In this document: positions 1 through 64,000 of the stretch, piece by piece | Layout of the letters: each line of letters starts with the position of its first letter | Numbering within the stretch: position 1 is the first letter of the stretch | NCBI RefSeq assembly: GCF_054482595.1 | Contig: NZ_CM137008.1 | Reading direction: 5' to 3' (one strand) | Length of the DNA stretch: 64,000 nucleotides | Notes under the pieces: model-generated | Databases searched by the model: none | Seen by the model: the letters and a program-made list of their open reading frames with translations, nothing else | What the model was told of the DNA's origin: nothing | Translations under genes and position numbers: made by a program

Positions 1-732
1 TGGATCGCGCTTTTCACTTATATGGTGATGAGTGCGGTGATGCGTTCTCCACACGCCAGTGGTTTAAATCAAACCTTGCAGCACTACACTACTGAACATA
101 ACTCTATTGCTGATACTTTTAATTTGTCTGTGTGGCCGTTGGTTGCCGTTTTGCTGGTGATAACGCTCTGGGTGGTGATGAAAGAGTTGAAGAAGCCAAA
201 ACTCAAAGTCGCGACCTTACCGCCGCGCCGAACCGGGATCGCTCATATTCTGTTTGAAAAACGCTGGCATCCCTTTGTCACTGCTGTACTCATCGGTTTG
301 ATTGCGCTTTTAGCCTGGCCCCTGAGTGAAGCAACCGGACGCATGTTTGGGTTAGGAATCACTTCCCCAACGGCCAATATTCTGCAATTTCTGGTCGCGG
401 GTGACGTGAAATACATTAACTGGGGCGTTTTCCTGGTGTTAGGGATCTTCGTGGGGTCATTTATTGCAGCCAAAGGGAGCCGTGAGTTCCGCGTTCGCGC
501 AGCTGATGCACAAACAACATTACGTAGCGGGTTAGGTGGTGTACTGATGGGCTTCGGTGCCAGTATTGCAGGTGGTTGCTCTATCGGTAATGGACTGGTT
601 ATGACTGCAATGATGACCTGGCAGGGCTGGGTTGGCCTTGTATTTATGATTCTCGGTGTCTGGACTGCGTCCTGGCTTGTGTATGTTCGACCGCAGCGTA
701 AGGCGCGACTGGCGACTGCTGCGGCAAATTAA
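1..732 (+). CDS. yeeE: YeeE/TsuA-type thiosulfate/sulfur transporter, C-terminal part (5' end outside window)
   Basis: ORF 22..732 in frame from position 1; multi-TM protein with GGCSIG motif; followed by yeeD as in E. coli. Confidence 0.8.
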   Translation, partial: WIALFTYMVMSAVMRSPHASGLNQTLQHYTTEHNSIADTFNLSVWPLVAVLLVITLWVVMKELKKPKLKVATLPPRRTGIAHILFEKRWHPFVTAVLIGLIALLAWPLSEATGRMFGLGITSPTANILQFLVAGDVKYINWGVFLVLGIFVGSFIAAKGSREFRVRAADAQTTLRSGLGGVLMGFGASIAGGCSIGNGLVMTAMMTWQGWVGLVFMILGVWTASWLVYVRPQRKARLATAAAN

Positions 733-745
733 GTAAGGTGTAAAG

Positions 746-973
746 ATGGCGATTAAAAAGCTGGATGTGGTGACGCAGGTCTGTCCGTTTCCACTCATAG
801 AAGCAAAAGCAGCACTGGCAGAAATGACCAGCGGCGATGAGTTGGTAATTGAGTTTGATTGCACCCAGGCAACAGAAGCAATCCCACAATGGGCGGCAGA
901 AGAAGGACATGCCATCACCGATTATCAGCAGATTGGCGATGCTGCGTGGAGCATCACCGTTCAAAAAGCCTGA
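746..973 (+). CDS. yeeD: TusA-like sulfurtransferase YeeD
   Basis: 75 aa, CPFP motif (VCPFPLIEAK) typical of TusA family; adjacent to yeeE. Confidence 0.85.
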   Translation: MAIKKLDVVTQVCPFPLIEAKAALAEMTSGDELVIEFDCTQATEAIPQWAAEEGHAITDYQQIGDAAWSITVQKA

Positions 974-984
974 CCCAACATTGT

Positions 985-1008
985 CCTCCGCCGTATCAGC
1001 GGCGGAGG
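985..1008. terminator. Hairpin between convergent yeeD and sbcB, putative bidirectional terminator
   Basis: Inverted repeat cctccgccg / cggcggagg with 6-nt loop between two convergent stop codons. Confidence 0.5.
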
Positions 1009-1015
1009 CTTCAAA

Positions 1016-2443
1016 CTAGACAATCTCTTCCGCGTACTGCCAAAGCGCTTTTAACAGCGCCACTTTTTCTTTATCGTCGGCATACTGCTGCGCCAGCATC
1101 TGAATCTCTTCTGCATAGCCTTGTAAAAACTCGGGTGTGAATACCTGGCGGCGGTGCTCCAGCCAGCGTTGCTGCTCGGCATAATCCAGCGTCCCCGGGA
1201 AGTTGCGCGCCCGATAATTGAACAACAGCTTTTCAATCCGTTTATCGACAAAAGTGATATCCAGTGCCGGTAAATTACGCGGCTCGGTTTCCAGCACAAT
1301 TTTCATTGCTGCACGATCGGCGTCACTGAAAAAGCCGTTATAAAGCTGTGCATCCACGTTATCTGAAGGCGTAAACGGTTCGGCTTCCGCGAATATCGCC
1401 ACCACTTTTTCGCGCACTTGCGGATTTTCACGCAGAATTTTCAGGTTATCGAGGCAATGCTGACGATTAATTCCCAGTCGGTCGGCATCTTCCGGGCGTA
1501 GCGTATTCGCCTGGGCCAGCACCGGACATTTATTGATGTGCACCAGCTTAACCGGAACGGCGGCGTTATCGCCAAGATCGGTTTTTGCGGTATATAAACG
1601 CTCGCGCAATGTGTCGCTATCCAGTTCCAGTAATGGCGAAATGTCTCCTGCCAAATCCACCATAATTACGGCATTGCGATTTTCAGGATGCCACGCCAGC
1701 GGTGCCACCCAGCTGGTGTTGCCGCGCCATGCCCCAAACATTCCGGAAACGTGCACCAGGGGTTTCATCTGCGGAACATCAATCAACGCCATCAGTTTGT
1801 GTTTATTACGATGGGTAAAGAGATAATCAAACAGGCGTGGCTGACGCGTTTTTACCAGCTTTGCCATCGCAATAGTGGCGTACACATCAGCCATCGCATC
1901 GTGGGCGTTGCTATGTTCAATACCATTCGCTTTGGTTAAATGCTCAAGGCGAAAGCTCGGTAGACCGTCATCATTTTCAGGCCAGTTTATTCCTTCCGGG
2001 CGCAGGGCATAACAGGCACGCATAACATCCAGTAAATCCCAGCGCGAGTTATCATGCTGCCAGCTCCAGGCGTAAGGATCGTAGAAATTACGATAAAAAA
2101 CGTTGCGTGTGACTTCGTCGTCGAAACGCACATTGTTGTAGCCCAGAATACAGGTCTTCGGTACGGTAAAAAGCGAGTGAATACGGGCGGCAAACGCGGC
2201 TTCGTTTTCTCCTTTCGACCGTGCTTCCTGCGGGGTAATACCGGTAATTAATACTGCTCCAGGCTGGGGTAAATAGTCATCAGCGGGCTTGCAGTAAAAG
2301 ACTTCGGGTTCGCCGATGACATTGAATTCGCTATCGGTGCGAATGGCTGCGAACTGTGCAGGGCGATCTAACGCGGGGTGCGTGCCAAAGGTTTCGTAAT
2401 CGTGAAACAAAAAGGTAGATTGTTGCTTACCGTCATTCATCAT
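1016..2443 (-). CDS. sbcB: Exodeoxyribonuclease I
   Basis: 475 aa from internal start MMNDGKQQSTFLFHDYETFG (track ORF 1016..2515 has 24 extra N-terminal codons); exonuclease I sequence recognised. Confidence 0.93.
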   Translation of the reverse strand: MMNDGKQQSTFLFHDYETFGTHPALDRPAQFAAIRTDSEFNVIGEPEVFYCKPADDYLPQPGAVLITGITPQEARSKGENEAAFAARIHSLFTVPKTCILGYNNVRFDDEVTRNVFYRNFYDPYAWSWQHDNSRWDLLDVMRACYALRPEGINWPENDDGLPSFRLEHLTKANGIEHSNAHDAMADVYATIAMAKLVKTRQPRLFDYLFTHRNKHKLMALIDVPQMKPLVHVSGMFGAWRGNTSWVAPLAWHPENRNAVIMVDLAGDISPLLELDSDTLRERLYTAKTDLGDNAAVPVKLVHINKCPVLAQANTLRPEDADRLGINRQHCLDNLKILRENPQVREKVVAIFAEAEPFTPSDNVDAQLYNGFFSDADRAAMKIVLETEPRNLPALDITFVDKRIEKLLFNYRARNFPGTLDYAEQQRWLEHRRQVFTPEFLQGYAEEIQMLAQQYADDKEKVALLKALWQYAEEIV

Positions 2444-2645
2444 TAGGTTAAATCCGTTATTTCTGCTGTCTGCCAGAGTATCAAATATCACCGTGCTAAT
2501 CAGCTTTAGCGCCACAATTTGGCAGCGAGTGGCAACAGATCATGTCAGATAAAAATGAGAGGGTAGTCACATTTTCTTGCACTTTATTCCAGCCAGTTCA
2601 TAAGTATTTCCGTAAAAAGAACAGCTATTTGAAACTCCTGAGGGT

Positions 2646-3818
2646 TTGCTGTTGAAACGCCGTCTTATTATTGCTGCTTCTTTGTTCGTTTTTAACTTAT
2701 CGTCTGGTTTTGCGGCGGAAAACATTCCTTTTTCACCTCAGCCTCCAGAGATTCATGCCGGGTCCTGGGTATTGATGGATTACACCACCGGTCAGATCCT
2801 CACCGCGGGTAATGAGCATCAACAGCGCAATCCCGCCAGCCTGACAAAGCTGATGACGGGTTATGTCGTGGATCGCGCTATCGATAGTCATCGCATTACG
2901 CCAGACGATATTGTCACCGTGGGGCGCGATGCGTGGGCGAAAGATAATCCGGTGTTTGTCGGTTCTTCACTGATGTTTTTGAAAGAGGGCGATCGCGTAT
3001 CGGTACGTGATTTAAGCCGTGGTTTAATTGTGGATTCCGGAAATGACGCTTGTGTTGCTCTGGCTGACTATATTGCCGGTGGGCAACGGCAGTTTGTTGA
3101 AATGATGAACAACTATGCCGAGAAGCTGCATCTCAAGGATACGCATTTTGAAACAGTGCATGGTCTGGATGCACCTGGCCAGCATAGCTCGGCTTATGAT
3201 TTAGCTGTGCTTTCTCGCGCTATCATCCACGGCGAGCCCGAGTTTTATCATATGTACAGTGAGAAAAGCCTCACCTGGAACGGTATCACTCAGCAAAACC
3301 GTAACGGGTTATTGTGGGATAAAACCATGAATGTTGACGGCCTGAAAACGGGTCATACTTCTGGTGCCGGGTTTAATCTCATTGCTTCGGCTGTAGATGG
3401 GCAGCGTCGTCTCATTGCAGTGGTAATGGGGGCTGACAGTGCAAAAGGTCGTGAGGAAGAGGCAAGAAAATTACTGCGTTGGGGGCAACAAAACTTTACT
3501 ACGGTGCAAATTTTGCACCGTGGGAAAAAGGTCGGAACGGAACGCATCTGGTATGGCGATAAAGAAAATATCGCCCTGGGAACGGAACAAGAGTTCTGGA
3601 TGGTGCTACCGAAAGCCGAAATTCCACATATCAAAGCCAAATATACCCTTGATGGTAAAGAACTCACCGCGCCAATTAGCGCCCATCAGCGGGTAGGGGA
3701 AATTGAACTTTATGACCGTGATAAACAGGTGGCGCACTGGCCGCTGGTTACCCTGGAATCTGTCGGGGAAGGCAGCATGTTTTCCCGGCTGAGTGATTAT
3801 TTCCACCATAAGGCCTGA
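2646..3818 (+). CDS. dacD: D-alanyl-D-alanine carboxypeptidase (PBP6b)
   Basis: 390 aa, signal peptide, SxxK (ASLTKLM), SGN and KTG motifs; synteny sbcB-dacD-sbmC. Confidence 0.9.
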   Translation: MLLKRRLIIAASLFVFNLSSGFAAENIPFSPQPPEIHAGSWVLMDYTTGQILTAGNEHQQRNPASLTKLMTGYVVDRAIDSHRITPDDIVTVGRDAWAKDNPVFVGSSLMFLKEGDRVSVRDLSRGLIVDSGNDACVALADYIAGGQRQFVEMMNNYAEKLHLKDTHFETVHGLDAPGQHSSAYDLAVLSRAIIHGEPEFYHMYSEKSLTWNGITQQNRNGLLWDKTMNVDGLKTGHTSGAGFNLIASAVDGQRRLIAVVMGADSAKGREEEARKLLRWGQQNFTTVQILHRGKKVGTERIWYGDKENIALGTEQEFWMVLPKAEIPHIKAKYTLDGKELTAPISAHQRVGEIELYDRDKQVAHWPLVTLESVGEGSMFSRLSDYFHHKA

Positions 3819-3936
3819 CCTTTCTTTTGCAGCAGACTGGCAGGAGTGCGAGTCTGCTCGCATAATCAACACTCATTCCTTGTGGTTTTAATATTGCAAC
3901 TATACTGTATATAAAAACAGTGTTAGTGGAGGCGTC

Positions 3937-4410
3937 ATGAACTACGAGATTAAGCAGGAAGATAAACGTACCGTTGCAGGTTTCCATCTTGTTGGCCCGT
4001 GGGAGCAGACGGTAAAGAAAGGTTTTGAGCAGTTGATGATGTGGATAGATAGCAAAAATATTGTGCCGAAGGAGTGGGTTGCTGTCTATTACGACAATCC
4101 GGATGAAACACCCGCCGAAAAATTACGCTGCGACACCGTCGTGACGGTACCGAATAACTTTACGCTCCCCGAAAACAGTGAGGGCGTCATTCTGACAGAA
4201 ATTTCAGGTGGTCAGTATGCGGTGGCGGTGGCTCGTGTAGTCGGTGATGATTTTGCTAAACCCTGGTATCAGTTCTTTAATAGCCTCTTGCAGGACAGTG
4301 CCTATGAAATGTTACCAAAGCCCTGCTTCGAGGTTTACTTGAACAATGGCGCGGAAGATGGGTACTGGGATATCGAAATGTATGTTGCGGTGCAGCCAAA
4401 ACATCACTAA
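3937..4410 (+). CDS. sbmC: DNA gyrase inhibitor SbmC/GyrI
   Basis: 157 aa, recognised SbmC sequence; synteny. Confidence 0.9.
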
Positions 4411-4607
4411 TTCATCTCAGGGCGGTGTGTTGACGCGAAGACCACTCTTTTTTTGAAAGTGAAAAGAGTAAGATGCGCCTTTCAATTTTTTCGCTCCTGC
4501 CGGGAAATTACACTGTTCCCGGTTTGTCCGTCGGATAATTCAGAGGCGCGCCTTCTGGCCGACAGATGAGTTATGAGCGCTTTTAATCTTCATTACGGAG
4601 TTTCTGT

Positions 4608-5666
4608 GTGCGTGCCGATAAGTCATTAAGCCCGTTTGAAATCCGGGTATACCGCCATTACCGCATTGTGCATGGTACTCGGGTCGCGCTGGCATTCCTG
4701 CTCACTTTTCTCATTATCCGCCTGTTTACTATCCCGGAAAGCACCTGGCCGCTGGTCACCATGGTGGTGATTATGGGGCCAATCTCGTTCTGGGGGAACG
4801 TTGTCCCTCGTGCCTTCGAACGTATTGGCGGTACGGTGTTGGGTTCGATTTTAGGTCTTATCGCTCTGCAACTGGAGTTAATTTCGTTACCGCTGATGTT
4901 AGTCTGGTGCGCGGCGGCGATGTTTCTTTGCGGTTGGCTGGCGCTGGGCAAGAAACCGTATCAAGGATTATTGATTGGGGTGACGCTGGCAATTGTTGTG
5001 GGTTCCCCGACAGGTGAAATTGATACGGCGTTATGGCGAAGCGGCGATGTGATCCTCGGCTCTTTACTGGCAATGTTGTTTACCGGTATCTGGCCACAAC
5101 GCGCGTTCATCCACTGGCGCATTCAACTGGCGAAAAGTCTGACCGAGTATAATCGGGTCTATCAATCGGCATTCTCACCGAACTTACTCGAACGCCCACG
5201 TCTGGAAAGCCATCTACAAAAACTGCTGACCGATGCCGTGAAAATGCGTGGGCTGATTGCGCCCGCCAGCAAAGAAACCCGTATTCCAAAATCGATATAT
5301 GAAGGTATCCAGACCATTAATCGCAATCTGGTTTGTATGCTGGAGTTGCAAATCAATGCATACTGGGCCACGCGCCCCAGCCATTTCGTGTTATTGAACG
5401 CGCAAAAACTTCGTGATACCCAGCACATGATGCAGCAAATACTGCTGAGCCTTGTTCATGCGCTGTACGAAGGTAATCCGCAGCCGGTTTTTGCCAATAC
5501 GGAAAAATTGAACGATGCTGTGGAAGAGCTGCGTCAGTTGCTGAATAACCACCATGACCTGAAGGTTGTGGAAACACCAATCTATGGTTATGTGTGGCTG
5601 AACATGGAAACGGCACATCAGCTTGAGTTGCTATCGAGTCTGATTTGCCGGGCCTTGCGCAAATAA
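4608..5666 (+). CDS. yeeA: Inner membrane protein YeeA (FUSC-like)
   Basis: 352 aa, GTG start, N-terminal TM helices; synteny with sbmC and yeeX. Confidence 0.85.
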   Translation: MRADKSLSPFEIRVYRHYRIVHGTRVALAFLLTFLIIRLFTIPESTWPLVTMVVIMGPISFWGNVVPRAFERIGGTVLGSILGLIALQLELISLPLMLVWCAAAMFLCGWLALGKKPYQGLLIGVTLAIVVGSPTGEIDTALWRSGDVILGSLLAMLFTGIWPQRAFIHWRIQLAKSLTEYNRVYQSAFSPNLLERPRLESHLQKLLTDAVKMRGLIAPASKETRIPKSIYEGIQTINRNLVCMLELQINAYWATRPSHFVLLNAQKLRDTQHMMQQILLSLVHALYEGNPQPVFANTEKLNDAVEELRQLLNNHHDLKVVETPIYGYVWLNMETAHQLELLSSLICRALRK

Positions 5667-5837
5667 TTCCTGAACTTCAGAATCATCTTGCTGCTGCTTC
5701 GATTCAGCAAGGATAAAGGGTATGATAGTGAAAAGGGATAAAAGCATTGTCATCTGCGGCAGCTATGAGTAATGTTGGCCCTAACGAATAGCGGTTGCTT
5801 AAACGAATCCGACTCTCACATTATCAGGGGTATAAAA

Positions 5838-6167
5838 ATGGAAACTACCAAGCCTTCATTCCAGGACGTACTGGAATTTGTTCGTCTGTTCCGTCGTAAG
5901 AACAAACTGCAACGTGAAATTCAGGACGTTGAGAAAAAGATCCGTGACAACCAGAAGCGCGTCCTGTTGCTGGACAACCTGAGCGATTACATCAAGCCAG
6001 GGATGAGCGTTGAAGCAATCCAGGGCATCATCGCCAGCATGAAAGGTGACTATGAAGATCGCGTTGACGATTACATCATCAAAAATGCCGAGCTCTCCAA
6101 AGAACGCCGCGATATCTCCAAAAAGCTGAAAGCTATGGGCGAAATGAAAAACGGCGAAGCGAAGTAA
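5838..6167 (+). CDS. yeeX: UPF0265 protein YeeX
   Basis: 109 aa from internal ATG ([14 protein letters not shown]...), track ORF 5772..6167 is N-terminally extended. Confidence 0.85.
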
Positions 6168-6184
6168 TTCCTGTTTTATTCAAT

Positions 6185-6205
6185 GAGGGTTGCCCGGCAA
6201 CCCTC
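6185..6205. other. Hairpin downstream of yeeX (possible terminator)
   Basis: Perfect inverted repeat gagggttgcc / ggcaaccctc; no clear T-tract. Confidence 0.35.
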
Positions 6206-6267
6206 AGTGCTCATTGATTCTTATCTGTGTATCACCGTCATCATTCTCATCTGAGAACCTATCGAAA

Positions 6268-6480
6268 TTAGCGACAGCCTTCTTCTGTATGCAGCAAGGC
6301 AAAAACTTCTGTAACTCCATTGTTATTAACCGCACTGGTTACTAACACGTTGTGCGCTCCAGCTTCCCGTAACCAACATTTCACCAAAGATGTTTGTTCC
6401 ATACTGGCTAAATCTGCTTTGGTTACTACTCCAATGACCGGGTGATTCATGGCCCGGTAGGGCGTTTTTACCTCTAATTC
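6268..6480 (-). pseudogene. EutP/PduV-type GTPase C-terminal fragment (yoeF-like remnant)
   Basis: C-terminal part of track ORF 6268..6624 (...NHPVIGVVTKADLA...) resembles EutP/PduV C-terminus; no N-terminal G-domain present. Confidence 0.4.
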
Positions 6481-6690
6481 CTGCTTCAGCGCTGAGATTC
6501 CTGCTTGTTGCCGGAAAAGCAGGCACCTGCCGTCTGAACGGTATCGATCCGGAAGCGTATCTGCGCCATATTCTGAGCATACTGCCGGAATGGCCCTCCA
6601 ACCGTGTTGACGAACTCCTGCCATGGAACGTAGTTCTCACCAATAAATAAGCGTCAATACGGTGCTCCGTTGACGCTTACTTTAATCCGT
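6480..6690 (+). mobile_element. IS66-family remnant: 3' end of transposase (TnpC) plus terminal inverted repeat
   Basis: Translation ...CRLNGIDPEAYLRHILSILPEWPSNRVDELLPWNVVLTNK* is a typical IS66 TnpC C-terminus; followed by hairpin-like terminal sequence ending cgcttac. Confidence 0.6.
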
Positions 6691-7064
6691 TTTCTGAGCT
6701 TAGATTTTTCTGTTCCTACCCAGACCGTGGATTTGGAATTCATTTTTTGTCAGGTCAATGCTAATCGTTAAAACGGCCATAACGCACCTCCACTGGAAGG
6801 TTTATCAGTAATATCCTACCGTTGCTTCATGGTCGGGGCGTCCATTCCATTATTATCGGTTTTCCTTTCTGTTTATAAATGAAAACGCCAGCTGTATTCA
6901 GGCTGGCGTCAGGGGAAATGAAGCCTGTTGAGTGAGATTCACCGGTTCTGGTGCAGAAGCTGCAGATGGCGCAGGGTAAGGACATCTTCTCTTGCCTGCT
7001 TAATACAGGACAACAGTGCTGTTTCTGTGGTTAATGGCACTATACCCTGCATCACTGCATTGTC

Positions 7065-7259
7065 TTACAGCAACTGGTGAGGGCTGGCATAAGTTGCCGG
7101 TGTTTCGGTAGAGTCACGGTCATCCACCACGCGGAGTGAATAACCGTTTTCAGCGGCCTTATTAATCAGTTCAGTGATATTAACACCATCAATGTCAACG
7201 ACAATGTGCCCCATATCCAGCGCCTGTACGTTAACGCTGTCGGCTTCCAGTGTCATCAT
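7065..7259 (-). CDS. yeeW: YeeW-like small protein of CP4-44-type islands
   Basis: 64 aa ORF immediately downstream of toxin gene, as in CP4-44. Confidence 0.55.
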   Translation of the reverse strand: MMTLEADSVNVQALDMGHIVVDIDGVNITELINKAAENGYSLRVVDDRDSTETPATYASPHQLL

Positions 7260-7629
7260 TTCGCCTCCGGATACTTACCCAGGGTAATGTTATTTACCGT
7301 TCTGTAATTGTCGCGGGTCATCAGGCCGGTCGCCCTGCGAGCCCGGAGGATATCGATGCTGTTTATTAACTGAGAGCGGGTACAGGCGCTGAATCCCGGC
7401 TGGTCGGTAGCACCAGCGCGTATTTTTCCACGAGAAAGTTCACCGCATCACACAGTGAAATGCCTGCCTCAATATGCTGCTCAATCACACGTTCATCGGC
7501 AAAAGGTGTGTCATTCTGTGTGAGGCCATAGTGCTGGTCCAGCAGTCGGGACAGCAGTATCTGCCAGATTTCAACAGGAGACGGGCGAGAACTGGCCGCC
7601 TGCCCGGGTAATACAGGTAATGTTTTCAT
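7256..7629 (-). pseudogene. cbtA: CbtA/YeeV-family type IV toxin, frameshifted
   Basis: Track ORF 7366..7629 matches CbtA for residues 1-73 then diverges; canonical C-terminus ([17 protein letters not shown]...YPEAK) is encoded in another frame, consistent with a 1-nt deletion. Confidence 0.7.
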
Positions 7630-7717
7630 ACTGAAGATTTTCCTGATATGCAGATATAAAAATGGAAAAGTGGCGTGGTGAAAACACCAGGCCGTAGCAG
7701 AAGGCTATTCTGGAGAG

Positions 7718-8086
7718 TTAATTTTTCATTTCGGGCGTCGGATAAACAGCCAGATAAACGTAACCACAACTGCTGAGGGTATCGGCTTTGCAGGTCAGCC
7801 CTTTTGCATACAGCGTGACGGTATGCTGATGGCGGGGATTCAGTTCACCGCTGGTGAGCATGAGTTCCAGTTGTTTCATCAGCAGCGGAAAGGCCTGGTC
7901 CAGGTGGTACGCATCTGCATCGCTGAACAGGCCTCTGATACCGGCGCGGTCGGCAAGGTAATGCAACCGGTTACCCTCCTGCACCAGACGTGCCCCGAAA
8001 CAGGGCGTCACGGTGCAGGGCAGCCCCCACCAGGGGCGGTCGTGATTGTCGTCGGGAAGTGTTGTCCCGGGGAGTGTGTCTGACAC
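7718..8086 (-). CDS. cbeA: CbeA/YeeU-family antitoxin
   Basis: 122 aa, recognised YeeU/CbeA sequence, directly upstream of cbtA. Confidence 0.85.
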   Translation of the reverse strand: MSDTLPGTTLPDDNHDRPWWGLPCTVTPCFGARLVQEGNRLHYLADRAGIRGLFSDADAYHLDQAFPLLMKQLELMLTSGELNPRHQHTVTLYAKGLTCKADTLSSCGYVYLAVYPTPEMKN

Positions 8087-8159
8087 GATAAAATCCTTAC
8101 AGAAAATCGGCTAAGAATGGTCCGGTAGTGGCGATAATTCTGCTCATCAGAATTCCCAC

Positions 8160-8381
8160 TCAGTTCAGGGTGACGCTCATCAGCCGGACATACGGACCAA
8201 AACTGTCCTTACGGCGTTCAGCAAACACGGCCAGCACACCGGGAATATCCTGCACTTCACGACCGGTATACGCTTCAGCACTGCCGTGCCAGCGGTATTT
8301 ACCGGTACAGAACGGAAAAAGACGGGATGTCGGATGTTGTTGGTGAATACGCATGGCTTCACCACGGGTGATAATTTTCAT
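8160..8381 (-). CDS. yeeT: DUF987 protein YeeT
   Basis: 73 aa, conserved island backbone gene upstream of antitoxin. Confidence 0.8.
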   Translation of the reverse strand: MKIITRGEAMRIHQQHPTSRLFPFCTGKYRWHGSAEAYTGREVQDIPGVLAVFAERRKDSFGPYVRLMSVTLN

Positions 8382-8443
8382 AATGGGATACCTCTGAAGA
8401 CAGAAGATAAAAGTGAAAACAGGTGTGATGTGGTTGTGAAGGG

Positions 8444-8935
8444 TTAAAGCAGACCATGTTCGGCAAAGGAGAAAACCTGGTTGCCACCGACTATCAGATG
8501 GTCCGGCACCCGGATATCCACCAGGCCCAGTGCCTGTACCAGACGTTCGGTGATAAGCCGGTCTGCCTTACTGGGTGTGACTTCACCGGACGGGTGATTG
8601 TGTGCCAGTACCACGGCAGCGGCATTGTGGTACAGGGCGCGTTTAATCACTTCCCGGGGATGGACTTCCGTGCGGTTGATGGTGCCGGTGAAGAGGGTTT
8701 CACCGGCAATCAGCTGATTCTGGTTGTTCAGATACAGCACCCGGAATTCTTCACGCTCCAGTCCCGCCATGTTCAGAATCAGCCATTCCCGTGCTGCACG
8801 GGTGGAGGTGAAGGCCACGCCGGGTTCATGAAGATGGCGGTCCAGGGTTTTCAGGGCCCGTTGAATGAGGCTGCGCTCGCCGGGCGTCATCTCTCCGGGC
8901 AGAAAGGAAAGTTGTTGCATTGTGCTTCTCTCCAT
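8444..8935 (-). CDS. yeeS: RadC-like JAB-domain protein (YeeS family)
   Basis: HNHPSG JAMM motif; alternative start at Met6 (MQQLSFLPGEM). Confidence 0.85.
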   Translation of the reverse strand: MERSTMQQLSFLPGEMTPGERSLIQRALKTLDRHLHEPGVAFTSTRAAREWLILNMAGLEREEFRVLYLNNQNQLIAGETLFTGTINRTEVHPREVIKRALYHNAAAVVLAHNHPSGEVTPSKADRLITERLVQALGLVDIRVPDHLIVGGNQVFSFAEHGLL

Positions 8936-9415
8936 TCAGTCGATGATGCGCATAATGGCGCTGCATTCCGGATGCTGCAGGGCGTAATCCCGCAACCGGT
9001 AATAATGGACCGTCATGGCATAATTCTCCGTACGACAGGCATGATGACTGTACGTCATCAGACAGGCGGCAATACCGGCGGCTTCCGGGCTCATTTCTGC
9101 GCGGTTACCGTTCATGGCATTGAACAGTACCCATGTTTCGTCATCATCGTCATCCGGTTCGGGTGCCATAAATGCCCCGCCGTTGTTCAGGGTGTACAGA
9201 TTCCAGATACCACCGCAGTAGTCTTCGCACAGACGGTCCATCCAGCCGAAGACACGGGGCTCCAGGGTCACCCACTGTGGAATGAGGCCAAAATGCTGCG
9301 GCCAGAAGCTGATGCGCTGTTCATCAGGGACGAGGCTGGCAACCAACTGAGGCGGATTATTCTCTGGTGTTGTAGCTGAATAAATTGTGGGGGTATTCTG
9401 AGAAACGGTTTTCAT
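8936..9415 (-). CDS. Antirestriction protein (ArdB/KlcA-like)
   Basis: 159 aa with acidic stretch EPDDDDDETW; position between DUF932 and radC typical of CP4-type islands. Confidence 0.7.
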   Translation of the reverse strand: MKTVSQNTPTIYSATTPENNPPQLVASLVPDEQRISFWPQHFGLIPQWVTLEPRVFGWMDRLCEDYCGGIWNLYTLNNGGAFMAPEPDDDDDETWVLFNAMNGNRAEMSPEAAGIAACLMTYSHHACRTENYAMTVHYYRLRDYALQHPECSAIMRIID

Positions 9416-9496
9416 GAGATAACTCCTTAAATAACAAATAAATGTGTGTTTTTCAGGAACGAAAGCTGAATGATTCCCTCACTCAGGGAAACGGCA

Positions 9497-10315
9497 TCAG
9501 CGCAGGCTCTCCAGCATCGTTTCTGCCATCACCCACAATGCGCGATTGAGCTTAATGTCGGTATCAATGCTGTGAATGGCCCGGGTATGGATACGTTTTC
9601 CTTTTGCACTGCGACCGGAAATCCCGCCTTTCAGCATATTCTCCTGGATGGTCTGATATGCGCTCCACAGGTCCTTACCGTAATCCTCCCGGCGTCGCGG
9701 CGTCAGAATGTCGGCGGTGGTGACGGGCTGATGTTCGTCACCATAACGGTAAGTCAGTGCCGCCTGTGCCAGCGCCTGGCGTGCCGGTGGCGGCAGGACC
9801 AGCGACTGCATGGCATCACGCTTCTCCTCTATCCGGTCAAACACGCCCACCACCTCGTAAGCCCCTTCGATAACTTTCTCCACTACATTTCCCCGGTGTG
9901 GAACACGCACTTCCCCCAGAGACTGGCCACAGACGCACCCGTTCTGGCAGACGAACCTGAAGTAACCCGGCAGCATCTGGTAGCTGGAGGTACCGTCATG
10001 AGAGTTGAGCAGAATAATTTCAGGGACATGTTCTCCGTTTATCTCTCCGGCCCGCCGCAGACGCAGCATGTGTTTTGTGTATCCCCGGCGGCCCGGGTCG
10101 CGCACACGGGTCTGGCAGGCGAAGAACGGCTGAAAGCCTTCCCGCTGCAGATTTTCCAGGACGGTAATGGTGGGAATGTACGCATACCGTTCACTGCGGG
10201 AGGTATGCCGGTCTTCCCCAAAAATACTGGGTACATAGTGCATCAGTTCTTCGTGTGTCAGCGGACGGTCACGGCGTATCTGGTTTACATGACCAAAACG
10301 ACTTGCTAATCGCAT
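9497..10315 (-). CDS. DUF932-family protein (YfjQ/YafZ-like)
   Basis: 272 aa; conserved island backbone gene upstream of antirestriction gene. Confidence 0.7.
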   Translation of the reverse strand: MRLASRFGHVNQIRRDRPLTHEELMHYVPSIFGEDRHTSRSERYAYIPTITVLENLQREGFQPFFACQTRVRDPGRRGYTKHMLRLRRAGEINGEHVPEIILLNSHDGTSSYQMLPGYFRFVCQNGCVCGQSLGEVRVPHRGNVVEKVIEGAYEVVGVFDRIEEKRDAMQSLVLPPPARQALAQAALTYRYGDEHQPVTTADILTPRRREDYGKDLWSAYQTIQENMLKGGISGRSAKGKRIHTRAIHSIDTDIKLNRALWVMAETMLESLR

Positions 10316-10351
10316 GATTTGCTCCTTATGAATGAGTTAGCGGTATAAATG

Positions 10352-10381
10352 AAAAAGCTGCGTCTCCCGGAGAAGACGCGG
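10352..10381 (-). terminator. Rho-independent terminator ending the cargo region
   Basis: Hairpin gcgtct(loop)agacgc followed on minus strand by T-run; downstream of secreted-protein gene. Confidence 0.5.
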
Positions 10382-10525
10382 CCTGACGGGTGAAATGAAT
10401 AAGGTTTATTGTCTGAGAGGCCTTTCACTGGCGAGCCACGCATTAAGCGGCTTTCCGGTAACAATGGCTGGGGCTGTATTTACCTTTGATATTAATAATG
10501 TGCAGAGAAACGCATGGTTTACTCC

Positions 10526-10936
10526 TTAGATTTTAAGTTTGTCCTGGGCTACAACGACAGGTTTTCCGGATGTGTCGATGACTCCTACCGTCGGTACGCC
10601 ATTTTTGATTTCGAAGAACGGTTTGTTGCTACCTGAGCACAGTTGATTGTCCCCGTATTCAATCATTTGTGCTTTCCCGGTTTTCAGGTTAACTACCGAG
10701 ACAGTGTAGTCGTAGCACCAGGCACCACCACGTTCAAGCACGAAAACATAGCTGTTATCTTTATAGTTGAACTGATTCTTTGTCTGGCAATTCATACCGT
10801 CAATCTCAGTACAGGAAAACGCTTCTGTAGTATTAACGTATTTGATGTTATTTGGCAGTTTTACTTGTTTCGCAGTAGCGAAGACAGAGAACAGAATAGT
10901 TACAGCAACGAGTAAAGTTTTGATAAAAGTTTTCAT
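10526..10936 (-). CDS. Small secreted protein of unknown function (4 Cys)
   Basis: 136 aa, N-terminal signal peptide MKTFIKTLLVAVTILFSVFATA, four cysteines. Confidence 0.6.
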   Translation of the reverse strand: MKTFIKTLLVAVTILFSVFATAKQVKLPNNIKYVNTTEAFSCTEIDGMNCQTKNQFNYKDNSYVFVLERGGAWCYDYTVSVVNLKTGKAQMIEYGDNQLCSGSNKPFFEIKNGVPTVGVIDTSGKPVVVAQDKLKI

Positions 10937-10951
10937 GATAGACTCCTTAAA

Positions 10952-11440
10952 TTAGTTAACCGCAGCTACGTAGTTTTTCACCAGATACGCGAATTCATGC
11001 ACGCCAATTTCACCGAACCAAACCAGGTAGGCCGGGTCATCTAAACCAAAGTAACGGTAGCCAACAACTTCATGGGTTTTTGGGTTATAGAGTGTTACGA
11101 TAAAGTCCCAGCCGCAGGTATTGGCTTTGCAACCGTCGCCCTGGAGCCAGACTGTACCGTTAATGTTTACTGGCGTGATACCTCCACCAGGGCCATCCAT
11201 ATAGCCGCCTTTACCGAACATGCCGCTCAGTCCGACCGGTTTTAATGCTTTGTCGATAGCGGCTTTGTAGGTAGCGTCACCTTCGTACAACTCGTACGTT
11301 GATGGACACGCTCCAGGTTGTTCAGCCCAGGCTTCCGGGTTACAACTAAGTGCTTGTTTTACGGTAGCCGCTTCTGCGTTAAAGTTAAAGCCCGTGAACA
11401 GAACCGCCAGAAATAACATAAGGGTATGTAAACGTTTCAT
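10952..11440 (-). CDS. Secreted protein, possibly Ivy-like (C-K-x3-C loop)
   Basis: Internal start MKRLHTLMLFLAVLFTGFNFNAEA (signal peptide); motif GCKANTCGW resembles Ivy CKPHDCG loop but lacks His; track ORF 10952..11743 is N-terminally extended. Confidence 0.5.
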   Translation of the reverse strand: MKRLHTLMLFLAVLFTGFNFNAEAATVKQALSCNPEAWAEQPGACPSTYELYEGDATYKAAIDKALKPVGLSGMFGKGGYMDGPGGGITPVNINGTVWLQGDGCKANTCGWDFIVTLYNPKTHEVVGYRYFGLDDPAYLVWFGEIGVHEFAYLVKNYVAAVN

Positions 11441-11728
11441 TGTAAATATTCTTCCGTTGTAAATGGCGCTGGAAAATTTCTCATCAGTGAAACCTTCCGG
11501 AAGTTTCCCCCCCTTGTATGATGTATATCGCCAGTATTTTATTTCATCCCGGCTGTAATTTTTATATTCCCCGGCACGTGCAATAACGCTGACCAGAGAT
11601 ATAAGGCTCATTAATAACTTTACAGGTAATTTCATAATTAAATTTCCAGTGAGTGAATTGACAGGTGAGGGGTAAAACTTTCTCTCAGGTAATATATATC
11701 TGAAAATATTTTCAATAACACCAGACAG

Positions 11729-11755
11729 GAAAAACACCACCACAGGCGGTGGCGT
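11729..11755 (-). terminator. Putative Rho-independent terminator after patatin gene
   Basis: Stem ccacc / ggtgg with 6-nt loop followed on minus strand by tgttttt. Confidence 0.45.
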
Positions 11756-11770
11756 TTCTTTGGGGCGTCT

Positions 11771-12841
11771 TTATTTAATCCGGGCCATCGCGTTTCTCAG
11801 TGCCAAATCTGCCTCTTCCGTTATATCCAGGCTTTTCTGCAATACCGCCTCTGACCGGGTCAGTGCCTGACGTGCTGCCAGCGGTTTCCGGATATGCTCC
11901 ATCGCCAGCATCGTGTCTTCATAGCCCTGCTGACGCCAGGCGTCGGTATGTGCCGATGTAAAACTGAGCAGACCGCCGCTGTTGCCACCATCACCTGCAT
12001 ATTTCAGCCTTTTCCGGGGACGGATCTCAAGGATTGTGGTGTCCGGAAAAGCCTGGCGATCCCATAAAGAACCGTCACTCAGATGCGTCACAATCACCAT
12101 ATTGCATCCGGCATCGACCAGAGGCGTCACAGGGGTATTTCCCTGCATATTTCGCCATCCTCCCATACCACCATCACCGAACATTGTCCCCTGAACCTCA
12201 CGGGGACGGAACAGCAGGGGCAGCGCGGCTGACGCAAGCAGAGCCTCTTTCTGCTGTCCGCGGGGCAGGCTCTGGATATGCTGAAAAACGGCGTTTTTCG
12301 TGGTTCCGACACCCAGTTCAGCACGAATGCAGTCAATAATATCCTGCATGCCCCCTTCTGTGGGGTACAGCGACACATACAGCGGTAGCCCGTCTGCCAG
12401 AGCATCAGTATCAAGATAATGATCCATCAGCGCTGTCAGGGGCTCATCTGACAACAACGGCTGAGCCATCAGATTGTCAAACCCGTTGATTGTCGATATA
12501 TGGCGAAGAAGCGTCGTAAGCAGTGCTCCTGCACGTCCGGGGATCTGGCAGAGGTTCATTGCCTGGAACAATTTTTTCAGCAATGAAAAGTAAACCAATC
12601 TGTTTACCGACAGCACCTGATTATTCCCCAGATGATCCCAGAGCGCCTCCAGGCGTACGGCAGCTTCTGACAGATCGGGAGAGGCCGCGATAATGGCACC
12701 ATTGAATGCGCCAATGCTGGCCCCTGAAACCATGCTGATCTGTGTACCACACTCTGCCAGTGCCTTAACCACTCCCGCCTGATAAGCGCCCACCGCCCCG
12801 CCACCGGACAGCACCAGCCCCGTTTTCATTTCTGTACTCAT
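11771..12841 (-). CDS. Patatin-like phospholipase
   Basis: GGGAVGAYQAG oxyanion-hole motif, GASIG (GxSxG) nucleophile, DGG motif (FGDGGMGG); start overlaps upstream stop (ATGA). Confidence 0.85.
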   Translation of the reverse strand: MSTEMKTGLVLSGGGAVGAYQAGVVKALAECGTQISMVSGASIGAFNGAIIAASPDLSEAAVRLEALWDHLGNNQVLSVNRLVYFSLLKKLFQAMNLCQIPGRAGALLTTLLRHISTINGFDNLMAQPLLSDEPLTALMDHYLDTDALADGLPLYVSLYPTEGGMQDIIDCIRAELGVGTTKNAVFQHIQSLPRGQQKEALLASAALPLLFRPREVQGTMFGDGGMGGWRNMQGNTPVTPLVDAGCNMVIVTHLSDGSLWDRQAFPDTTILEIRPRKRLKYAGDGGNSGGLLSFTSAHTDAWRQQGYEDTMLAMEHIRKPLAARQALTRSEAVLQKSLDITEEADLALRNAMARIK

Positions 12842-13743
12842 GCAGCCCCCTTCTGAAATATTTCATCGACCATACTTTCAGAGAGGCGTTCTGCAGAGCA
12901 GAGGCGAGGCATGCGAACCGGTAAGTGTTCTGCAGCCTGCGTGGTTGACCAGATCACCGGATGCTGCTCTTCACTGCACCAGTCTCCCAGCCAGTTAATC
13001 GCGTCATGCCACTCGTTATCTGCCTGCTCCCGGCCCTGACCACCAAGCCAGTCCAGAGTGTTCAGACGCACGGTTGCACTACCGCCACTCTCCTGTGCCA
13101 TCTGCGTTAATGCTTTATGTCTGAGAATATCCAGTAGCTGGTTAACCTGGCCTGTTTCGCCCTGACGTATCACATCACCAAACGCGCCCCAGCGAAGCTC
13201 TTCAAGTGCCACATAACAACGTCCGGCAGGGGAAAATGACGCATATCGCCCGGCGCTCCACCATGAGAATATCTGCTCAAGATGTAACTGCGCCCGCTGA
13301 ACCTGGTCAACACGGTGGAGTTTTTCTTCAAGATGATTCAGTTTATGGTGAACCTGATCGGCCAGGGTGAGTAACTGCTCCCGCGTATCTGCGGAATAAT
13401 GCGCCAGCCTGGCTGTATCACTGACCAGTGAACTGACCCTGTCGTTTACCCGGGTAATCGCGTAGTTTGTGGTGGCAAGTGACGTTGTCATCTCCGTCAG
13501 CCAGCGCAGGGACGCCTCAACGCCCTGTGCAAGCGACGCATTGATGGCATTCTGCCGTGCAGCGCCTTCGCCGGTCAGCCCCTCTTTTAAACGCCGGAAG
13601 AACGTGCGCTCTCCGGCCGTGCGGATATGCTCCTGTGCAACATCGATTCCGTTTGCGAAATCAACCACAAATTTTTCAGGAAGACAGGTGAGTACCTGAC
13701 ATACCCGGTTATCAGCAATTTGTTGAATAAATGGTGAAGTCAC
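12838..13743 (-). CDS. Hypothetical coiled-coil protein, middle gene of operon
   Basis: 301 aa, helical/heptad-rich, no recognised domain; ATGA overlaps with both neighbours. Confidence 0.7.
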   Translation of the reverse strand: MTSPFIQQIADNRVCQVLTCLPEKFVVDFANGIDVAQEHIRTAGERTFFRRLKEGLTGEGAARQNAINASLAQGVEASLRWLTEMTTSLATTNYAITRVNDRVSSLVSDTARLAHYSADTREQLLTLADQVHHKLNHLEEKLHRVDQVQRAQLHLEQIFSWWSAGRYASFSPAGRCYVALEELRWGAFGDVIRQGETGQVNQLLDILRHKALTQMAQESGGSATVRLNTLDWLGGQGREQADNEWHDAINWLGDWCSEEQHPVIWSTTQAAEHLPVRMPRLCSAERLSESMVDEIFQKGAA

Positions 13744-16136
13744 AGCATTGTCTCCAGCTCTTCCCTCAGCGCCTTACTGTCAGTAATGAGCTCAGGAACC
13801 CTTTCATTTAATGCCTGAAGTCGCCCGGTAAGTCGTTCCTGCGCCTGCTGATCGCGTTTATGATCCTCAGAGCTCTGAATCAGCGTGTTACGCAGTTGTT
13901 CAACTTTCTCCCTGAATGCGCAGAAAAAGGCATCGATTTCCTGGCGGACGGGCTGGTTAATATCCTGCTCAATGGATGCCTGCAGCTCCCCGAAATATGC
14001 CCGGGTCAGTGACATAACTTCCTCTCTGACCTTGTTGATATTGATCACGCTGCGACTCACATCCTCGTCATAGTTTTCCCAGCCCAGGTCACTGGTGCCA
14101 AACCATCGACAAACGGTTCCCCATACGCCACTCTGCCGACGGCGACGGGTGACGGTCTCCGTTCTTTCCTCCATAAGCGCACTCAGATTTATTTTTACCG
14201 CGAGCCGGGTCTGTAACTGGCTGACTGCCGGAAAACTGATTTTTACGGTAAAGCCCTCATCCTCCAGGCGGGCATTGATGCGACCGGCAATGTTTTCTGT
14301 GGCGTACAGGGCCGTGCCACGAAAACCTGTTTCAATCCCGCTGACGATTTTCTCCAGCTCAGGCCGGAACTGTGCTTCAGCCTCACGGTGCAGGCTGGTC
14401 ACGGTCGATTCGATTTGCGTCATCAGTTCAAGGGCTTCCCTGCGATCACTGAATTTTATTTCGGGGCTGTCCGGGGCAAAATCTCGTTTCCTGTAATCCT
14501 CCCGGCCCTGGTTGTTGATACCGGACCATTGAGAAATTTTCCCCCATAATCCGGACTGAGACCTTCGTTGTTCTGCGTCTTCTTCCTCCAGCATTTGCTG
14601 TTCTTTGCGTTTACCGCTTCTGAAATAGTCATTCAGCTCCTCTTCCAGTGAGGTGCAGACCCCCGTCAGTAATTCCCGGGTTTTAGTATCGATCTCCTCC
14701 ATGGCCATTCTGACATCAGTGGTCATCTGCTCCTGACAGTCCGCGATTTCCCGGATATCCGCAAGCAGGCTGGTGATATGCGACTGCAGTGACTGAATGC
14801 TTTGCTGTAGCCCCTGATGGCGTAACAACAGGTATTCACTGATATTTTCTGCATTCTGCATCAGTTTTGCGGCGGCAGAGTCAACCGCCAGTGCCGCAGC
14901 TCTGGAATGTGAGCTCTGTATGACTTCCGTTATCAGTTGATCGATAAGTGAGCCTTCCCACAGGTCTGTCGCCCCTTCAGTTGCCAGTTCACTGTCTTTA
15001 CAGACGTATTCTTTTTTCATGCAACCGAAGGCACCTCTGATAAAATCATCGACCCAGGCTTCATCAACAGGAAGGGTTCCGTTTTTCCGTAACTCATGAA
15101 GCGCACGGTTAGCCAGGTATGCCTGGCGTGAGGATCCGGGATAAACGCGGGAGGCGGGCAGCACATCGCTGTTCAGCATTGCCGGAACTTTCTGGCGTAC
15201 GGCATCTGCCCCATCGCCATTGCGGTCTTTCTCATCAAATTTATTGACCAGTACAAACAGGCGGCCGGCTGATACGTCAGCAATGGCATTAAGCTCTTTA
15301 CGGACGTCTTCATCCGCTTTTGAGTTCATCTGGGTGTAATCCATCACAGCCAGAACCGCAGAGGCTTTCTGCAGTTGATCCCGCATCATCACTTCCATCT
15401 GCGGTTGTCCGGCCTCATTAGGGCCGGGGGTATCCAGCAGTGTGAGTGTTCCCTGGCATGCATCCATCCCCACCAGATGGCTGAATTCCACGTCGATCAC
15501 CGGCAGTTTCTGCACTTCTGCGTATTCATCAAAAGGAAATTCAGTCCCCATTGCCGCAGCAAGACGAACCAGATCGTTTAACGATGCCAGTCCGGTAAAG
15601 ATTTCCTCCTCCCCGTGGTATTCATTTTTGAGCCAGCCATCATCCGTCAGAATATCCAGCAGTTCGCGGGTATCCCCGGTTTGCTGCAGGGTCTGTGCGA
15701 CCTGCTGTCCTGCCGGGGTGGCGAGTTTTTCCTGCAGTGTGATTAATAAATTGCGGACAGGCTGAATATGTTCCAGATGGAGAACCGGCTCAGTTTTTCC
15801 GGGAACGTGGCGGATGAGCGTCGGTACAGAGGTCATGGGGCGGTTACGGTTAGGCAGAATTTCCTGCCCCACAATGGCATTGATGGTGGTTGATTTGCCT
15901 GCTTTCATCGTGCCGACAACAGCCAGCACCATCTCCCTGCGGGCGGTTTTGATTTGTTCGCCCTCCAGCTCCTCAATTCTTTTCAGTGCTTTCTGTTTAT
16001 CAAAAAGCAGTCTGTTTTCGTTCTTACTGTCAGATAACACATCTGGCTCCTCAACCATTTGCCGGAGCAGATTAATGTTCAGTTGCAAAAGTCGGTCGGC
16101 TTCATCACAAAGCAGGGCGATGTTCTTTTCGTGCAT
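13740..16136 (-). CDS. Dynamin-like GTPase (bacterial dynamin family)
   Basis: 798 aa; G1 GTMKAGKST, G3 DTPG, G4 NKFD, long helical C-terminal region. Confidence 0.85.
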   Translation of the reverse strand: MHEKNIALLCDEADRLLQLNINLLRQMVEEPDVLSDSKNENRLLFDKQKALKRIEELEGEQIKTARREMVLAVVGTMKAGKSTTINAIVGQEILPNRNRPMTSVPTLIRHVPGKTEPVLHLEHIQPVRNLLITLQEKLATPAGQQVAQTLQQTGDTRELLDILTDDGWLKNEYHGEEEIFTGLASLNDLVRLAAAMGTEFPFDEYAEVQKLPVIDVEFSHLVGMDACQGTLTLLDTPGPNEAGQPQMEVMMRDQLQKASAVLAVMDYTQMNSKADEDVRKELNAIADVSAGRLFVLVNKFDEKDRNGDGADAVRQKVPAMLNSDVLPASRVYPGSSRQAYLANRALHELRKNGTLPVDEAWVDDFIRGAFGCMKKEYVCKDSELATEGATDLWEGSLIDQLITEVIQSSHSRAAALAVDSAAAKLMQNAENISEYLLLRHQGLQQSIQSLQSHITSLLADIREIADCQEQMTTDVRMAMEEIDTKTRELLTGVCTSLEEELNDYFRSGKRKEQQMLEEEDAEQRRSQSGLWGKISQWSGINNQGREDYRKRDFAPDSPEIKFSDRREALELMTQIESTVTSLHREAEAQFRPELEKIVSGIETGFRGTALYATENIAGRINARLEDEGFTVKISFPAVSQLQTRLAVKINLSALMEERTETVTRRRRQSGVWGTVCRWFGTSDLGWENYDEDVSRSVININKVREEVMSLTRAYFGELQASIEQDINQPVRQEIDAFFCAFREKVEQLRNTLIQSSEDHKRDQQAQERLTGRLQALNERVPELITDSKALREELETML

Positions 16137-16189
16137 TATTTAACCTTCCTAAGACGCATTTTCATGACAACCACGGAGGAGGTCATTCA

Positions 16190-16270
16190 CTACAAACGAT
16201 CGTTTATAACGATCGATATGATAGTAACGATCGATGTATTCTATTAACTTGAGAAACACAACGCAAGGGG
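16190..16270 (-). promoter_or_regulatory. Sigma70-like promoter followed by three clustered GATC sites (agn43-type Dam/OxyR switch candidate)
   Basis: On minus strand: -35 TTGCGT, 17-bp spacer, -10 TAGAAT, then GATC at about 16229, 16211 and 16198 within 35 bp; RBS aggaagg before dynamin ATG. Confidence 0.55.
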
Positions 16271-16353
16271 ACAACCCGGGTATGGCTGCGTTTGCATAGT
16301 GTTTTCATGGAGTTAAAAATCTGTAACAACAGCCTGGTACATCACCACCGGGT

Positions 16354-17265
16354 TCAGAAGAAAATCCAGTTCCATACCGCGCGGGCAACAGAGACCACCG
16401 AGTCACGGACGGCGCGCAGAACCGTGCGTGCAACAGAGGCAATGCAGACGCTCTCCGCCGTGTCAAATATCCGGTCCACCGCACCGGTAAACTGTTCACG
16501 GGCCTGAGACCGGACAGACTCCGTGCGCAGCTCGTCCTGCAGGCGGGTCATCAGGGGACTGGCGGCATGGTCGGGAAGTGCTGTCATGAGCGCACTGACC
16601 AGCGTATCCAGTTCCCAGCCGGTGCGGGCCGATACGGCAACAACCCGATGTACGGGCCGGAACAGACGGAATACCGCCTCCGTTTTTTCGCGAATGTTCT
16701 GTGCCTGTGCGGGAGAAGGCTGAATACCGGCCATATCCCATTCATGGCAGGGCTCCGTTTTATCGGCCTGCATCACCACAAACAGTACCCGCTGATGTCC
16801 CCGGTGCAGGATGTGTCGCCAGAAATACTCATCCACAGACAGGGCACGGTCATCGGCTTTAATCAGCCACAGTACCAGGTCCAGTTCGGGCAGAATGTCA
16901 CGGTACAGGGCTTCATACTCTGCATCCCTGTCCCGGCTCTCGCCCACCCCGGGCAGGTCAGTGATAACCATGCTGTGACCATGGCCATTCAGACGGAAGC
17001 GCTGCACTTCCCGGGTGCCGGCGTGAACATCACTGACCGGGGTGACCTCCCCCTGAAACAGCGCATTACAGAGTGAGGATTTACCGGCCCCGCTTTTCCC
17101 CATAATGCCAATCACGGGTTCGTGACTGGTGAGTTTGCGCAGATGTTCCAGGATGTGACGGGAAAGTGAGTAAGGCAGGGAGGAGAGCGGTTTTTCGATT
17201 GCCTCAATGGCATCAGACGGATTCATACATGTATTCCCGGTGAAAAAAGACAAAACCCCGCGCAC
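16354..17265 (-). CDS. yeeP: YfjP/YeeP-family GTPase
   Basis: P-loop GIMGKSGAGKSS, DLPG, recognised YfjP/YeeP-like sequence; alternative start at MNPSD (17226). Confidence 0.8.
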   Translation of the reverse strand: MRGVLSFFTGNTCMNPSDAIEAIEKPLSSLPYSLSRHILEHLRKLTSHEPVIGIMGKSGAGKSSLCNALFQGEVTPVSDVHAGTREVQRFRLNGHGHSMVITDLPGVGESRDRDAEYEALYRDILPELDLVLWLIKADDRALSVDEYFWRHILHRGHQRVLFVVMQADKTEPCHEWDMAGIQPSPAQAQNIREKTEAVFRLFRPVHRVVAVSARTGWELDTLVSALMTALPDHAASPLMTRLQDELRTESVRSQAREQFTGAVDRIFDTAESVCIASVARTVLRAVRDSVVSVARAVWNWIFF

Positions 17266-17309
17266 CGGAAAGGTGGCGGGGGATTCACGGAAATAATATC
17301 TGTCTGAAA

Positions 17310-18473
17310 TTATCTGGAATCGATTTGGCTGTTCTGCCTGGTTGCCACCAAATCATGGTACGCCTGCTCAATCATTTCATTCAGCAGTTTTTTTGGGAGG
17401 ACACCACGACTTCGGGCAATACTTTCAAGCTGTTTGTGGATTTTTCCGGACAGTTTCAGAGGGACGGAACCATCAGCACGTTCATCACGCCTTTTTTGTT
17501 GCTCCCGGGCACTTTTCAGCTCATCAAGAAGAATCGCTTTATGCTGAATCCTGGGGGCCTGGAAGGAGACCTGCGTAAACTTCGCTCTGTTCCGTCTGGG
17601 ATTACTTTCCAGTAAAAACTGTACCTGTTGCTCATTCCAGCCCTCCCAGTTATCAAACGTGGCGCAGGCAAACCAGTATTTCTGCTCCGGGGTAAGGGGA
17701 TTCAGCGGGGTTCCCACACACCGGACCTGCATGGCGTTCCATAACCAGTCACACTGTTCACTGTCCCTGCTGTCCACCCACGAAAAGGGGGAGGGGTAAT
17801 CATTGTTTATGCTGGCCCATTCAGAGAATACTGAGTTGATAATCGTCCTCGTAGCCTCTGGTCCGGATTTCAGCAGGTAACTGGAGCAGAACCATATAAT
17901 TTCACGGTAGATTTTATCCGGATGCACGGTGCGCATCGGCTTTTCTCTGGGACCGGCAATCTTCGGTTGCGATGGAAACCCCGTGGCAAACCGCAGATGT
18001 TCCGGGGGCATTCCTGAACGTTTTTCAGGAATGGGTGTGAGTCCTGCGTTTCTGGTCTTTTCCGCTTGTCCGGTATTGCCTCCGGCCGGAGTGTTGTCGG
18101 GAGTATCTTCCGGAGGCGAGGTGTTTTCATTAGTTGGGGGAACAACAGCAGAACTGTCCATCTCCGGAATGGGTTGAGGGGCATAATCACTGTGGTAGCC
18201 AGGGGAAAGCGTTAAGTCCCGAAGGGTGACATCAGGTTCCGGGCAGTGAGTGCCACCGGGAGTGAACGGGAGTTGTTGCTTTTGGGAGAAAAATGTATTG
18301 TGAATGCGGGTATACAGCTGGAACAGAAAAAAATAAGATGCCCGTGGTTCTTTTTTTAACCACTGTGTATATTCCTCTATGGCACCGAGCTGTTGTTTGT
18401 GCCGTTTTACAGCATCGATATACGGACAGCTGGTGCAGATATCATCCAGTTCCTTTCCCACAATACACCTCAC
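17310..18473 (-). CDS. Hypothetical protein with Pro/Thr-rich low-complexity linker
   Basis: 387 aa ORF upstream of GTPase on same strand; central stretch PPTNENTSPPEDTPDNTPAGGNTGQ; no recognised domain. Confidence 0.55.
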   Translation of the reverse strand: MRCIVGKELDDICTSCPYIDAVKRHKQQLGAIEEYTQWLKKEPRASYFFLFQLYTRIHNTFFSQKQQLPFTPGGTHCPEPDVTLRDLTLSPGYHSDYAPQPIPEMDSSAVVPPTNENTSPPEDTPDNTPAGGNTGQAEKTRNAGLTPIPEKRSGMPPEHLRFATGFPSQPKIAGPREKPMRTVHPDKIYREIIWFCSSYLLKSGPEATRTIINSVFSEWASINNDYPSPFSWVDSRDSEQCDWLWNAMQVRCVGTPLNPLTPEQKYWFACATFDNWEGWNEQQVQFLLESNPRRNRAKFTQVSFQAPRIQHKAILLDELKSAREQQKRRDERADGSVPLKLSGKIHKQLESIARSRGVLPKKLLNEMIEQAYHDLVATRQNSQIDSR

Positions 18474-19591
18474 CTGCTTTTCTCACATTTGCAGATTTTA
18501 AAAAAGCAAACAAAAACCTCCGTACATGATGTACAGAACAATCTACCAGGTAGTGGCGTCAGAAAACCTCCGGGCCGCCTGCACTTTCCGGAATGCGCCG
18601 GTTATGAAAAACCGGAAATTCAGTCTCTGTTGTAAGATGTACCCTCTGATACTACGTTTTCTCTGTGTATTTAACTCACTGTATTTATTGTCTTTTTAAG
18701 CTTGACTAATATTCTCCGGTCATAGTGTGCCGGATACACATCCCGTAAACTTCTCATTTTTATATAAAAATACCTGCACTCTCTTCAGCGCATCTGTCTC
18801 CTTTAAGTAAAAAATGTTTTTACGTATTGCTGTAAATTCATTTTAAATCAGTATATTACCTTGATATTGCTGTCTCCTGGTTTGATGCGTAATCGTTCTG
18901 CCTTTCTGGATGATTCTGGTGCTTCCGGGTGCATTCTCCTCTGCACATGCAACAGTTCGTCATCGCCACGCTCCCAAAAAGCATATAAAAACGAATCGAA
19001 TTTGATATTTTTTTCAATCGTTTTTCATAGGAATTTCGTAGGGTATTCTCCGCTATAACCTCCATATTTGCTGTCTTTTTCTTCATAAATCGTATGCAAT
19101 GTAGCCTGTCTGTCAAGACCTCTTCTCTGCTGTTGAGGAGACGATCTCATTTTTGGTCTTTTCCGGGAGAGAGGCTGTCAGATGAGCGAGCCGGATATAC
19201 TGTCAGAGGTACACCCCGTAGCAGACCTGTGCTCCCATTTCCGCGATCCGGAACCAACAACACCCTACGGTTAATACCATTTGAAGCGTCAGGTACTGCA
19301 GGAAGTTCCCCCCTGCGCGGACATCGGTTCCTGCCGACATCTCACAATACGGCCAGACTGTCATGCAGTAACACCCGCATGCGGTCTGCGGTTTTAAGCG
19401 CACTCTCCCGTTTTCAGTGCATCGATAATGCGTCATAGTAAGTCTGGGGGAAGTTACGGAATGCCTGTTAAGTGGTGCCGTGGGTGGAGACAGCTTACTT
19501 TTCTACAGCAACTGCAGTCATTCAGGATGATCAGGAGATATTCTGTCAATGTCACGATCCTGCCATTTTCGTACCCGCTAAGATACTTCCG

Positions 19592-21951
<2,360 letters not shown>

Positions 21952-22813
21952 TTTGTGGCCAGTCTTTCTGGCTGGCGGTTCAGGGGATGTTTTCTGGTTA
22001 TCGTGTACCACAAAGCAGGGATATTGCCCCGATAGTCACATTTCAGATTGATCGCGGTCTGAAGATGTGGCACTGAGGTAACGTGCTGGTGTCACTGGTA
22101 TTGCTGAAGTTATGGTTTTTCGGGGTCAGGTGAGCCTGTTGTGTGTATGCTTTTTGTTCAGGTCAGAGGGGGACTGTGTGGACAGCGGCTTTTGTCTCCG
22201 GGCATTCACGCCTGAACGATGAATGCGATTTTCAGCAATATTTGTCTTTGTGACACTCTCTGGTTGAGAAGCTAATGCGCGCCCCTGTTTCCACAGAGAA
22301 TGAGGCTTGCCATCAGCCGAAACATCAGTATTCCACGCCATACAGACGGCGCCTGACCATGTGCTGATGCAGGTAAAATGTTTCACTACAACTGTTCGGG
22401 TTGCTATGCAACGAAACAGCGATTCTCACGATCTTTAACTGCAACGTTTTTCCGCCTGAAAGCTGACTGCCTCCTGCTGAGGTGGGAGGCTATGATTCAG
22501 TGCGTTTATAGTCTCCGGGGTATGCATGTACCGGAGCATACCATTTCTGGTGGATAACAAGCCGGCACATTCAGACTGCAGTGAAGATGGAGGCACCTGG
22601 TTGTGAAGAACGTTTCTGCCCGTGGCTGCTTCGCATCATCAATGGTATTCATACCCGCTCAGAAATGACCGGGTGCTGAAGCCCTCCGTTATCGCGCAGT
22701 ATAATGACGTATATGATCTGTGGACGAGTGAGCGGCGTGCCTGATGTACGCCGCTATTACTGTATTTTACCACAGGGCTGGTTTTCTGCTGCCAGCCCTG
22801 TGGTTCTCAGACA

Positions 22814-23431
22814 TCAACTGTGAGCGGCATCAACCGATGTACGGTATGCCATAAGCACGTACTGATCCATCAGATTTGTCAGTGGTTCACTCTGACCCTG
22901 ACGTGCAATGATCCATTGCTCCAGATCTTTTTCTGATTTGTGTTTCAGGTTTTTCGTCCAGTCGTCAAGGCTGTTTCCGGTCATTAAGTCAAGCCAGCAG
23001 AGCCAGACCAGTTTGAGACGTAACTCCGTGCCGCCAAACTGACGGAAGAGGCTGATCAGTTTGTTTGCCAGAGAATGTTGCTTCAGGCGCTCACATTCAG
23101 ACAGCAGGATCCCTTCCAGCATCGGATGATGAACCAGCAGGTGTTCGCTGGTGCATAAATTCACCACCAGATCATCATCCAGGGACGGGGAGCTCCGTTT
23201 GTCCGGACCATAAATCAGCCGGTGCAGACTCTGGGGAACGATGGCAATCTCCGGTTTTTCGCCATTGAATGACACCCACCCGGGCGTCAGATTATGGAAA
23301 TAGTAGATATTCGGATGACACACGCCCCATGATACGGCGTGCCGGGTGAAGCCGGTCAGCCATTTCTGGTAGTTTTCATGGAGCAGCTCGTAACGGGTCT
23401 GATACTGTTGTTTCATTTTCATATTCCTCAC
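22814..23431 (-). CDS. Hypothetical protein (island backbone, downstream of alpA)
   Basis: 205 aa ORF, GTG start, no recognised domain. Confidence 0.5.
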   Translation of the reverse strand: MRNMKMKQQYQTRYELLHENYQKWLTGFTRHAVSWGVCHPNIYYFHNLTPGWVSFNGEKPEIAIVPQSLHRLIYGPDKRSSPSLDDDLVVNLCTSEHLLVHHPMLEGILLSECERLKQHSLANKLISLFRQFGGTELRLKLVWLCWLDLMTGNSLDDWTKNLKHKSEKDLEQWIIARQGQSEPLTNLMDQYVLMAYRTSVDAAHS

Positions 23432-23509
23432 GGGGGATAACAGGCAGCAGAGCGCCGCCGGCAGGCCGGAGATTGCGTCTGCTGTGGGCGAAGGGTTAGT
23501 GGTTAAAAA

Positions 23510-23716
23510 TTACAGACGGGACTGTGCAATACGCGCCTGCAGCCAGGCTTCCACTTCACTTTTCAGCCAGCGGGAGCTGCGCCCCATTTTGATGGGCGCA
23601 GGAAAGCCCCCATCTTTGATGAGTTTGTCAAACCACTTATCGGTAAGGCCGGTCAGTTGAGTGATAAACGCCATGTCGACCATCTGGTCATCCATCAGCG
23701 AAACTGGGGTAGCCAT
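23510..23716 (-). CDS. alpA: AlpA-family phage transcriptional regulator/excisionase-like protein
   Basis: 68 aa from internal Met (MATPVSLMDDQMVDMAFITQLTGLTDKWF...); track ORF 23510..23920 is N-terminally extended through a poly-G tract. Confidence 0.8.
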   Translation of the reverse strand: MATPVSLMDDQMVDMAFITQLTGLTDKWFDKLIKDGGFPAPIKMGRSSRWLKSEVEAWLQARIAQSRL

Positions 23717-23880
23717 GAGAATGTTCCTCCGGATGTTGTTAAACCAGCCGGTGTGGTCATGAAAACAGCGCGCCACCTTCACCGGCATAACAACCGGGGA
23801 GAAACGTAAAAAATAATCGGGAATGTGGCTGTCCGGAGATAAACGGGGGGATTGCGATGGCAGAGCCGTAGCGGAATCCC

Positions 23881-23894
23881 GGGGGGGGGGGGGG
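23881..23894. repeat. Homopolymeric G tract (about 14 nt) upstream of alpA
   Basis: Run of 14 G on plus strand about 165 bp upstream of the alpA start. Confidence 0.6.
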
Positions 23895-24845
23895 TTGCGA
23901 AAAGATGCTTCCGCACGCACGCGCGATAAAGAGGGGATAGTTTTCGTGAGGACAGGGAGAGAAGCAGGCGTTCTGATAATTGCAGAGTTGTTTTCGGAGG
24001 TGGTTACAGTGAGTCAGCCCGTTCCTGGCGAGCAGGAGACTGATATCACCGATGGGATAAGGTTGTCTGATTGGTATTATAAATATAAGAAGTCATCAGA
24101 GAGTAACGTAAAGGATTTGCCAGAATAACCTAAGAGAGTAAATCTCTCCGGTAACAGAGCGCTGTGAAGCATTCTGTATTAGAGTGCAGATACATGAACG
24201 CTGATGCGTAAAATCAGCAGTGACACGCCAGCTCCCCCTATGCCCATTCCTGTATAAGACATGAACTGAGTGTATTAATGCTTCTGCCCTGAGACTGAGC
24301 CGGTGAGTGAGGGGCTGAGAAATCCCTCTTGACACAGCTCTAACCAGAAATACTTCCCCGGTTGTTGCGGTGCGTCCGGATCCCCGATAACGGAACACTA
24401 AGGCTGTATTGCGGGACACCGGGTAAGTAGCAGCCCGTAAGGCGTTCTGTCAACGCCAGAAAAAATGATTTCCCACACGCGTTATAGACTCACTCCTGTG
24501 GACCTGGAAGCCCGTAACTCTGCGGTTGCCCACTGACTGACGGAACTGACCGCAAATTTTACGAGTGCGTGCTGGGCTTCAGTCTGGTCACCTGAGCGTT
24601 CGGTAACGGAGGCGCGGGCGGTAATAGGCTGATTTTCAGGTATTACCGGCTTACAGCGTGTGGTTGATATTGAGGGGCTGTGAGTTTCGCGTATTTGTCA
24701 GAAACCCAGACGAGTTTTCCTGTATGGGACGAAATAAGGCAGCGGCAATACCTGGAAAAATTTAATATGGTATGAAGGAGAACCTGTCGGTTACGCTTAA
24801 TATACCCGGTACACTGTCAGCTCAGGGGATACATGAACCGTTATC

Positions 24846-25049
24846 TCACCAGCTACACAGTATATACACACTGACGCTGACAGTAGTCAGCAGGACCACA
24901 ATAATCAGTGCCAGCAGTATGGTAACGATACGGTCTGTATTCCGGTAATAGCCGAAGGGGTCGACAGAACCACAATACGGGCAACACACTGTATTATGAG
25001 TAATCGCGTTTCCACAGTCCCTGCACTTCTTTTTGCGTATCACCATCAC
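24846..25049 (-). CDS. Small zinc-ribbon protein with C-terminal TM helix
   Basis: 67 aa: CRDCGN...CPYCGS then hydrophobic IVTILLALIIVVLLTTVSVSVYIL. Confidence 0.4.
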   Translation of the reverse strand: MMVIRKKKCRDCGNAITHNTVCCPYCGSVDPFGYYRNTDRIVTILLALIIVVLLTTVSVSVYILCSW

Positions 25050-25209
25050 TCCCTCCTCACAGCCTTACCCGTAACCGGTTTTTTACATTAAAAAAACAAC
25101 GCTGAAAATTCAACCGTCAGTCCGGAGACGACCGTTCGGGTTATCACAGAGTGCCTGAGACAGTGTCCTGCCGGAGGTCACTTCAGGGACTCTGCGCATT
25201 TTTTACGAC

Positions 25210-25815
25210 GTGGCTATTCCGTATGAACCATACGGAGATTTAACCATGACCTACAAATACAACCCCTTCTGGCAGCAACGTATTCGTGAGACGGTGCGGC
25301 ACGCACTGAATGTTCATCCCCGCCTGACGGCATTGCGGGTTGACCTGCGTTTCCCGGATGTACCGGCAGCAACGGACGCAGCTGTGATATCCCGCTTCAT
25401 CAATGCCCTGAAAGCCCGAATCGACGCTTACCAGAAACGTAAGCATCGGGAAGGTAAACGCGTGCATCCCACAACCCTGCATTACGTCTGGGCCCGGGAG
25501 TTTGGGGAGTGCAAAGGTAAAAAACACTATCACCTGATGCTGCTGGTTAACCGGGATACCTGGTGTCGTGCCGGTGATTACCGTGCTCCGGGATCACTGG
25601 CCGGGATGATTAAACAGGCGTGGTGCAGTGCCCTGGGAGTGGATGTCGGGTGCCATGCCACGCTGGTGCATTTCCCGGCCTGGCCGGCGGTGTGGCTGGA
25701 ACGCGATGATGACACTGGCTTTCAGCAGGTGCTGGAACGTGCTGACTATCTGGCGAAGGAACATACCAAAGCTCACTGCACCGGTGAGCGCAATTTTGGC
25801 TGTAGCCGGAGTTGA
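25210..25815 (+). CDS. YfjJ/YagK-family protein (inovirus Gp2-like)
   Basis: 201 aa resembling YagK/YfjJ family of CP4 islands; alternative start MTYKYNPF at 25246. Confidence 0.65.
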   Translation: MAIPYEPYGDLTMTYKYNPFWQQRIRETVRHALNVHPRLTALRVDLRFPDVPAATDAAVISRFINALKARIDAYQKRKHREGKRVHPTTLHYVWAREFGECKGKKHYHLMLLVNRDTWCRAGDYRAPGSLAGMIKQAWCSALGVDVGCHATLVHFPAWPAVWLERDDDTGFQQVLERADYLAKEHTKAHCTGERNFGCSRS

Positions 25816-26068
25816 GCACGACTGGCGCGCCAATACCCGGCAAACCAAAAGTATGGGTTGTTGTCTGGCGGCAACGATGTATCCACTCGCCCACTGACTG
25901 TTTTTTACGTCAGTGTTCCATTGTGTGACAACCACAGTGCTGTAACAGCAACCAGCCTGCTTTACCCAAACTCCAGTCCAGATTTTAACTGAACCGCCAT
26001 TCACACCCTGACCACGCTGCCCGTACCGGGACGGCTGTTGCCTGCGTGTCGTCTGGCGGCTGAGGAAT

Positions 26069-26476
26069 ATGACTATGTACGCAAAATCCTTTATCGCTCT
26101 TGATGGCAACGGACGTCTGACGGGCGCCCGTACTGCACAGGCCGCACCTTATGCTAACTACACCTGCCACTTGTGTGGCAGTGCACTCAGATACCATCCG
26201 CAATACGACACTGAACTTCCCTGGTTTGAACACACTGACGACAGGCTGACAGAGCACGGTCAACAGTGCCCTTATGTCAGGCCGGAGCGCAGAGAAATAC
26301 AGTTGATTAAACGTCTGCAGCAATTCGTACCGGATGCCTTACCCGTGGTGCGTAAAGCCAGCTGGCACTGCAGACAATGTCACCACGATTATTATGGGGA
26401 GCGGTACTGCACACACTGCCAGACCGGAGGATTCAGTATTCCCCGGACAACTCAGGAGGAAATATGCGAATTCTGA
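26069..26476 (+). CDS. Cys/His zinc-ribbon protein, CoiA-N-terminal-like motif
   Basis: 135 aa; CHLCG...PWFEHTD and WHCRQCHH...CTHCQTG motifs. Confidence 0.5.
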   Translation: MTMYAKSFIALDGNGRLTGARTAQAAPYANYTCHLCGSALRYHPQYDTELPWFEHTDDRLTEHGQQCPYVRPERREIQLIKRLQQFVPDALPVVRKASWHCRQCHHDYYGERYCTHCQTGGFSIPRTTQEEICEF

Positions 26477-26871
26477 ACTGTTATATGGCGAATGACAGCA
26501 AAGGCCATTTTGTTACGGCGAAAGAAGCAGCGAAGCACAACCGCCAGGACGTTTTGTGCTGTGTGTCCTGTGGATGCCCGTTAACACTTCAGCGGGGCAA
26601 TGACGGACAACCACCGTGGTTTGAACATGACCAGATGACTGTCGCTGAGAAAATCCTGCTGCGATGCACCTGGCTTGACCCGGCAGAGAAAGAGGCCCGT
26701 CGTTTGCATCTGCAGGGTATGACGGTTCCGGATTATACGGTGAAGGTGAGAAAGTGGTTTTGTGTGATGTGTGACGAAAATTATGAGGGGGAAAAGTGCT
26801 GCCCGAGTTGTGGTACCGGGGTATACAGCAGGGAGGGGGGGCAGGAGGGCAACTGGAAGGATAGGAACTGA
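26464..26871 (+). CDS. Cys/His zinc-ribbon protein, tandem paralog of preceding gene
   Basis: From internal Met with RBS aggagg; CCVSCGCPL...PPWFEHDQ and WFCVMCDE...CCPSCGTG; overlaps upstream gene by 13 nt. Confidence 0.5.
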   Translation: MRILNCYMANDSKGHFVTAKEAAKHNRQDVLCCVSCGCPLTLQRGNDGQPPWFEHDQMTVAEKILLRCTWLDPAEKEARRLHLQGMTVPDYTVKVRKWFCVMCDENYEGEKCCPSCGTGVYSREGGQEGNWKDRN

Positions 26872-27099
26872 GCGGTTCAGTCGCGGAAATCAGTTGCAGA
26901 GCTGTAATGATATCTCCGGGAGTGCTGCGTTGGTAGGGGCATCCCGGGATAGAGAAATTTTAGCACTTTGCCCTGAATGATTGTAGACGTCCCGAGTACT
27001 CGTACCGGTCTGAGTTATTACAGTTAGATATTCACTTTTTCTCCCGCATACTTCACATCTGTCAACGACGGATGAAAAGTGGTTCTTCCGCAACCTGGG

Positions 27100-28800
27100 T
27101 GGAAGAAAATGGATGAAACTTTCTGGCGAACAAGGATCTAAGCTGTTTTAAGTTATGGGCAACGCAATGCACTCTCTTAAGACACTTCTACAGTTACCTT
27201 GCGGATGGCGATGCAGTCGACAAATTATTAGCTCTGACGGTATAACCCTCCATCTCCACGGAAAACGCAAAACAGCACAATGTCCTGAATGCTTTAAGCG
27301 TAGCGACTCTGTTCATAGTTGTCGTCGGCGCCGGATACAGCATCTACCCTGCTCAGGGCAGACGCTATGGCTTGTATTTTCCGTCCGCCACTGGTACTGC
27401 CGTAACCCGGCTTGTTCACGTAAAATTTTTGCCGAGTCGCTTGCTCCCTTCGCCAGTTCACACCAGCAGTCTTCACAGGCGTTACAAAATTAACAACGTC
27501 AACTGGGATTAATAGCTGGAGGTGAGGCTGGAAAACGGGCTGCAACGGCAGTGGGTCTCCGTTGCAGTGCTGATACTCTTCTTCGCAGGCTTATCAATAC
27601 CCCGGAGACGAAACAGTCAGGCGCGCCTCATGTCGGTATTGATGAGTGGGCGTGGCATCGGGGCCACTGCTGCGGTATGTTAATAGTCAATCCTGATACT
27701 CACCGTCCCCTCGTCCTGCTTCCCGGCCGTGATCAGCGTACGCTGGCGACCTGGTTCAGAAAATATCCGGAAATACAGGTTGTCTCGCGTGATCGCAGTG
27801 GAGTCTATGCGACAGCAGCACGTGAAGGTGCACCTCAGGCCAGACAGGTGGCCGATCGATGGCACCTGCTAAAAAATATTGGTGATGAGCCTGAACGAAT
27901 GATGTACAGACATATGCCTCTGATACGTCTTGTTGTCAGAGAGTTATCACTGAAGAAATCACCTGAGCCAGAAATATCTGTGCCTGTAGCATCGCTCCGT
28001 CGTCTGGAACGCCTTAAACAGCACATCCGCAAAAAACGGCATCAGCGTTGGACAGAGGTTATGGCCCTGCATAACAAGGGATGTAGTTTCAGGGAAATAT
28101 CCCGTATTACAGGCCTGTCGCGAGTGACAGTCAGTCGCTGGGTGGGTTCAGGAACATTCCCTGAAATGTCAACCAGGCCTCCAAAGCGAGGGCTTCTGGA
28201 CCCATGGAGGGAGTGGTTAAAAGAGCAACGAGAATGTGGTAATTATAACTCCGGCCGGATATGGCGGGAAATGGTGGCCAGGGGGGTTACAGGCAGTGAA
28301 ACCATCGTCAGGGATGCTGTTGCCAAATGGCATAAAGGCTGGATCCCACCGGTTACTACTGCCGCAAGACTTCCTTCAGTGTCACGGGTAAGCCGCTGGT
28401 TGATGCCCTGGAGAATAATCAGGGGTGAAGAAAATTATGCTTTCCGATTTATTAGTCTGATGTGTGAAAAAGAACCGGAGTTGAAAATAGCGCAGCAACT
28501 GGTACTCGAGTTCTACCGTATTCTGAAAACCTAAAATAAATCACAGCTAAGCAGCTGGTTCACTCGGGTCCACGAAAGCGGCTCAGCAGAACTTCGGTGC
28601 GTAGCTGCGGGGATGGAAGCTGATGCTGCGGCTATATGTGAGGCAATCAGCAGTCGCTGGAGTACTGGTGTTGTCGAAGGTCATGTAAATCGCCTGAAGG
28701 TGCTGATACGCCAGATGTATGGTCGAGCCGGACTTGAACTACTTAGGCGGAGGGTAATGAGTCCACTGGCATGAAAATCTTCACCTAGGTTGAGGAAGAG
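27100..28800 (+). mobile_element. ISL3-family insertion sequence, degenerate
   Basis: Transposase split over three frames (27155..27493, 27551..28534, C-terminal ...VNRLKVLIRQMYGRAGLELLRRRV ending about 28774). Confidence 0.6.
27155..28774 (+). pseudogene. ISL3-family transposase, frameshifted
   Basis: N-terminal zinc-finger part, DDE core and C-terminal tail lie in different frames. Confidence 0.6.
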
Positions 28801-28817
28801 CCACTTTTGCACTGTTC

Positions 28818-29146
28818 GTGACAGTATGGCCTTTATGTACTCACTTTGTTACCGGTAGCTGGATCATCACTACCGTGCCGCAAATGGTGGTGAACAGCAT
28901 CAATTGTGGAATGAATGTTGCCGAAGCGACCAATGCGCCTCGTTTCCACCATCAGTGGTTGCCGGACGAGCTGCGTGTTGAAAAGGGTTTAGTCCGGATA
29001 CGCTCAAGCTGCTGGAAGCAAAAGGTCAGAAAGTGGCGCTGAATGAGGCGATGGGCAGCACGCAAAGCATTATGGTTGGGTCGGATGGTGAGTTGTACGG
29101 CGCATCCGACTCGCGCTTGGTGGATGATTTAACGGCGGGGTATTAA
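28818..29146 (+). pseudogene. ggt: gamma-glutamyltranspeptidase 3' fragment
   Basis: ...ATNAPRFHHQWLPDELRVEKG then, in another frame, ...GSDGELYGASDSRLVDDLTAGY* matching Ggt C-terminus; about 100 codons only, frameshifted. Confidence 0.7.
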
Positions 29147-29185
29147 TTGACATCCCCCGGCGCAATGTGCCGGGGGATAATGGTT

Positions 29186-30220
29186 TTATGCGGTCAATAA
29201 TCGTCCGGGATTATCGATACAGAGTTTTTTGAGGATCGTTTTATCGACGCCGCGCTCCGCCAGATAGGCCAGAAAAACATCTGGAACAAATCCCCAGCCA
29301 TTACCGCCATTTTTAGCCCACATTTGTTTAAGGAAGACATCGTGGCTGAGAACAAGCTGATCGGCGTATCCCAACTCAATGAGATGAGCGACGGCATCGG
29401 CAGTCTCCTGCACCCCTGGCGCTATTCCCTCTTTCGGGAAGGTAATGTCTAGGCCAATCATGTCGAATTCCAGCCAGACACCTTTATCAAGCATTTTCCG
29501 CTGATACGCCACGTCTTTTCCTGACGGATCCGAGTGTGCGAGAGAGACTTTATTTGGCGAGACGCCCATTTCACCTAACACAATGTCGAGTACTTCATCA
29601 CCGCGACGAAGCCAGCCCGGCATGTGAATATTCATCGCCACATGAGGATTGTTAATCTGTGCCAGCGAGGCAGCCCGCAAGCTGTTATGCTCGGCTTCGG
29701 TAAATGTCGGTGAGACACCTATTTCACCGATCATTCCGGCACGAATATCCGTATCGCCAATCCCTTGATTCAATTCTTTATCGATCGTTGTCGCTAGTTC
29801 ATCAACCGTTTTATGAATTCTCTGGCTTTCAAATTTTTCCAGGTAGGGACCGGAGGAAGCAACAATATTCAGACCTGTTTTTAATGCGACTTCTCGTAAT
29901 GCCTGCGCATCTCGTCCGATAGACTCAGACCCTGTGGCATCAACAATGGTGCGACCACCGAGCGAGATAAAGTTATTAATTTCGAAGATCACATCTTCAA
30001 TAGGTTTGCGGTCCATATTATCAGCGCAGCAATAAGGATCGTGTTTTAATGCCCACTGGATTTCTGCCGTGACTTTTTTATCAACAAGCCGTTGTGAAAA
30101 AGGATAGCAAGGAGCATCCACAACAGAGGAAAGATCGTTGAACAGATGTTCATGAGGAAGTGTTAGCCCCATATCTTCACGGGCGACGGGGCCCGTCACA
30201 GTTTGTAGATAATCTTTCAT
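29186..30220 (-). CDS. Phosphotriesterase-family metal-dependent hydrolase
   Basis: 344 aa, PHEHL motif near N-terminus, PTE/TIM-barrel amidohydrolase features. Confidence 0.75.
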   Translation of the reverse strand: MKDYLQTVTGPVAREDMGLTLPHEHLFNDLSSVVDAPCYPFSQRLVDKKVTAEIQWALKHDPYCCADNMDRKPIEDVIFEINNFISLGGRTIVDATGSESIGRDAQALREVALKTGLNIVASSGPYLEKFESQRIHKTVDELATTIDKELNQGIGDTDIRAGMIGEIGVSPTFTEAEHNSLRAASLAQINNPHVAMNIHMPGWLRRGDEVLDIVLGEMGVSPNKVSLAHSDPSGKDVAYQRKMLDKGVWLEFDMIGLDITFPKEGIAPGVQETADAVAHLIELGYADQLVLSHDVFLKQMWAKNGGNGWGFVPDVFLAYLAERGVDKTILKKLCIDNPGRLLTA

Positions 30221-30222
30221 GA

Positions 30223-31188
30223 TTATACCTCCATTTTCTTCATTGTTTTCGAGGCTCTGTATTCCGGAATAGTGGTAACAATTGCACCGACCAGTGCAAA
30301 CAGTGTTCCGATGATCGTGACCAGATAAACGGTATTGCCCAGCGATGGAATTAATACGTCAATCAATACTGATCCCAGTAACTGGCCCGCCGTTGAAGCA
30401 ACCCCCAGCATCAGTAACCCAAGACCTCTGACCAAAATGGCCATTAAACCGATAGACATTAGTCCAAGCGGGCCGCCAAGATACATCCACCAGACATCTG
30501 GTAATTGAACAGTGACGTGCCCTAATGCGACACGAATAGCTAGCGCTGTGCCTAAAACACAAAATCCAACGATGAAATTCCAGGTGATTGAAACCAGCAT
30601 GGATCCCGTAGCTTCAGCTACTTTTGCATTTCCAGCGGGCTGCCATCCTGCAAGCAAACCAGCTAAGAACGGAAGAATGGCAAGTAAAATGAAAGAGGTA
30701 GAATGCCACTGCGGTGACACAACAAAAATCGTAGCAATAACCGCAAATAATGCACCGATGATGCGATAAGGGGTAAAGTATTTTTTCTCGTCGACACCGA
30801 TACCAAAGCGATCGCAAAGTAAACCAGACAGCAATAGCGCGGAGATCAGTGCGGTCTGAAACGTTGCGACCCCGAGTGCGCTGGCTGATGCGCCTTCAGA
30901 AAATACCACCATCGCTCCACAGAGACCGGCAAACCAGTTCCAGAGAGGAACTTTTCGGTTTTTAATCAGAGAAGGAATTGCCGCAAATTGTTGCCGGGTT
31001 TCTTTTCGCGCCATAATAATAAAAAACATCACGACTAAACCACTGGCAAAGGAGATAACTGCGCATGCATTACCGTCCTGTAACCAGTGACCTAATTGAC
31101 CATTCACCGCTGATTGCATAGGGGAGAGCATACCCGCAAGAATCGTGGCAAGCATCCATAAGGGAGTTGAGTACTTATTCTTTTTCAT
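30223..31188 (-). CDS. DMT-superfamily membrane transporter
   Basis: 321 aa, about 10 predicted TM helices, two-repeat architecture. Confidence 0.65.
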   Translation of the reverse strand: MKKNKYSTPLWMLATILAGMLSPMQSAVNGQLGHWLQDGNACAVISFASGLVVMFFIIMARKETRQQFAAIPSLIKNRKVPLWNWFAGLCGAMVVFSEGASASALGVATFQTALISALLLSGLLCDRFGIGVDEKKYFTPYRIIGALFAVIATIFVVSPQWHSTSFILLAILPFLAGLLAGWQPAGNAKVAEATGSMLVSITWNFIVGFCVLGTALAIRVALGHVTVQLPDVWWMYLGGPLGLMSIGLMAILVRGLGLLMLGVASTAGQLLGSVLIDVLIPSLGNTVYLVTIIGTLFALVGAIVTTIPEYRASKTMKKMEV

Positions 31189-31244
31189 ACATCAATCCTT
31201 CTATTATAGTAAATGGAGTAACTGGTGTTACCCCATTATTATTA

Positions 31245-32003
31245 TTATCTTGCAATATGAGTCAGTATATTTACCCACAACGCGGTATAGAACGGCCAGG
31301 ACATAAACTGCTGTGTACCCCAGTGCGGTGAACAGTCACTCATAAAGCAGGCTATTTTCCCGTTGTGATAGTTACCAAAGACCAGTAATGGATCGTTGTT
31401 TATTGTTAATACCACCTCAGCATTTTCTTTAGCGATCGCCCGGTTATAACCTAGGAAAAAAGGATATTCAGAGAACCCTTTAATAACCGGATGGTCAGGT
31501 TGTGATGGCTGTGCAATAACCCCCTCTGGTTTTTCGACACGATCGTCACCATCTAACATCGTAACCGGGAGCACATCAGCCAGAACTGTATTTTTATAAT
31601 TGGCTTTTGCTTCAATTCCCATGAATGAGAGATAGCCGCCAATCATCAATAACCCACCACCGTTATTCACATATTCTTTAATCAGTTCGAGAGCGTTTGG
31701 TTTTATGCGAAGCTGATAAAAAGTATCATTTTGTAGCAGGAAAGTATTACTACCAATATCACTAATAACGATGGCATCATATTGTTCTAACTGTGCCACA
31801 TCTTCAGGGAAGGCAATTTGTACCGTATGTGCCGGCATATAGGTGACATCTACCTGACTATTTTTCAGACATTGGAGTAACCAGGTCGCACCTTCTTCAT
31901 ATTTACTTGAGGTAAAACTGTCATATCCTTTTGAATGAATCATATGAATATGCCAGGATTCTCCAATAAAGAGCACCTTTAGTGATTTTTTGGTGTTATT
32001 CAT
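31245..32003 (-). CDS. Hypothetical cytoplasmic protein, possibly glutamine amidotransferase-like fold
   Basis: 252 aa; family call is weak, by recalled similarity only. Confidence 0.45.
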   Translation of the reverse strand: MNNTKKSLKVLFIGESWHIHMIHSKGYDSFTSSKYEEGATWLLQCLKNSQVDVTYMPAHTVQIAFPEDVAQLEQYDAIVISDIGSNTFLLQNDTFYQLRIKPNALELIKEYVNNGGGLLMIGGYLSFMGIEAKANYKNTVLADVLPVTMLDGDDRVEKPEGVIAQPSQPDHPVIKGFSEYPFFLGYNRAIAKENAEVVLTINNDPLLVFGNYHNGKIACFMSDCSPHWGTQQFMSWPFYTALWVNILTHIAR

Positions 32004-32016
32004 TCTCTGTCCCTTC

Positions 32017-33231
32017 TTAATGCGTAAAAATAGTTTGCTGATAATGTATACTCTGAATTCGATGTATCACAGATTCATGTTCAGGCATGTCGGAAGCATT
32101 GCTTGTCTCCACCGCCAGGGATGCAAAGGCGCTGGCATAACACAGTGCTGATTCCAGTGATTTTCCTTTCGCAAGTCCTGATGCCAGAGCGCCGTTAAAA
32201 GCATCCCCGGCTCCTGCCGTATTTTTAACGACCGCTGGAAACGCTGGCGAATGAATGAATTTTTTGCCATCAAATGCGAGTGAGCCCTTGCTACCGAGCG
32301 TGATAACCGTGTTTTTTACCCCTTTATTGTGGATAGCTTCTGCAGCTCGTTTAGCTGATTCAAGATCGTGTACGTCTATGCCGGACAGTAAACCAGCTTC
32401 TGTTTCATTGGGGGTGATATAATCAACATCCTGAATAAGTTCGTTGACGATATCATTATAGGGTGCCGGGTTAATAATGACCGGGATACTGTTTTTTTGC
32501 GCCAATGTGATCGCTTGTTGCAGAGCGGTATAATTTGTTTCGAGCTGCAGAAGTATGACATCAGAATTAATAATCGCTTCTTTCTGAATAGTTATTTCAT
32601 CGGACGACATTGTCATGTTGGCACCGGGATAGATCGCAATAACATTATCGCCAGTACCTTCATTAACAAGGATCGTGGCAGTTCCGGTTTGCGTTTCTTT
32701 CGTTTGATAAATTATACTTTTATAAATCTTAGACGAATTCATAAAGTTGATCGCATAATCACTAAAGTGATCTGTACCTACTTTTGTTATGAAATAAACA
32801 TCAGTATCGGCAAAGCTTGCTGCCAGCGCCTGGTTACAACCTTTTCCCCCCGGTGAAAATATAAAATTACTTGCCAGAAGCGATTCTCCGATAGTGGGAA
32901 GCCTCGGCAAATAACTGATGATATCAACATTAAACGAACCAATAACGCATACTTGACTTTTCATAGTTGAGTGGCCTTTTTTTATTCCCTGGGCTGTATC
33001 ATAATTTTCAAGCGCATAAGCGATTTCATTTTTCGCAATAGTATCAAGCGAGTCTAGGACGATAAAAGCACCGCCATGACATCGAGTCAGATAGCCAAGT
33101 CTGGCAAGTTCATTAAGATCTGATCGAATAGTTTCTTTCGTTACATTGAGGCTATTGGACAGATCGGATACTTTTACAGAACCGAATTTACTGAGTCGTT
33201 TCAATATTTCATGATGGCGTTCAAATTTCAT
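32017..33231 (-). CDS. DeoR-type HTH regulator fused to PfkB/ribokinase-family sugar kinase
   Basis: N-terminal DeoR HTH, C-terminal PfkB motifs (GGKGCNQA, ...AGAGDAFNGA). Confidence 0.75.
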   Translation of the reverse strand: MKFERHHEILKRLSKFGSVKVSDLSNSLNVTKETIRSDLNELARLGYLTRCHGGAFIVLDSLDTIAKNEIAYALENYDTAQGIKKGHSTMKSQVCVIGSFNVDIISYLPRLPTIGESLLASNFIFSPGGKGCNQALAASFADTDVYFITKVGTDHFSDYAINFMNSSKIYKSIIYQTKETQTGTATILVNEGTGDNVIAIYPGANMTMSSDEITIQKEAIINSDVILLQLETNYTALQQAITLAQKNSIPVIINPAPYNDIVNELIQDVDYITPNETEAGLLSGIDVHDLESAKRAAEAIHNKGVKNTVITLGSKGSLAFDGKKFIHSPAFPAVVKNTAGAGDAFNGALASGLAKGKSLESALCYASAFASLAVETSNASDMPEHESVIHRIQSIHYQQTIFTH

Positions 33232-33339
33232 GCTTCACCTCACTTCAGTTACGTTAATATCTGTCGATGTATATTGATGTGATAATCACCATAAAGTGGC
33301 GGGGAAAAGCAAAAAAAATCAAAAATAGCCGGAGAAAAG

Positions 33340-33500
33340 GTAAGCGTTAATGGAGAATCATATTGATGCTTATTTATTGGTGAGAACTACGTTCCATGGC
33401 AGGAGTTCATCAATACGGTTGGAAGGTTATTCCGGCAGTACGCTCAGGATATGGCGCAGATACTCTTCCGGATCAATGTCGTTCAGAAGGCAAGTGCCGA
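33340..33500 (-). mobile_element. IS66-family remnant: 3' end of transposase plus terminal IR (second copy, inverted relative to 6480-6690)
   Basis: Minus-strand translation ends ...VVLTNK*; terminal gtaagcg at about 33340; related but not identical to the first copy. Confidence 0.55.
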
Positions 33501-33842
33501 TAAGCCCATACAACAGTGCACTGCGCTCGCCGTCGAAGAACATAAAGTTTTTATTTCCGAGACAGATGGCACAAAGGGCTTTTTCCGCGGCATTATGTCT
33601 GCCTCCGCCTGACCGTCAACACTGTAATAACAGAGTGCGCCCCACTGATTCAGTACACAGCTGAACCATTCTCCCAGTCTGGATTTTTGGACAGCGTGGC
33701 ATTTTTCTCCACCATCCACGCATGCAGTGAGTCCAGTAACAGTTTGCTCTTCCTCTGCCTGACCACAAGATGTTCTGGTTCTGGCATACTGAATTTGGCC
33801 ACCTGAGCATAGGTAATATGCTCACCTTAGAACAACACAGAT

Positions 33843-34600
<758 letters not shown>

Positions 34601-34774
34601 GCAGCGATTTTCCCAGCGTGGTGCGTCTTTTGCATTTTACTGGTTCTGAGTTATCAATTATCTGTTCACTAATGACTACTCTAAAAAGTTGTATCAATTT
34701 AAGTGATATAGGGAGTCTGGAGATTCAGGGGGCCAGCCTAGGAACATTGGTTACATTTTTAGTTTCCAAACATT

Positions 34775-36175
34775 TTATTGTTCGAACTTCGGAGCAATCA
34801 GATTATCCAGATTGAATGTCTTCTCCCATTCTTCCTGTGTGAGTAGCTTACGTTCGACAACCACTATCTGATGGAGGGATTTGCCTGTATGGTATGCTTC
34901 GTGCGCCATTTCAGAACACACCTTATATCCCAGATGTGGCTTCAGGAGAGTCACAATACCGCAGGAATGCATTACCATCTCTGCAGTTCGATCGGAATTA
35001 GCTGTAATGCCATCAATGCATTTAGTTCGGAGTGTGTTACAGGCATTCGTCATCACCTTGAGTGAGGTGAACAGCGCAAAGGTGATGACCGGCTCCATAA
35101 CGTTAAGCTCAAGCTGACCAGCAGATGCCGCCAGCATCACTGTGGTGTCCAGCCCCTGAACCAGGAAGCAAGACTGGTTTGTTACTTCCGGGATAACGGG
35201 GTTAACCTTACCAGGCATAATGGAAGAACCCGGTTGCAATTGAGGCAGGTTAATTTCAGCCAGGCCGCAACGGGGGCCTGAAGCAAGCAGTCGAATGTCA
35301 TTACAAACCTTGGTAAGCTTCACAGAGAGGCTCTTCATGGCCGAACTGAGTGCAACATATGCACCACAGTCGCTTGTGGCAGCGATGAGATCTTCACTGT
35401 TCCTGAAATTAATGCCTGTGATCTGGGCCAGATATTTCACGGCTAAAGCGGGATAATCCGGGTGAGCGGTAACACAGGTACCAATCGCAGTAGCACCAAG
35501 GTTTACAACCCGCAGGTGTTCCTGTGCATTACGGATGACCCGAATTTCATCATTAATTGTAAAACCCCAGCCATGGAACTCCTGGCCGAGAGTCATTGGC
35601 ACTGCATCCTGCAGGTGAGTACGTCCCATCTTGAGCACTGTGCTGAACTCGTCAGCCTTTTTGTAGAATGCTCCTACGAGGTGTTCAACAGCTTCAAGCA
35701 ATACATTGCTTCGCAGCAGTAATGCCAGATGTAATGCTGTCGGATATGTATCATTGGTGGACTGACCAAAATTAGCATGGTCGTTTGGCGAAACGCGTTT
35801 GTAATCCCCTTTAACGCCACCAAGTTTTTCTGCAGCAAGATTGCAAATCACTTCGTTGCAGTTCATATTGGTTGACGTTCCGGCTCCCCCCTGAAGCCAG
35901 TCGGTCACAAACTGTTCCCGGTACTTACCATCAATTAATTGGTCGCAAGCCCAGATTAAAGCATCCGCAACATCAGCAGGAATTGTACCTAACTCCTTAT
36001 TAGCCATCGCAGCTGCTTTTTTCACATAACCGAAGGCAATGATGAAGAAAGGCTCCTGACTCATTGGCATTTCAGTGATATGGAAATTATCTTTTCCACG
36101 AAGTGTCTGAACACCATAATAGCAATCATCCGGAATTTCACGCTCACCAAGGAAATCGCTTTCAATACGAGACAT
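34775..36175 (-). CDS. Aspartate ammonia-lyase family protein (copy 1)
   Basis: 466 aa, fumarate-lyase signature GSSIMPGKVNP; about 99 percent identical to 55677..57077. Confidence 0.85.
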   Translation of the reverse strand: MSRIESDFLGEREIPDDCYYGVQTLRGKDNFHITEMPMSQEPFFIIAFGYVKKAAAMANKELGTIPADVADALIWACDQLIDGKYREQFVTDWLQGGAGTSTNMNCNEVICNLAAEKLGGVKGDYKRVSPNDHANFGQSTNDTYPTALHLALLLRSNVLLEAVEHLVGAFYKKADEFSTVLKMGRTHLQDAVPMTLGQEFHGWGFTINDEIRVIRNAQEHLRVVNLGATAIGTCVTAHPDYPALAVKYLAQITGINFRNSEDLIAATSDCGAYVALSSAMKSLSVKLTKVCNDIRLLASGPRCGLAEINLPQLQPGSSIMPGKVNPVIPEVTNQSCFLVQGLDTTVMLAASAGQLELNVMEPVITFALFTSLKVMTNACNTLRTKCIDGITANSDRTAEMVMHSCGIVTLLKPHLGYKVCSEMAHEAYHTGKSLHQIVVVERKLLTQEEWEKTFNLDNLIAPKFEQ

Positions 36176-36397
36176 AATATTCTAACTCCATTATTTGAAA
36201 ACAATGTGACAATAACAAATTGTTTAACCGGAGCTATGCTCTCGGAATTTGAATTCTTACATCATTGAAATAACATGTGATATCAATCTGTCAGAATTCT
36301 TCTGACAGTCAGTAACTGAATGCAGATTAACTGCCTGACTAATTATCAAATAGTAACTCTGTAACTACTTCCATAAAGAATGAAAATTATGATTCTA

Positions 36398-37696
36398 TCA
36401 GACCATCATTGGTGCAATCACAAACCCAAATGTCACTCCTGCAATAACACCACCCAACCCGGGTAGCATAAATGGGTGATTTAATAAATAATTGCCCACA
36501 CGGGTTGTGCCGGTAGTATCAAATTCCATCGCGGCGAGTGATGTTGGATACGTTGGAAGCACGAATACTCCCGTAACGGCAACATAAGATGCAAGAATTG
36601 CCCAGGTTGGTATGTTGAGTGCTACAGCCAGAGGAATAATTAACGGCGTAGTCGCTCCCTGTGAGTAAAGTAAAGCGCAGGTAAAAAAAAGAACTAATGC
36701 TAAAAGCATCGGATAAGTTTGTAAAATATCACCGGCGATATCTTTGATCTCAGTTAAATGCGCATCAATAAAGGTGGTACCTAAGGTTACAATACCAAGA
36801 ATCACTGCCAGCGAACTCATTCCAGCACGAAATGTGGAGGTCAGAATAATGTCATCAGTAGACATCTTACACAGTATTACCATCAGGCAGGCAGCAGAGA
36901 GCATGCAAATAATAATAATATCGCGCGTTTCCATCGGTTTGCTGATATCAAAACCCGGACGCAATTGGGGGAATGCAGCAAGAATAACAATGGCGATCGT
37001 CGCCAGCATGAATAATCCGACGGAAAGCGTTGCACCAGGTTTGATGCTGTTATTATTCTCGTATTTTTGCACCAGACCTTTTTGCAGACGTTCAAGATAT
37101 ACTTCGTCATCTTGTAATTCACACCCCTGTCGGGAGGCGATAAAAGCAGCAACCATCGCGGCGACAAAAGAGGTGGGAAGGCATACCGACATCACCTGAA
37201 TAAAACTGACGCCATTAACCTCCATAATAGTGAGCATAGCTGCCATTGCGGCACTGATTGGTGAGCCAGAAATTGCAACCTGTGAGGCGACAACTGAGCC
37301 AGCGAGTGTGCGGGAAGGCCGGATACCGGACTCTTTTGCTACTTCAGCAATTACCGGCAGTGTGGAGAAAACAATAAACCCGGTACCGGCCATAATGGTC
37401 ATTAACCAAGTGATAATCGGTGCGATTATGTTGATATATTTTGGGTTACGTCGCATGAAATTACTGGCTAAACGTACCAGATAATCCATCCCACCTGCCG
37501 CCTGTAAGGCTGAAGCTGCCACAACTACGGTCATAATAATCAGGATCACATCGACTGGCGGTGATCCCATAGGCAGACCAAATCCCAGAGTCAGGATCGC
37601 AAGGCCAAGACCGCCGCATAAACCAATGCCGATTCCTCCCTGACGAATACCAAAAAATATTGCGCCAAGTACAACGATAATTTCCAGCCAAACCAT
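36398..37696 (-). CDS. Anaerobic C4-dicarboxylate transporter, DcuA/DcuB family
   Basis: 432 aa polytopic membrane protein with DcuA-like sequence. Confidence 0.8.
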   Translation of the reverse strand: MVWLEIIVVLGAIFFGIRQGGIGIGLCGGLGLAILTLGFGLPMGSPPVDVILIIMTVVVAASALQAAGGMDYLVRLASNFMRRNPKYINIIAPIITWLMTIMAGTGFIVFSTLPVIAEVAKESGIRPSRTLAGSVVASQVAISGSPISAAMAAMLTIMEVNGVSFIQVMSVCLPTSFVAAMVAAFIASRQGCELQDDEVYLERLQKGLVQKYENNNSIKPGATLSVGLFMLATIAIVILAAFPQLRPGFDISKPMETRDIIIICMLSAACLMVILCKMSTDDIILTSTFRAGMSSLAVILGIVTLGTTFIDAHLTEIKDIAGDILQTYPMLLALVLFFTCALLYSQGATTPLIIPLAVALNIPTWAILASYVAVTGVFVLPTYPTSLAAMEFDTTGTTRVGNYLLNHPFMLPGLGGVIAGVTFGFVIAPMMV

Positions 37697-37754
37697 GATG
37701 TTCTCCGTTGTAAATATAATCTTTGTAAAATAACTTTCTGGCTGTGATTTAGAA

Positions 37755-38474
37755 TTATTGAGTTAAATGTTGATCTTTTCCGATACGATTTTCATACCAT
37801 TTTATTCCTGCGCGAACGAGTGAAGCGGTTGAATCAATATAGCGTAAAGGTTGATCTTTAACGGCTTGTGACAGAATAATGGGAATTTCCGTACAACCAA
37901 GAATCAAGATCTCTGCTCCGCGGGAAAATAAATTTTCAGCCTGCTCTTCCATCAATTTTTGCGCATGTGTAACATTTCCCGCTTTAAGTGAATAAATGCT
38001 TTTCATCACATTTTTTTGGCCATCTGCATCCGGGGTGATATAGTTAAACCCTAACGATTCAATTCCTTTCTGGTATAATCCCATATACAGCGTGGCATCA
38101 GTGGCCAGGAGGCCAATTCTAGTTTTACCACAGACGCGAACTTCATCGACCGTAGTATCTATGATACTTAGTATATCAATATGGCAAGCATCTTTTAGTT
38201 CTTTAAACCAATAGTGTGCGGTATTACAGGGAATAACAATACATTCTGCTCCTGCATCTTCCAGTTTATGCATATAGTCACGCATAACGGGTAAAGGCGA
38301 GAGCCCGTTATGCATTAATGCATCGGTACGGTCAGGAATATCCGGGATAGAAGAAATAATTAAAGGTATATGTTCTTGATCTCGTTGTGCTGCTGTAAAG
38401 GTGACAAATTTATTAAATAAGTCGACAGTGGCGGCCGGCCCCATTCCACCGAGCACACCGATTAAACCTTTCAC
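37755..38474 (-). CDS. Aspartate/glutamate racemase family protein
   Basis: 239 aa; two catalytic Cys motifs (IPCNTAH, LGCTE). Confidence 0.8.
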   Translation of the reverse strand: MKGLIGVLGGMGPAATVDLFNKFVTFTAAQRDQEHIPLIISSIPDIPDRTDALMHNGLSPLPVMRDYMHKLEDAGAECIVIPCNTAHYWFKELKDACHIDILSIIDTTVDEVRVCGKTRIGLLATDATLYMGLYQKGIESLGFNYITPDADGQKNVMKSIYSLKAGNVTHAQKLMEEQAENLFSRGAEILILGCTEIPIILSQAVKDQPLRYIDSTASLVRAGIKWYENRIGKDQHLTQ

Positions 38475-38813
38475 AATACTTACCTCTCAGAAAATCAATG
38501 CTCATAAACTTAAAAAACCATTTCTCCTTTTTTAACAGTCTCTAAAGGCTATGAGAAATGCAATGATGTACAATGCAATGCAAGACTTGCATGATGTAGT
38601 TTTGCAATATACATGAACCATATACTATTGTTGCATGAAGACCTATCATAATGATGAAAATAAACGCTTTTGGGAGAAGTGTTAAACTGGTTTAGATACA
38701 GAAAACGAATGGATTATGCATAAAACGAATAACTTAAATATGCTATCTGCATTCATTACCCCGGTTTTCGGGGGGTATACTAACTAAAATTTGATAATAC
38801 TTGGATAATAGAA

Positions 38814-39713
38814 ATGAAAAATATAGAGACCAAATGGTTATATGATTTCCTGACACTGGAAGCCTGTCGCAATTTCTGTCAGGCAGCAAAAGATCGTAAC
38901 CTTTCACAACCAGCATTCAGCAGACGAATAAAAGCGTTAGAGTCAGCTATAGGTGTTGTTTTGTTCGATCGTACAACCTCTCCTTTACAATTAACTGAAG
39001 AGGGTAGGCTTTTTCACTCCCAGACACGCAGTTTAGTGCAACAGCTTGAATGCAATCTGAATGAGTTAGGGGGGGATAATTCATTCAATTTGCCTAATAT
39101 TAAGATTGCAGCTGCGCACTCATTATCCCTCAGCATGCTACCTAAACTTCTGCACTCACTCACCACCTTAGGCGGAGACTTTATCTATCATGTTGAGGCT
39201 ATTGATGTCGTCCAGGCCGTAAATACGTTACGAGAAGGGAAGAGTGACTTTATTATTTCATTTCGAGATGAGGAGTTTATGCAATCGCCATTTTGTTGTA
39301 TAAAACTGTTTGAATCTGAGTTGTATCCGGTATGTGCTGCTGATCAACAGGGAAAACCGATTTTCGATCTTACCAATTCACAGGCTCCTTTGCTCGACTA
39401 TACTCCAACTTCTTATATGGGCAGACTGGTTAATCGTCATTTGGCAGAACAGGGAGGGATAGCCGGACACACAATATTGGTATCTTCAATGAGTGAACTA
39501 CTAAAAAATATGGCACTCAATGGACTTGGTATTGCCTGGCTCCCTCTCTGGTCAATCGCGGATGAACTGAACACAAAACGACTTGTGTGTCCGTGGCCTG
39601 CTAAATGGGCAGTGCCTATTCAGGCTTATATTTATCGTATGGATACTCGGCTGAACAAAACGGCTGAACACTTTTGGACGATTTTACGAAATAACATTAA
39701 AGAGAATAGCTAG
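38814..39713 (+). CDS. LysR-family transcriptional regulator
   Basis: 299 aa; N-terminal HTH (QPAFSRRIKALE); divergent from racemase operon. Confidence 0.85.
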   Translation: MKNIETKWLYDFLTLEACRNFCQAAKDRNLSQPAFSRRIKALESAIGVVLFDRTTSPLQLTEEGRLFHSQTRSLVQQLECNLNELGGDNSFNLPNIKIAAAHSLSLSMLPKLLHSLTTLGGDFIYHVEAIDVVQAVNTLREGKSDFIISFRDEEFMQSPFCCIKLFESELYPVCAADQQGKPIFDLTNSQAPLLDYTPTSYMGRLVNRHLAEQGGIAGHTILVSSMSELLKNMALNGLGIAWLPLWSIADELNTKRLVCPWPAKWAVPIQAYIYRMDTRLNKTAEHFWTILRNNIKENS

Positions 39714-40222
39714 AAACATCGTGGACAGTTTTTGTTGAGCACGACAAATCCACGTTTTTCTGGGGGTGAAGGGGGGGAATTCGTTAAACTGGATGTCTTT
39801 TGCTTTAATCAGTTCATCTCCTTCAGGATAATTCTGGCCATTGAGATCACTTTGAGAGGTATTTTTTTCTCTTTTCACATAGTAAATAATAACATTGTTT
39901 AATTAATAACAGAAAATATACTAAAATCAATAATTGTAATAATAAATTATTTGTTGTCCCAGATAAGTTAAGTGTCATTAAAATGCTGGACAATCCTCGC
40001 GTAACGGTATTTAATGACTACAGCACGTTCCAGGAAAAGCAGTGGAAGCAAATATTGGTCATTATGTCGAAAACACCGGAAACGTACTCTATATTGTGTA
40101 GTCATTTATTCAAATGACAGCGTATAAACAAATTGATCAGAATCACATTTTTTTGTGAAAATCATTGTCGAGAGGCAACATTTCATAGTAAGTGTATCCT
40201 ACAGGTCATGTATAAAACCTAC

Positions 40223-40932
40223 ATCATGTAAACAAACTCATCGAATTGCACCTCCTGTTTGTGGAGGTGCTTTTTTGTGCACAGCTCCCCAGCCAGGCTG
40301 GGGGTTCCGGAAAGCTTTCAGTTTTGAGCCAGTTATTAAAACCTCTTTTGATTTGTTAAAACACCTTGCGGTATGGCAACAGCAAGTGTCAAACAAAAAA
40401 TCAAAAGGGGGACCCAATGGGGAACGAAAAGAGCTAGCGCACCCCGATGGAACTGTAAATATCACATAGTTTTTGCGCCAAAATACCGAAGACAAGTGTT
40501 CTACAGAGAGAAGCGTAGAGCAACAGGCAGTATTTTGAGAAAGCTGTGTGAGTGGAAAAGCGTACGGATTCTTGAAGCTGAGTGCTGTGCAGATCATATC
40601 CATATGCTTGTGGAGATCCCGCCCAAAATGAGCGCATCCGGCTTTATGGGATATCTGAAAGGGAAAAGCAGTCTGATGCTTTACGAGCAGTTTGGTGATT
40701 TGAAATTCAAATACAGGAACAGGGAGTTCTGGTGCAGTGGGTACTAAGTCGATACGGTGGGTAAGAACACGGCGAAGATACAGGATTACATAAAGCACCA
40801 GCTTGAAGAGGATAAAATGGGAGAGCAGTTATCGATTCCCTACCTGGGCAGCGCGTTTATGGACCGTGAGTAACGAAGTTGGATGCAAATGTCAGATCGT
40901 GTGCGCCTGTTAGGGCGCGGCTGGTAAGAGAG
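40223..40932 (+). mobile_element. IS200 (IS200/IS605 family) inserted in dgoT
   Basis: Left-end hairpin cacctcctgtttgtggaggtg; TnpA with HxH motif; dgoT reading frame runs into IS sequence at about 40932. Confidence 0.7.
40373..40870 (+). pseudogene. tnpA: IS200 Y1 transposase TnpA, frameshifted
   Basis: Track ORF 124 aa (WNCKYHIVFAPKYRR...DHIHMLVEIPPK); canonical N-terminus and C-terminus lie in other frames. Confidence 0.65.
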
Positions 40933-41391
40933 CCTTATAGGCGCATGACCAGACGTATAAAAACCAACGGCAGAAGCGCGTTCATGTTCCGGGAACCAGC
41001 TGGTCACCATCCGGTTATTGGTCGGGAAAGCGGGCGCTTCGAAAATACTGGTTATCGCGCGCAGACCAATTAATGACATTAATCCCGTGGCAAAGCCCTG
41101 GAATAACGTCGCCACTGACCAGCCAAATATCGCAATAAAATAAGTCACGCGTGAACCTACGCGATCTAAAAACCAACCGCCGGGGATCTGACATAGCGTA
41201 TAAAGCCAGGCGAAGGCCGAAAATACATAGCCCATTTCCGCTTTGGTAATGCCGAACTCTTCCTGAATATGGGCGGCAGCCACGGCCAGGTTAGCGCGGT
41301 CAACATAACAAATGACCACCGTAATAAAGATCATCACCAGCGTCAGATAACGCCGACGCCCCGGCTTTGCTGCATTAACGGGAATATCCAT
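40933..41391 (-). pseudogene. dgoT: D-galactonate transporter DgoT, 5' fragment truncated by IS200
   Basis: [35 protein letters not shown]... MFS N-terminal region; 3' part of gene absent. Confidence 0.8.
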
Positions 41392-41510
41392 AGCGAGCTT
41401 TCTCCTGATTTTGGGCATAGCGAAGCCGCTCACCATGCCCTGTAATTTACAGAGGGTTATATTTTTGTATTGCTGTTTTAGTGCCCGATGAGGGGCTTAC
41501 GTGGCAGGAA

Positions 41511-42659
41511 TTACCACTCTGCTACGCTGTTATCTTCATGACGCCAGAGCGGATTACGCCAGTCCGGGGCATTTTTACTGAACTCAATAACTTTAGCTTC
41601 GTCGATTTCCACGCCTAAGCCCGGTTTCGTTAGCGGTTTAAAGAAGCCGCCGACCATGCTGAAGTCCTCTTTGTTTTTCACAAAGTCGAGTAACTCCGCG
41701 CCTTTGTTGTAATGAATGCCCATACTTTGTTCCTGAAGTACGGCGTTATAGGAAACAAAGTCGATATGCAGGCAAGCTGCCAGTGCAATCGGTCCGAGCG
41801 GACAGTGCGGCGCAAGGGTCACGTCATAGGCTTCTGCCATTCCGGCAATTTTGTAGCATTCGGTAATACCGCCTGCGTGGGAGAGATCCGGTTGCAGAAT
41901 CGAAATACCACCCGCCTCCAGCACACGTTTAAAATCGAAACGTGAGAACATGCGCTCACCCGCCGCCAGTGGAATATGCGTTTGTGCCGCCAGTTTCGGG
42001 TAGTATTCGGCCTGTTCTGCCAGCACCGGCTCTTCAATAAACAGCGGGCGATACGGTTCCAGTTCTTTAATCAGTACTTTCGCCATCGGCGCGCTGACGC
42101 GACCGTGGAAATCAAGACCAAACTCAATCTGATTGCCAAAAGCTTCACGAATTTGTGCCACGGTGTTGACCGCCGCATCTACCGCGCGGGAGTTATCAAT
42201 TAGCCCCAGTTCTTCACAACCATTCAGTTTGAAGGTATCAAAACCGATTTCGCGCAGGATTTTTATTCCGTCGATAACATTCGCCGGACGATCGCCGCCG
42301 ACCCAACTGTAGGCTTTAATTTTGTCACGCACCAGGCCGCCCATCAGTTGCCAGACCGGCGAATTCAGCACTTTGCCTTTGATATCCCATAACGCCTGGT
42401 CGATCCCGGCAATGGCGCTCATCAGGATTGGACCTCCACGATAAAATCCGGCGCGATACATCACTTGCCATAAGTCATTGATGCGCGATGGATCCTGACC
42501 AATCAAATAGTCACCCAGCTCGTGAACTGCCGCTTCCACCGTACGGGCGCGGCCTTCGATCACGGGCTCGCCCCAGCCGACCACGCCTTCATCGGTTTCA
42601 ATTTTCAGGAACATCCAGCGGGGAGGTAAACGATACGTGGTAATTTTGGTGATTTTCAT
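41511..42659 (-). CDS. dgoD: D-galactonate dehydratase
   Basis: 382 aa enolase-superfamily protein; operon context dgoRKAD. Confidence 0.9.
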
Positions 42660-43273
42660 TGCACTGCCTCTCGATACGCCTTAACAAATGCTGCTGCCTG
42701 CTGCGCGGTGCGTTCTACGGACTGCCCGGCGCGATAGAGATCGCTGCCTAAGCCTGCCCCTGCACAACCTGCGTCTATCCACTGCGCCAGGTTTTCTGGC
42801 GTCACGCCGCCAACGGCAAAGACTGCGATGTCCGGTGGTAATACCGCTTTTAACGCTTTGATGTATTGCGGACCAAAAGCCGATGACGGAAATATTTTCA
42901 GCGCCTGAGCGCCCGCGTCGAGCGCGGTAAAGGCTTCGGTCGCCGTCGCGCAGCCGGGGCAAACGGTCATGCCGTAGCCCACCGCACGGCGGATCACTTC
43001 ACTATGGATATTGGGCGTAACGATGAGCTGGCAGCCCATCCTGGCGAGCACATCGACCTGTTCAGGTTTCAGTACCGTACCTGCGCCAATCAACGCCTTG
43101 TCGCCGTACGCATCAACGATGGCGGGAATGCTCTGCTCCCATTGTGGGGAATTCAGCGGGATTTCAACTGCGTCGAACCCGGCGTCAATCACCGCGCCAA
43201 CATGCACCAGCGCCTCGTCGGGCGTAATGCCGCGCAAAATGGCGATCAGCGGGAGTTTAGTTTGCCACTGCAT
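42656..43273 (-). CDS. dgoA: 2-dehydro-3-deoxy-6-phosphogalactonate aldolase
   Basis: 205 aa KDPG-aldolase family; operon context. Confidence 0.88.
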
Positions 43274-44135
43274 GAGCGATGCTCCTTATACCAGCCTGAA
43301 ATGCCTTGTCGCCCGCCACCACCGCCACGTCGCAACCCATCGCCTGAAAGGCTTGCTGGTAGCGCGCGGTCAGCGATGTTCCGGCGACAAGGGTGATGGC
43401 GTGTTGATGGGTCACATAGTCGCGCATACTGGCAACCTCTGCGCCAATCAACAAACCAGAGAGAAATTCGCTGACCTGTTCGCGGGGAAGCGTTCCCAGC
43501 ACATGCGAGGCGCGAACTTCAAAAAGCTGCGGCAATATGGCGGGCGCATTAAGGCCACGCTCAAGGCCAGCCGCGAAGGCATCGGCAGAGTTTTCCTGCG
43601 GCGGCAAACCTGCGCCAATCAATGAGTGATTTAACAGTAAATGATGTAATTCACCGGTCATTACGGTGCGAAAATCGTTGATTTGCTGGCTATCGGCCTG
43701 CACCCATTTGCAATGGGTTCCGGGCATAACATAAAGAGAGGAAGGAGCCAGAGCACGCGCGCCGATCAATTGTGTTTCTTCGCCGCGCATCACATTGTGG
43801 TTATCGTCATGAGAAACGCATAATCCGGGAATAATCCAGATATTGTCGCCAACCGACGTTAATTGTTCGCCAATAGACGAAAAACGGACAGGAACAGATA
43901 AATACGGCGCAACTTTCCAGCCGACATTGCTGCCAACCATTCCTGCCATTACCACTGGCGTTTTCTCTTCACGCCAGTCGGTCGTGACTTCTGCTAACAC
44001 CGCAGCCGGAGATTTTCCGTTCAGGCGCGTGACGCCTGCTTCTGATTGCCTGCTCTCCAGGCAGTGGTCGCCCTGATAAAGCCAGGCGCGCAGATTGGTC
44101 GATCCCCAGTCAATTGCGATGTAGCGAGCTGTCAT
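43257..44135 (-). CDS. dgoK: 2-dehydro-3-deoxygalactonokinase
   Basis: 292 aa; operon context. Confidence 0.88.
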   Translation of the reverse strand: MTARYIAIDWGSTNLRAWLYQGDHCLESRQSEAGVTRLNGKSPAAVLAEVTTDWREEKTPVVMAGMVGSNVGWKVAPYLSVPVRFSSIGEQLTSVGDNIWIIPGLCVSHDDNHNVMRGEETQLIGARALAPSSLYVMPGTHCKWVQADSQQINDFRTVMTGELHHLLLNHSLIGAGLPPQENSADAFAAGLERGLNAPAILPQLFEVRASHVLGTLPREQVSEFLSGLLIGAEVASMRDYVTHQHAITLVAGTSLTARYQQAFQAMGCDVAVVAGDKAFQAGIRSIAHAVAN

Positions 44136-44821
44136 GTGATTTCCTTTAACCTTCGTGTCGAGCTGGCGATCATGGTAAGCGCCGCCTGCTCTGCCGCATC
44201 GCCGTCCTGATGCCGTATCGCATCGAACAGCGCCTTTTGTTCCTGGAGCGTTTGCGGCATGTTGGCCTCATCACCCATCCAGGTTCGTTCAAATACCGCC
44301 CGCTGCAGCGAACTGATCGCAATGCTAAGTTGCTGTAACACCGGATTATGTACCGACTGCAGCACCGCCTCGTGGTAGCGAATATCCGCTTCGTTAAACG
44401 CTTCGCGGTCCTGATTGTTGGCAATCATCTCGTTCAGCGCCGATTCAATCTGCGCCAGATCGCTGGAAGTCGCGCGCTCTGCTGCCCAACGGGCAATCGC
44501 CGGTTCCACCAGATTTCGCACTTCGCTCATGGCACTGATAAGTCGTGGGTCGTAGTCGTTTTCCAGCACCCATTGCAGTACGTCAGTGTCGAGGTAATTC
44601 CACTGGTTACGCGGTGCCACAAACGCGCCGCGATAACGTTTCATTTCAATCAGCCGCTTCGCCATCAGCGAACGGAACACCTCACGGATGATGTTGCGCG
44701 AGGTTGCGAACTCCTCACAGAGCTCCGCCTCAGCCGGAAGCGGCGAGCCTGGCACGTATTTGCCGTGAACGATCTGTTTACCCAGCGTAATGACGATGCG
44801 ATCGGTTTTATTGAGAGTCAT
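44132..44821 (-). CDS. dgoR: GntR-family regulator of galactonate operon
   Basis: 229 aa, N-terminal GntR HTH, FCD C-terminal domain. Confidence 0.88.
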   Translation of the reverse strand: MTLNKTDRIVITLGKQIVHGKYVPGSPLPAEAELCEEFATSRNIIREVFRSLMAKRLIEMKRYRGAFVAPRNQWNYLDTDVLQWVLENDYDPRLISAMSEVRNLVEPAIARWAAERATSSDLAQIESALNEMIANNQDREAFNEADIRYHEAVLQSVHNPVLQQLSIAISSLQRAVFERTWMGDEANMPQTLQEQKALFDAIRHQDGDAAEQAALTMIASSTRRLKEIT

Positions 44822-45173
44822 GGAGAGTCCTTGTGCTCTGTATGTTCTTCTCTACTTTACCCCGATCGATGCATAACGCGGCAACTTTGTAGTACCAGCG
44901 TGATAACGTTCGCGTTTGCTGTGTGCGTAATGTAGTACAAGCTTATATTGCTGTACTACAATTTAGATCGCAAAAAGAACAATGCATAAAAAAATGACAT
45001 GCGTCGGGCAGAAATGGAAAAGGGATATCAGGCGCTAAACAGGAGGGAAAGAAGAGTATGCTTTCAACGACTTAGTACTCAGACAGCAGCTTTTCCAGCG
45101 TCAGCGATGCGAATGAGGTAGTTCTGATTCATGACCGTTTTTATAATCCGGCTATGATATTTTTACCACATTG

Positions 45174-45506
45174 TCAGCGCGTTAAGGCGTGATGTTTTTG
45201 GCTGACGCTAGCCCAGCTTACTAAGGAGCATTGCCAGCTGCGGGCGGGTAAAGGATACCCCGCCGTCACGTACCGCAAGCCAGATAAATTGCCTTCCTCC
45301 TGGCGCTTGGTGAAAAGACACAGACCATCAGCCCAGAATATTTTAACAGTGTCACCCCGTCGGCCTCGGAAGATAAACAGGTGGCCGAAGAAGGGATTAT
45401 AATTCAGCACATGTTGACCCTGTTTTCCCAGTCCGTTGAAGGATTTACGCATATCAGCTACCCCGGCAATGAGGCAGATACGGGTACCGGATGGTAGTGA
45501 GATCAT
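45174..45506 (-). pseudogene. IS66-family TnpB (orf2) remnant
   Basis: MISLPSGTRICLIAGVADMRKSFNGL...HLFIFRGRRGDTVKIFWADGLCLFTKR matches IS66 orf2; C-terminus divergent/truncated. Confidence 0.65.
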
Positions 45507-45940
45507 CGTCTCCTCCTGGCTAACTCACGGATTAACACCTTGAGCAGCTCTGGTGAAGGATTTTCCAACACATCATGTTACTGAGACGGAACTCAACCTT
45601 ACAGGAACTGACACTGACTGTGTTATGGGGGGAAATGGATAAAGATGGAGCAATAGACATCATCGTATTTTTCTGTTCATTCGGCGTTATCTCAACAGGT
45701 AATAATTTAACGCCAGCGTCAGAAGTAGTCGTTACAGGAAGACGCCGCGAAACAACACAGGTTCAGGAGAATAAGGTAGAGCGTCTATAGTCCTGTTTCC
45801 TCCATCTAGGATGTCTGATGGAAATTCATCAGATACACTAAGGATCCCCATAAAGTATTTTATTGGCACACATCAGACATCCTTTAGGTATCCAGCAAGT
45901 TATTGAACTATTGCGTCGTCTCGTTCAAACTTCTCTTTTA

Positions 45941-47238
<1,298 letters not shown>

Positions 47239-47665
47239 GTATCCTCTGCGATGCCGAAGTCGGGGTTCTACCCTTGAGCTCTTCCTTAAGCATGCCTATT
47301 CTGGATAGCATTACACTGCTTTGAGGGTATCCAGCAACGATAAGAACTGACTAGGGGGTGGAGTTCACCTGCTTCACAATTAGTAAGTTTGCTGTTATTT
47401 AGCTTATTATATGGCTCATCACTGTGACGTTTTTTAGCTAGGAAATGCAATGAAAATTGTGCAGACTAGTCTCTCCGAATCTGTTACTCAGCATCTTGCC
47501 GAGCGCATCCTGTGCGGCGAACTGCCAGCAGGTAGCGTGCTGCCTGGCGAAAATGAACTGGCAACAGTTTCCAGGGGTGGTTGAACTCCGCCTTCGCAAA
47601 ATAAGAGCTTGGCGAAGGATATCGTTACTGTGGCGCAGTTCACGATTTTCACGCTCCAGCGTCTT

Positions 47666-47923
47666 TCAGACGCTGACGTTCAGCGGTGGTGAGTCCACCA
47701 TCACCGCCCCCGGTATCCCACTCATGCTGGTTGTACACCAGACACGCAGAGTCTCCGGTGTACAGCCAATCTTTGGGACGATGGAACAAATTGCTGCCCA
47801 TTGGGAGTCATATTCGCCCTGATTTTCCAGAACCATACGAACTGTCCGTTGACGGACTTCGGGGGAAAAACGAGTATTTTTAGCCATCCTGTTTACCTCT
47901 TTCTCAGGGAATTTAGTCTCCAA
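47666..47923 (-). pseudogene. IS629/IS1203-like OrfA remnant
   Basis: [50 protein letters not shown] matches IS629 OrfA N-terminus, then diverges. Confidence 0.6.
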
Positions 47924-48480
47924 GATTTCCGGGGCGCTTCACTTAGTTATTAATTAAATACCCCCCCGTTTCTTAAGTGGATTTGTTTATTCACATCTCG
48001 TGAATATTAGAACATTATATGATTGTACATCCATATAGAGTTCCGAGGCAGAACGAGAGTGAATCATTGATTGATGCCAACCATAAGGTAATTATCTGGA
48101 AGAGGCCATAGTCTTCCGGAAGATATGAAAATAATATTTTCTTTTGTTCTGCGTCGTGTTATTTTTTCTTTGTCCGTTGGCAAGACGGATAGATAAATAT
48201 TAAAACAAACAGACAAGATTCAGCATAGTTTACCTTCCGTCCCCTGCATCCTGGGGATTTTTTTTACTCAGTGATGGTAATCATACAGCCACAGATAACG
48301 GGAGCGATGTGTATTTTTCGGATCCACAACAGGACTGTTTTGAACAGAGGTATATTTTCCAGCAGTGACTGTCACTGTGGTAGCAAAATAAATATCCTCC
48401 GGCATAGCCGGAGGTTTTTCAAATGGGTGATGCTGCCAACTTACTGATTTAGTGTATGATGGTGTTTTTGAGGTGCTCCA

Positions 48481-48756
48481 GTGGCTTCTGTTTCTATCAG
48501 CTGTCCCTCCTGTTCAGCTACTGACGGGGTGGTGCGTAACGGCAAAAGCACTGCCGGACATCAGCGCTATCTCTGCTCTCACTGCCGTAAAACATGGCAA
48601 CTGCAGTTCACTTACACCGCTTCTCAACCCGGTACGCACCAGAAAATCATTGATATGGCCATGAATGGCGTTGGATGCCGGGCAACCGCCCGCATTATGG
48701 GCGTTGGCCTCAACACGATTTTCCGCCATTTAAAAAACTCAGGCCGCAGTCGGTAA
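48481..48756 (+). CDS. insA: IS1 InsA
   Basis: 91 aa, recognised InsA sequence. Confidence 0.9.
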
Positions 48757-49178
48757 CCTCGCGCATACAGCCGGGCAGTGACGTCATCGTCTGCGCGGAA
48801 ATGGACGAACAGTGGGGATACGTCGGGGCTAAATCGCGCCAGCGCTGGCTGTTTTACGCGTATGACAGGCTCCGGAAGACGGTTGTTGCGCACGTATTCG
48901 GTGAACGCACTATGGCGACGCTGGGGCGTCTTATGAGCCTGCTGTCACCCTTTGACGTGGTGATATGGATGACGGATGGCTGGCCGCTGTATGAATCCCG
49001 CCTGAAGGGAAAGCTGCACGTAATCAGCAAGCGATATACGCAGCGAATTGAGCGGCATAACCTGAATCTGAGGCAGCACCTGGCACGGCTGGGACGGAAG
49101 TCGCTGTCGTTCTCAAAATCGGTGGAGCTGCATGACAAAGTCATCGGGCATTATCTGAACATAAAACACTATCAATAA
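48675..49178 (+). CDS. insB: IS1 InsB (normally expressed as InsAB' by frameshift)
   Basis: 167 aa, recognised InsB sequence. Confidence 0.85.
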
Positions 49179-49549
49179 GTTGGAGTCATTACCCGCTGCA
49201 GGTATAAAATGAAGGTTTTCTGATTTTTCAGGGGCTATTGCAGGCCCCTTTTTACATCATAAATAATGATATCACTTAATGTATTACAAAATGTTATAAC
49301 CAGGGATATTCCCAGAATTTATAATTTCCTCCTGTACTTTTCACCATGACACAGAAACGCTATACATCGCGGTATTTCTGCAGGGTACGGGCTGGATATG
49401 GGTAAGCGTCTCGGTAGAGAGACGGTTAATGAGTCTAAGAATTACTCTTCTTTTAGCTGTGAAATAAGGAGGCGTTAAGAATATTTATTAAATAAAGGCC
49501 CGCTTTTAAAATGGGCCTTAAGGGCAAGACGATGTATAAAATATTTTAT

Positions 49550-50581
49550 CTATTGTTCATAAATTGATACGATAGCTTTACCATCGTTGCCGATAGTTCC
49601 ACGATACATCCCTTCTGTATTGAAACTCATAGTATAATTACCATTCTTATCTAGAACAATGACACCACCACTACCATTAATGTTTTTAACTTCATCAAGC
49701 GCATTTTGAGCTGCTTCTTTCAATGGTGTATTTTTATATTTCACCTGAGCAGCAATATTGTATGCAGTTGAAGTTCTAATAAACATTTCTCCAGTACCTG
49801 TAGCAGAAACAGCAACGGTATTATTATCGGCATAGGTTCCTGCTCCAATTATTGGCGAGTCACCTACGCGTCCGTAACGTTTATTTGTCATACCTCCTGT
49901 TGATGTTCCAGCTGCCAGATTACCATCTTTGTCCAACGCGACTGCTCCAACAGTTCCATATTTATAGTCGTAGTTCTTTGGGGGGAGTAAAAGAGATGCT
50001 GATTTACCATTATGATCAAGGGTTATTTTTTCGTCTTTTAAAGCGTTCTGTAGCTGTTGCCAACGGAAATCAGTTTTGAAATATGCTGGCTCAACCATAA
50101 CTAAGCCTTGCTCTTTTGCAAATAGTTCCGCACCATTAGAGATCATTAATACATGAGGGCTTTTAGTCATAACTGCATAAGCAGCGTTTATAGGGTTTTT
50201 TATGGTCGTCACTCCTGCAACGGCTCCGGCCATTTTGGTTTTTCCATCCATAATTGCAGCATCAAGTTCGTTTTTGCCATCATGAGTAAAGACAGCGCCT
50301 TTTCCAGCATTGAAGAGGGGAGAGTCCTCCATAACATTAATTGCACGCTGAACAGCATCAAGGCTACTTCCTCCACTATTAAGCACAGCATACCCAGCAT
50401 TTAGTGCATCTGTTAACTTTTCTCTGTATTGTTTTTCTTGTTCAGGTGTAATAGTATCTTTTGTTATGGTGCCAGCTCCACCATGAATTACAAGGCGTAT
50501 TGGCGTTTGAGATTCAGCGTGAGCATATCCTATACACAATGCGAAGGCTGCCATTACTGTTATACCTTTTATTTTATTCAT
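49550..50581 (-). CDS. Periplasmic isoaspartyl peptidase / L-asparaginase (Ntn-hydrolase family)
   Basis: Signal peptide MNKIKGITVMAAFALCIGYAHA; Ntn-hydrolase motifs (GTVGAVALD); track ORF has 10 extra N-terminal codons. Confidence 0.8.
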   Translation of the reverse strand: MNKIKGITVMAAFALCIGYAHAESQTPIRLVIHGGAGTITKDTITPEQEKQYREKLTDALNAGYAVLNSGGSSLDAVQRAINVMEDSPLFNAGKGAVFTHDGKNELDAAIMDGKTKMAGAVAGVTTIKNPINAAYAVMTKSPHVLMISNGAELFAKEQGLVMVEPAYFKTDFRWQQLQNALKDEKITLDHNGKSASLLLPPKNYDYKYGTVGAVALDKDGNLAAGTSTGGMTNKRYGRVGDSPIIGAGTYADNNTVAVSATGTGEMFIRTSTAYNIAAQVKYKNTPLKEAAQNALDEVKNINGSGGVIVLDKNGNYTMSFNTEGMYRGTIGNDGKAIVSIYEQ

Positions 50582-50699
50582 AACTCCTCCTTTTGTCTGA
50601 AGTTTATACAATATAAATATTTAAACTTTTTCCATTATGTTTATTTGACTTCTATCAAAAAAAATTATGCTAATTCGATTTTGCAAAATTTAATTGCAC

Positions 50700-52005
50700 G
50701 CAAATAATATGCACATATTTTTTAGTGTAATGAGTGACTTTTATGGATAGGTTCCCGCTGACCTCTATCACCATACTTCCCCCCGCTTTCAGTAGGACAT
50801 CCGTGTCTGACTTTATATCGAGATTTCATGTGGAAGAGATAAATGCCGGACCTTGAGAAAGAAATATAACTCCCCAGTCTCGTTGAACCCTCTTGTTGAT
50901 CCACTTTTCAAGTACGTAACGATCCAAGTTCCGCCTGCCGTCCAAGGCGTTTGGTGAAGCAGCACGGTCCGTCACTGTCAGCCCACAACTTCCGCTCCCA
51001 CGGGCGCGCCACCGCGCTCTTCTTCTCATTCACCTTCTGTTTCAGTTTGCTCTCCACGAACGCCCTGATGTCCTTCAGCAGATGGTCGCCCGCTTTCCGG
51101 CTGCTTACGTAGATGTTGCAGTCGTCTGCGTAGCGGCAGAAGCTGTGTCCACGATGGCGCTTAACTGCTGCGCTATCGCCTGCTGGATAAGCCTGTCCAC
51201 CACCGTCGGGATGCCTAAGGTTCTCACGCCGCCATCCGGCTTCGGGATATCCATCCGGCGTATTGCCCGCGGCTGGTAGTTTCCGTCAATCAATACCTGC
51301 CATACGCTGCGCCAGTTCTTCTTCAGCCACGGTTTCAACTCCGCCACACCTTTGTTTTCCACCACGCGCTGATAAGCCAGCATCAGGTTTTCTCTCGTTA
51401 TCACCGCTTCCATCGTCAGCGGCACTTCCGCTTTCGTTTGCCCACCCGCCGCCGTGCTGATTTCAGCGCCATCATGCAGCCCTGACGGATACTGTCCGTC
51501 TCCTCTGCCGCTGGCCGCAGTTGCCTGCGCGTGTGCTTCATTAATCATCATCGGGTTCGGATGTCCTAATCACAGTTAATCATGTTCGGCCCTTCATGCT
51601 GCCGGTTTTGCAGCACTACTACGGCGTCGGCTGACTTCTGCCGCCCCATCCCGGCGCCTCACGGCACCGGTAGCACACTGGCAGGGCGACAGATCTCCCG
51701 GGGTAATTCACGCGACTTTCCTGCTTATGCCTGTCGGCTTTACGTCACAGCGTTCCGTGTGAGTATCGGGCTTTGGTGATTTGTGCCACCTTACCCTGCT
51801 GCGCCGCCTTAACCGCTTCCTGTTCGTCAGGCCAGCATTTTGCATCCGGCTTCCTTCAGATTTCACCTCGCGATGAACACCCTTGCCTTCCGCTAACACT
51901 TCCCCTCACCGGGTGTGTGGAGGACTTTCACCTCTTAGTCGTTCTTCAGCCACCACAGTTGAAGAACAGCGCCAGTCACGGCGCTACGCGCCATGCCCGG
52001 CGCAC
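50700..52005 (-). mobile_element. Group II intron fragment (5' domains plus truncated intron-encoded protein)
   Basis: Minus-strand GTGCGCC 5' consensus at about 52005; RT-like ORF 51105..51551; 3' part missing. Confidence 0.5.
51105..51551 (-). pseudogene. Group II intron reverse transcriptase/maturase, N-terminal fragment
   Basis: ...TRENLMLAYQRVVENKGVA...RRMDIPKPDGGVRTLGIPTVVDRLIQQA typical RT domains 0-2; truncated. Confidence 0.65.
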
Positions 52006-52196
52006 ATATGCAACGAGCGCCGATGTAAACGGCACCCGTAATATTTTAGCTGCAGGGCACGCCGTACTTGCCTGTAAAGAGATGGTGCAGTCAGGCCTTT
52101 TGTTTAAGCAGGAGCCCACCGAAATGATTCCGGCAATAGCCTGATTAGCAGGAATCCACATCCTTCTGGGCGTGGAGGATGACAATCTAAAACAAG

Positions 52197-53558
52197 TTAA
52201 TAAAAAATACCGATAATCGCAGAGTGAAAAACAAAACCAACTATCAGGGGTAAAGCAGTGCGTTTTACCACTTCGAAGGGAGTTATATTTGCTCCACTGG
52301 AAACCGCTATAACCACGCCAGATACGGGAGACATCGCACGCCCCATATGGGAAGCCTGCTGCATAGGCAGGATCATCGATATGGCATTCACGCCCATGCT
52401 GGCAGCGATTTGTGGTATCAGTTCAACAAAAGCCAGAAATGGCGCATTGCCCGATCCCATAATGACAGCTGCAGCCAGTGTAACCAGAGCAAAAACGATG
52501 CCCATCGCAAAAGGGGGTAACCCAACGTGCTCTGCCATCAAAATTAATTGATCTATCGCGCCAATGCTTTTAATCCCATGAGCAAACACACCTGCGGCCA
52601 CCAGTAAGCCCACCACGCCGGTAAATGCTGTCCCCATTCCTTTCAGGAAATGGGTAAACCCGTCACATACAGCTTTCAGATCACATTTACGGACCCATTC
52701 GATCAGCATGCAAATTGCCATTGAGATAAGAACAATCGTAATGATATTGAGATTAATTCCGGTGACAAAAATCTCCGATGAGCCAACGGCCATCAGGATC
52801 GGTAGCATAGGTAGCAGAGCATAATAAGCCGGCGTACTGCCTGCTTTTATGACCGTTGTCGTACCAATTTCATGAGGTAATGTTCCAGCTTTACGATCAC
52901 AGTGTTTCTGCCAGAAAAAGTGGCTGATACCGACAATCAGAACAGTCGCCAGAGCAGCAGGCCCCTGATGATAGACAACATACTCCACCACATCCATATT
53001 TACCGCTTCAGAGCCTCGTATGGCGTCAATGGCTGTCGGTGTGTACGCCACACCAAGAGAGGTGGCAATTACCCCTGCGGCAGACGCTGCTGACAGCCCG
53101 AGTCCGAGCATAATAGGAAACATGGTTCCCATCAGTAAAACAGCAAGTCCGGTAGCTGAGGGGATAGCCAGTTGAAGAAGACTGGCGAAAAGATAAGAGA
53201 AAAAAAGCAGAACATAGGGGGAACGTAATGTCCGTAATGGCCGGGTTACCACACGGACAACCGCTTCATTCGCACCGATATGGTCCATGTAATGCGCAAA
53301 TCCCATCAGGGTCATAATCATCAGACCGAGATCAGCCGCACGGGTACTGAATAAATTGCGCATGACTTCGAAAGGATCAAGAAAACTAATTCCTGTACCG
53401 GACACGCCCTTCGGTAACACTGTGCCCCAACCGGTAAACCAGGTACAAACCATCAGCGCAAGCCCGGCAATAAAAAGCACGGGTTCTGCACGATATCCTT
53501 TCAGGATTAAGCGAGCAACTATCACGATAACAAGAAGCGCGATAACAACTTTAATCAT
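52197..53558 (-). CDS. DcuC-family anaerobic C4-dicarboxylate transporter
   Basis: 453 aa polytopic membrane protein; DcuC-like C-terminal motif [25 protein letters not shown]. Confidence 0.8.
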
Positions 53559-54811
53559 GACTCACGATTCCCTGTGGTGAACCCATTGAATGTCTCCTGA
53601 ATGATGGCAATAACCACATCACTTGCCGCCCGAAGTGAACGGACTGGAAGATATTCATAGATAGAATGGAAATTATGTGCGCCGGTAAAAATGTTCGGGC
53701 AGGGTAATCCTTTTTGTGAAAGAACAGCGCCATCATATCCTCCACGCATCGCCACCGGTGTCGGAGTAATACCACATCGTTGGTAAGCTCGCAGTGCAAT
53801 GTCGATGGGATAATGCCCCTCTCCCTGCAGACTGTTAAAGACATTGGCGTACCGATCGCTCAGTTGGCAGATCACGCTTCCTTCTCCCCATAATGCACAA
53901 GCACTTTCTGCAAGCTGGCGTACAAATGTCTTCCGGGCGTGATATCCTTCCTCGCTGAAATCTCGTATATCCAGTTTTAGTACAGTTCTGGCACTGTTTC
54001 CCTGTAACTGTTTCACCCAATAATAGCCTTCGCGTCCTTCTGTATATTCAGGCGCTTCTCCTCCTGGCAACATCGAAATGAATTTGTGAGCCATCAAAAG
54101 AGAGTTCTTAAGCTTGCCTTTCGCTGACATAGGGTGTGCAGACTGGCCGGTAAAGATAATTTCTGCATCACCCGCATTCCAGTTTTCGTAAACAAATTCT
54201 CCAATACCGCAGCAATCCAGAGTGTAGCCAAAATCTGCGCCAAACTCTGAAACATCGAAGGCTTTGGCCCCCCGTAACCCCTGCTCTTCATCTGGCACAA
54301 ACCCAACTTTAACTTCTCCATGCCTGATTTCAGGATGAGAAATCAGAAATTGAAGTGCGTTCATTATGGCCGCCAGCGCCGCTTTATCATCGGCCCCCAG
54401 AAGGCTGGTACCATCTGTCACTATAAGATCATCGCCAATATAATTTTTGAGCTCCGGGAATTCACTCTCACGCAAATAAATATTCAGTTCAGGGTTCAGA
54501 CAGAGATCGCCCCCATTATAAGGTAATCGTTGCGCTTTTGTATCGGCTGTCTGTTCGGCACTGGTGTCCAGATGTCCAAAAAAGGAAACGACGGGGATTG
54601 TTTCGTCAGTATTTGCAGGGAGTGTTGCTGTTACGATAGCATTCTCTCTGAGAATAATATCCTCCATACCCAATGCTTCAAGTTCACTCACCAACAATTT
54701 CGCAAGTTTCATCTGACCAGGAGATGAAGGCATGATCCCTTTTGCGCCGTTTTCTCGTGAGGTAGTGGTATTAATTTTTGTATAATTGATAAAGCGTTCG
54801 ACAATATCCAT
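53555..54811 (-). CDS. Peptidase T-like tripeptidase (M20 family)
   Basis: 418 aa; M20 motifs (HLDT, GADDKAA, DEE); 4-nt overlap with dcuC start. Confidence 0.8.
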   Translation of the reverse strand: MDIVERFINYTKINTTTSRENGAKGIMPSSPGQMKLAKLLVSELEALGMEDIILRENAIVTATLPANTDETIPVVSFFGHLDTSAEQTADTKAQRLPYNGGDLCLNPELNIYLRESEFPELKNYIGDDLIVTDGTSLLGADDKAALAAIMNALQFLISHPEIRHGEVKVGFVPDEEQGLRGAKAFDVSEFGADFGYTLDCCGIGEFVYENWNAGDAEIIFTGQSAHPMSAKGKLKNSLLMAHKFISMLPGGEAPEYTEGREGYYWVKQLQGNSARTVLKLDIRDFSEEGYHARKTFVRQLAESACALWGEGSVICQLSDRYANVFNSLQGEGHYPIDIALRAYQRCGITPTPVAMRGGYDGAVLSQKGLPCPNIFTGAHNFHSIYEYLPVRSLRAASDVVIAIIQETFNGFTTGNRES

Positions 54812-55676
54812 TGAGATGCCTTCTTCAACATTTTCCAGATTTTAGGGACAGTTTATTAACACCTTCTGACTCTGAAGAACGTGAATTTATGCTATGTTCA
54901 GGCTGTCATTTTTCCAAGAGAGAAATGATAATTATGAAGAGCCTTTGCATGATTGAACATAAAATACAGACTCCATTACAGTATGGCGTTTTTTTAGCTT
55001 GTGATGATTAATGCCGTTACACCCTGAAAGACGATTTAGTGATCAAATCATCTAAAAATAATTAATCATAATGGATGTTAAAATCCATGATCTAACTCAA
55101 ATTACAAACCATTAAAGCGGAAGATGGAGTGGAAACATTACGTTTTCTACTCTATTCCAAGATTTATCAATTAGAAGTGCAATAACATTCCCGTGTAAAA
55201 ACTCTTATCTTAATAAGAATCACCATGAGTGACTATATCTACAACGCTGGAAAACCTAGCAGAGATATAGGTTTTCTATGGTGGTAAACAGGTTGTTTTT
55301 CTGAAGGATGTGACCAAACCGGGATGCTATTATAAAATAGTTCTACTTAATCATGATTTAAAAAATCAGCATTAATAATAAGTTTGATTGCGGAATTGTT
55401 TTTTTTGATCTTAATCATATTAGTGCAGCGTTATCTGCATATTTCGGGCTTTTACTGGTTATATTTGATTGCTAAATAACCCACTAATTTTAACGTTATA
55501 AAAATGTGCTTGATATCACGTTTTAAGTTTATCTTATTAGTTTAAATATATTCCATTAGATGGTAATGGTTATGTCATCTGGTGATTATAAGTATTCATT
55601 CTTAATGTTGGATAAGTGTTTTATGAAAACAATTTGTTATTGTCACATTGTTTTCGAAAAATGGAGTTAGAAAATT

Positions 55677-57077
55677 ATGTCTCGTATTGAAAGCGATTTC
55701 CTTGGTGAGCGTGAAGTTCCGGATGATTGCTATTATGGTGTTCAGACACTTCGTGGTGAGGATAATTTCCATATTACTGAAATGCCAATGAGTCAGGAGC
55801 CCTTCTTCATCATTGCCTTCGGTTATGTGAAAAAAGCAGCTGCGATGGCTAATAAGGAGTTAGGTACAATTCCTGCTGATGTTGCGGATGCTTTAATCTG
55901 GGCTTGCGACCAATTAATTGATGGTAAGTACCGGGAACAGTTTGTGACCGACTGGCTTCAGGGGGGAGCCGGAACGTCAACCAATATGAACTGCAATGAA
56001 GTGATTTGTAATCTTGCTGCAGAAAAACTTGGTAGCGTTAAAGGGGATTACAAACGCGTTTCGCCAAACGACCATGCTAATTTTGGTCAGTCCACCAATG
56101 ATACATATCCGACAGCATTACATCTGGCATTGCTGCTGCGAAGCAATGTATTGCTTGAAGCTGTTGAACACCTCGTAGGAGCATTCTACAAAAAGGCTGA
56201 CGAGTTCAGCACAGTGCTCAAGATGGGACGTACTCACCTGCAGGATGCAGTGCCAATGACTCTCGGCCAGGAGTTCCATGGCTGGGGTTTTACAATTAAT
56301 GATGAAATTCGGGTCATCCGTAATGCACAGGAACACCTGCGGGTTGTAAACCTTGGTGCTACTGCGATTGGTACCTGTGTTACCGCTCACCCGGATTATC
56401 CCGCTTTAGCCGTGAAATATCTGGCCCAGATCACAGGCATTAATTTCAGGAACAGTGAAGATCTCATCGCTGCCACAAGCGACTGTGGTGCATATGTTGC
56501 ACTCAGTTCGGCCATGAAGAGCCTCTCTGTGAAGCTTACCAAGGTTTGTAATGACATTCGACTGCTTGCTTCAGGCCCCCGTTGCGGCCTGGCTGAAATT
56601 AACCTGCCTCAATTGCAACCGGGTTCTTCCATTATGCCTGGTAAGGTTAACCCCGTTATCCCGGAAGTAACAAACCAGTCTTGCTTTCTGGTTCAGGGGC
56701 TGGACACCACAGTGATGCTGGCGGCATCTGCTGGTCAGCTTGAGCTTAACGTTATGGAGCCGGTCATCACCTTTGCGCTGTTCACCTCACTCAAGGTGAT
56801 GACGAATGCCTGTAACACACTCCGAACTAAATGCATTGATGGCATTACAGCTAATTCCGATCGAACTGCAGAGATGGTAATGCATTCCTGCGGTATTGTG
56901 ACTCTCCTGAAGCCACATCTGGGATATAAGGTGTGTTCTGAAATGGCGCACGAAGCATACCATACAGGCAAATCCCTCCATCAGATAGTGGTTGTCGAAC
57001 GTAAGCTACTCACACAGGAAGAATGGGAGAAGACATTCAATCTGGATAATCTGATTGCTCCGAAGTTCGAACAATAA
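55677..57077 (+). CDS. Aspartate ammonia-lyase family protein (copy 2)
   Basis: 466 aa, differs from copy 1 at 3 residues; GSSIMPGKVNP signature. Confidence 0.85.
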   Translation: MSRIESDFLGEREVPDDCYYGVQTLRGEDNFHITEMPMSQEPFFIIAFGYVKKAAAMANKELGTIPADVADALIWACDQLIDGKYREQFVTDWLQGGAGTSTNMNCNEVICNLAAEKLGSVKGDYKRVSPNDHANFGQSTNDTYPTALHLALLLRSNVLLEAVEHLVGAFYKKADEFSTVLKMGRTHLQDAVPMTLGQEFHGWGFTINDEIRVIRNAQEHLRVVNLGATAIGTCVTAHPDYPALAVKYLAQITGINFRNSEDLIAATSDCGAYVALSSAMKSLSVKLTKVCNDIRLLASGPRCGLAEINLPQLQPGSSIMPGKVNPVIPEVTNQSCFLVQGLDTTVMLAASAGQLELNVMEPVITFALFTSLKVMTNACNTLRTKCIDGITANSDRTAEMVMHSCGIVTLLKPHLGYKVCSEMAHEAYHTGKSLHQIVVVERKLLTQEEWEKTFNLDNLIAPKFEQ

Positions 57078-57232
57078 TTGTTCAGAATCTGTAAGAAGGG
57101 AGATCCGGCAGGGGATGGCGCGAATGAAAACGTATCAGTCCTCTGCCCGGATGTTTGTAAAAATACATTCCATAAGGCCTTTGTTGAGAGGAGCTCAGGG
57201 GTAAAGGTGTCTCACTAATTCGGGAGAGAATC

Positions 57233-58567
57233 ATGGATATTATCACTGTTCTTCAGATAGTGGTTCTGCTGGGGGCAATCTTTTTGGGTGTCCGTATGGG
57301 CGGGATTGGTATTGGTTATGCCGGTGGCATTGGGGTATTGATTCTGGGGCTTTGTCTGGATATGAAGCCTGGTAATATCCCCTGGGATGTGATTCTAATT
57401 ATTGCATCGGTAATTTCTGCTATTTCGGCCATGCAACTGGCGGGAGGACTGGACTATCTCGTTCAGGTCGCTGAACGAATTCTTCGTAAAAATCCAAAAT
57501 ATATTAATTACCTGGCTCCGGTTGTCACTTATGTGCTGACAATCTTTGCCGGTACGGGACATACTGCATTTTCAATGATCCCTGTAATTGTCGAAGTTTC
57601 CAAAGAACAAAACATTAAGCCCTCATGTCCGCTCTCAATTGCGGTTGTATCATCTCAAATTGCAATTACAGCATCACCTGTATCGGCTGCCGTTATCTAT
57701 ATGTCTGGCGTACTGGAAGGCTTTGGGTGGAGTTATCCAGTATTGCTTGGGATATGGTTGTTTACCACATTCGTTGGTTGCATGCTTACCGCATTTATAA
57801 TCAGTCTGATTTCTGACATGAAATTAGACAATGATCCGGTTTACCGGGAGCGTCTTTCCAAAGGACTCGTAAGCGCGCCAGTAAAGAGTGTTAACAAACA
57901 GCTCAAGCCTTATGCCAGACGATCTGTCGCAATTTTCCTTATTGGCGTCATCCTGGTGGTCCTTTACGCTTCGGCCATTAGCCCGACGCTGGGTCTGATT
58001 GATAACGTTGTTGTTAGTCGTGATGCGGCTATTATGAGTCTCATGCTACTGGTTGGCGGATTCATTACCCTTTTCTGTAAAGCAGATATAAACAAGATTG
58101 CGGACTCCTCTGTGTTCAAGTCAGGCATGGTTGCCTGTATCTGTGTACTGGGTGTGGCATGGTTGGGGGACACTTTTGTATCTGGTCATTCAGGAGAAAT
58201 TAAGGAGCTTGCCAGAACTACTGTATCCCAGTATCCAGCTCTTCTGGCTGTGGTATTTTTCCTGGCTGCGATGCTTCTGTATTCACAGGCTGCAACTGCC
58301 AAAGCTATCACTCCGGCTATTGTGACTGCATTGGGTATTACTGCAGCGAATCCGGATGACAGTTACATGCTGGTAGCTTCTTTTGCTGCTGTGTCTGCTT
58401 TATTTGTGTTACCAACTTACCCAACCCTTCTGGGGGCGGTGCAAATGGATGACACAGGAACGACCCGTATTGGTAAGTATGTGTTCAACCATGCTTTCTT
58501 TATTCCGGGTGTACTGGCTATTGCTTTCTCAGTGCTTCTGGGATTTCTTGTGGTGAGTATGTTCTGA
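57233..58567 (+). CDS. Anaerobic C4-dicarboxylate transporter, DcuA/DcuB family (divergent from 36398..37696)
   Basis: 444 aa polytopic membrane protein, DcuA-like. Confidence 0.8.
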   Translation: MDIITVLQIVVLLGAIFLGVRMGGIGIGYAGGIGVLILGLCLDMKPGNIPWDVILIIASVISAISAMQLAGGLDYLVQVAERILRKNPKYINYLAPVVTYVLTIFAGTGHTAFSMIPVIVEVSKEQNIKPSCPLSIAVVSSQIAITASPVSAAVIYMSGVLEGFGWSYPVLLGIWLFTTFVGCMLTAFIISLISDMKLDNDPVYRERLSKGLVSAPVKSVNKQLKPYARRSVAIFLIGVILVVLYASAISPTLGLIDNVVVSRDAAIMSLMLLVGGFITLFCKADINKIADSSVFKSGMVACICVLGVAWLGDTFVSGHSGEIKELARTTVSQYPALLAVVFFLAAMLLYSQAATAKAITPAIVTALGITAANPDDSYMLVASFAAVSALFVLPTYPTLLGAVQMDDTGTTRIGKYVFNHAFFIPGVLAIAFSVLLGFLVVSMF

Positions 58568-59054
58568 TTCTTGACCGAACGTAATTTCAATCTCCTGGCT
58601 ACCCGTCAATACGTATCCACATTGATTGGTAGCCCATTCAATCTTTAAGTATTGAGGTGCGCATTGTTACTTCGTTATAAATATTTTAGTGCAACATTTA
58701 TTATACGATTCTAATCAAAAAACATGATGGACGCTCATTGCTATTCTGAATGGGAGGTAATTAAACATTCTATTTACATTGATGTTTTCTACATCGATAA
58801 GAATATTTTTGATGAATGATGTTATCACGGAATGCGGTGTTTTTTTATCGATAGTTAATGTTGTTCGCCCACCTGTCAAGGAGGGATATTATATCCTGAA
58901 ATATAACAGTTTATCATCTTATTCTGGATGAGTTAATGACAAGTTAAAGAGAATGAATTTATTAAAACATATCATTATTAAGCAAATTTATAAGGCATTA
59001 ACTGTTCTATAGAAAAATACATGGTAAATATATTTCACAGTCCAGGAGGTAGAT

Positions 59055-60101
59055 ATGAATTTCTATAAAAGAACGGCACTTGCCGCACTGGTTATGGGTT
59101 TTAGTGGTGCAGCACTGGCATTACCCAATATCACCATTTTAGCAACCGGCGGGACCATTGCCGGTGGTGGTGACTCCGCAACCAAATCTAACTACACAGC
59201 GGGTAAAGTTGGCGTAGAAAATCTGGTTAATGCGGTGCCGCAACTGAAGGACATTGCGAACGTTAAAGGCGAGCAGGTAGTGAATATCGGCTCCCAGGAC
59301 ATGAACGATAATGTCTGGCTGACACTGGCGAAAAAAATTAACACCGACTGCGATAAAACCGACGGCTTCGTCATTACCCACGGTACCGACACGATGGAAG
59401 AAACCGCTTACTTCCTTGACCTGACGGTGAAATGTGACAAACCGGTGGTGATGGTCGGTGCAATGCGCCCGTCCACGTCCATGAGCGCAGACGGTCCCTT
59501 CAATCTGTATAACGCGGTAGTTACCGCAGCTGATAAAGCCTCCGCTAATCGTGGCGTACTGGTAGTAATGAACGACACTGTTCTGGATGGCCGTGACGTC
59601 ACTAAAACCAACACCACCAACGTAGCGACCTTCAAGTCTGTTAACTACGGCCCTCTGGGTTACATTCACAACGGTAAGATTGACTACCAGCGCACCCCGG
59701 CACGTAAGCACACCAGTGATACGCCGTTCGATGTCTCTAAGCTGAATGAACTGCCGAAAGTCGGCATTGTTTATAACTACGCTAACGCATCCGATCTTCC
59801 GGCTAAAGCACTGGTAGATGCGGGCTATGATGGCATCGTTAGCGCTGGTGTGGGTAACGGTAACCTGTATAAATCCGTGTTTGACACCCTGGCGACCGCC
59901 GCGAAAAACGGCACTGCGGTAGTGCGTTCTTCCCGCGTACCGACGGGAGCAACCACTCAGGATGCCGAAGTGGATGATGCGAAATATGGCTTCGTCGCCT
60001 CTGGCACGTTGAACCCGCAAAAAGCACGTGTTCTGCTGCAACTGGCTCTGACGCAAACCAAAGATCCGCAGCAGATCCAGCAGATATTCAATCAGTACTA
60101 A
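59055..60101 (+). CDS. ansB: Periplasmic L-asparaginase II
   Basis: 348 aa; signal peptide; TGGTIAG motif; recognised AnsB sequence. Confidence 0.95.
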   Translation: MNFYKRTALAALVMGFSGAALALPNITILATGGTIAGGGDSATKSNYTAGKVGVENLVNAVPQLKDIANVKGEQVVNIGSQDMNDNVWLTLAKKINTDCDKTDGFVITHGTDTMEETAYFLDLTVKCDKPVVMVGAMRPSTSMSADGPFNLYNAVVTAADKASANRGVLVVMNDTVLDGRDVTKTNTTNVATFKSVNYGPLGYIHNGKIDYQRTPARKHTSDTPFDVSKLNELPKVGIVYNYANASDLPAKALVDAGYDGIVSAGVGNGNLYKSVFDTLATAAKNGTAVVRSSRVPTGATTQDAEVDDAKYGFVASGTLNPQKARVLLQLALTQTKDPQQIQQIFNQY

Positions 60102-60108
60102 TAACCTC

Positions 60109-60129
60109 GCCCCGGTAACGTGCCGGGGC
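60109..60129 (+). terminator. Rho-independent terminator of ansB
   Basis: Hairpin gccccgg(taacgtg)ccggggc followed by TTTTAT. Confidence 0.6.
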
Positions 60130-60694
60130 TTTTATAGTATTGGTTTTAGGCAGTTTAATGAATAAAGTGACAGACATGAATAATGGGGACCATTTCAATA
60201 CATAATGGTTTTCTTGTACCCATGAAATGTGGTTAATTCCGGATTTATCGGGAGGGGCTTGTTAATGATATCCTGATGCTCATCGTGATGATGAGTAACA
60301 TTCATAAAATGTGCTTATCAAAAACCGTGGAGTATTACTTGGCAGATAGATGAGCGAATTCACAGTTGAATCCAGAGAAATAATATCCTCTGTTCACTGG
60401 TAGACCAATGTTGTTCCAGGACAAATTCATTCACGATAAAATTGCGGAAAAAACGGGCAGGATTGGTAACGAAGCATCCGGGAGAATATACTCTTTCTGA
60501 ACAATGGGGGAGTGCCATGCATCAGTGTAAATGTCAAAAAATCTGAAATCTTCCATATTTACCGCACATAACTATTCCCTGACCATACGTTTATCCTCTT
60601 AATATCCGGAACACACTCTCCAGAAATTATCGCACGATGAGTTTATTGTGATTAAGTAGATGTCATAATTATGGTAGATAAATGATTAAAAGGC

Positions 60695-61420
60695 TTACGG
60701 TTTTTCACTATATTTTTTAATATATGGGTAATATTGATGTCTTATCCAGTAACGATAAGCAGGGCGACCAGTGACACCACAGGAAAAATCAAATGCCAAT
60801 ATATGGCAACTTACCAGCCAGATGATATATTTTCTGCATGAGATTCTGGATATCTTAATACCACTGGCCAGTTCATTGAGTGTGAATTTTTTATGTTGAT
60901 GCTCATCAATCCACCTACAAATAATTCGCAATGTATCTGTTGACAGTCCTTTGGGTAAATGTCTTATTTTTTCTGTGTTCGGAATTATTTTGTGAGTTAA
61001 TAAATCCAGTTCTGATTGATTGAATATCTTCTGACTCTCAAGAAGAGTCTTTTTATGTTTCCATCGTGTAAGCGAATCAACCAAACGTGAGATATGAAAT
61101 GGCTTTATCAGATAATCAGAAACACCATAATGTAATGAATCTTTAATTGTCGCAGAGTCATCAGCAGCAGAAATTACAATAACATCACTTTTGCAATGAA
61201 TGCTATGAAGAAAAGGGAGTAAATCAAGTCCGTTATCTTTATTGATATAAAGATCAAGCAAAATCAAGTCAGCCAGTTTTTTATTTACAGATATAATTTC
61301 TTTCGCCTGACCAAGTGATAACGCTATGCCACAGCATTTAAATGCCGGGGTTTGTTCTACAATGCGACGAATCACATCAGCTACTAATATATCGTCATCA
61401 ACAATTAATACATTGTTCAT
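60695..61420 (-). CDS. Response regulator, CitB/DcuR-like (REC + HTH), orphan
   Basis: 241 aa; N-terminal MNNVLIVDDD receiver domain; no histidine kinase ORF adjacent. Confidence 0.75.
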   Translation of the reverse strand: MNNVLIVDDDILVADVIRRIVEQTPAFKCCGIALSLGQAKEIISVNKKLADLILLDLYINKDNGLDLLPFLHSIHCKSDVIVISAADDSATIKDSLHYGVSDYLIKPFHISRLVDSLTRWKHKKTLLESQKIFNQSELDLLTHKIIPNTEKIRHLPKGLSTDTLRIICRWIDEHQHKKFTLNELASGIKISRISCRKYIIWLVSCHILAFDFSCGVTGRPAYRYWIRHQYYPYIKKYSEKP

Positions 61421-62398
61421 TTTTCCAACCTAGCTTGCCAACGTAATACCTAAATCTATATAAATATTCTATATAGTGATTTAAAAATCAACCCTATTGT
61501 TACTTATGGAATTTAATTAACTTTCCCTGGGTTAGATATACTATTTAATATTTCCCCGTTAAAATAAAATGTGAAATTATTTTTGTTAAAAATTTTAAGA
61601 GGGAAATGGATTAGTTTTTTTTATCATTGGTTCTGTGTCATTAACTTTGGAGTTAGTAACTCTACTTCTAAGAACGTTTTTTGAAAAAACATTGCTTATA
61701 CTAAACATTATAGTAAAAAGAGTGACACCTGATCAACCTACAACAGTGATTACACCAGAGTGTATATCTCTGTATATTTTCTGTGACGAGTACAAAATAT
61801 CAAGTTAACCCACTCAGATCGTACAGCAGAACCTTGTAATTTCCACGCAACTCACTGATTGGAGATACATCTAATTTTTATTTCCATGGCTGAGATTACT
61901 AAGAACGTGTTCTGTTGTATTGTTATCCGTTTTTGTCAAACCATTATCACAGTTCATTCGGATATCTCTGATACTGATCTCCTCAGACCTGCATAATTAC
62001 AACTTCTGTTGGTTCCGCGTCACCAGGTAATCAACACCCAACTGTTGGTTCTGTCCTTGGACGGGAACACATGTTGGCAGGTAACTCCCATCCAGTGAAG
62101 ATAAATTTCTCAAAAGGCAACTACTCAGGCAAGTTCTCCTTTATGTTTATGCCTGATAATATTTTCCAGATCGTATAAGGCGTCGATACGTACAGAAGAC
62201 GTGGCACTCAGACTTACGCATCCCTGCTCTAACTTAACATAGTCTGCTATGATAGCGCTCTCTTTACCAATAAAGCTCGCTTATATATCAAAGATACCTT
62301 ATTAGGATAAACACAGCTAATAACTTGACAGTGATATCACATAGCACTCACACCAGATAAGTTTTCCGGTTGAGTTTTAGTTTTTGAAAGATTTAATG

Positions 62399-63055
62399 CT
62401 ATATTTTCTTTTCCAGTAAATGAACTCGCATTAACTCTGAAGCCATTTGGGCATCGCCTTTTTTGATATACGACAATATCTCTCTCTGTTTTGAAGCAGT
62501 ATCAAGGAAGTATTGACAATCATTATCCGGTAACGACTCTCTTGTTTTCTCAAAATAAGCGATTAACACATCAGAGAAAACCTGCAGAACACGATTACCA
62601 CTGGCCTGAAGCAAGAGCAGGTGAAAATCCCGATCATGTTGATCTGCTATTTGTGGATTGTCTGCATTTTCCTCAATCAATCTCAATTCATTTTCAAGTT
62701 TGGAGAGCATCGCTGGGAAAATTCGGCGTGTTGCCAGTGGAATGATCGCGCACTCAACTAAAATTCTGGCCTCTGTAAATTCCGAGATATCAAACCCAGA
62801 TAGATCAAACTGCATCAACAATTGGTCGTTAATACTACTCTGGCCAACGTTTTTTAACAGACTTCCTCTGCGAGGGGCTCGTTCAAGCATTCCCATTTGG
62901 ACGAGAGTACTAAGTGCCTGACGGACTTTATATCGGGAGGTGTTAAAACGAGTTGCAAGTTCCGTTTCTGTTTCTATACGGCCATCGGCTTTACGATTAG
63001 CTTCATCAAGCAAATAATCTTTAATAGATTCAAATAGTTCTTTTCTTTTATCCAT
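62399..63055 (-). CDS. GntR-family (FadR/FCD subfamily) transcriptional regulator
   Basis: 218 aa; N-terminal GntR HTH ([19 protein letters not shown]). Confidence 0.8.
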
Positions 63056-63262
63056 AATATACTCTGATTACAGCTCCTATCTATTCATAACTATAAATAA
63101 TATATTAAATTATATTTCTTTATATACTATCATAACAAATTTATTTATCATGTTTATTCGCACATTATGTGTAGACTGGCCCCCTGAATCTCCAGACAAC
63201 CAATATCACTTATTTAAGTGATAGTCTTAATACTAGTTTTTAGACTAGTCATTGGAGAGCAG

Positions 63263-63628
63263 ATGATTGATGTCTTAGGACCGGAGAAACGCAGACGGCG
63301 TACTACACAGGAAAAGATCGCTATTGTTCAGCAGAGTTTTGAACCGGGAATGACAGTCTCCCTTGTTGCCCGGCAACACGGTGTGGCAGCCAGCCAGTTA
63401 TTTCTCTGGCGCAAGCAATACCAGGAGGGAAGTCTTACTGCTGTGGCCGCAGGAGAACAGGTCGTTCCTGCCTCTGAACTTGCTGCCGCCATGAAGCAGA
63501 TTAAAGAACTCCAGCGCCTGCTCGGCAAAAAAACGATGGAAAATGAACTCCTTAAAGAAGCCGTTGAATACGGGCGTGCAAAAAAGTGGATAGCGCACGC
63601 GCCCTTATTGCCCGGGGATGGGGAGTAA
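63263..63628 (+). CDS. insC: IS2 OrfA (InsC)
   Basis: 121 aa from [26 protein letters not shown]; recognised IS2 sequence. Confidence 0.88.
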
Positions 63629-64000
63629 GCTTAGTCAGCCGTTGTCTCCGGGTGTCGCGTGCGCAGTTGCACGTCATTCTCAGACGAACCGATGACTGGA
63701 AAGATGGTCGCCGCAGCCGTCACTCAGATGATACGGATGTGCTTCTCCGTATACACCATGTTATCGGAGAGCTGCCCACATATGGTTATCGTCGGGTATG
63801 GGCGCTGCTTCGCAGACAGGCCGAACTTGATGGTATGCCTGCGATCAATGCCAAACGTATTTACCGGATCATGCGCCAGAATGCGCTGTTGCTTGAGCGA
63901 AAACCCGCTGTACCGCCATCGAAACGGGCACATACCGGCAGAGTGGCTGTGAAAGAAAGTAATCAGCGATGGTGCTCTGACGGGTTCGAGTTCCGCTGTG
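63586..64000 (+). CDS. insD: IS2 OrfB (InsD), 5' part; 3' end outside window
   Basis: GTG start, [38 protein letters not shown]...; partial. Confidence 0.75.

Follow-up and report, generated by a model that had tools for sequence, protein, structure and literature searches.

CoiA, a nuclease of the PD-(D/E)XK type, is needed for D-loop resolution in natural transformation and carries an HFAH motif. In satellites of the P4 type, a small zinc-finger activator is found together with an AlpA-family protein (Vis), and Delta of P4 consists of an Ogr-like unit duplicated in tandem. CP4-44, CP4-57 and SRL-like elements belong to the CP4-type islands, which most E. coli and many other Enterobacterales carry, often with phage-defence genes in the variable cargo; a backbone of this type also underlies pathogenicity islands such as SRL. 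A CoiA-domain protein has been described as an anti-phage system of E. coli (PMC9519451). In Pseudomonas, the tmRNA-site islands I23, I44 and I55 are composed of genes for a tyrosine integrase, AlpA, an inovirus Gp2-like protein and RadC together with variable cargo, and in most elements of this type the cargo includes phage-defence systems (bioRxiv 10.1101/2024.08.29.610337). Since this island family moves with a jumbo phage, backbones of such a type can be mobile (bioRxiv 10.1101/2024.08.29.610337).

The window analysed here, a stretch of 64,000 nucleotides of E. coli chromosome, includes the CP4-44 island site, located between the dacD/sbmC/yeeA side and the cobUST/ldtA/asnV side. Two small genes, referred to as A ('MYAKSF' type) and B ('MRxLKCYLA' type), are aligned in tandem on the plus strand of this island. 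The full ORF of gene A extends from 26069 to 26476, and the upstream ATG at 26069 would yield 135 aa. The preferred start is most likely the ATG at 26075, because it is the RefSeq start, it is preceded by a Shine-Dalgarno-like GAGGA (26062-26066, 8 nt 5' of this ATG) and the homologs begin with MYAKSF. Gene A defined in this way from ORF, translation and RefSeq annotation (26075..26476) encodes 133 aa, and the translation of gene B (26464..26871) gives 135 aa. The two genes overlap by 13 nt (26464-26476), and at their junction (26454..26476, plus strand) the Shine-Dalgarno sequence of gene B (AGGAGGA, 26454-26460) is embedded in gene A, 3 nt before the ATG of B at 26464, with the TGA of A at 26474-26476. 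The A protein is identical to RefSeq WP_000270974.1 ('putative zinc ribbon protein') and the B protein to WP_001221623.1 ('zinc-ribbon domain-containing protein'). In BLASTP they are 31% identical to each other over 118 aa (E=3e-15), a resemblance well beyond chance, and A and B are paralogs. The first-pass annotation of this DNA had pointed to adjacent paralogous genes with a 13-nt overlap, which the ORF coordinates and this alignment bear out, and had placed them between a YfjJ-like gene and an ISL3 element, in agreement with the flanks found at 25210/25246-25815 and 27155-28774.

Comparison with the orthologs of Hafnia, Siccibacter and Superficieibacter gave dN/dS values of 0.13-0.19 for A and 0.19-0.22 for B, indicating that both are maintained coding sequences under purifying selection. 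Except for the two PWFEH-coding stretches, which form the sole relevant direct repeat, no notable repeats or hairpins were detected. No Rfam family matched over 22000-28000, and no conserved hairpin, iteron or RNA element that might serve as a target was found near A and B in the window. On the plus strand, neither promoter-like nor terminator-like sites were found between the upstream Rep-like gene and A or B, the only promoter-like sites of this strand being located upstream of the Rep-like gene; the counts of both promoters and terminators were no higher than in shuffled sequence.

Both proteins consist of an N-terminal DUF7828 domain, a linker helix and a C-terminal Zn_ribbon_11 domain. 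In Pfam, DUF7828 (PF25165) matched A with E=2.8e-31 (model positions 1-87 of 87) and B with E=7.7e-31 (2-86 of 87), covering residues 4-89 of the proteins, and it was detected in all of 16 diverse relatives. Zn_ribbon_11 (PF11682, formerly DUF3279) matched A with E=1.3e-9 and B with E=7e-18. The putative metal ligands lie within C31-x2-C34-G, P49-W-F-E-H53, C65 and C99-x2-C102-x9-C112-x2-C115 of A, and within C33-x2-C36-G, P51-W-F-E-H55, C68 and C100-x2-C103-x9-C113-x2-C116 of B. In an alignment of 20 divergent homologs, the CxxC, the WFEH, one more Cys and the W-x-C-x2-C-x9-C-x2-C-x2-G segment are invariant or nearly so; the segment with the four Cys is invariant in this alignment and in a second one. 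From these invariant Cys and His residues, zinc binding by A and B is predicted, with two putative sites per chain, and the ligands of the N-terminal finger would probably be Cys, Cys, His and Cys. Based on these profile matches, A and B can be assigned as full members of the already catalogued DUF7828 plus Zn_ribbon_11 family, and not as a new system. Searches of NCBIfam, PHROGs, PADLOC and PDB sequences gave nothing significant for A or B, and a literature search for DUF7828, Zn_ribbon_11/DUF3279 or the two WP accessions found nothing relevant. In UniProt, some family members bear the names 'DNA-directed RNA polymerase beta subunit', 'ribosomal protein L37AE' or 'Competence protein', all of which are automatic mislabels of a zinc ribbon.

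When 1.84 billion representative proteins were scanned in full with HMMER, 283 relatives were obtained. Among the best 150 of these, all were small, mostly about 130 aa, and none was fused to an enzymatic domain; in A and B themselves, no nuclease or other enzymatic domain accompanies the zinc domains, and no nuclease family appeared among the Pfam matches even at E<=10. One variant of 238 aa (P0201) has an extra DUF7828-like N-domain without a ribbon, fused ahead of a complete B-type protein, and it is the sole multi-domain variant noticed among the 31 representative sequences read.

A resemblance of the N-terminal domain to that of CoiA was seen at two levels. In the Pfam search, CoiA_N (PF25164) gave a sub-threshold match to B (E=0.35), and at E<=0.1 it matched 6 of 16 diverse members (best E=1.3e-3), always over the stretch from CxxC to WFEH; the sister family DUF7830 showed the same weak match pattern. 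The AF2 model of B had a pLDDT of 72 when B was modelled alone; once the alignment was deepened, the N-domain exceeded 90, and the fold relatives of this domain were CoiA N-domains, not Ogr. This similarity of the modelled N-domain to CoiA_N, which is new here, is seen at the level of the predicted structure, and homology of the two fingers is putative. A and B use a CoiA-like finger without being members of the CoiA family. As for the first-pass annotation, the two metal-binding-like motifs that it saw in each protein (CxxCG...PWFEH and a C-terminal Cx2C...Cx2C) could be located to the residues given above, and the latter corresponds to Zn_ribbon_11. Its likening of the first motif to the CoiA N-terminal zinc finger is supported by the recurrent weak CoiA_N matches and by the structural similarity. 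It was also right that no nuclease domain follows, since the two zinc domains account for the whole of the 133 and 135 aa. An assignment to some well-characterised family, which it had named as the finding that would count against it, did not result, because DUF7828 and Zn_ribbon_11/DUF3279 are both families without known function.

The distribution of the family was then determined at several levels. The 2.2-kb region around A and B is present at a coverage of at least 80% in 3080 of the 5426 complete E. coli genomes. A degenerate-codon DNA pattern for WFEH...WxCxxC-x9-CxxC, applied to one genome per GTDB species, detected 54 loci, all in Enterobacterales except for two contigs of one 'Collinsella' MAG. 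These contigs (L060 and L061) were rejected as real hosts after L060, the one checked, proved to be 99.9% identical to E. coli, indicating mis-binning, and a 'Veillonella sp.' MAG (P0013) was likewise judged to contain mis-binned E. coli DNA as a binning contaminant. The DUF7828/Zn_ribbon_11 family was thus found only in Enterobacterales, which is a new observation here. No member was detected in 50,697 phage records, and on plasmids the family is rare (32 of 72,556), mostly on Klebsiella megaplasmids. In Budvicia aquatica DSM 5075, at least seven separate loci of the zinc-protein gene (L027-L033) are located on different contigs, implying that this one strain carries many related islands. In E. 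coli K-12, the module is absent from CP4-44, and CP4-6 carries a Rep-like gene without the zinc proteins, the same being presumably true of CP4-57. The zinc proteins are thus not obligatory partners of the Rep-like protein. The CP4-6 genes yagL, yagM, ykgV and yagN were considered as possible family members and found to be unrelated.

Synteny was analysed for the 29 non-redundant loci in which the upstream sequence extends over 2.5 kb or more. The zinc-protein gene is clustered with a Rep-like gene (29 of 29 loci), AlpA (28 of 29) and often a gene for a protein of about 200 aa, here called X, and all the cluster genes are on one strand in 27 of the 29. Two types of Rep occur in these clusters, one being the YagK/YfjJ 'inovirus Gp2' type (PF11726) and the other a divergent type that is REP_ORF2-G2P-like, and H-hydrophobic-H and Y-x-x-K motifs are common to both. 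The link to Rep and AlpA holds with both divergent Rep subfamilies and also on Klebsiella megaplasmids, an IncFIB/HI1B plasmid of Klebsiella showing the identical layout. On one side, the cluster diverges from a backbone operon (YeeP-like GTPase, DUF932, antirestriction, RadC, DUF987 and CbeA/CbtA), and variable cargo adjoins its other end, with an integrase beyond this cargo in some of the loci. A hotspot of cargo lies just downstream of the zinc-protein gene (loci L005, L006-L008, L009 and L012-L017), including DUF3375 (which we take to be Wadjet-like), SMEK/CTD10/MC6/DUF2326, a HATPase with an Eco57I-type methyltransferase, McrB, Dpd, and SNF2/AAA/S8-peptidase/methyltransferase genes. Whereas the cargo is completely different from locus to locus, the zinc-protein gene is retained, and several loci have a Rep gene between the two. 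The family is a backbone companion of the Rep-like and AlpA control genes in CP4-type islands, and this strict synteny is described here for the first time.

The tandem arrangement of A and B is also conserved. Tandem pairs were found in at least nine genera, the list including E. coli, Hafnia, Siccibacter, Superficieibacter, Serratia, Budvicia, Buttiauxella, Yersinia, Trabulsiella and Klebsiella, and A is always the first and B the second gene of the pair. The spacing between the two is either an overlap of 13 nt or 10 nt or a gap of 62-134 nt. The junction GAGG-N-ATGCGnnTnCTGAA, with the stop of A inside ATGCGnnTnCTGAA, is kept in Hafnia, Siccibacter, Superficieibacter, an Enterobacteriaceae MAG and a Klebsiella plasmid; such a conserved junction with an internal Shine-Dalgarno sequence points to translational coupling of A and B. 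Both the A type and the B type commonly occur alone as well, and a third subtype sits between X and the Rep gene, indicating that the duplication is old and that the two copies have been kept together in a fixed order. The conserved order of A and then B, together with the coupled type of junction, is new here.

In the window, the module differs from its form in other genera. The Rep-like gene of the YfjJ/YagK 'inovirus Gp2' family (25210..25815, plus strand; RefSeq start 25246) was assigned by its RefSeq name and by phrog_25019 (E=6.5e-41). Its product carries H-Y-H and Y-L-A-K motifs and gives a weak match to a replication-initiation PHROG, and PF11726 was detected in its orthologs. This gene is 65% identical to the Rep gene heading a Rep-AlpA-A-B-Rep' cluster in Hafnia, and the protein, which appears rolling-circle Rep-like from these motifs and matches, is most likely encoded by the operon partner of A and B. 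The AlpA-family helix-turn-helix regulator (23510..23716, minus strand; RefSeq annotation) is 66-74% identical to the AlpA genes (PF05930) preceding zinc-protein genes elsewhere. X (22814..23431, minus strand; about 200 aa), a gene that follows AlpA in many related clusters, shares 60% identity with the gene that follows AlpA in the Klebsiella locus L015. Protein X has no Pfam match even at E<=10, and its occurrence after AlpA across genera (L012, L015, L018, L023 and L048) marks it as an uncatalogued, strongly syntenic family.

The AlpA-X pair of the window (22814-23716, minus strand) is located 1.5 kb upstream of, and on the opposite strand to, Rep-A-B (25210-26871, plus strand). The 259-nt spacer that separates the Rep-like gene from A contains no remnant of AlpA, and none of Rep was found downstream of B, the Rep' of the Hafnia-type cluster being gone in the window. 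Directly after gene B there is an ISL3-family transposase pseudogene with an internal stop (27155-28774, plus strand), at the position where other genera have a second Rep-like gene or defence cargo. The module in the window is trimmed and rearranged. Its split into AlpA-X on one strand and Rep-A-B on the other, together with the absence of the AlpA that normally stands between Rep and A, suggests that the E. coli island either underwent an inversion or combines two types of module.

Several other features of the same island were noted. A truncated fragment of gamma-glutamyltransferase is located at about 28850-29150, after the ISL3 pseudogene. IS100 (IS21 family; istA/istB) is inserted in the island backbone at 20084-21885 (plus strand), beside truncated AAA-ATPase fragments. 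The genes for a dynamin-family protein (798 aa), an RdcB-family protein and a patatin-like phospholipase (11771-16136, minus strand) form a three-gene block that could be cargo or a defence-like module. Between the AlpA/X pair and the Rep-like gene, a 67-aa ORF (24846-25049, minus strand; WP_001297900.1, hypothetical) carries a CxxC...CxxC zinc-ribbon motif and a hydrophobic, membrane-spanning-like tail; as the third small zinc-ribbon gene of the control region, it shows no sequence relationship to A and B.

Based on these observations we can propose, tentatively and at somewhat less than an even chance, that A and B are non-catalytic zinc adaptors, probably recognising DNA and possibly forming an A:B heteromer, of a control module for island excision and replication. 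This module would be composed of the YfjJ/YagK-type Rep-like protein, AlpA and X, with A and B as its backbone members. The CoiA_N-like finger may recognise a site or structure of the island DNA, for example at an origin, within a control region or at an attachment site. Through the ribbon and the helix, the proteins might oligomerise, as A:B where both are present and as homo-oligomers where one type is single, or alternatively contact the Rep-like protein, and the resulting complex would aid or gate the island's excision and replication. We infer DNA binding, the heteromer and any role in island mobility. In favour of such an adaptor, the only known relatives of the finger sit on DNA-processing nucleases, the tie to Rep-like and AlpA genes extends across two Rep subfamilies, and the pair is apparently translationally coupled in a family whose best 150 relatives show no enzymatic domain. 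The proposal is weakened by the charge of the proteins, with a pI of about 7 for both A and B (family medians 7.4 and 8.1), since such near-neutral proteins differ in charge from most small DNA-binding proteins; this applies equally to the suggestion of the first-pass annotation that they may be small nucleic-acid-binding factors of the island. It is also weakened by the AF2 model of an A-(G4S)6-B fusion (59-row alignment, paired plus unpaired), in which the domains were confident, the pTM was 0.39 and no confident A:B interface was seen, by the Rep-like gene of CP4-6 that has no zinc proteins, and by the failure to find a DNA target nearby. A more specific form, in which A plus B would be a nuclease-less DNA-structure recognition complex of CoiA_N type, acting as partner of the YfjJ/YagK HUH Rep-like protein so that CP4-type islands begin a rolling-circle replication coupled to their excision, or are mobilised, is improbable as it stands.

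The same genes could instead encode zinc-finger transcription regulators like Ogr of P2 and Delta of P4, acting through RNA polymerase or promoters on genes of the island, of its cargo or of a helper element. The position of A and B in a control region, beside AlpA (a family of transcriptional activators) and directly upstream of variable cargo, fits this role, as does the analogy with P4 satellites, where Vis is combined with a zinc activator and the duplication within Delta loosely parallels the pair of A and B; the near-neutral charge would suit protein contacts. Since Ogr_Delta (PF04606) is not among the Pfam matches listed at E<=10 for A or B, the fold relatives are the N-domains of CoiA and the genes are missing from all of the phage records searched, we consider regulation of this kind possible yet rather doubtful.

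Downstream cargo of the DUF3375, Dpd, SMEK/CTD10/MC6, methyltransferase/ATPase and McrB types, bordered by the zinc-protein gene in other genomes, raises the question of whether A and B are accessories of defence or counter-defence, either as a sensor or regulator for this cargo or as an anti-defence factor on entry into a new host. The antirestriction genes of the island backbone and the anti-phage CoiA-domain protein of E. coli (PMC9519451) would be in line with such a role. Against it, the zinc proteins are constant while the cargo is swapped, with the Rep gene intervening in several loci, the antirestriction genes belong to the divergent operon, and PADLOC gives no match for A and, as the best for B, PDC-S64 with a non-significant E=0.035 over 30 ribbon residues; a defence function is quite unlikely. 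A two-gene addiction pair of toxin-antitoxin type might be considered for small, overlapping and translationally coupled genes on a mobile island, but A and B are paralogs of the same architecture, each type is commonly single and neither Pfam nor PADLOC shows a toxin or antitoxin family, making this very improbable. Even less probable, to the point of being negligible, is that A and B are decaying, non-functional ORFs: the island in the window is indeed heavily eroded (ISL3 pseudogene, IS100 insertion and truncated genes), but the low dN/dS (0.13-0.22), the intact state of all metal-ligand residues, the junction conserved across genera and the retention of the 2.2-kb region in 3080 complete E. 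coli genomes at the coverage given above all indicate maintenance. If A and B are the DNA-recognition subunit of the module, they would offer a handle on island mobility and the first function for a CoiA_N-type finger outside CoiA, and if the more specific complex with an HUH Rep-like protein were true, it would provide a mobility mechanism for a defence-rich class of islands present in most E. coli.

In comparison with CoiA, both the PD-(D/E)XK core (PF06054) and the CoiA C-terminal region are missing from A and B, and a C4 zinc ribbon is present instead. The first His of the HFAH motif is replaced by Trp in A and B, with a downstream Cys conserved in its place. The genetic setting also differs, being competence regulons for CoiA and island control genes of Enterobacterales for A and B. 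The double ribbon of the YfgJ type (Zn_ribbon_6, PF07191) gave weak matches to the C-terminal ribbon of A and B (E=0.011-0.045), and at E<=0.001 it matched 1 of 16 diverse members; only one ribbon aligns, and the N-terminal domain is unrelated. Ogr and Delta are, by analogy, small zinc proteins of integrative or satellite elements with an AlpA/Vis-type regulator, as A and B are, but the spacing of the cysteines differs and A and B are absent from the phage records searched. The Pseudomonas islands share the same island-level layout, but no zinc-ribbon gene is mentioned for them (bioRxiv 10.1101/2024.08.29.610337). From the Pfam/RefSeq family defined by PF25165 and PF11682, A and B differ in nothing: they are an ordinary backbone gene pair of the island, correctly described by the first-pass annotation, in a family that was already catalogued. 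To the description of this family we add the structural similarity to CoiA_N, the restriction to islands of Enterobacterales, and the synteny of Rep, AlpA and X with a coupled pair in the order of A and then B.

Follow-up and report, generated by a model that had tools for sequence, protein, structure and literature searches.

Organisation of the locus

The window, by which is meant the whole 64-kb stretch of DNA that was analysed, shows 100% identity to the E. coli ECCWS199 chromosome. Between positions 29186 and 33231 its minus strand carries a compact set of four co-oriented genes, all with intact ORFs and separated by gaps of 13, 56 and 2 nt in the order from rikA to the PTE gene. These are rikA (32017..33231, 404 aa), with HTH_DeoR and PfkB domains in Pfam; a GATase1-like gene (31245..32003, 252 aa; GATase1_like, PF07090, E 2e-112); a DMT permease gene with two DMT_YdcZ repeats (30223..31188, 321 aa; PF04657); and a PTE-family hydrolase gene (29186..30220, 344 aa; PTE, PF02126, E 7.5e-47). 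The original prediction had described such a cluster, together with insertion sequences and a ggt piece, and all of these elements lie where it placed them.

In gene content, order and orientation the cluster matches STM3547-STM3550 of Salmonella Typhimurium, described as the rikA cluster by McCormick, Jabbar & Escalante-Semerena (Mol Microbiol 2026, PMC13432705), who list Escherichia among the genera that have it. Amino acid identities run from 81 to 96% (RikA 81%, GATase1-like 83%, DMT 94-96%, PTE 85-88%), and we have high confidence that the islet is the E. coli ortholog of the Salmonella rikA-STM3548-STM3549-STM3550 operon. The substrate of the cluster was said to be unknown in the original prediction, and the Salmonella study says the same explicitly of the ortholog (PMC13432705).

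Upstream of rikA lies a native regulatory region of 108 bp (33232..33339, minus strand), and its conservation over about 100 nt is shared with Salmonella and Citrobacter. On the same strand it contains a GAGG Shine-Dalgarno motif (33238-33241), a CRP-like box, TATGG-N6-TCACA (33278-33293), and a T-rich box, TTTTTGATTTTTTTTGCTTT (33306-33325). The T-rich box is fixed in position at -94..-75 and is found with an ATCACA box in 23 sequences from seven genera; within the 64-kb window it is unique, even with three mismatches allowed. It could be an UP-like or curvature element instead of an operator. Within the operon, a GC hairpin (31217..31240, minus strand; MFE -13.5 kcal/mol) follows the stop codon of the GATase1-like gene, and a hairpin of other sequence occupies this position in Salmonella, Citrobacter, Budvicia, Klebsiella spallanzanii, Providencia and Proteus. 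It is overlapped by a promoter-like site (31231..31203, GTAACA-17-TATAAT, 10/12 matches).

Flanking elements and origin of the islet

On one side the islet is bounded by a full-length ISL3-family insertion sequence (27059..28824, plus strand), recognised from its inverted repeats, Pfam and RefSeq. The repeats (27059-27101 and 28782-28824) are 43 nt long and 77% complementary. The transposase has been inactivated, with Zn_ribbon_ISL3 (27155-27493) and DDE_Tnp_ISL3 (27551-28534) now in separate ORFs of a broken frame, and RefSeq labels the pseudogene (27155-28774) "ISL3 family transposase, internal stop". Beside it stands ggt', a 294-nt 3' fragment (approximately 28853..29146, plus strand) that matches positions 420-465 of the 512 in the PF01019 profile and that RefSeq annotates as "gamma-glutamyltransferase, frameshifted, missing N-terminus". 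Between the stop codons of ggt' and the PTE gene, which are convergent, is a GC-rich, terminator-like hairpin (29152..29178) with a 12-bp stem, of which nine pairs are GC, followed by a T-rich tail on the plus strand.

The other boundary is an IS66-family end with a truncated, frameshifted transposase fragment (33340..33787, minus strand), placed by RefSeq annotation and by the break in homology; RefSeq gives the transposase fragment as 33427-33787 of the window (18328-18688 in locus coordinates). Homology to Salmonella ends at 33339, and the plus strand from 33340 reads GTAAGCG, leaving 28825-33339, or 4,515 bp, as the native DNA of the islet. The boundaries named in the original prediction, a degenerate ISL3 with a ggt 3' fragment and an IS66 end, thus agree with both the RefSeq annotation and the junctions. 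CFT073 has the same ISL3 element and junction (98.1% identity) as well as the same junction on the IS66 side.

The claim that the islet was acquired or relocated is strongly supported by the position of the cluster elsewhere. In Salmonella and Citrobacter (S. enterica, S. diarizonae and three Citrobacter genomes) the PTE gene converges on a full-length ggt, which implies that the E. coli islet was excised from such a locus and carries a piece of its former neighbour. The Salmonella cluster has a fixed chromosomal position, flanked by a yhhY-like acetyltransferase gene and intact ggt. That of E. coli lies elsewhere on the chromosome, bounded by insertion sequences in the tmaR-cobU island; of ggt it retains no more than the final 294 nt, and only about a third of strains have it. 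At the nucleotide level ggt' is 92% identical to the native E. coli ggt and 81-86% identical to ggt of Salmonella and Citrobacter; it is a foreign gene piece, a relic of the donor locus, and at ggt the donor differs from E. coli by about 8%. We conclude with high confidence that the islet was cut by insertion sequences from a ggt-adjacent chromosomal site in an Escherichia-like donor and, equally, that it has become fixed in the variable tmaR-cobU island, enclosed by an inactivated ISL3 and an IS66 end.

The encoded proteins

RikA joins an HTH_DeoR domain (residues 5-56, E 2.6e-15) to a PfkB domain (residues 92-382, E 4e-65). On the minus strand codons 1-58 encode the HTH (33058-33231), followed by a linker and by the PfkB part in codons 93-404, with an internal ATG, Met90, at 32962-32964. 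The Salmonella protein, STM3547, acts as a ribose kinase both in vivo and in vitro, an activity that its authors regard as possibly off-target (PMC13432705). RikA retains the residues that contact the sugar in RbsK as well as the catalytic Asp, and so do the kinases linked to the cluster in Brachybacterium and Neobacillus; the catalytic residue, Asp343, is conserved between the islet and Salmonella RikA. Against the NCBIfam ribokinase model RikA scores 285.4, just under the cut-off of 299.65. The regulator-kinase fusion, thought at first to be unusual, is genuine but not rare, being shared, with a conserved HTH motif, by at least 20 clusters at 50% identity.

The product of the PTE gene is a predicted binuclear-metal hydrolase. 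It is an ortholog of Salmonella STM3550 and of Proteus mirabilis Pmi1525 (PDB 3rhg/4qsf; E 3e-174, 582 bits), which belongs to the same four-gene cluster in Proteus (74% identity) and whose operon context had not been linked to ribose. The predicted metal ligands H23, H25, E166, H199, H229 and D294 are invariant in 16 orthologs from three phyla. Pmi1525 and Rsp3690 (PDB 3K2G), a more distant relative (E 1e-67), are its closest characterised relatives, both reported as metal-dependent esterases, and the known substrates in the Pmi1525 study are said to be artificial carboxylate and phosphonate esters. Assignments as Php, OPH or phospho-furanose lactonase all fall below the NCBIfam cut-offs.

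The GATase1-like protein is the ortholog of STM3548, which has a crystal structure (PDB 2gk3). An amidotransferase-like fold had been predicted and is indeed present, but the catalytic Cys is absent and a Cys-dependent amidotransferase is rejected; the protein has a sugar-associated ThuA/GIFT-like fold in which an Asp/Glu/His cluster is invariant and a Cys nucleophile is lacking. The permease, an ortholog of STM3549 with two YdcZ-type repeats, is the most conserved protein of the cluster (94-96% identity in Salmonella and Citrobacter, 84-85% in Proteus and 52-61% in Actinobacteria). We infer the roles of these two proteins from association alone.

Related modules and systems

The GATase1-like gene adjoins the PTE gene in all 76 loci whose contig extends far enough, and a GATase1-like protein, a ribokinase-type kinase, a hydrolase and a transporter co-occur in three phyla. 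The parts can be exchanged: in Neobacillus and Paenibacillus clusters that have no PTE gene the hydrolase genes beside the GATase1-like gene encode M20 peptidases, and Bacillus and Burkholderia versions have Rbs-type ABC transporters in place of the DMT permease. Salmonella itself contains a paralogous module, STM1379-STM1382 (orf48/orf32/orf245/orf408), beside ttrBCA in SPI-2. Like the islet it has a 408-aa HTH_DeoR-PfkB fusion, 47% identical to RikA, with a GATase1-like gene behind it (STM1381, PDB 3soz, 65% identity), but an alpha/beta-hydrolase takes the PTE position and an APC amino acid permease replaces the DMT permease.

Comparison with the php (yhfV) locus of K-12, which had been suggested as a check, shows that the islet PTE protein shares the PF02126 family with Php and is only a distant paralog of it, scoring 90 bits to Php (1bf6) against 582 to Pmi1525, and 108 bits on the NCBIfam Php equivalog with a cut-off of 486. 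The php neighbourhood (yhfS-yhfZ) is not known to have genes in common with the islet cluster.

Trigger enzymes such as BirA, NadR and PutA have a DNA-binding domain fused to an enzyme that acts on the sensed metabolite, and their genes sit in or beside the regulated operon. RikA differs from these in that its HTH, for which DNA binding is putative, is of the DeoR type, and a whole PfkB kinase replaces the usual DeoR C-terminal sensor domain. Other operons, headed by sister HTH-PfkB fusions, encode a nucleoside hydrolase and a nucleoside or DMT transporter; in two loci that combine the fusion with an IU-nucleoside hydrolase and a transporter (L091 and L092) the same N-terminal DeoR HTH is found and the kinase is the only regulator. 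Nucleoside and ribose scavenging operons, and the Bacteroides ribose utilization systems (bioRxiv 10.1101/574913), likewise encode together a ribokinase-type kinase, a hydrolase that frees ribose and a dedicated transporter. Unlike the nucleoside operons the islet has no nucleoside hydrolase; the GATase1-like gene fills its place immediately behind the kinase gene, and the islet encodes a PTE esterase in addition.

Proposed function and alternative explanations

With moderate confidence we propose a working scheme of six points for the operon. The YdcZ-type DMT permease would import a ribose-containing conjugate, in which the PTE-family metallo-hydrolase would cleave an ester-type bond; in vitro esterase activity has been demonstrated for its Proteus ortholog, and the natural bond is presumed. 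From its position and co-occurrence the GATase1-like protein may carry out a second step that frees ribose, and the PfkB domain of RikA would convert D-ribose to ribose-5-phosphate, as shown for the 81%-identical Salmonella protein. The DeoR HTH of full-length RikA may bind the conserved upstream region, in which case the kinase would double as the sugar-sensing regulator of its own operon in the manner of a trigger enzyme, and the CRP-like box would add catabolite control. Beside full-length RikA, an internal start at Met90 may yield a shorter, kinase-only isoform in Escherichia and Salmonella, though this cannot be the form made in general.

Two readings assign the enzymes to other chemistry. 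RikA might phosphorylate a pentono-1,4-lactone, a ribofuranose mimic, leaving the PTE enzyme to hydrolyse the 5-phospho-lactone and ribose as a side substrate only. The cog1735 phospho-furanose lactonases, members of the PTE family, hydrolyse 5-phospho-lactones, and the islet protein has a weak match to NCBIfam NF045706; the kinase and the PTE-family enzyme are genetically linked in most loci, and the Salmonella authors doubt ribose as the true substrate (PMC13432705). The phospho-furanose lactonase model is nevertheless hit at 42 bits with a cut-off of 630, the nearest characterised relatives are esterases, and the paralogous modules use an alpha/beta-hydrolase or M20 peptidases rather than phospho-sugar lactonases. 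As this pathway also leaves the GATase1-like protein without a role and no phospho-pentonate dehydrogenase is linked to the cluster, we consider it unlikely. It seems most improbable that the operon serves detoxification, with the esterase or phosphonate-esterase inactivating a toxic ester or organophosphonate, the DMT permease exporting the product and the link to a kinase being incidental. Pfam does annotate the YdcZ family as "putative inner membrane exporter", the PTE family includes organophosphate hydrolases, and Xiang et al. (Biochemistry, 2015) reportedly called Pmi1525 (PDB 3RHG/4QSF) a "methylphosphonate esterase" in their title. Homologous modules, however, swap the DMT permease for uptake systems, either Rbs-type ABC transporters with a periplasmic binding protein or the APC permease; a ribokinase-type kinase and regulators of the sugar type (LacI, DeoR) consistently accompany the module, and a CRP-like box fits a catabolic operon.

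The other two readings concern whether the fusion, or the islet as a whole, is functional. RikA could be a kinase only, started at Met90, its upstream 89 codons being an untranslated or vestigial DeoR remnant and the operon being regulated otherwise. The sole product recovered from native translation signals in Salmonella was of 35 kDa and began at Met90, and RikA(90-404) allows growth on ribose (PMC13432705); an AAGG or AGAGG motif stands about 10 nt before the codon-90 ATG in Escherichia, Salmonella, Citrobacter and Budvicia. This reading is nonetheless quite improbable, given that the HTH has a dN/dS of 0.06-0.22, like the linker and near the value for the kinase domain, and that 20 of 22 species have an intact, in-frame HTH-PfkB ORF. 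In seven genera a stop codon lies just 0-2 codons ahead of the rikA ORF and the ATG is invariant; each of the 23 sequences has a Shine-Dalgarno motif, GAGG(T) or in most Proteus AGAGG, a few nucleotides upstream of Met1. All 10 Proteus sequences have GCA or GCT (Ala) as codon 90, and conservation of the fusion and HTH motif across the clusters noted above points the same way. Enterobacterales loci have no second regulator gene linked to the cluster, and versions with an unfused kinase are accompanied by LacI or AraC regulators. That the islet is functionless DNA, hitch-hiking in E. coli and heading for loss, is very unlikely. It is enclosed by IS debris, about half of E. coli genomes are without it and some 870 have only truncated remnants, such as the 3' 852 nt of the PTE gene beside an IS3. 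Yet this accessory cluster is held by 1905 of 5426 complete genomes (~35%), with flanks common to 1882, and in about 1900 genomes of distant lineages, CFT073, Nissle and ST131 among them, all four ORFs have stayed intact with at least 99% identity. A comparison of the window strain with CFT073 gives 17 synonymous and three nonsynonymous differences (pN/pS 0.05), none of the latter in rikA, against 1.1-2.5% divergence in the flanking pseudogenes, and the 108-bp regulatory region has been kept. We therefore hold with high confidence that the islet is intact, inherited with identical junctions and maintained by purifying selection.

Implications

RikA as a ribose kinase, Pmi1525 as an esterase and the structure of STM3548 are already in the literature. 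What is new is that in seven genera the rikA HTH is read in frame and subject to purifying selection, that the published Met90 start is missing in Proteus, that a conserved T-rich box and a CRP-like box lie upstream, and that the GATase1-like, kinase, hydrolase and transporter set recurs across three phyla. Taken jointly, the identity of the islet as an ortholog, its ggt-linked origin and the ribose-scavenging mechanism have in our estimate a probability of about 0.55. The real substrate of the four-gene operon is probably some ribose-containing compound, and its function is likely to be the scavenging of ribose from a conjugate.

Gene content and boundaries of the islet

The window comes from the E. 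coli chromosome and matches strain ECCWS199 at 100% identity; within it Pfam scans identify four intact minus-strand genes whose domain content is unambiguous: rikA (33231..32017; 404 aa, with a DeoR-type HTH at residues 5-56 and a PfkB kinase domain at 92-382), a GATase1_like (PF07090) gene (32003..31245; 252 aa), a DMT permease gene (31188..30223; 321 aa, two DMT_YdcZ repeats) and a PTE-family gene (30220..29186; 344 aa), with gaps of 13, 56 and 2 nt between them. To the left lies an ISL3 family element, recognised by its terminal inverted repeats (27059-27101 and 28782-28824) and its Zn_ribbon_ISL3 and DDE_Tnp_ISL3 domains, and as its transposase frame is broken the element is inactive. This is followed by the last ~294 nt of ggt (28853-29146) and by a GC hairpin (29152-29178) between the 3' ends of ggt and the PTE gene. 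On the other side homology to the native locus stops at 33339, the plus strand reads GTAAGCG from 33340, and a frameshifted IS66 transposase fragment comes next. The native DNA therefore extends from 28825 to 33339 (4,515 bp), including 108 bp upstream of rikA. The original prediction of a four-gene cluster bounded by ISL3, ggt and IS66 was accurate, as judged from ORF, Pfam, inverted-repeat and annotation evidence.

The cluster is that described in Salmonella as rikA-STM3550, with the GATase1-like, DMT and PTE genes in order after rikA on one strand. Salmonella STM3547 was recently renamed RikA on being found to be a ribose kinase in vivo and in vitro (PMC13432705, 2026); an ATP-dependent D-ribose kinase activity able to sustain growth on ribose is reported for the Salmonella protein only, and its authors suggest that ribose may be an off-target substrate (PMC13432705). 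The same work describes STM3547-STM3550 as conserved in Citrobacter, Escherichia, Budvicia and Proteus, and states that nothing is known of the other three genes (PMC13432705). An E. coli gene is already labelled rikA in one RefSeq record. The locus is thus already known as an entity, and the finding is real and correctly read; what is added here is the provenance of the islet, evidence that selection has kept the HTH-kinase fusion as the product, candidate regulatory sites and a module that spans phyla.

Origin and spread of the islet in E. coli

In S. enterica the gene order is GFO_IDH, acetyltransferase, rikA, GATase1-like, DMT, PTE, then on the opposite strand a full-length ggt, DUF2756 and ugpQ-ugpCEAB, and adjacency to ggt is also found in S. 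diarizonae and three Citrobacter genomes. In the E. coli islet the 3' ends of ggt and of the PTE gene still converge, as in S. enterica. Identity of the ggt fragment is 92% to the resident ggt of E. coli and 81-86% to those of Salmonella and Citrobacter, and the four genes have 74-80% nucleotide identity to their orthologs in these two genera. We infer that the donor was an Escherichia-level relative that carried the cluster beside ggt; a search of GTDB species representatives gave no Escherichia representative among the best 80 of 191 loci. The ggt fragment documents the passage of a chromosomal operon from one enterobacterial lineage into E. coli, where it has become a mobile accessory islet.

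Of 5426 complete E. coli genomes, 1905 carry at least 80% of the four-gene cluster, with identity never below 99%, and 2773 carry some part of it. The ISL3, ggt and IS66 flanks are also carried in 1882 genomes, and in CFT073 the junctions are identical and the remainder of the island is different, which indicates that the islet was captured once and has since been inherited or lost. Carriers include pathogens and probiotics alike, CFT073, ST131 and Nissle among them. Deletion derivatives are found in E. coli S115 (locus L086, 6001-6852) and ~870 other genomes. All that is left in these is ISL3, the ggt fragment and the last 852 nt of the PTE gene, next to an IS3 whose deletion reaches as far as cobU. 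In other variants the PTE remnant is fused to CP4-44-type genes (for example P0013, PTE+DUF987).

Directly left of ISL3 (25210-26871) are a gene of the inovirus Gp2 family and two genes for zinc-ribbon proteins, which CFT073 and S115 conserve along with the islet, so that they form one inherited block with it. The host of the islet is a large mosaic island (~19500-64000; NZ_CP032237.1 1816000-1875000) that runs from tmaR/yeeW-cbtA remnants to cobU and is rich in IS fragments (IS100, IS66, IS3, IS4, IS256, IS200 and IS1). It carries extra aspartate/C4-dicarboxylate genes (two aspA, several dcu transporters, ansB, dcuR, aspartate racemase and isoaspartyl peptidase), a second dgoRKAD cluster and a nucleoside hydrolase/MFS/LacI cluster. 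Elsewhere in the window a small prophage remnant led by an integrase, with yfdT/yfdR-like genes and a tail-fibre assembly fragment, is inserted between sbcB and dacD (9063-14245; record 1805924-1811106).

RikA as an HTH-kinase fusion

RikA of the islet is 81% identical to S. enterica RikA, and its Asp343 lies within a GAGDAFNGA motif, in keeping with the features described for RikA (~404 aa, DeoR HTH at residues 2-57, a PfkB domain and catalytic Asp343; PMC13432705). The N-terminal domain scores 56.4 bits against HTH_DeoR PF08220 (cut-off 21) and also has an AgaR N-terminal match in NCBIfam; the C-terminal sugar-phosphate sensor domain of DeoR-type regulators was not found by Pfam, residues 92-382 being PfkB kinase. 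The kinase domain matches E. coli ribokinase (E 2e-52), and its best-scoring NCBIfam family is the ribokinase equivalog TIGR02152, at 285.4 bits just under the cut-off of 299.65. RikA N101, D103, G129, K130, N133, E231 and D343 align with RbsK N14, D16, G42, K43, N46, E143 and D255, the first six of which are the ribose contacts of RbsK and the last its catalytic residue.

The original prediction regarded this architecture as unusual. A whole-library search has shown that it is not rare, with at least 20 full-length HTH-PfkB clusters (at 50% identity) that are 35-62% identical to RikA and conserve the HTH motif. In a sample of 22 enterobacterial species from 7 genera the reading frame from HTH to kinase is intact in 20, two Providencia copies being truncated. 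In all species sampled the ORF opens 0-2 codons past an upstream stop with ATG at position 1, and all sequences have a Shine-Dalgarno GAGG(T) (AGAGG in most Proteus) a few nt before it. The dN/dS of the HTH (codons 1-58) is 0.06-0.22; for the kinase domain, comparisons with unsaturated synonymous sites give 0.035-0.075.

The start previously proposed for RikA is Met90 (PMC13432705). Codon 90 is ATG, with AAGG/AGAGG ~10 nt upstream, in Escherichia, Salmonella, Citrobacter, Budvicia and Klebsiella spallanzanii, it is GTG in Providencia, and in 10/10 Proteus sequences it is GCA or GCT (Ala). An internal start may yield a second, kinase-only isoform in some genera, and this comparison of sequences argues that the fused protein is the conserved product of rikA, which tempers the published claim for Met90. 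The comparative evidence for a translated and functional DeoR HTH points to a self-regulating kinase.

Putative regulatory sites

Some 100 nt upstream of rikA are conserved, and three elements recur there in 23/23 sequences: the Shine-Dalgarno, a TATG(G/A)-N6-TCACA box and a T-rich box. The second (33278-33293) looks like a CRP site, the consensus for which is TGTGA-N6-TCACA, and counts as one candidate operator. The T-rich box TTTTTGNTTTTTTTTG(C/G)TTT (33306-33325), fixed at -94 to -75, is the other candidate; it is unique within the 64-kb window even at 3 mismatches, varies between E. coli strains only at its N position, and has extra upstream copies in Proteus and Providencia. A TCAC-N6-GTGA palindrome was also considered as the RikA operator and was rejected as a general element, being confined to Salmonella and Citrobacter. 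An Rfam scan of 27000-34000 gave nothing relevant, with one chance snoRNA match (E 0.24), and the conserved leader accordingly corresponds to no known riboswitch. As Enterobacterales clusters have no separate regulator alongside, and unfused versions elsewhere occur with LacI or AraC genes, the RikA HTH probably regulates its own operon through this upstream region.

Two further features concern transcription. Inside the IS66 end a promoter-like TTCTCA-18-TATGAT (33357-33386, minus strand) is directed at rikA and could provide extra IS-driven transcription of the operon in E. coli. Furthermore, a GC-rich hairpin of 8-11 bp follows the stop codon of the GATase1-like gene in every genus (31217-31240 in the window; at the corresponding position in the homologous loci L003, L004, L007-L011, L021, L056 and L083). 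Its sequence differs between genus groups (GGAGTAAC.., GGGTTCGAAG.., GTGCAGG.. and GCGCGGAG..), thus it is the structure that is conserved and not the sequence. The hairpin may divide the operon into two units of expression, which is also the BioCyc prediction for Salmonella, and in E. coli a promoter-like GTAACA-17-TATAAT site overlaps it.

The GATase1-like, DMT and PTE proteins

The second protein is a member of the GATase1_like family PF07090 (the STM3548/STM1381 family), both by its Pfam match and by its closeness to solved members (STM3548, 2gk3; E 1e-145). It has no invariant Cys, and hence lacks the Cys-His-Glu triad of class I glutamine amidotransferases, so an amidotransferase function was rejected. 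What is invariant is an Asp/Glu/His cluster, and beyond its own family the nearest folds are those of ThuA-like proteins, the GIFT domain and glycosidase middle domains, not of true amidotransferases.

The PTE protein matches PF02126 at 160.6 bits (cut-off 22.4) and Pmi1525 of Proteus mirabilis (PDB 3rhg/4qsf) at E 3e-174. Residues H23, H25, E166, H199, H229 and D294 are invariant in 16 orthologs and are presumably the binuclear-metal ligand set of the family (HxH, a bridging carboxylate, two His and an Asp), by analogy with Rsp3690 and Pmi1525. The comparison with the K-12 php locus that had been proposed was carried out, and Php (E. coli YhfV) proved to be a distant paralog only (90 bits, against 582 for Pmi1525) that gives no functional guidance, and was rejected as a model.

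The DMT permease has two PF04657 (YdcZ-type) stretches (157.5 bits). No other protein of the cluster is nearly so conserved: its identity to Salmonella and Citrobacter is 94-96%, where the other three have 81-88%, and in Succinivibrionaceae it is still 78-81%; such conservation is unusual for a transporter.

A recurring module across phyla

Neighbour content was taken from Pfam scans of chosen loci and from contigs with precomputed Pfam matches. The PTE gene adjoins the GATase1-like gene in all 76 loci whose contig extends far enough, which come from Enterobacterales, Succinivibrionaceae, many Actinobacteria and Burkholderia-type Proteobacteria. The DMT gene accompanies this pair whenever PTE identity is at least 53%; in the group with 37-41% PTE identity a LacI regulator and a ribose-type ABC transporter stand in its stead, often joined by M20 peptidase, BtpA and PfkB genes. 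Bacilli have LacI, PfkB, GATase1-like, M20 and a Rbs-type ABC transporter without PTE. Salmonella itself has a paralogous module beside ttrBCA, STM1382-STM1379 (locus L088, 5763-10055), that differs in combining a HTH_DeoR-PfkB fusion (408 aa) and the GATase1-like STM1381 (PDB 3soz) with an alpha/beta-hydrolase and an amino-acid permease. A literature search found no functional study of STM1379-1382 or of HTH-ribokinase fusions.

The invariant core of these recurring gene sets is a GATase1-like protein and a ribokinase-type kinase, together with a hydrolase and an importer of one kind or another, and the kinases of these modules retain the sugar-contact residues of ribokinase. Other HTH-PfkB fusions stand first in operons that also encode an IU-nucleoside hydrolase and a transporter of the nucleoside or DMT type, and such operons are ones that free and phosphorylate ribose. 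In Succinivibrionaceae (locus L085, 10809-14524, an Anaerobiospirillum-like contig) the GATase1-like/DMT/PTE triad occurs with an AraC regulator and no adjacent kinase, and is followed by rpiB and a split transketolase, pentose-phosphate genes that are consistent with a pentose product.

Proposed function and alternatives

The most economical reading is that the operon serves to scavenge a ribose conjugate. This conjugate would be imported by the cell, the PTE protein would hydrolyse an ester-type bond in it, the GATase1-like protein would assist in the release of ribose, and RikA would phosphorylate the ribose, the last being the only demonstrated step and in Salmonella alone (PMC13432705). 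A broader claim joins several parts: that the PF07090 protein is a new kind of enzyme which, partnered by any one of several hydrolases (PTE, alpha/beta-hydrolase or M20), releases ribose from an unrecognised natural conjugate; that the pathway occurs in Proteobacteria, Actinobacteria and Firmicutes; and that full-length RikA is a kinase-repressor "trigger enzyme" in control of this pathway, beside an internal-start, kinase-only isoform in some genera. Taken together this is tentative, and we would give it a probability of about one in four.

Several alternatives were weighed. The four genes might be functionless hitch-hiking DNA, given their setting among IS fragments; between the window strain and CFT073 they have 17 synonymous and 3 nonsynonymous differences (pN/pS 0.05) against 1.1-2.5% difference in the flanking pseudogenes, so they are maintained by selection in E. 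coli. RikA might be a kinase only, with a vestigial HTH, as a start at Met90 would have it, and here the low dN/dS of the HTH and the Ala codons of Proteus have to be accounted for. A phospho-sugar-lactone pathway could be anticipated from the PTE family, as could a module for detoxification and export from a hydrolase paired with a DMT permease. The PTE protein falls below the NCBIfam equivalog cut-offs for Php (108/486 bits), OPH (83/500) and phospho-furanose lactonase (42/630), and ribose-type importers take the place of the DMT permease in related modules. None of these alternatives fits the comparative data as well as scavenging of a ribose conjugate; the phospho-sugar-lactone pathway is the most credible of them, at a low probability.

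STM3548 and Pmi1525 have been structural-genomics orphans. That a ribokinase-type kinase recurs with a GATase1-like protein, in company with exchangeable hydrolases and transporters, narrows the search for the natural substrates of these two, and the class it points to is ribose conjugates.

Follow-up and report, generated by a model that had tools for sequence, protein, structure and literature searches.

Inverted, Nearly Identical aspA Genes in an Accessory Island of Escherichia coli, with Signs of Gene Conversion and Inversion of the Intervening Segment in Natural Strains

Island Organization

The window analyzed here (64,000 nt of contig NZ_CM137008.1, RefSeq assembly GCF_054482595.1) represents an accessory genomic island of E. 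coli devoted to the use of aspartate, asparagine, and C4-dicarboxylates. Its gene set comprises AnsB, two copies of aspartate ammonia-lyase (AspA), three Dcu-family transporters, PepT, DcuC, a racemase, and an orphan DcuR, arranged as a patchwork of IS-bounded segments (Table 1). The two aspA copies lie in opposite orientation, and the transporter genes beside them are not placed as mirror images: Dcu(A) is upstream of copy A, and DcuA(B) is downstream of copy B. The two transporters are divergent paralogs (43.3% amino acid identity), as had been noted from the sequence at the outset. IS debris adjoins arm A only, and the inverted repeats are aspA itself and not IS elements, which is not the layout of an IS-mediated inversion or a composite transposon.

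Table 1. Features of the aspA repeat and its surroundings (window coordinates)
Feature	Position	Strand	Remarks
ISEc31-like IS3-family remnant	33767-34539		Adjoins IS2-like end, 3' side of arm A
IS2-like left end	34741 down to ~34540	-	33 nt past arm A stop codon
Arm A	34775..36225	-	aspA copy A CDS 34775-36175 (466 aa) plus shared leader 36176-36225; NF008909; RefSeq WP_000086499.1
3' two-thirds of arm A (nt 457-1401)	34775..35719	-	Partner 56133-57077; homogenised, 1 difference/945 nt
5' third of arm A (-50 to nt 456)	35720..36225	-	Partner 55627-56132; sole part differing between A and B, 13 sites
Inter-arm segment, 19,401 nt	36226..55626		Either orientation in natural E. coli; annotated content: dcu(A), racemase, LysR, dgoRKAD, IS debris, isoaspartyl peptidase/asparaginase gene, dcuC, pepT
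Dcu(A) transporter	36398-37696	-	Upstream of copy A
Asp/Glu-family racemase	37755-38474	-	Upstream of copy A
LysR gene	38814-39713	+	Divergent
dcuC	52197-53558	-	
pepT	53555-54811	-	
pepT-aspA intergenic, 815 nt	54812-55626		Unique upstream flank of arm B
Arm B	55627..57077	+	aspA copy B CDS 55677-57077 (466 aa), preceded by shared leader 55627-55676; 14 nt, 3 aa differ from arm A
aspA-DcuA(B) intergenic region, 155 nt	from 57078	+	Downstream of copy B
DcuA(B) transporter	57233-58567	+	Downstream of copy B
L-asparaginase II ansB	59055-60101	+	
Terminator-like hairpin, strong	60109-60129		After ansB

The Inverted Repeat

A repeat search of the window found a single inverted pair, two arms of 1451 nt that are 99% complementary, each holding one 466-aa ORF. 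Base-by-base comparison places the start of the shared sequence exactly 50 nt 5' of the ATG and its end exactly at the TAA; outside both arms, identity drops at once to 16-52% per 25-nt bin. A match of 1451 nt in exact register makes a chance origin impossible. The arms differ at 14 positions (99.0% identity), three in the 50-nt leader (-21, -18, and -4) and 11 in the coding sequence, with three residue changes between the proteins (I14V, K28E, and G120S). The initial annotation's inverted lyase duplication, with three differing residues, is thus confirmed base by base; the upstream identity that it put at about 40 bp does end abruptly, at exactly 50 nt, and the span that it gave (34735-36215) marks the right feature with coordinates that miss the true arm by 10-40 nt.

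A palindrome in the leader (AAACAAT-N13-ATTGTTT, with 7-nt arms) occurs only in the two arms; at least two matches also arose in 13 of 100 shuffles, which gives no support to its being a shared regulatory site.

Identity of the Island AspA

The encoded protein matches the aspartate ammonia-lyase family NF008909 over residues 2-465 (680.4 bits, cut-off 510) and misses the cut-off of the aspA equivalog TIGR00839 (645 bits, cut-off 681.2). Among structures in the PDB, the aspartases 6wng (524 bits), 1jsw (512), and 1j3u (482) all score above the best fumarase (360 bits). Residues 316-325 (GSSIMPGKVN) fit GSSxMPxKxN, which we take to be the SS-loop signature of the fumarase/aspartase superfamily. 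By these profile matches the island AspA is a member of the family, without equivalog certification as the exact functional equivalent of canonical AspA, and it is predicted to convert L-aspartate to fumarate and ammonia.

Both exact proteins are present in E. coli, on roughly 1000 contigs each. The nearest relatives beyond E. coli are from Duodenibacillus and Sutterella (88-89% amino acid identity), and in nearly all of the Sutterellaceae loci a gene of DcuA(B) type follows aspA. As judged from these alignments, the island aspA is Sutterellaceae-like and distinct from the core E. coli aspA.

Occurrence in Complete E. coli Genomes

The repeat is carried by 247 of 5,426 complete E. coli genomes (4.6%), with a median of two copies. 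Arm A with its 1.5-kb unique flanks on both sides (the native A linkage) is present in 198 complete genomes and arm B, likewise flanked (the native B linkage), in 204; the whole 24.9-kb two-copy arrangement is colinear in 191, including TUM1880 and EEC_W5, where it occurs as one piece at 99.9% identity. Conjugative plasmids carry the island too, among them one designated an NDM plasmid.

Short-read assemblers can be misled by repeats as long as 1.45 kb, and one aspA might in principle have been placed twice or two segments misjoined at the repeat. The initial annotation raised assembly collapse as a caveat and allowed that only one copy might exist. Neither applies here: both arms are bordered by unique sequence on either side, 14 sites distinguish them, and the 191-204 independently assembled complete genomes cited above hold both copies between unique flanks. 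The chance that the pair is an assembly artefact is accordingly negligible.

Evidence for Gene Conversion

The differences between the copies are clustered, with 13 in the 507 sites of the 5' part and one in the 945 sites of the 3' part (p=1e-5). Alleles also vary among strains: 25 aspA copies represent 12 alleles that form nested, non-reciprocal mosaics in both directions. Copies linked to pepT carry B-type sequence up to nt 456, 333, 126, or not at all, B-type sequence forms a patch at 321-456 in some dcu-linked copies, and among genomes each of the four block combinations is present. In the single-copy lineages, aspA alleles are about 2% and about 4% diverged across the whole gene. Against the single-copy 1218KP allele, copy B shows 0/507 differences in the 5' part and 18/945 in the 3' part; copy B is chimeric, equal to 1218KP in its 5' part and to copy A in its 3' part.

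A simple and very recent duplication of aspA, with the differences arising as later point mutations and no conversion, would account for the 99.0% identity and the sharp boundaries. It could also draw on Citrobacter, where a homologous LysR/racemase/dcu module (74% nucleotide identity) is followed by fruBKA and lacks aspA, which implies that aspA joined that module at some point. Point mutation would not be expected to leave differences so unevenly spread, however, nor to yield mosaic, non-reciprocal alleles in all four combinations. Moreover, the B state at all 13 of the 5' sites is common to both single-copy outgroups, so that copy A would hold a dense block of 13 changes beside 945 nt with none. 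STEC639 has locus A with aspA as well, its flanking genes 9-16% diverged, which makes the association of aspA with dcu(A) an old one. We consider a recent duplication alone unlikely, and the sequence comparisons favor gene conversion, rather than merely a recent copy, as the cause of the near-identity. The suggestion, made when the repeat was first noticed, of recent duplication or conversion of the lyase alone is supported in that only the gene and its 50-nt leader are shared. In principle, inter-strain recombination instead of intragenomic conversion could have produced the mosaic alleles.

The Citrobacter module came from a search for racemase-dcu(A)-aspA outside E. coli. At identity of only 74%, it is not the direct source of the island's module, and since it lacks aspA the idea that copy A is a converted older resident paralog finds no support in Citrobacter.

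The 3' conversion appears to be old and we infer that it ran from A into B; its direction is not proven, because a 630-nt stretch with zero differences between 1218KP and copy B may be an inter-lineage import. The 1218KP locus is patchily divergent throughout, and its use as a clean outgroup with an unconverted copy B was dropped; it polarises the mosaic without proving the direction of conversion. An exchange is also visible in two sister plasmids, the native pWP4-S18-07_1 and the inverted pLR4-171k, which differ by 2 SNPs in 6.4 kb. The derived SNP 897G is in one copy of the former and in both copies of the latter, with exchange points at 33-804 and 897-1293, a pattern that on sequence grounds shows a crossover with an attached conversion tract.

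Separate acquisition of the two copies from related donors, one per transporter module, followed by full-length homogenisation, would suit an island built of IS-bounded pieces. The 19 nt past both stop codons are weakly alike (13/19), and divergence in the 50-nt leader (3/50) exceeds that in the coding sequence; both features could be unconverted edges of an older homology. A resemblance over 19 nt is too short for testing, however, and donors that shared the leader should share more flank. When upstream and intergenic DNA was aligned to the 11 closest Sutterellaceae loci in search of a donor-derived boundary at -50, only coding regions aligned (aspA at about 76% and dcuA at about 70% nucleotide identity); the upstream non-coding sequences in these 11 are unlike the E. 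coli leader and unlike each other. STEC639, furthermore, has dcu(A), the spacer, aspA, the intergenic region, and dcuA(B)' as one contiguous single-copy unit. A single ancestral copy thereby has both junctions, the A-type one upstream and the B-type one downstream, so a second acquisition is unneeded, and the two-donor origin is improbable, if slightly less so than duplication without conversion.

Inversion of the Intervening Segment

The initial annotation proposed the repeat as a substrate for RecA-mediated inversion of the DNA between the copies, and such inversion has been realised in nature. A recombinant linkage, dcu(A)-aspA-dcuA(B), was found in 18 complete genomes; the reciprocal junction, pepT-aspA-IS, was found in 17 records, all of them within the list of 18. 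In EC1515 the arm-to-arm block is a single minus-strand match of 22,303 nt (99.94%), and gene maps also show the inverted segment in CLSC36, S1-IVC-02-A, PRO_A-1370, LS45, and pLR4-171k. The form in the window, seen in about 92% of carriers, has racemase-dcu-aspA abutting IS debris, and pepT divergent from aspA-dcuA-ansB; the inverted form, in about 8%, has racemase-dcu-aspA-dcuA-ansB, and pepT divergent from an aspA that abuts IS debris. A few deposited inverted assemblies may reflect the assembler's choice in mixed populations; wholesale assembly error is implausible because the reciprocal junctions occur in 17 independent records.

There were at least two independent inversions, and probably three or more. 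Beside the sister plasmids, the inverted EC1515 has a short IS1 variant in common with the window and with TUM1880, which are native in form (5 SNPs per 15 kb); the inverted CLSC36 and LS45 have a long variant that is also present in the native WP4-S18-08; and in S1-IVC-02-A the module sits at tRNA-Phe. Inversion crossovers map to the 3' two-thirds of aspA (nt 457-1401), and from this homogenised stretch of 945 nt we infer that inversion depends on RecA. The arrangement in STEC639 favors an ancestral dcu(A)-aspA-dcuA(B) linkage, and 1218KP would most simply be a deletion derivative of the form seen in the window.

Taken together, the two genes are real paralogous accessory copies whose inverted arrangement very probably allows recombination to give both conversion and segment inversion. 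They occupy a mosaic, IS-riddled island for the catabolism of asparagine, aspartate, and C4-dicarboxylates, in which copy A follows the racemase-Dcu(A) module and copy B precedes DcuA(B)-AnsB. The order in copy B, aspA-DcuA(B)-AnsB, is that of the Sutterellaceae relatives, the putative source of this aspA lineage. With 1.45 kb of shared homology in inverted orientation, the copies can recombine with two outcomes, and both are visible in natural genomes. Non-reciprocal conversion very probably keeps the copies alike from -50 to the stop codon and yields mosaic alleles; reciprocal crossover inverts the entire segment between the arms. Inversion thereby exchanges the downstream genes between the two aspA promoter contexts, with a possible effect on expression.

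That last consequence raises the alternative of a selected, reversible switch resembling phase variation, in which the repeat is kept because it toggles dcuA(B)-ansB between transcriptional contexts. Both isomers recur independently, inversion alters which genes lie downstream of each aspA, and scans around both arms detected nothing terminator-like between aspA and the gene that follows it, which makes read-through plausible. Promoter scans around both arms, however, gave counts at or below chance. RefSeq annotation of several genomes lists neither an invertase nor a site-specific recombinase within the segment or next to it; what is annotated in the segment and its flanks is only IS transposase genes and fragments and fragments of group II intron maturase. 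The repeat is a 1.4-kb metabolic gene and not a pair of short recombination sites such as bound programmed invertible elements, the isomers stand at about 92:8 among strains with no sign of switching within a strain, and the tuf genes (see below) set a precedent for inversions as a recombination by-product that can be costly. A reversible switch of this kind is very unlikely. The broader proposition, that the aspA pair is a recombination-driven metabolic switch whose repeat is kept intact by selection for flexibility and not by dosage alone, deserves marginally more credence and is still unlikely; if it were true, a flip would either join dcuA(B)-ansB to the end of the racemase-dcu(A)-aspA transcription unit or separate the two again, and lineages would toggle between two regulatory wirings of fumarate respiration fuelled by asparagine and aspartate. 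Recombination between paralogous copies, with inversion as one of its products, is the reading followed below.

Comparison with Known Systems

By analogy, the closest counterpart of the aspA pair is tufA/tufB of Salmonella and E. coli; both pairs are near-identical, inverted, protein-coding paralogs with unrelated flanks. The tuf genes are inverted duplicates encoding EF-Tu that co-evolve by gene conversion and mediate chromosomal inversion (PMC6735719; PMC5485169); recombination between them is described as inverting the intervening region, with conversion linked to inversion (PMC6735719; Hughes 2000 cited there). On a single replicon the aspA genes likewise lie inverted, their homology limited to the gene and its 50-nt leader, and they present mosaic alleles, both isomers, and one crossover joined to a conversion tract. 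The tuf genes belong to the core genome and serve an essential function, and their inversion has a measured fitness cost; in contrast, the aspA genes are accessory (present in 4.6% of complete E. coli genomes), horizontally acquired, and found on conjugative plasmids too, the two copies are 14-33 kb apart within one island, and both isomers persist in wild strains.

Homologous recombination between inverted repeats of kilobase size, such as rrn operons or IS or prophage copies, gives natural inversion polymorphism in enterobacterial chromosomes. The aspA repeat differs in being a single metabolic gene, neither an rRNA operon nor a mobile element, and since only a small segment inside a single island is inverted, no replichore imbalance results.

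The behavior itself is well known, and the aspA pair is a fresh example of it; literature searches by gene names, RefSeq protein accessions, and the topic of lyase inversion found no description of this pair. It offers a population-scale natural case of concerted evolution coupled to inversion, drawn from hundreds of complete genomes; the repeat involved is a metabolic gene of the accessory genome and not a tuf, rrn, or IS copy. In practice, two correct E. coli assemblies may show opposite orientations at the aspA site, and the two copies are unsuitable as independent markers.

Relation to Core Aspartate Metabolism and the Gut

The core aspA-dcuA genes of E. coli provide for uptake and deamination of L-aspartate, which feeds fumarate respiration and nitrogen assimilation. 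Core and island alike pair an aspartase gene with a DcuA-family transporter, and a preprint describes DcuA as interacting with AspA (bioRxiv 10.1101/2021.03.01.433382). The gene for the island Dcu(A) shares 86.5% nucleotide identity with one annotated as an 'anaerobic C4-dicarboxylate transporter' at about 4.39 Mb in the chromosome of E. coli H44, a strain not known to carry the island; this gene is taken to be the core dcuA. Relative to the core pair, the island has a 466-aa AspA of Sutterellaceae type, below the TIGR00839 cut-off and in two copies, and the extra partners racemase, AnsB, PepT, DcuC, and the orphan DcuR.

The aspA-dcuA core of the island is related to that of gut Sutterellaceae. 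Published work links aspartate-fuelled fumarate respiration to gut colonisation by Enterobacteriaceae; given this link, the island may be a colonisation factor, which at this stage is only a lead.

Structure and Identity of the aspA Pair

The window contains a single long inverted repeat, whose arms (copy A and copy B) lie 19,401 nt apart and each carry an aspA gene (Table). In an in-register comparison, the shared stretch has exact limits, 50 nt before the ATG at one end and the TAA stop at the other. Identity falls to 16–52% per 25-nt bin immediately beyond these limits; within them are 14 mismatches, three in the leader (−21, −18, and −4) and 11 in the coding sequence, giving the residue changes I14V, K28E, and G120S. 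The near-identical inverted pair and the three-residue difference of the initial annotation are thus borne out, as is the rest of its description apart from small offsets in the coordinates. The adjacent transporters, Dcu(A) and DcuA(B), share 43.3% residue identity and are, as proposed there, divergent paralogs.

Coordinates of features in the window
Feature	Position	Strand	Remarks
Patatin-like phospholipase, RdcB-family, dynamin-family, GTPase, and hypothetical protein cluster	11771-18473	-	
IS2-like left end	34540-34741	-	34-233 nt downstream of copy A; 74% similar to IS2 left end at ~63172
Arm A (aspA)	34775-36225	-	1451 nt, 466-aa ORF; repeat search of window
Dcu(A)	36398-37696		Upstream of copy A
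Racemase	37755-38474	-	Upstream of dcu(A); cysteate racemase CuyB equivalog (NCBIfam), 250 bits, cut-off 190
LysR regulator, annotated hypT (hypochlorite-stress regulator)	38814-39713	+	NF007488, 384 bits
Second dgoRKAD (D-galactonate), complete	41511-44821	-	54.8% GC; inside invertible segment
Arm B (aspA)	55627-57077	+	1451 nt, 466-aa ORF; repeat search of window
DcuA(B)	57233-58567		Downstream of copy B
DcuR-type response regulator	60695-61420	-	Downstream of ansB
IS2 copy	63172-64000	+	Starts at ~63172, runs past window end

Scored against the NCBIfam aspartate ammonia-lyase model NF008909, the aspA product reaches 680 bits (cut-off 510), and it falls short of the cut-off of the aspA equivalog model (645 versus 681 bits). 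Its closest solved structures are the aspartases 6wng, 1jsw, and 1j3u (482–524 bits), with fumarases at 360 bits or less, and GSSIMPGKVN is found at residues 316–325. Both exact proteins occur in E. coli, on ~1000 contigs each; this aspA is not the core E. coli gene, which encodes 478 aa.

The nearest AspA proteins outside E. coli are from Duodenibacillus and Sutterella (88–89% amino acid but only ~76% nucleotide identity), with a GC content of 57–61% in these relatives versus 47.5% here; the low nucleotide identity and the GC gap imply that the direct donor is unsampled or the transfer old. A DcuA(B)-type gene (73–86% amino acid identity) follows aspA in nearly all of ~50 Sutterellaceae loci. 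Dcu(A) is only ~43% identical to these proteins and has 86.5% nucleotide identity to a gene on the chromosome whose annotation reads anaerobic C4-dicarboxylate transporter and which we take to be the core dcuA. Given the Sutterellaceae gene order and the kinship of Dcu(A), aspA-dcuA(B) is the donor-like unit.

Distribution

Of 5,426 complete E. coli genomes, 247 carry the arm, at a median of two copies each; several genomes have one copy only, or fragments only. Queries that extend each arm by 1.5 kb of unique flank at either end align without a break in 198 genomes for arm A and 204 for arm B. In 191 genomes the 24.9-kb stretch spanning both arms is colinear for 80% or more of its length, and TUM1880 and EEC_W5 match it in one 99.9% piece. 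These counts show that the pair is not an assembly artefact, and the caveat raised earlier on assembly collapse does not apply here. In strain 64EVA (NZ_CP138399.1 2122838-2124287; match of 1450 nt), one aspA copy is annotated as split into a "lyase family protein" and a "hypothetical protein"; this apparent disruption suggests that a single copy can suffice.

The two-copy module is also found on large E. coli plasmids: the arm occurs in six PLSDB records, five of them typed as conjugative, and a further carrier, pLR4-171k_NDM, came from the E. coli genome set rather than the PLSDB matches. In the plasmid lineage the pepT/dcuC/dcuA(B)/ansB flanks have diverged by ~2%, yet both aspA copies lie within 2–4 nt of the chromosomal A allele.

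Inversion between the Arms

Query linkages were built as the products expected of a crossover between the arms. The first (R1), dcu(A)-aspA-dcuA(B), is contiguous in 18 genomes at 99.7–100% identity; the reciprocal (R2), pepT-aspA-IS remnant, is found unbroken in 17 records, every one an R1 carrier. The segment inversion predicted from the window thus occurs in nature, in ~8% of two-copy carriers. Annotated maps have the whole internal gene set reversed in EC1515, CLSC36, S1-IVC-02-A, PRO_A-1370, LS45, and plasmid pLR4-171k, and in this form racemase, dcu, aspA, dcuA, and ansB are co-directional. In EC1515, both flanks match the window on the plus strand, and 34775-57077 aligns as one 22,303-nt minus-strand piece (99.94%).

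Close relatives differ in orientation. Plasmid pWP4-S18-07_1 has both linkages in the window's (native) form and its sister pLR4-171k is inverted; across 6.4 kb of unique sequence from the island, 2 SNPs separate the two, and each is ~140–160 SNPs from the chromosomal islands. A short 19.4-kb, IS1-containing variant is common to inverted EC1515 and to the native window and TUM1880 (EC1515 versus TUM1880, 5 SNPs per 15 kb), and a long variant is found in inverted CLSC36 and LS45 (12–15 SNPs from EC1515 and TUM1880) and in native WP4-S18-08. In S1-IVC-02-A (NZ_CP145700.1 829000-877000) the inverted module lies at a different chromosomal site, at tRNA-Phe beside a tyrosine integrase, on the yqgA-speC side and not at dacD-sbmC-yeeA, so the module has moved between chromosomal island sites. 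Together these observations give two independent inversions as a minimum, with three or more probable, an estimate short of a full phylogenetic count.

No recombinase gene is annotated with the segment in the genomes mapped and the repeats are a whole gene, and the pair is therefore not a programmed invertase switch; an IS-mediated structure was also rejected as an explanation. It behaves as do tufA/tufB and other inverted repeats and has all of their defining features at the sequence level; recombination between the arms may depend on RecA. We found no description of this aspA pair in the literature searched; the pair is new and its behaviour known, and the initial interpretation is supported and extended.

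Gene Conversion and Mosaic Alleles

The differences between copies are clustered, with 13 in the first 507 nt versus one in the remaining 945 (Fisher p = 1e-5), and 12 alleles occur among 25 copies (14 replicons plus the window). Copies linked to pepT are B-type to nt 456 in the window, TUM1880, EC1515, and CLSC36, to 333 in S1-IVC-02-A, and to 126 in PRO_A-1370, and lack B-type states in strain 4238 and both plasmids; dcu(A)-linked copies are pure A or are B-type at 321–456 (TUM1880, CLSC36, and LS45). The "new" states in each genome are those of its other copy and the exchange is non-reciprocal, the pattern that conversion predicts. The clustering and these mosaics agree with gene conversion, one of the two explanations proposed earlier.

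Single-copy lineages bear on its direction. 1218KP, which has the arm-B linkage, matches B throughout the first 507 nt, and in the last 945 it departs from A and B alike at 17–18 positions; its differences from A are evenly spread (13/507 and 17/945; p = 0.34). STEC639, of the locus-A lineage, differs from A at 64 sites. At each of the 13 5′ A/B sites it agrees with B and 1218KP, and at 13 of the 3′ positions where 1218KP stands apart from A and B it agrees with 1218KP. The simplest reading of these sequences is that two alleles were once ~2% apart and that A later replaced the sequence of B over its 3′ two-thirds; since 1218KP shows patches of divergence along the entire locus, this direction is an inference.

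The sister plasmids record a crossover with an adjacent conversion tract. Native pWP4-S18-07_1 has −37A, −18A, 897G, and 1293T in its dcu-linked copy and 33A and 804T in its pepT-linked copy; inverted pLR4-171k has −37A, −18A, and 897G, and 33A, 897G, and 1293T, respectively. The products change parent at different points (897–1293 and 33–804), and 897G is in both copies. This is the link between conversion and inversion known from the tuf genes (Hughes 2000, as cited in PMC6735719). In strain 4238 (NZ_CP103533.1 3733925-3776445) both arms are expanded to aspA-dcuA(B)-ansB-dcuR, which thus flanks the segment on either side, and both aspA copies are pure A-type, leader included; this looks like recombination that ran past the aspA homology, in a break-induced or half-crossover event.

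Origin of the Pair

Citrobacter has a homologous LysR/racemase/dcu module (74% nucleotide identity) without aspA, and STEC639 has hypT-racemase-dcu(A)-spacer-aspA as one unit (9–16% divergence from the window in the genes, 4% in the spacer, and 3–4% in aspA). The aspA stop in STEC639 is followed by 162 nt with 88% identity to the window's aspA_B-dcuA(B) intergenic region and first dcuA(B) codons; this layout implies that one ancestral copy had both the upstream junction of copy A and the downstream junction of copy B. The junctions that are new are pepT-flank/−50 and stop/33 nt/IS2-like end. On this evidence dcu(A)-aspA-dcuA(B), the "inverted" linkage, is the likelier ancestor, and the majority form seen in the window would have arisen by a later flip. 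The opposite order is a possible alternative: the easiest account of 1218KP is a deletion from the window's form, which counts against the "inverted" linkage as ancestral. An IS-associated event may lie behind the copy bounded by −50 and the stop, as suggested by IS debris next to arm A. The STEC639 record, pSTEC639_1 (CP061233.1), entered the database as a 1.0-Mb "plasmid" of non-mobilizable type, and may be a chromosome fragment or secondary replicon.

Island Content

At its start the window has dacD-sbmC-yeeA and CP4-44-type genes, and an IS-riddled island follows; the patatin/dynamin cluster sits between the CP4-44-type genes and IS100. The island also encodes ansB, a second asparaginase-family gene, pepT, dcuC, an orphan dcuR, an Asp/Glu-family racemase, and a second dgoRKAD set, on whose flanks are a truncated MFS transporter gene and IS fragments. 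Near dcuR, none of the loci examined has an annotated gene for a DcuS sensor kinase. This gene content fits asparagine/aspartate-fuelled fumarate respiration; a DcuA-AspA interaction has been reported (bioRxiv 10.1101/2021.03.01.433382).

The racemase is named cuyB in newer RefSeq records; an aspartate racemase would better fit its Dcu transporter and aspartase neighbours, and its substrate is uncertain. The LysR gene is divergent from racemase-dcu(A), and a LysR-family gene is likewise placed beside the Citrobacter racemase-dcu; a role as regulator of the module itself is likelier than one as a second HypT.

The IS2-like sequence near arm A and the IS2 copy form a weak inverted repeat. A further inverted repeat (6522-6683 versus 33337-33498; 162 nt, 88% identity) is a potential recombination substrate spanning 26.6 kb; its first arm overlaps a fragment annotated only as "transposase domain-containing protein," and its second is within or beside an annotated IS66-family transposase fragment (33427-33787).

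Follow-up and report, generated by a model that had tools for sequence, protein, structure and literature searches.

A candidate D-aspartate utilisation module with a captured aspartase in an Escherichia coli genomic island

The AspR-DcuA module and the layout of the locus

[quoted passage not shown] In shaken aerobic cultures, strains with these genes consumed D-aspartate and grew with it as sole carbon source; to strains without them D-aspartate was toxic, and L-aspartate appeared in the medium (PMC6980539). A review named the module AspR-DcuA (PMC7545054). By primer mapping and alignment, we found a design flaw in the single functional study: its orf8-only clone starts from Met11, so that ten conserved residues at the N terminus are missing. 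Since this racemase-only clone is truncated, it does not cleanly demonstrate that the transporter is needed, which weakens the inference that orf8 and orf9 are both required (PMC6980539). Our literature search for a racemase–aspartase link in an island returned nothing beyond this paper and the review (PMC7545054), and a search on the Salmonella locus tag STM4510 found nothing.

We analysed a 64-kb stretch of DNA (hereafter the window, meaning the whole 64,000 nucleotides) that carries orthologues of these genes. The preliminary description of this DNA had reported a racemase, a transporter and a lyase on one strand with a divergent LysR gene, and all four ORFs are indeed intact. The minus strand encodes a two-cysteine PLP-independent racemase (aspR, orthologue of orf8; 37755-38474, 239 aa, GTG start), a DcuA-family transporter and putative D-aspartate carrier (orthologue of orf9; 36398-37696, 432 aa) that starts 58 bp past the racemase stop codon, and an aspartase-family lyase (34775-36175, 466 aa). 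The LysR-type regulator (38814-39713, 299 aa) lies on the plus strand, divergent from the racemase operon, across a 339-bp intergenic control region (38475-38813). An AT-rich spacer of 222 bp on the minus strand (36176-36397, 30% GC) separates transporter and lyase. A tRNA scan of the 64-kb window for an island integration site found none, and the sole Rfam match within 33000-41000 was an IS200-associated STnc490 RNA outside the module.

The regulator, racemase and transporter genes match orf7-orf8-orf9 of the SRL island one for one, order and orientation included: the regulator is 79% identical to orf7 and similarly divergent, the racemase 88% identical to the E. coli/Shigella SRL-type allele P0002 (87-88% over loci), and the transporter 94% identical to orf9. 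Both alleles lie on mobile islands and have the same upstream operator-like box, whereas at the DNA level they are about 86% identical and they occupy different chromosomal sites. We rejected the idea that the window carries the SRL allele itself. The published primers (PMC6980539) match E. coli loci L008-L010 exactly; in the window the orf9 forward primer, at the transporter start codon (37679-37696), is the sole exact match, while the orf8 primer is mismatched at two positions and the region primers do not match.

By sequence, the window module is of the AspR-DcuA type in its racemase, adjoining carrier and divergent LysR. We put at roughly 0.75 the probability that the locus is a D-aspartate utilisation module of this type, made self-contained by an added aspartase. 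Of the earlier proposal, import and racemisation of D-aspartate held up, backed by the published genetics, the 88% and 94% identical alleles and linkage across genera; its novelty did not, AspR-DcuA having already been named. The D-aspartate function is thus already known, and what is new is the E. coli island form with its captured aspartase.

Racemase, transporter and regulator

The racemase scored 193.7 bits against the aspartate racemase model TIGR00035 (asp_race; cut-off 93.1). Both catalytic cysteines recognised earlier are present, C83 in PCNTAH and C194 in GCTE; they are invariant across 20 racemase homologues and align with both cysteines of the Pyrococcus aspartate racemase 1JFL. Arginine and lysine are also kept at the positions aligned with R48 and K164 of 1JFL, which we take to be its substrate-binding residues. 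In phmmer searches, the closest solved structure was 3S7Z, a 'putative aspartate racemase' (E 3.8e-74), followed by the characterised 1JFL (E 1.2e-49). The start codon (GTG or ATG) and its GAGG ribosome-binding site are conserved in the intergenic alignment. Model score, cysteine pair and basic residues together identify the predicted protein as a member of the aspartate-racemase family.

A different substrate is implied by RefSeq, which in several genomes names this gene 'cuyB: cysteate racemase', and by the NCBIfam equivalog NF052483 (racemase_CuyB), against which the window racemase scored 250.4 bits (cut-off 190). Cysteate is an isostere of aspartate, and the module might handle L/D-cysteate or another sulfonated aspartate analogue instead of aspartate. 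However, NF052483 does not discriminate between the two, as the established Pyrococcus horikoshii aspartate racemase 1JFL passes it too, at 235.6 bits even for a 208-aa fragment. Neither the window nor any close locus encodes the defining partner of a cysteate racemase, a D-cysteate sulfo-lyase of the CuyA/DcyD type: tblastn with E. coli DcyD gave no match in the window, none in loci whose racemase identity is 42% or more, and matched just four distant loci (L070, L082, L085 and L091), whose racemases are about 40% identical. Moreover, the SRL allele produces a D-aspartate phenotype, and phenotype arrays revealed no other D-amino-acid difference (PMC6980539). We regard a cysteate module as very improbable. 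Two RefSeq names used for module genes, 'cysteate racemase' and 'HypT', are likely to mislead, neither being discriminating.

The transporter scored 587.9 bits against the Dcu model PRK09412 (cut-off 369) and is 48% identical to K-12 DcuA and 44% identical to a second Dcu protein of the window. Orthologues 67-94% identical to it occur in 14 of 17 close racemase loci. Approached from the transporter side, all four members of its subfamily that we looked up adjoin a racemase and a LysR gene.

The regulator scored 383.9 bits against the NCBIfam HypT model (cut-off 301), and a LysR of this family adjoins the racemase in nearly all related loci. Orthology to K-12 hypT was considered and rejected: the two proteins are 57% identical and the locus differs from the yjiH-yjiG-iadA-hypT context, whereas true hypT orthologues are 70-83% identical and adjoin iadA. 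To judge from identity and gene context, the regulator is a HypT(YjiE)-family paralogue and not the hypT orthologue. Drazic et al. reportedly found in 2013 that three methionines activate HypT; in our alignment the regulator has Leu at the M123 position and Met at the M206 and M230 positions.

Within the control region lies a palindrome, ATGCAAGACTTGCAT (38578-38592), that forms a T-N11-A LysR-type box; TTGCATTTCTC comes next, with its reverse complement at 38553-38563. On the lysR-proximal side, a further conserved element, ATTCGTTTT-ATGCAT-...-ATTCGTTTT, occupies 38703-38731. When nine intergenic regions from E. coli to Proteus were aligned, the columns ATGC...TGCAT...TTGCATTTCTC were invariant in an alignment that is otherwise poorly conserved (mean column identity 50%). 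The regulator would be expected to bind this conserved operator-like box. A consensus promoter/terminator scan of 34400-40000 gave the same numbers of matches as shuffled sequence (13 vs 13.8; 4 vs 4.2) and is therefore uninformative on operon structure.

Distribution of the cassette and origin of the aspartase

The cassette of LysR, racemase and transporter is conserved in Escherichia, Citrobacter, Providencia, Proteus, Budvicia, Edwardsiella and Pasteurellaceae. We scanned 17 species-representative loci with racemase identity of at least 52%; a Dcu1-type gene lies directly 3' of the racemase in 14 of them, and a HypT-family LysR lies nearby in every locus except a second copy in Budvicia. 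The cassette likewise occurs in Citrobacter freundii, in Providencia and in two more E. coli alleles. The aspartase was found in none of the 17 loci, nor in any other close locus examined. Farther afield, the racemase of Edaphovirga adjoins an AspA orthologue 86% identical to K-12 AspA. An aspartase follows the racemase directly in two Pseudomonadales genomes and about 1.6 kb downstream in one Psychrobacter genome, and in two betaproteobacterial MAGs an aspartase-Dcu pair lies about 4 kb from the racemase.

Among complete E. coli genomes the module is present in about 11%, in two alleles (~350 genomes with the SRL type and ~231 with the window type). The four-gene form occurs in 221 of 5426 complete genomes (~4%), with poultry isolates prominent among the matches listed; the transporter-aspartase junction is kept in 221 of the ~231 genomes with the window allele. 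The published Shigella D-aspartate module is, on this distribution, a widespread and mobile three-gene cassette.

The lyase scored 680.4 bits against the aspartate ammonia-lyase model PRK12273 (cut-off 510) and 645 against the stricter aspA equivalog TIGR00839, just below its cut-off of 681.2. It shares with E. coli AspA (1JSW) and 6WNG, in identical or nearly identical form, the catalytic SS-loop (GSSIMPGKVNP) and the GGAGTS, QSTND and GRTHLQDAVPMT motifs. By family models and motifs it is predicted to be an aspartate ammonia-lyase (AspA, EC 4.3.1.1).

This gene was not an original member of the operon but arose recently through duplication of another gene in the window. The captured cassette (34775-36225, minus strand), consisting of the coding sequence and 50 bp upstream, is an inverted duplicate of 55627-57077 (1451 bp, 99.0% identity). 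It begins and ends sharply: one edge coincides exactly with the stop codon and the other lies 50 bp before the ATG. The copies differ at 14 positions, 12 of which lie no more than about 410 bp from the 5' edge, and at three amino acids. The source locus (55627-58567, plus strand) is a Sutterellaceae-type aspA-dcuA pair, with the second aspartase copy at 55677-57077 and a second DcuA-family transporter at 57233-58567. Duodenibacillus has the same arrangement of aspartase, ~157-bp gap and Dcu gene, with a Dcu 82% identical. The closest aspartases with a named source outside E. coli are those of Duodenibacillus (86-88%) and Sutterella (77-80%), and one E. coli genome carries the Sutterellaceae-type pair without the racemase module. 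We also considered an ancestral aspartase lost elsewhere and rejected it, given the sharp-edged 99% duplicate, the Sutterellaceae-type synteny of the other copy and the lack of any aspartase in 17 of 17 close loci. The aspartase is a late addition to the module through duplication within the island and, to judge by its nearest relatives, comes ultimately from gut Betaproteobacteria.

The outer 172 bp of the spacer upstream of the captured gene are unique, homology to other module alleles ending at, or at most ~14 bp from, the transporter stop codon. The spacer contains no canonical intrinsic terminator (folding z = -1.7; AT-rich hairpins without a U-tract). Two promoter-like sequences occur in the duplicated 50 bp, no more than expected by chance, and the aspartase may have its own promoter there.

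Its absence from all other close relatives and its cassette-like edges beside IS debris raise the possibility that the aspartase is a mere passenger, the D-aspartate module consisting of racemase and transporter. The duplicate would then have arisen incidentally, through IS-mediated rearrangement or gene conversion in a mosaic island. It would be expressed independently, perhaps from the promoter-like hexamers in its 50 bp, or not at all, and would add nothing to the housekeeping AspA. In keeping with this, remnants of IS3-, IS66- and IS200-family elements flank the module on either side, the SRL-type and other E. coli alleles have no aspartase, and SRL-bearing Shigella grows on D-aspartate without one in the module (PMC6980539). 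However, the captured ORF has stayed intact with just three amino-acid changes, lies on the same strand 222 bp 3' of the transporter with no terminator-like signal between them, and keeps its junction in nearly all genomes with this allele; racemase-aspartase adjacency has, moreover, arisen independently in at least three other lineages. We consider a passenger unlikely.

Proposed function and comparison with known systems

We propose that the HypT-family LysR, acting at the conserved T-N11-A box in the divergent promoter region with D-aspartate as the probable inducer, would control the operon. The DcuA-family carrier would itself import D-aspartate, the two-cysteine racemase would convert it to L-aspartate, assuming that the window alleles act like their SRL counterparts, and deamination of L-aspartate would yield fumarate and ammonium. 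In Shigella and all other species examined, this last step would fall to the housekeeping AspA. In the E. coli island lineage, the Sutterellaceae-type copy 222 bp 3' of the transporter, presumably co-transcribed with it, would render the module self-contained. The conserved cassette, the racemase-aspartase adjacency in other lineages, the intact active-site motifs of racemase and lyase, the lack of a terminator-like signal and the retained junction support this D-aspartate reading. The module may plausibly serve fumarate respiration under anaerobic conditions, which the preliminary description had emphasised; the Shigella phenotype was recorded in aerobic cultures (PMC6980539).

The racemase reaction is reversible, and the module might instead make D-aspartate from L-aspartate for export, in cell-wall modification or signalling, or mainly detoxify; the toxicity of D-aspartate to Shigella without the genes and the L-aspartate in the medium (PMC6980539) would fit. 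The phenotype gained is nonetheless consumption of D-aspartate and growth on it as sole carbon source (PMC6980539), the racemase gene has as its neighbours Dcu carriers of the uptake and antiport type and, in repeated cases, a catabolic aspartase, and we found no peptidoglycan or ligase genes near the module. We give this direction hardly any credence.

In the gut, D-amino acids from the microbiota form a pool of nutrients and signals, and fumarate derived from aspartate is known to serve enteric bacteria as an electron acceptor. A broader reading, which we hold only tentatively and think doubtful as a whole, is that the module belongs to a 30-kb composite 'aspartate-harvesting' island, which may combine the enterobacterial D-aspartate cassette, the Sutterellaceae-type aspartase-Dcu pair, and asparaginase, isoaspartyl peptidase, PepT, DcuC and DcuR genes. 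If so, the aspartase duplication would be adaptive, placing racemisation and deamination under one D-aspartate-responsive regulator, and about 4% of E. coli genomes could support anaerobic respiration in the gut with fumarate made from microbiota-derived D-aspartate. It would follow that HypT-family LysR regulators sense mainly abnormal aspartate metabolism (D-aspartate, isoaspartate) and not hypochlorite. The allele that gained its own aspartase would in any case exemplify pathway assembly by duplication inside a genomic island.

Among enzymes of known structure, the window racemase shares its fold family and catalytic cysteine pair with P. horikoshii 1JFL and with 3S7Z, the latter type being nearer by phmmer E-values and alignments; unlike the window gene, however, 3S7Z-type racemases adjoin a true hypT-iadA operon without a Dcu carrier. 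The CuyB cysteate system of Bilophila has a racemase of the same superfamily (PF01177, two-Cys mechanism) and, like the window module, combines it with a carrier and a downstream lyase for an acidic amino acid. Its carrier is of the SDF family instead of Dcu, it includes the PLP lyase that the window lacks, and its racemase works from L to D to supply a D-specific lyase; the direction proposed here is D to L, towards an L-specific lyase. As in the canonical E. coli aspA-dcuA locus (b4139-b4138), an aspartase with the same catalytic motifs and a DcuA-family carrier lie on one strand, in a predicted route from aspartate to fumarate and ammonium, but the order is reversed, with the carrier first and the lyase second, a racemase stands in front and a LysR gene alongside. 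Identity to the K-12 proteins is 56% for the lyase (AspA) and 48% for the carrier (DcuA), and the aspartase groups with Sutterellaceae enzymes (77-88%) and not with enterobacterial AspA, which bears out the earlier statement that this is not the canonical locus. From the SRL allele and all other close relatives, the window module is set apart by the aspartase appended downstream.

The racemase, its transporter and D-aspartate

All four reading frames of the locus are intact and lie exactly where the preliminary description placed them. An aspartase-family lyase (34775-36175, 466 aa), a DcuA-family transporter (36398-37696, 432 aa) and an Asp/Glu-racemase-family protein (37755-38474, 239 aa, GTG start) occupy the minus strand, and a LysR regulator (38814-39713, plus strand, 299 aa) is transcribed divergently, 339 bp from the racemase. 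Curated family models supported these assignments, with scores of 193.7 for the racemase (asp_race TIGR00035, cut-off 93.1), 587.9 for the transporter (Dcu PRK09412, cut-off 369) and 680.4 for the lyase (aspartate ammonia-lyase PRK12273, cut-off 510). The racemase Cys pair (in PCNTAH and GCTE) is invariant in 20 homologues and aligns with the catalytic cysteines of the Pyrococcus aspartate racemase (1JFL), and in the lyase the SS-loop GSSIMPGKVNP is preserved, as are the remaining AspA motifs. The housekeeping aspA-dcuA locus was ruled out, as the preliminary description had held, by the 56% (lyase) and 48% (transporter) identity to the K-12 proteins.

A related allele, orf7-orf8-orf9 of the Shigella SRL pathogenicity island, has a published function. 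With the island, S. flexneri can respire and grow on D-aspartate (Henriquez et al., 2020; PMC6980539). Cloned orf8-orf9 (racemase and 'DcuA') restored D-Asp consumption, L-Asp appearance and growth in island-free S. flexneri and S. sonnei, and phenotype arrays revealed no difference for other D-amino acids; this work was aerobic (PMC6980539). A review has already named the pair AspR-DcuA (PMC7545054). The forward primers of the Shigella study for the region, orf8 and orf9 match exactly in three E. coli loci with the SRL-type allele (L008-L010), its reverse primers carrying added sites or lying beyond the ends of these loci. In the window, the orf9 start primer is the only exact match, indicating a sister allele to the SRL type. 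The two alleles share 88% (racemase), 94% (transporter) and 79% (LysR) identity, and about 86% at the DNA level. The racemase-transporter pair occurs in 580 of 5426 complete E. coli genomes, with the SRL type in ~350, O104:H4 included, and the window type in ~231.

The earlier proposal of D-aspartate import, racemisation and deamination to fumarate is largely correct, for a module that was already known experimentally. We assign a D-aspartate mechanism for the module a probability of roughly three in four. Its proposed use in anaerobic respiration would be plausible given what DcuA, AspA and fumarate reductase do.

One published result bears on whether the racemase requires its transporter. 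The orf8-only construct (PMC6980539) begins with ATGGGGCCGGCAGCTAC, which corresponds to Met11, codon 11 of the 239-aa reading frame (L008 8001-8047). Racemase residues 1-10 (MKGLIGVLGG), absent from this clone, are invariant or nearly so in the homologue alignment, the chains of solved structures that align with the racemase contain them, and the GTG/ATG start and its ribosome-binding site are conserved across genera. Because the clone lacks ten conserved N-terminal residues, its failure to complement, taken to mean that both genes are needed, is uninterpretable and no proof of a transporter requirement. The racemase-transporter partnership is supported independently by genomic co-occurrence.

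We scanned one genome per species by racemase alignment and tabulated neighbours by tblastn. Seventeen loci had at least 52% racemase identity, among them E. albertii, five cassette-bearing Citrobacter, Budvicia, Providencia, Proteus hauseri, Edwardsiella, Rodentibacter, Actinobacillus and Pasteurella bettyae. Fourteen of the 17 carry, directly downstream of the racemase, a Dcu1-type gene with 67-94% identity; a HypT-family LysR gene is nearby in 16, all but the second Budvicia copy, and is divergent and upstream in 13. Exceptions among the 17 were E. ictaluri, a Budvicia copy that lies at the end of its contig, and a Citrobacter locus belonging to the subtype of 3S7Z, a solved 'putative aspartate racemase'. 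Exact-protein look-ups found the same arrangement in C. freundii, Providencia and two other E. coli alleles. Starting instead from the transporter, all four Dcu1-subfamily genes looked up in further genera adjoin both racemase and LysR; they come from Leminorella, Edwardsiella piscicida, Edaphovirga and a Pasteurellaceae member. No aspartase was found within 8 kb in any of the 17 loci. The conserved unit is therefore three genes, not four.

Origin and role of the aspartase

Self-comparison of the window revealed that 34775-36225 is an inverted copy of 55627-57077 (1451 bp, 99.0% identical). The duplicate begins 50 bp before the ATG and takes in the whole stop codon, ending on its last base; similarity stops abruptly at both edges, 12 of the 14 mismatches fall within ~410 bp of the 5' edge, and the two proteins differ at three residues. 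The second Dcu gene, 3' of the other aspartase copy, shares only 44% identity with the first. Outside E. coli, the closest relatives of the aspartase are in Duodenibacillus (86-88%) and Sutterella (77-80%). On a Duodenibacillus contig, aspartase, ~157-bp gap and Dcu (82% identical) come in the same order, and one E. coli genome carries the aspartase-Dcu pair with ansB, dcuR, pepT, dcuC and isoaspartyl peptidase in the absence of the racemase module. This synteny and the module-free pair indicate that copying ran from the aspA-dcuA-like pair into the D-Asp operon. The aspartase is thus a recent acquisition, duplicated from a Sutterellaceae-type gene. That it was an original member of the operon is rejected, given the 99.0% inverted duplicate and the lack of an aspartase at the 17 close loci. 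Alleles of the cassette lose homology to one another at the stop codon of the transporter or no more than about 14 bp from it.

We infer that the aspartase is probably a functional part of the D-Asp module. That it is a passenger is suggested by its cassette-like edges beside IS debris and by its dispensability in Shigella, where AspA must serve. We consider a passenger unlikely, however, as the reading frame is intact and on the transporter's strand, the AT-rich 222-bp spacer between them contains no terminator-like structure, and the junction is retained in 221 genomes, nearly all of the carriers of the window-type allele. In a number of other lineages, and by the look of it independently, same-family racemases also lie near aspartases. 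In Edaphovirga cremea (L101 4001-8672), a Dcu1-type carrier, opposite-strand LysR and racemase are followed directly by an AspA orthologue 86% identical to K-12 AspA, an independent natural fusion of the module with an enterobacterial aspartase. An aspartase is directly 3' of the racemase in two Pseudomonadales genomes and ~1.6 kb downstream in a Psychrobacter genome, and an aspartase-Dcu pair lies near the racemase in two betaproteobacterial MAGs.

Many E. coli chromosomes, from poultry, humans and water, match this DNA with 100% identity, and the module sits in an IS-riddled island adjoining the his-sbcB-dacD-sbmC-yeeA/cbtA region. The racemase, LysR and intergenic DNA have a GC content of 32-42%, versus 48% for the window. 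TAGGCTGGCCCCCTGAATCTCCAGAC, which resembles the IS2 terminal inverted repeat (IS3 family), starts ~34 bp past the aspartase stop codon, and RefSeq annotates a degraded IS3-family transposase in this stretch (34741-34774 and on to about 33849). The sequence here may be a trace of the event that set the downstream edge of the aspartase cassette. Just past this debris is a minus-strand block of four genes (29186-33231; a phosphotriesterase-related protein, a DMT transporter, a glutamine-amidotransferase-like protein and an HTH-PfkB kinase fusion annotated rikA). On the LysR side (40155-41436), an IS200/IS605 remnant adjoins a truncated dgoT-like MFS-transporter gene (40840-41436), after which comes an apparently complete dgoR-dgoK-dgoA-dgoD set (41511-44821). 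The remnant matches the Rfam STnc490 RNA over the full length of that RNA (40284-40407, 122 bits). The dgo set may be an extra copy, as it lies near the his region and not at the K-12 dgo position.

The same island holds a cluster of aspartate/asparagine genes (49550-63055): isoaspartyl peptidase/asparaginase (49550-50611), dcuC (52197-53558), pepT (53555-54811), the second aspartase (55677-57077) and DcuA-type carrier (57233-58567), both Sutterellaceae-like (with 88% and 82% identity to Duodenibacillus), an ansB-like gene (59055-60101), dcuR (60695-61420) and a GntR regulator (62399-63055). This cluster and the D-Asp module together look like an island specialised in feeding aspartate into fumarate.

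The regulator and two database names

Between racemase and LysR lies an operator-like element (38553-38592) that stays unchanged from E. coli through to Proteus amid otherwise divergent intergenic DNA; it reads ATGCA-N5-TGCAT, then TTGCATTTCTC. The element would be consistent with regulation by the neighbouring LysR protein.

RefSeq labels the racemase cuyB in some genomes because it passes the NCBI CuyB equivalog model (250.4, cut-off 190), and some activity on cysteate would be possible. However, the model also accepts the biochemically established Pyrococcus aspartate racemase (235.6 bits), and no homologue of the D-cysteate sulfo-lyase partner, DcyD/CuyA, was found in the window or any close locus; one occurs only beside four distant racemases (~40% identity). 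Bilophila CuyB itself was characterised through its partnership with CuyA, and aspartate was never assayed (PMC11193023). This name and the 'hypT: hypochlorite stress regulator' label given to the regulator (RefSeq/PGAP, many genomes) both look like over-annotation.

This analysis adds the window-type allele, the aspartase's origin as a duplicate of a Sutterellaceae-type gene, figures on distribution, a conserved operator-like box and the two annotation warnings (cuyB, hypT).

In Citrobacter sp. R56 (L028 8001-12043) and Hafnia paralvei (L030 8001-12028), a convergent 3S7Z-type racemase gene directly follows yjiH-yjiG-iadA-hypT; K-12 (L095) has iraD at that position. With the hypT-iadA operon adjoining a racemase, HypT-family regulators sit beside a racemase or isoaspartyl dipeptidase across Enterobacterales. 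As a lead, the family may accompany genes for abnormal aspartate (D-Asp, isoAsp), a neighbourhood that may bear on its physiological signal. The window regulator passes the HypT model, yet true hypT orthologues are 70-83% identical and located in the yjiH-yjiG-iadA-hypT operon, whereas the window protein is a 57% paralogue of K-12 HypT at another locus.

Follow-up and report, generated by a model that had tools for sequence, protein, structure and literature searches.

The DNA analysed here, hereafter the window, is a stretch of 64,000 nucleotides (NCBI RefSeq assembly GCF_054482595.1, contig NZ_CM137008.1). On its minus strand the list of open reading frames gives four complete dgo genes: dgoR, encoding a GntR/FadR repressor (229 aa, 44132..44821), dgoK, the kinase (292 aa, 43257..44135), dgoA, the KDPGal aldolase (205 aa, 42656..43273), and dgoD, the galactonate dehydratase (382 aa, 41511..42659), the last showing no difference from the island copy of this gene in relatives. 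The initial annotation, which had called dgoRKAD intact, was right on this point, since all four reading frames are full-length. Upstream of dgoR, at 44822..45080 (minus strand), lies a copy of the yidX-dgoR intergenic region with its paired TTGTAGTACA / TTGTACTACA inverted repeats, as delimited by the extent of the blastn match and by alignment to the native upstream region. These four genes and their control region are identical or nearly so to those of relatives in which the dgoT gene is undeleted. With its DgoR-operator/promoter region intact, island dgoRKAD is probably still galactonate-inducible, to judge from sequence. Downstream of dgoD, the operon ends in a 5' fragment of dgoT (40946..41436, minus strand), which runs into a remnant of the insertion sequence IS200C.

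The dgoT fragment begins at 41436 (41391 for the K-12-type start) and retains codons 1-163 of 445, down to 40946. The initial annotation had described about 155 residues of DgoT followed by IS200 sequence; the truncated frame does enter the IS, but its length is 163 residues in the 445-aa form or 148 in the 430-aa K-12 form. A tblastn search with the full-length island DgoT found residues 1-164 at 98.8% identity, with the match ending at 40945/40946, and no further dgoT-like sequence within the 64-kb window, in particular none to the left of the IS200C. The resulting open reading frame of 198 aa (41436..40840, minus strand, from the list of open reading frames) is a chimera of 163 DgoT residues and 35 residues from the antisense strand of IS200C. 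Pfam MFS_1 was recognised on its residues 36-163, and PGAP labels it in relatives as 'MFS transporter, incomplete, missing C-terminus'. The identity of the gene is further supported by the SNP list, by its place as the final gene of the dgoR-K-A-D-T operon, in the window as in relatives, and by its sequence identity to the characterised DgoT: the undeleted island protein matches PDB 6E9N over all 445 residues (E = 7.5e-296). DgoT is a D-galactonate:H+ symporter of the MFS anion:cation symporter family and a homologue of SLC17. The DgoT structures (PDB 6E9N and 6E9O) comprise 12 TM helices in two six-helix bundles, both of which are required, with substrate contacts at Y44, R47, Y79 and Q164 in one bundle and at Q264, S370 and N393 in the other (PMC6532931). 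The product of the window spans about TM1-4 and its last DgoT residue is G163; everything from Q164 onward is missing, and with it the complete 12-TM fold and the joint contribution of both bundles to the binding site. Because it ends at G163 and lacks Q164, Q264, S370 and N393, the 163-residue stub is a pseudogene fragment that cannot work as a 12-TM MFS transporter. The stub also carries a private GGT>AGT substitution at window position 41049 (codon 130, G130S), in TM4. This position lies three residues ahead of the proton-coupling E133 of DgoT, and the change is consistent with drift after inactivation.

The IS200C remnant occupies 40277..40946 (plus strand). IS200C belongs to the IS200/IS605 family (Y1/HUH, 707-712 bp). 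Alignment of the window and of a relative, FDAARGOS_497 (L001), with five intact copies and their flanks gave a length of 712 bp for the intact element, from GTGCACAG… to …GGAGGATATTTATTT. The window copy keeps 670 bp of it, at about 96% identity to the intact copies, that is, with about 4% substitutions. It shares with them the transposase domain, the left-end hairpin (kept at 40287-40303), the left-end / tnpA 5'UTR RNA element of Rfam STnc490 (40284..40407, plus strand; 122 bits against a gathering score of 56) and a target site made of a hairpin and a T-run. It differs from them by two frameshifts and a nonsense codon in tnpA, by a 3-bp deletion and by the loss of the last 37 bp. Indeed, the tnpA pseudogene (40417..40873, plus strand, delimited by alignment to intact copies and by Pfam) lacks the intact frame of 152 codons found in WP_000526135-type copies: 1-bp deletions after 40434 and 40442 end the frame from the ATG at 40417 after six codons, and an in-frame TAC>TAA stop lies at 40745-40747. 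The Y1 (HUH) transposase domain is still recognisable in a 124-aa open reading frame at 40373-40747 on the plus strand (Y1_Tnp, PF01797, E = 5.5e-30), and PGAP describes the identical tnpA copy of relatives as 'frameshifted; internal stop'. The frameshifted transposase reported initially is thus borne out, with a nonsense codon in addition. The 3-bp deletion lies beside the left-end hairpin, together with two substitutions, at 40284-40286. Elements of this kind have sub-terminal hairpins at both ends and no terminal inverted repeats; the right-end hairpin, CCTCCGGC-TAT-GCCGGAGG when folded in FDAARGOS_497, is present in that genome and in the intact copies and is deleted in the window, where the last 36-37 bp are gone. 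Since tnpA is dead and the right-end hairpin deleted, the window IS200C is neither autonomous nor mobilisable in trans. A hairpin in FDAARGOS_497, CCTCCGGCTATGCCGGAGG, had been considered as a terminator of dgoT; this reading was rejected, as the hairpin is the right-end hairpin of IS200C and is common to all copies.

The left end of the element lies at about 40277, and not at 40223 as first annotated. Directly 5' of it, at 40248..40276 (plus strand), the terminator scan recognised a terminator-like hairpin of the host (GCACCTCC-loop-GGAGGTGC) followed by a T-run, with a DNA fold of -8.9 kcal/mol (z -3.5). We read this hairpin and T-run as the target context of the IS, outside the element itself: each of five other IS200C copies (L002-L006) lies directly 3' of a different GC-rich, terminator-like hairpin with a T-run. 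Terminator-like sequences upstream of IS200/IS605 elements have been reported (bioRxiv 10.1101/2025.07.22.666184). At one of these five sites (L005) two IS200C form a tandem pair, the second being inserted immediately behind the right-end hairpin and T-rich tail of its predecessor.

How dgoT came to be truncated can be read from its relatives. A megablast of window positions 39700-41600 against 5426 complete E. coli genomes gave full-coverage matches in two pieces, spanning 2869 bp as against 1901 bp in the window. In one of these genomes, FDAARGOS_497, the same tnpA pseudogene ('frameshifted; internal stop') is followed by an intact gene for a 445-aa MFS transporter and then by dgoD-A-K-R; the IS200C ends at position 4284 of the L001 record and the stop codon of dgoT lies at 4368, so that the IS is 83 bp outside the gene. 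The window equals this sequence minus 968 bp, with flanks 99.7-99.95% identical by pairwise blastn (window 36700-40946 against L001 1-4247, 99.95%; window 40946-44600 against L001 5215-8869, 99.73%). The deletion junction lies at 40946..40947, corresponds to L001 4248..5215, was confirmed by reading the sequence, and shows a microhomology of 1 bp (T). Its endpoints fall 37 bp within the right end of IS200C and at codon 164 of dgoT, and what was lost comprises 37 bp at the right end of IS200C, the whole 83-bp spacer and, from the 3' end of dgoT, about 848 bp. The view that the rest of dgoT is missing and that a deletion was involved therefore stands, these 968 bp being absent relative to FDAARGOS_497.

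That an IS200 insertion truncated dgoT does not hold. The undeleted allele, in which dgoT is intact and this dead IS200C lies 83 bp downstream from it, was found in about 112 complete E. coli genomes. It was thus a deletion, and not the insertion, that truncated dgoT, because these relatives keep the same dead element outside the intact gene; neither the window nor the ancestral allele has the IS within the coding sequence, and the comparison indicates that IS200C was never inside dgoT. Apart from the lost right end, every lesion of the window IS200C is also found in the undeleted allele, which implies that the IS was dead before the deletion took place. When a simulated IS-free junction was searched for, no IS-free empty site appeared among the matches listed (about 112 genomes), the IS always lying between the two pieces. 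The alternative raised at the outset is that IS200 transposed into the only dgoT gene of the strain and that an adjacent deletion then removed the distal part, leaving a strain with no uptake of, or growth on, D-galactonate. The layout of the window agrees with it, as the dgoT frame abuts the IS200 and the 3' part of the gene is missing from the window. However, it is hard to reconcile with the genomes that carry the identical element outside an intact dgoT and with a tnpA that was already dead in the undeleted allele. Moreover, with 37 bp missing from the right end of the IS, the junction does not coincide with an IS terminus, where an IS-mediated adjacent deletion should start. A deletion starting exactly at the terminus had been entertained when other IS200C copies were matched only up to 40946, and was rejected, since intact copies run 37 bp further.

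The same breakpoint bears on the possibility that TnpA acting in trans from other IS200C copies cleaved this copy at its right end, with a sequence inside dgoT serving as a pseudo-target for the joining. Such a transposase could be available, as many E. coli genomes have up to 36 IS200-related places. Y1 transposases of the IS608/IS200 family cleave 3' of the right-end hairpin. The breakpoint, however, lies 5' of this hairpin, intact copies extending 37 bp further, and the breakpoint on the dgoT side (between …CAAACT and GACC…) is not preceded by a hairpin and T-run as at other targets; we consider a cut in trans hardly credible. Recombination between two IS200 copies was rejected as well: as far as the breakpoint the surviving copy does not differ from the undeleted allele, and its own right end is gone. 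Judged by the breakpoints, the most economical mechanism would be one illegitimate deletion of the RecA-independent type. We therefore favour the following scenario, in three steps. First, IS200C would have inserted just 3' of the terminator-like hairpin, 83 bp downstream of the stop codon of the island dgoT. Second, it would have decayed in place, acquiring frameshifts, a nonsense codon and about 4% divergence from active copies. Third, a single illegitimate deletion of 968 bp would have taken the right-end hairpin of the IS and the spacer, along with two thirds of dgoT on the 3' side.

The junction is found in a contiguous form, with a 400-bp junction probe, in 100 of the 5426 complete genomes, isolated from chicken, duck, swine, human and water. 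Its presence in 100 genomes shows it to be real and inherited, not an artefact of assembly. It has also been annotated already: the truncated dgoT is known as a pseudogene in 100 RefSeq genomes.

We then considered the location of the cluster. In strain ECCWS199, the region equivalent to the window lies at 1.80-1.86 Mb, between hisG/sbcB/dacD/yeeA and mosaic metabolic genes that are broken by IS66, IS3, ISL3, IS4 and IS256 fragments. The cluster is thus flanked on one side by his-sbcB-dacD-yeeA and surrounded by debris of IS66, IS3 and ISEc31. The same ECCWS199 chromosome carries the native locus, dnaA…yidX-dgoR-K-A-D-T-cbrA, at 8.5-13.3 kb, with an intact dgoT of 445 aa. Homology between island and native loci covers the yidX-dgoR intergenic (promoter) region, where it ends on that side, dgoRKADT and 16 further bases. 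Nucleotide identity is 97.2-97.5%, with no indels in the genes and a dN/dS of 0.03-0.2 (0.03 for dgoD). The window copy resembles the native dgoRKADT operon of E. coli K-12, near oriC, in gene order, in the upstream region with TTGTAGTACA / TTGTACTACA and in proteins that are 1-8 residues apart; it differs from it in having IS debris instead of yidX and cbrA, a dgoT cut to 163 codons and a dead IS200C downstream. These comparisons identify the dgo cluster of the window as a second, island-borne copy of the operon and not as the native chromosomal locus. The same module occurs on a conjugative IncFIB/IncI-gamma plasmid, pWP4-S18-ESBL-07_1 (NZ_AP022088.1, L016 1444-12456), where an aspartase-like gene, a Dcu-type transporter gene, the LysR gene 'HypT' and the dead IS200C accompany an intact dgoT-D-A-K-R. 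This plasmid is a possible vehicle for the spread of the module between lineages. In the literature, no second dgo operon and no link between dgoT and IS200 was found beyond the listing of the dgo region as a K-12-specific island ('regulator protein for dgo operon', PMC2749873).

What does the truncation mean for growth on D-galactonate? A probe spanning dgoK-dgoR gave 5212 places in 5025 records, that is, about 187 genomes with two copies, so that roughly 187 of about 212 island-bearing genomes (about 88%) have both. Among the genomes carrying the deletion, the native yidX-dgoRKADT-cbrA locus was present in all five that we inspected, and its dgoT was intact in four of them. All five native dgo genes are intact in ECCWS199, AH25 and SFE8. 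WP4-S18-ESBL-08 combines a truncated island dgoT with a native dgoT interrupted by Q284* (CAG>TAG; L012 5056-6393) and is predicted to have no functional DgoT. In GD33, native dgoD carries a frameshifting deletion of roughly 32 bp and native dgoT is intact, and its island has an intact dgoD and a truncated dgoT (L015 3733-4849; L017 5765-6913). The pathway of this strain would require both loci, as a case of reciprocal decay. Since the cluster is a second copy and the native locus is usually present in relatives, a galactonate-negative phenotype, as initially predicted, does not follow from the truncation itself, and the window alone is insufficient to decide it. The two findings that the first prediction had named as fatal to it, an intact dgoT copy elsewhere and an IS200 outside the coding region (in the earlier allele), both turned up in relatives. 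The prediction would hold for a minority of genomes. Of the 5426 complete E. coli genomes, 413 have no native operon, O157:H7 among them. The native-empty allele consists of cbrA, a 114-bp diverged remnant of the dgoT 3' end and yidX (for example L008, NZ_CM188746.1, 9017-9130). In at least EC974/EC1515, DSM 103246, ABW_A19 and APEC37 this allele occurs together with a truncated dgoT in the island; they therefore have dgoRKAD without any dgoT, and the galactonate-negative prediction would hold there. EC974/EC1515 belong to lineage ST219 (PMC6046403). This minority is what remains in favour of an insertion of IS200 into the only dgoT of the strain; as the cluster is a second copy, accompanied by the native locus in every carrier inspected and in most island-bearing genomes, we regard such an insertion as highly improbable. 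The presence/absence polymorphism of dgo (K-island KI#161 / K-loop#267, absent from O157:H7) is another route to the loss of galactonate genes in E. coli. The two differ in that the polymorphism affects the native locus, from which the whole operon is gone, whereas in the window an accessory copy has lost its transporter only.

The dgo genes of the window themselves contain a hint of a native copy in the same strain. At sites diagnostic for island or native origin, 55 of 59 are of the island type. Four consecutive sites in dgoK (44017-43965) are of the native type, and three more down to 43935 match the native haplotype of ECCWS199 and GD33. Together they form a private cluster of seven substitutions (43935-44017, minus strand) with an island-type site on either side, at 43908 and at 44273; the cluster is absent from all 5426 complete genomes (best match 99.1%). 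The patch resembles a recent tract of ectopic gene conversion, 83-364 bp long, from a co-resident native dgoK; in principle its source could instead be foreign DNA. Because the patch implies a co-resident native operon, we infer that the source strain quite probably retains it, outside the 64-kb window, and is not galactonate-negative by this lesion. The island enzymes would then plausibly depend on the native DgoT for galactonate uptake.

Altogether, the window very probably carries an accessory, mobile second dgoRKADT operon in a decaying island, in which a 968-bp deletion removed part of a redundant gene. Little or no phenotype is expected from this decay, as most relatives also have the native operon near oriC. 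One could also imagine that the loss was selected, the removal of a second DgoT, or the production of the 198-aa stub, being advantageous through the cost of a membrane protein or the load of galactonate and 2-keto-3-deoxygalactonate. The truncated allele is indeed frequent: about 212 complete genomes bear the island, and 100 of these (about 47%), from poultry, pigs, humans and water, carry it. Its backgrounds differ, as five carriers have four different native DgoK proteins between them and one carrier lineage is ST219 (PMC6046403), and island dgoRKAD is intact in every carrier examined. However, all carriers share a single junction, with no independent recurrence, which fits one neutral event spreading with the island. 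Moreover, the island is decayed throughout, with IS fragments and pseudogenes, and native genes decay in some carriers too. A selected loss therefore seems very unlikely to us, and we retain the decay of a redundant gene as the explanation.

The main value of this analysis is a correct annotation; where a locus is an accessory duplicate, a 64-kb window is not a safe basis for inferring a phenotype. The truncated allele predicts a Dgo+ phenotype in most backgrounds and a Dgo- phenotype in the few where the native operon is missing or broken. More tentatively, we speculate that the two interchangeable dgo operons, one native and one on a mobile island or plasmid, may behave as a redundant pair, with ectopic conversion, reciprocal decay and the island sometimes serving as the sole copy, although we would not yet give this idea an even chance. 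The truncated allele would then be a DgoR-regulated enzyme module in need of the native DgoT, and the pair, if it behaves in this way, would be a small natural case of duplication-degeneration-complementation at the operon level. D-galactonate use has been linked to the adaptation of E. coli to the gut, with dgoR mutations in mouse-gut evolution, in work cited in PMC12288454. Strain typing and metabolic modelling could therefore draw a modest benefit from a catalogue that records, strain by strain, whether zero, one or two dgo operons are in working order.

Judging by gene content beyond the dgo genes, reshuffling and erosion of the island are evidently under way. Two segments of the window (1-20473 and 48425-49194) are not collinear with ECCWS199 (L009, L010), and about 13 kb at 7.4-20.5 kb differ in content from that strain. 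Two ECCWS199 segments are missing from the window. One is an integrase/prophage remnant that separates sbcB from dacD; the other, of about 8 kb, follows ISEc31 and holds an MFS transporter, a LacI regulator, a nucleoside hydrolase, MgtC and IS4/IS256 debris. Finally, the island part of the window contains two aspartate ammonia-lyase-like genes (34775-36225 and 55627-57077), about 99% identical and inverted relative to each other, each adjoining a gene for a Dcu-type C4-dicarboxylate transporter.
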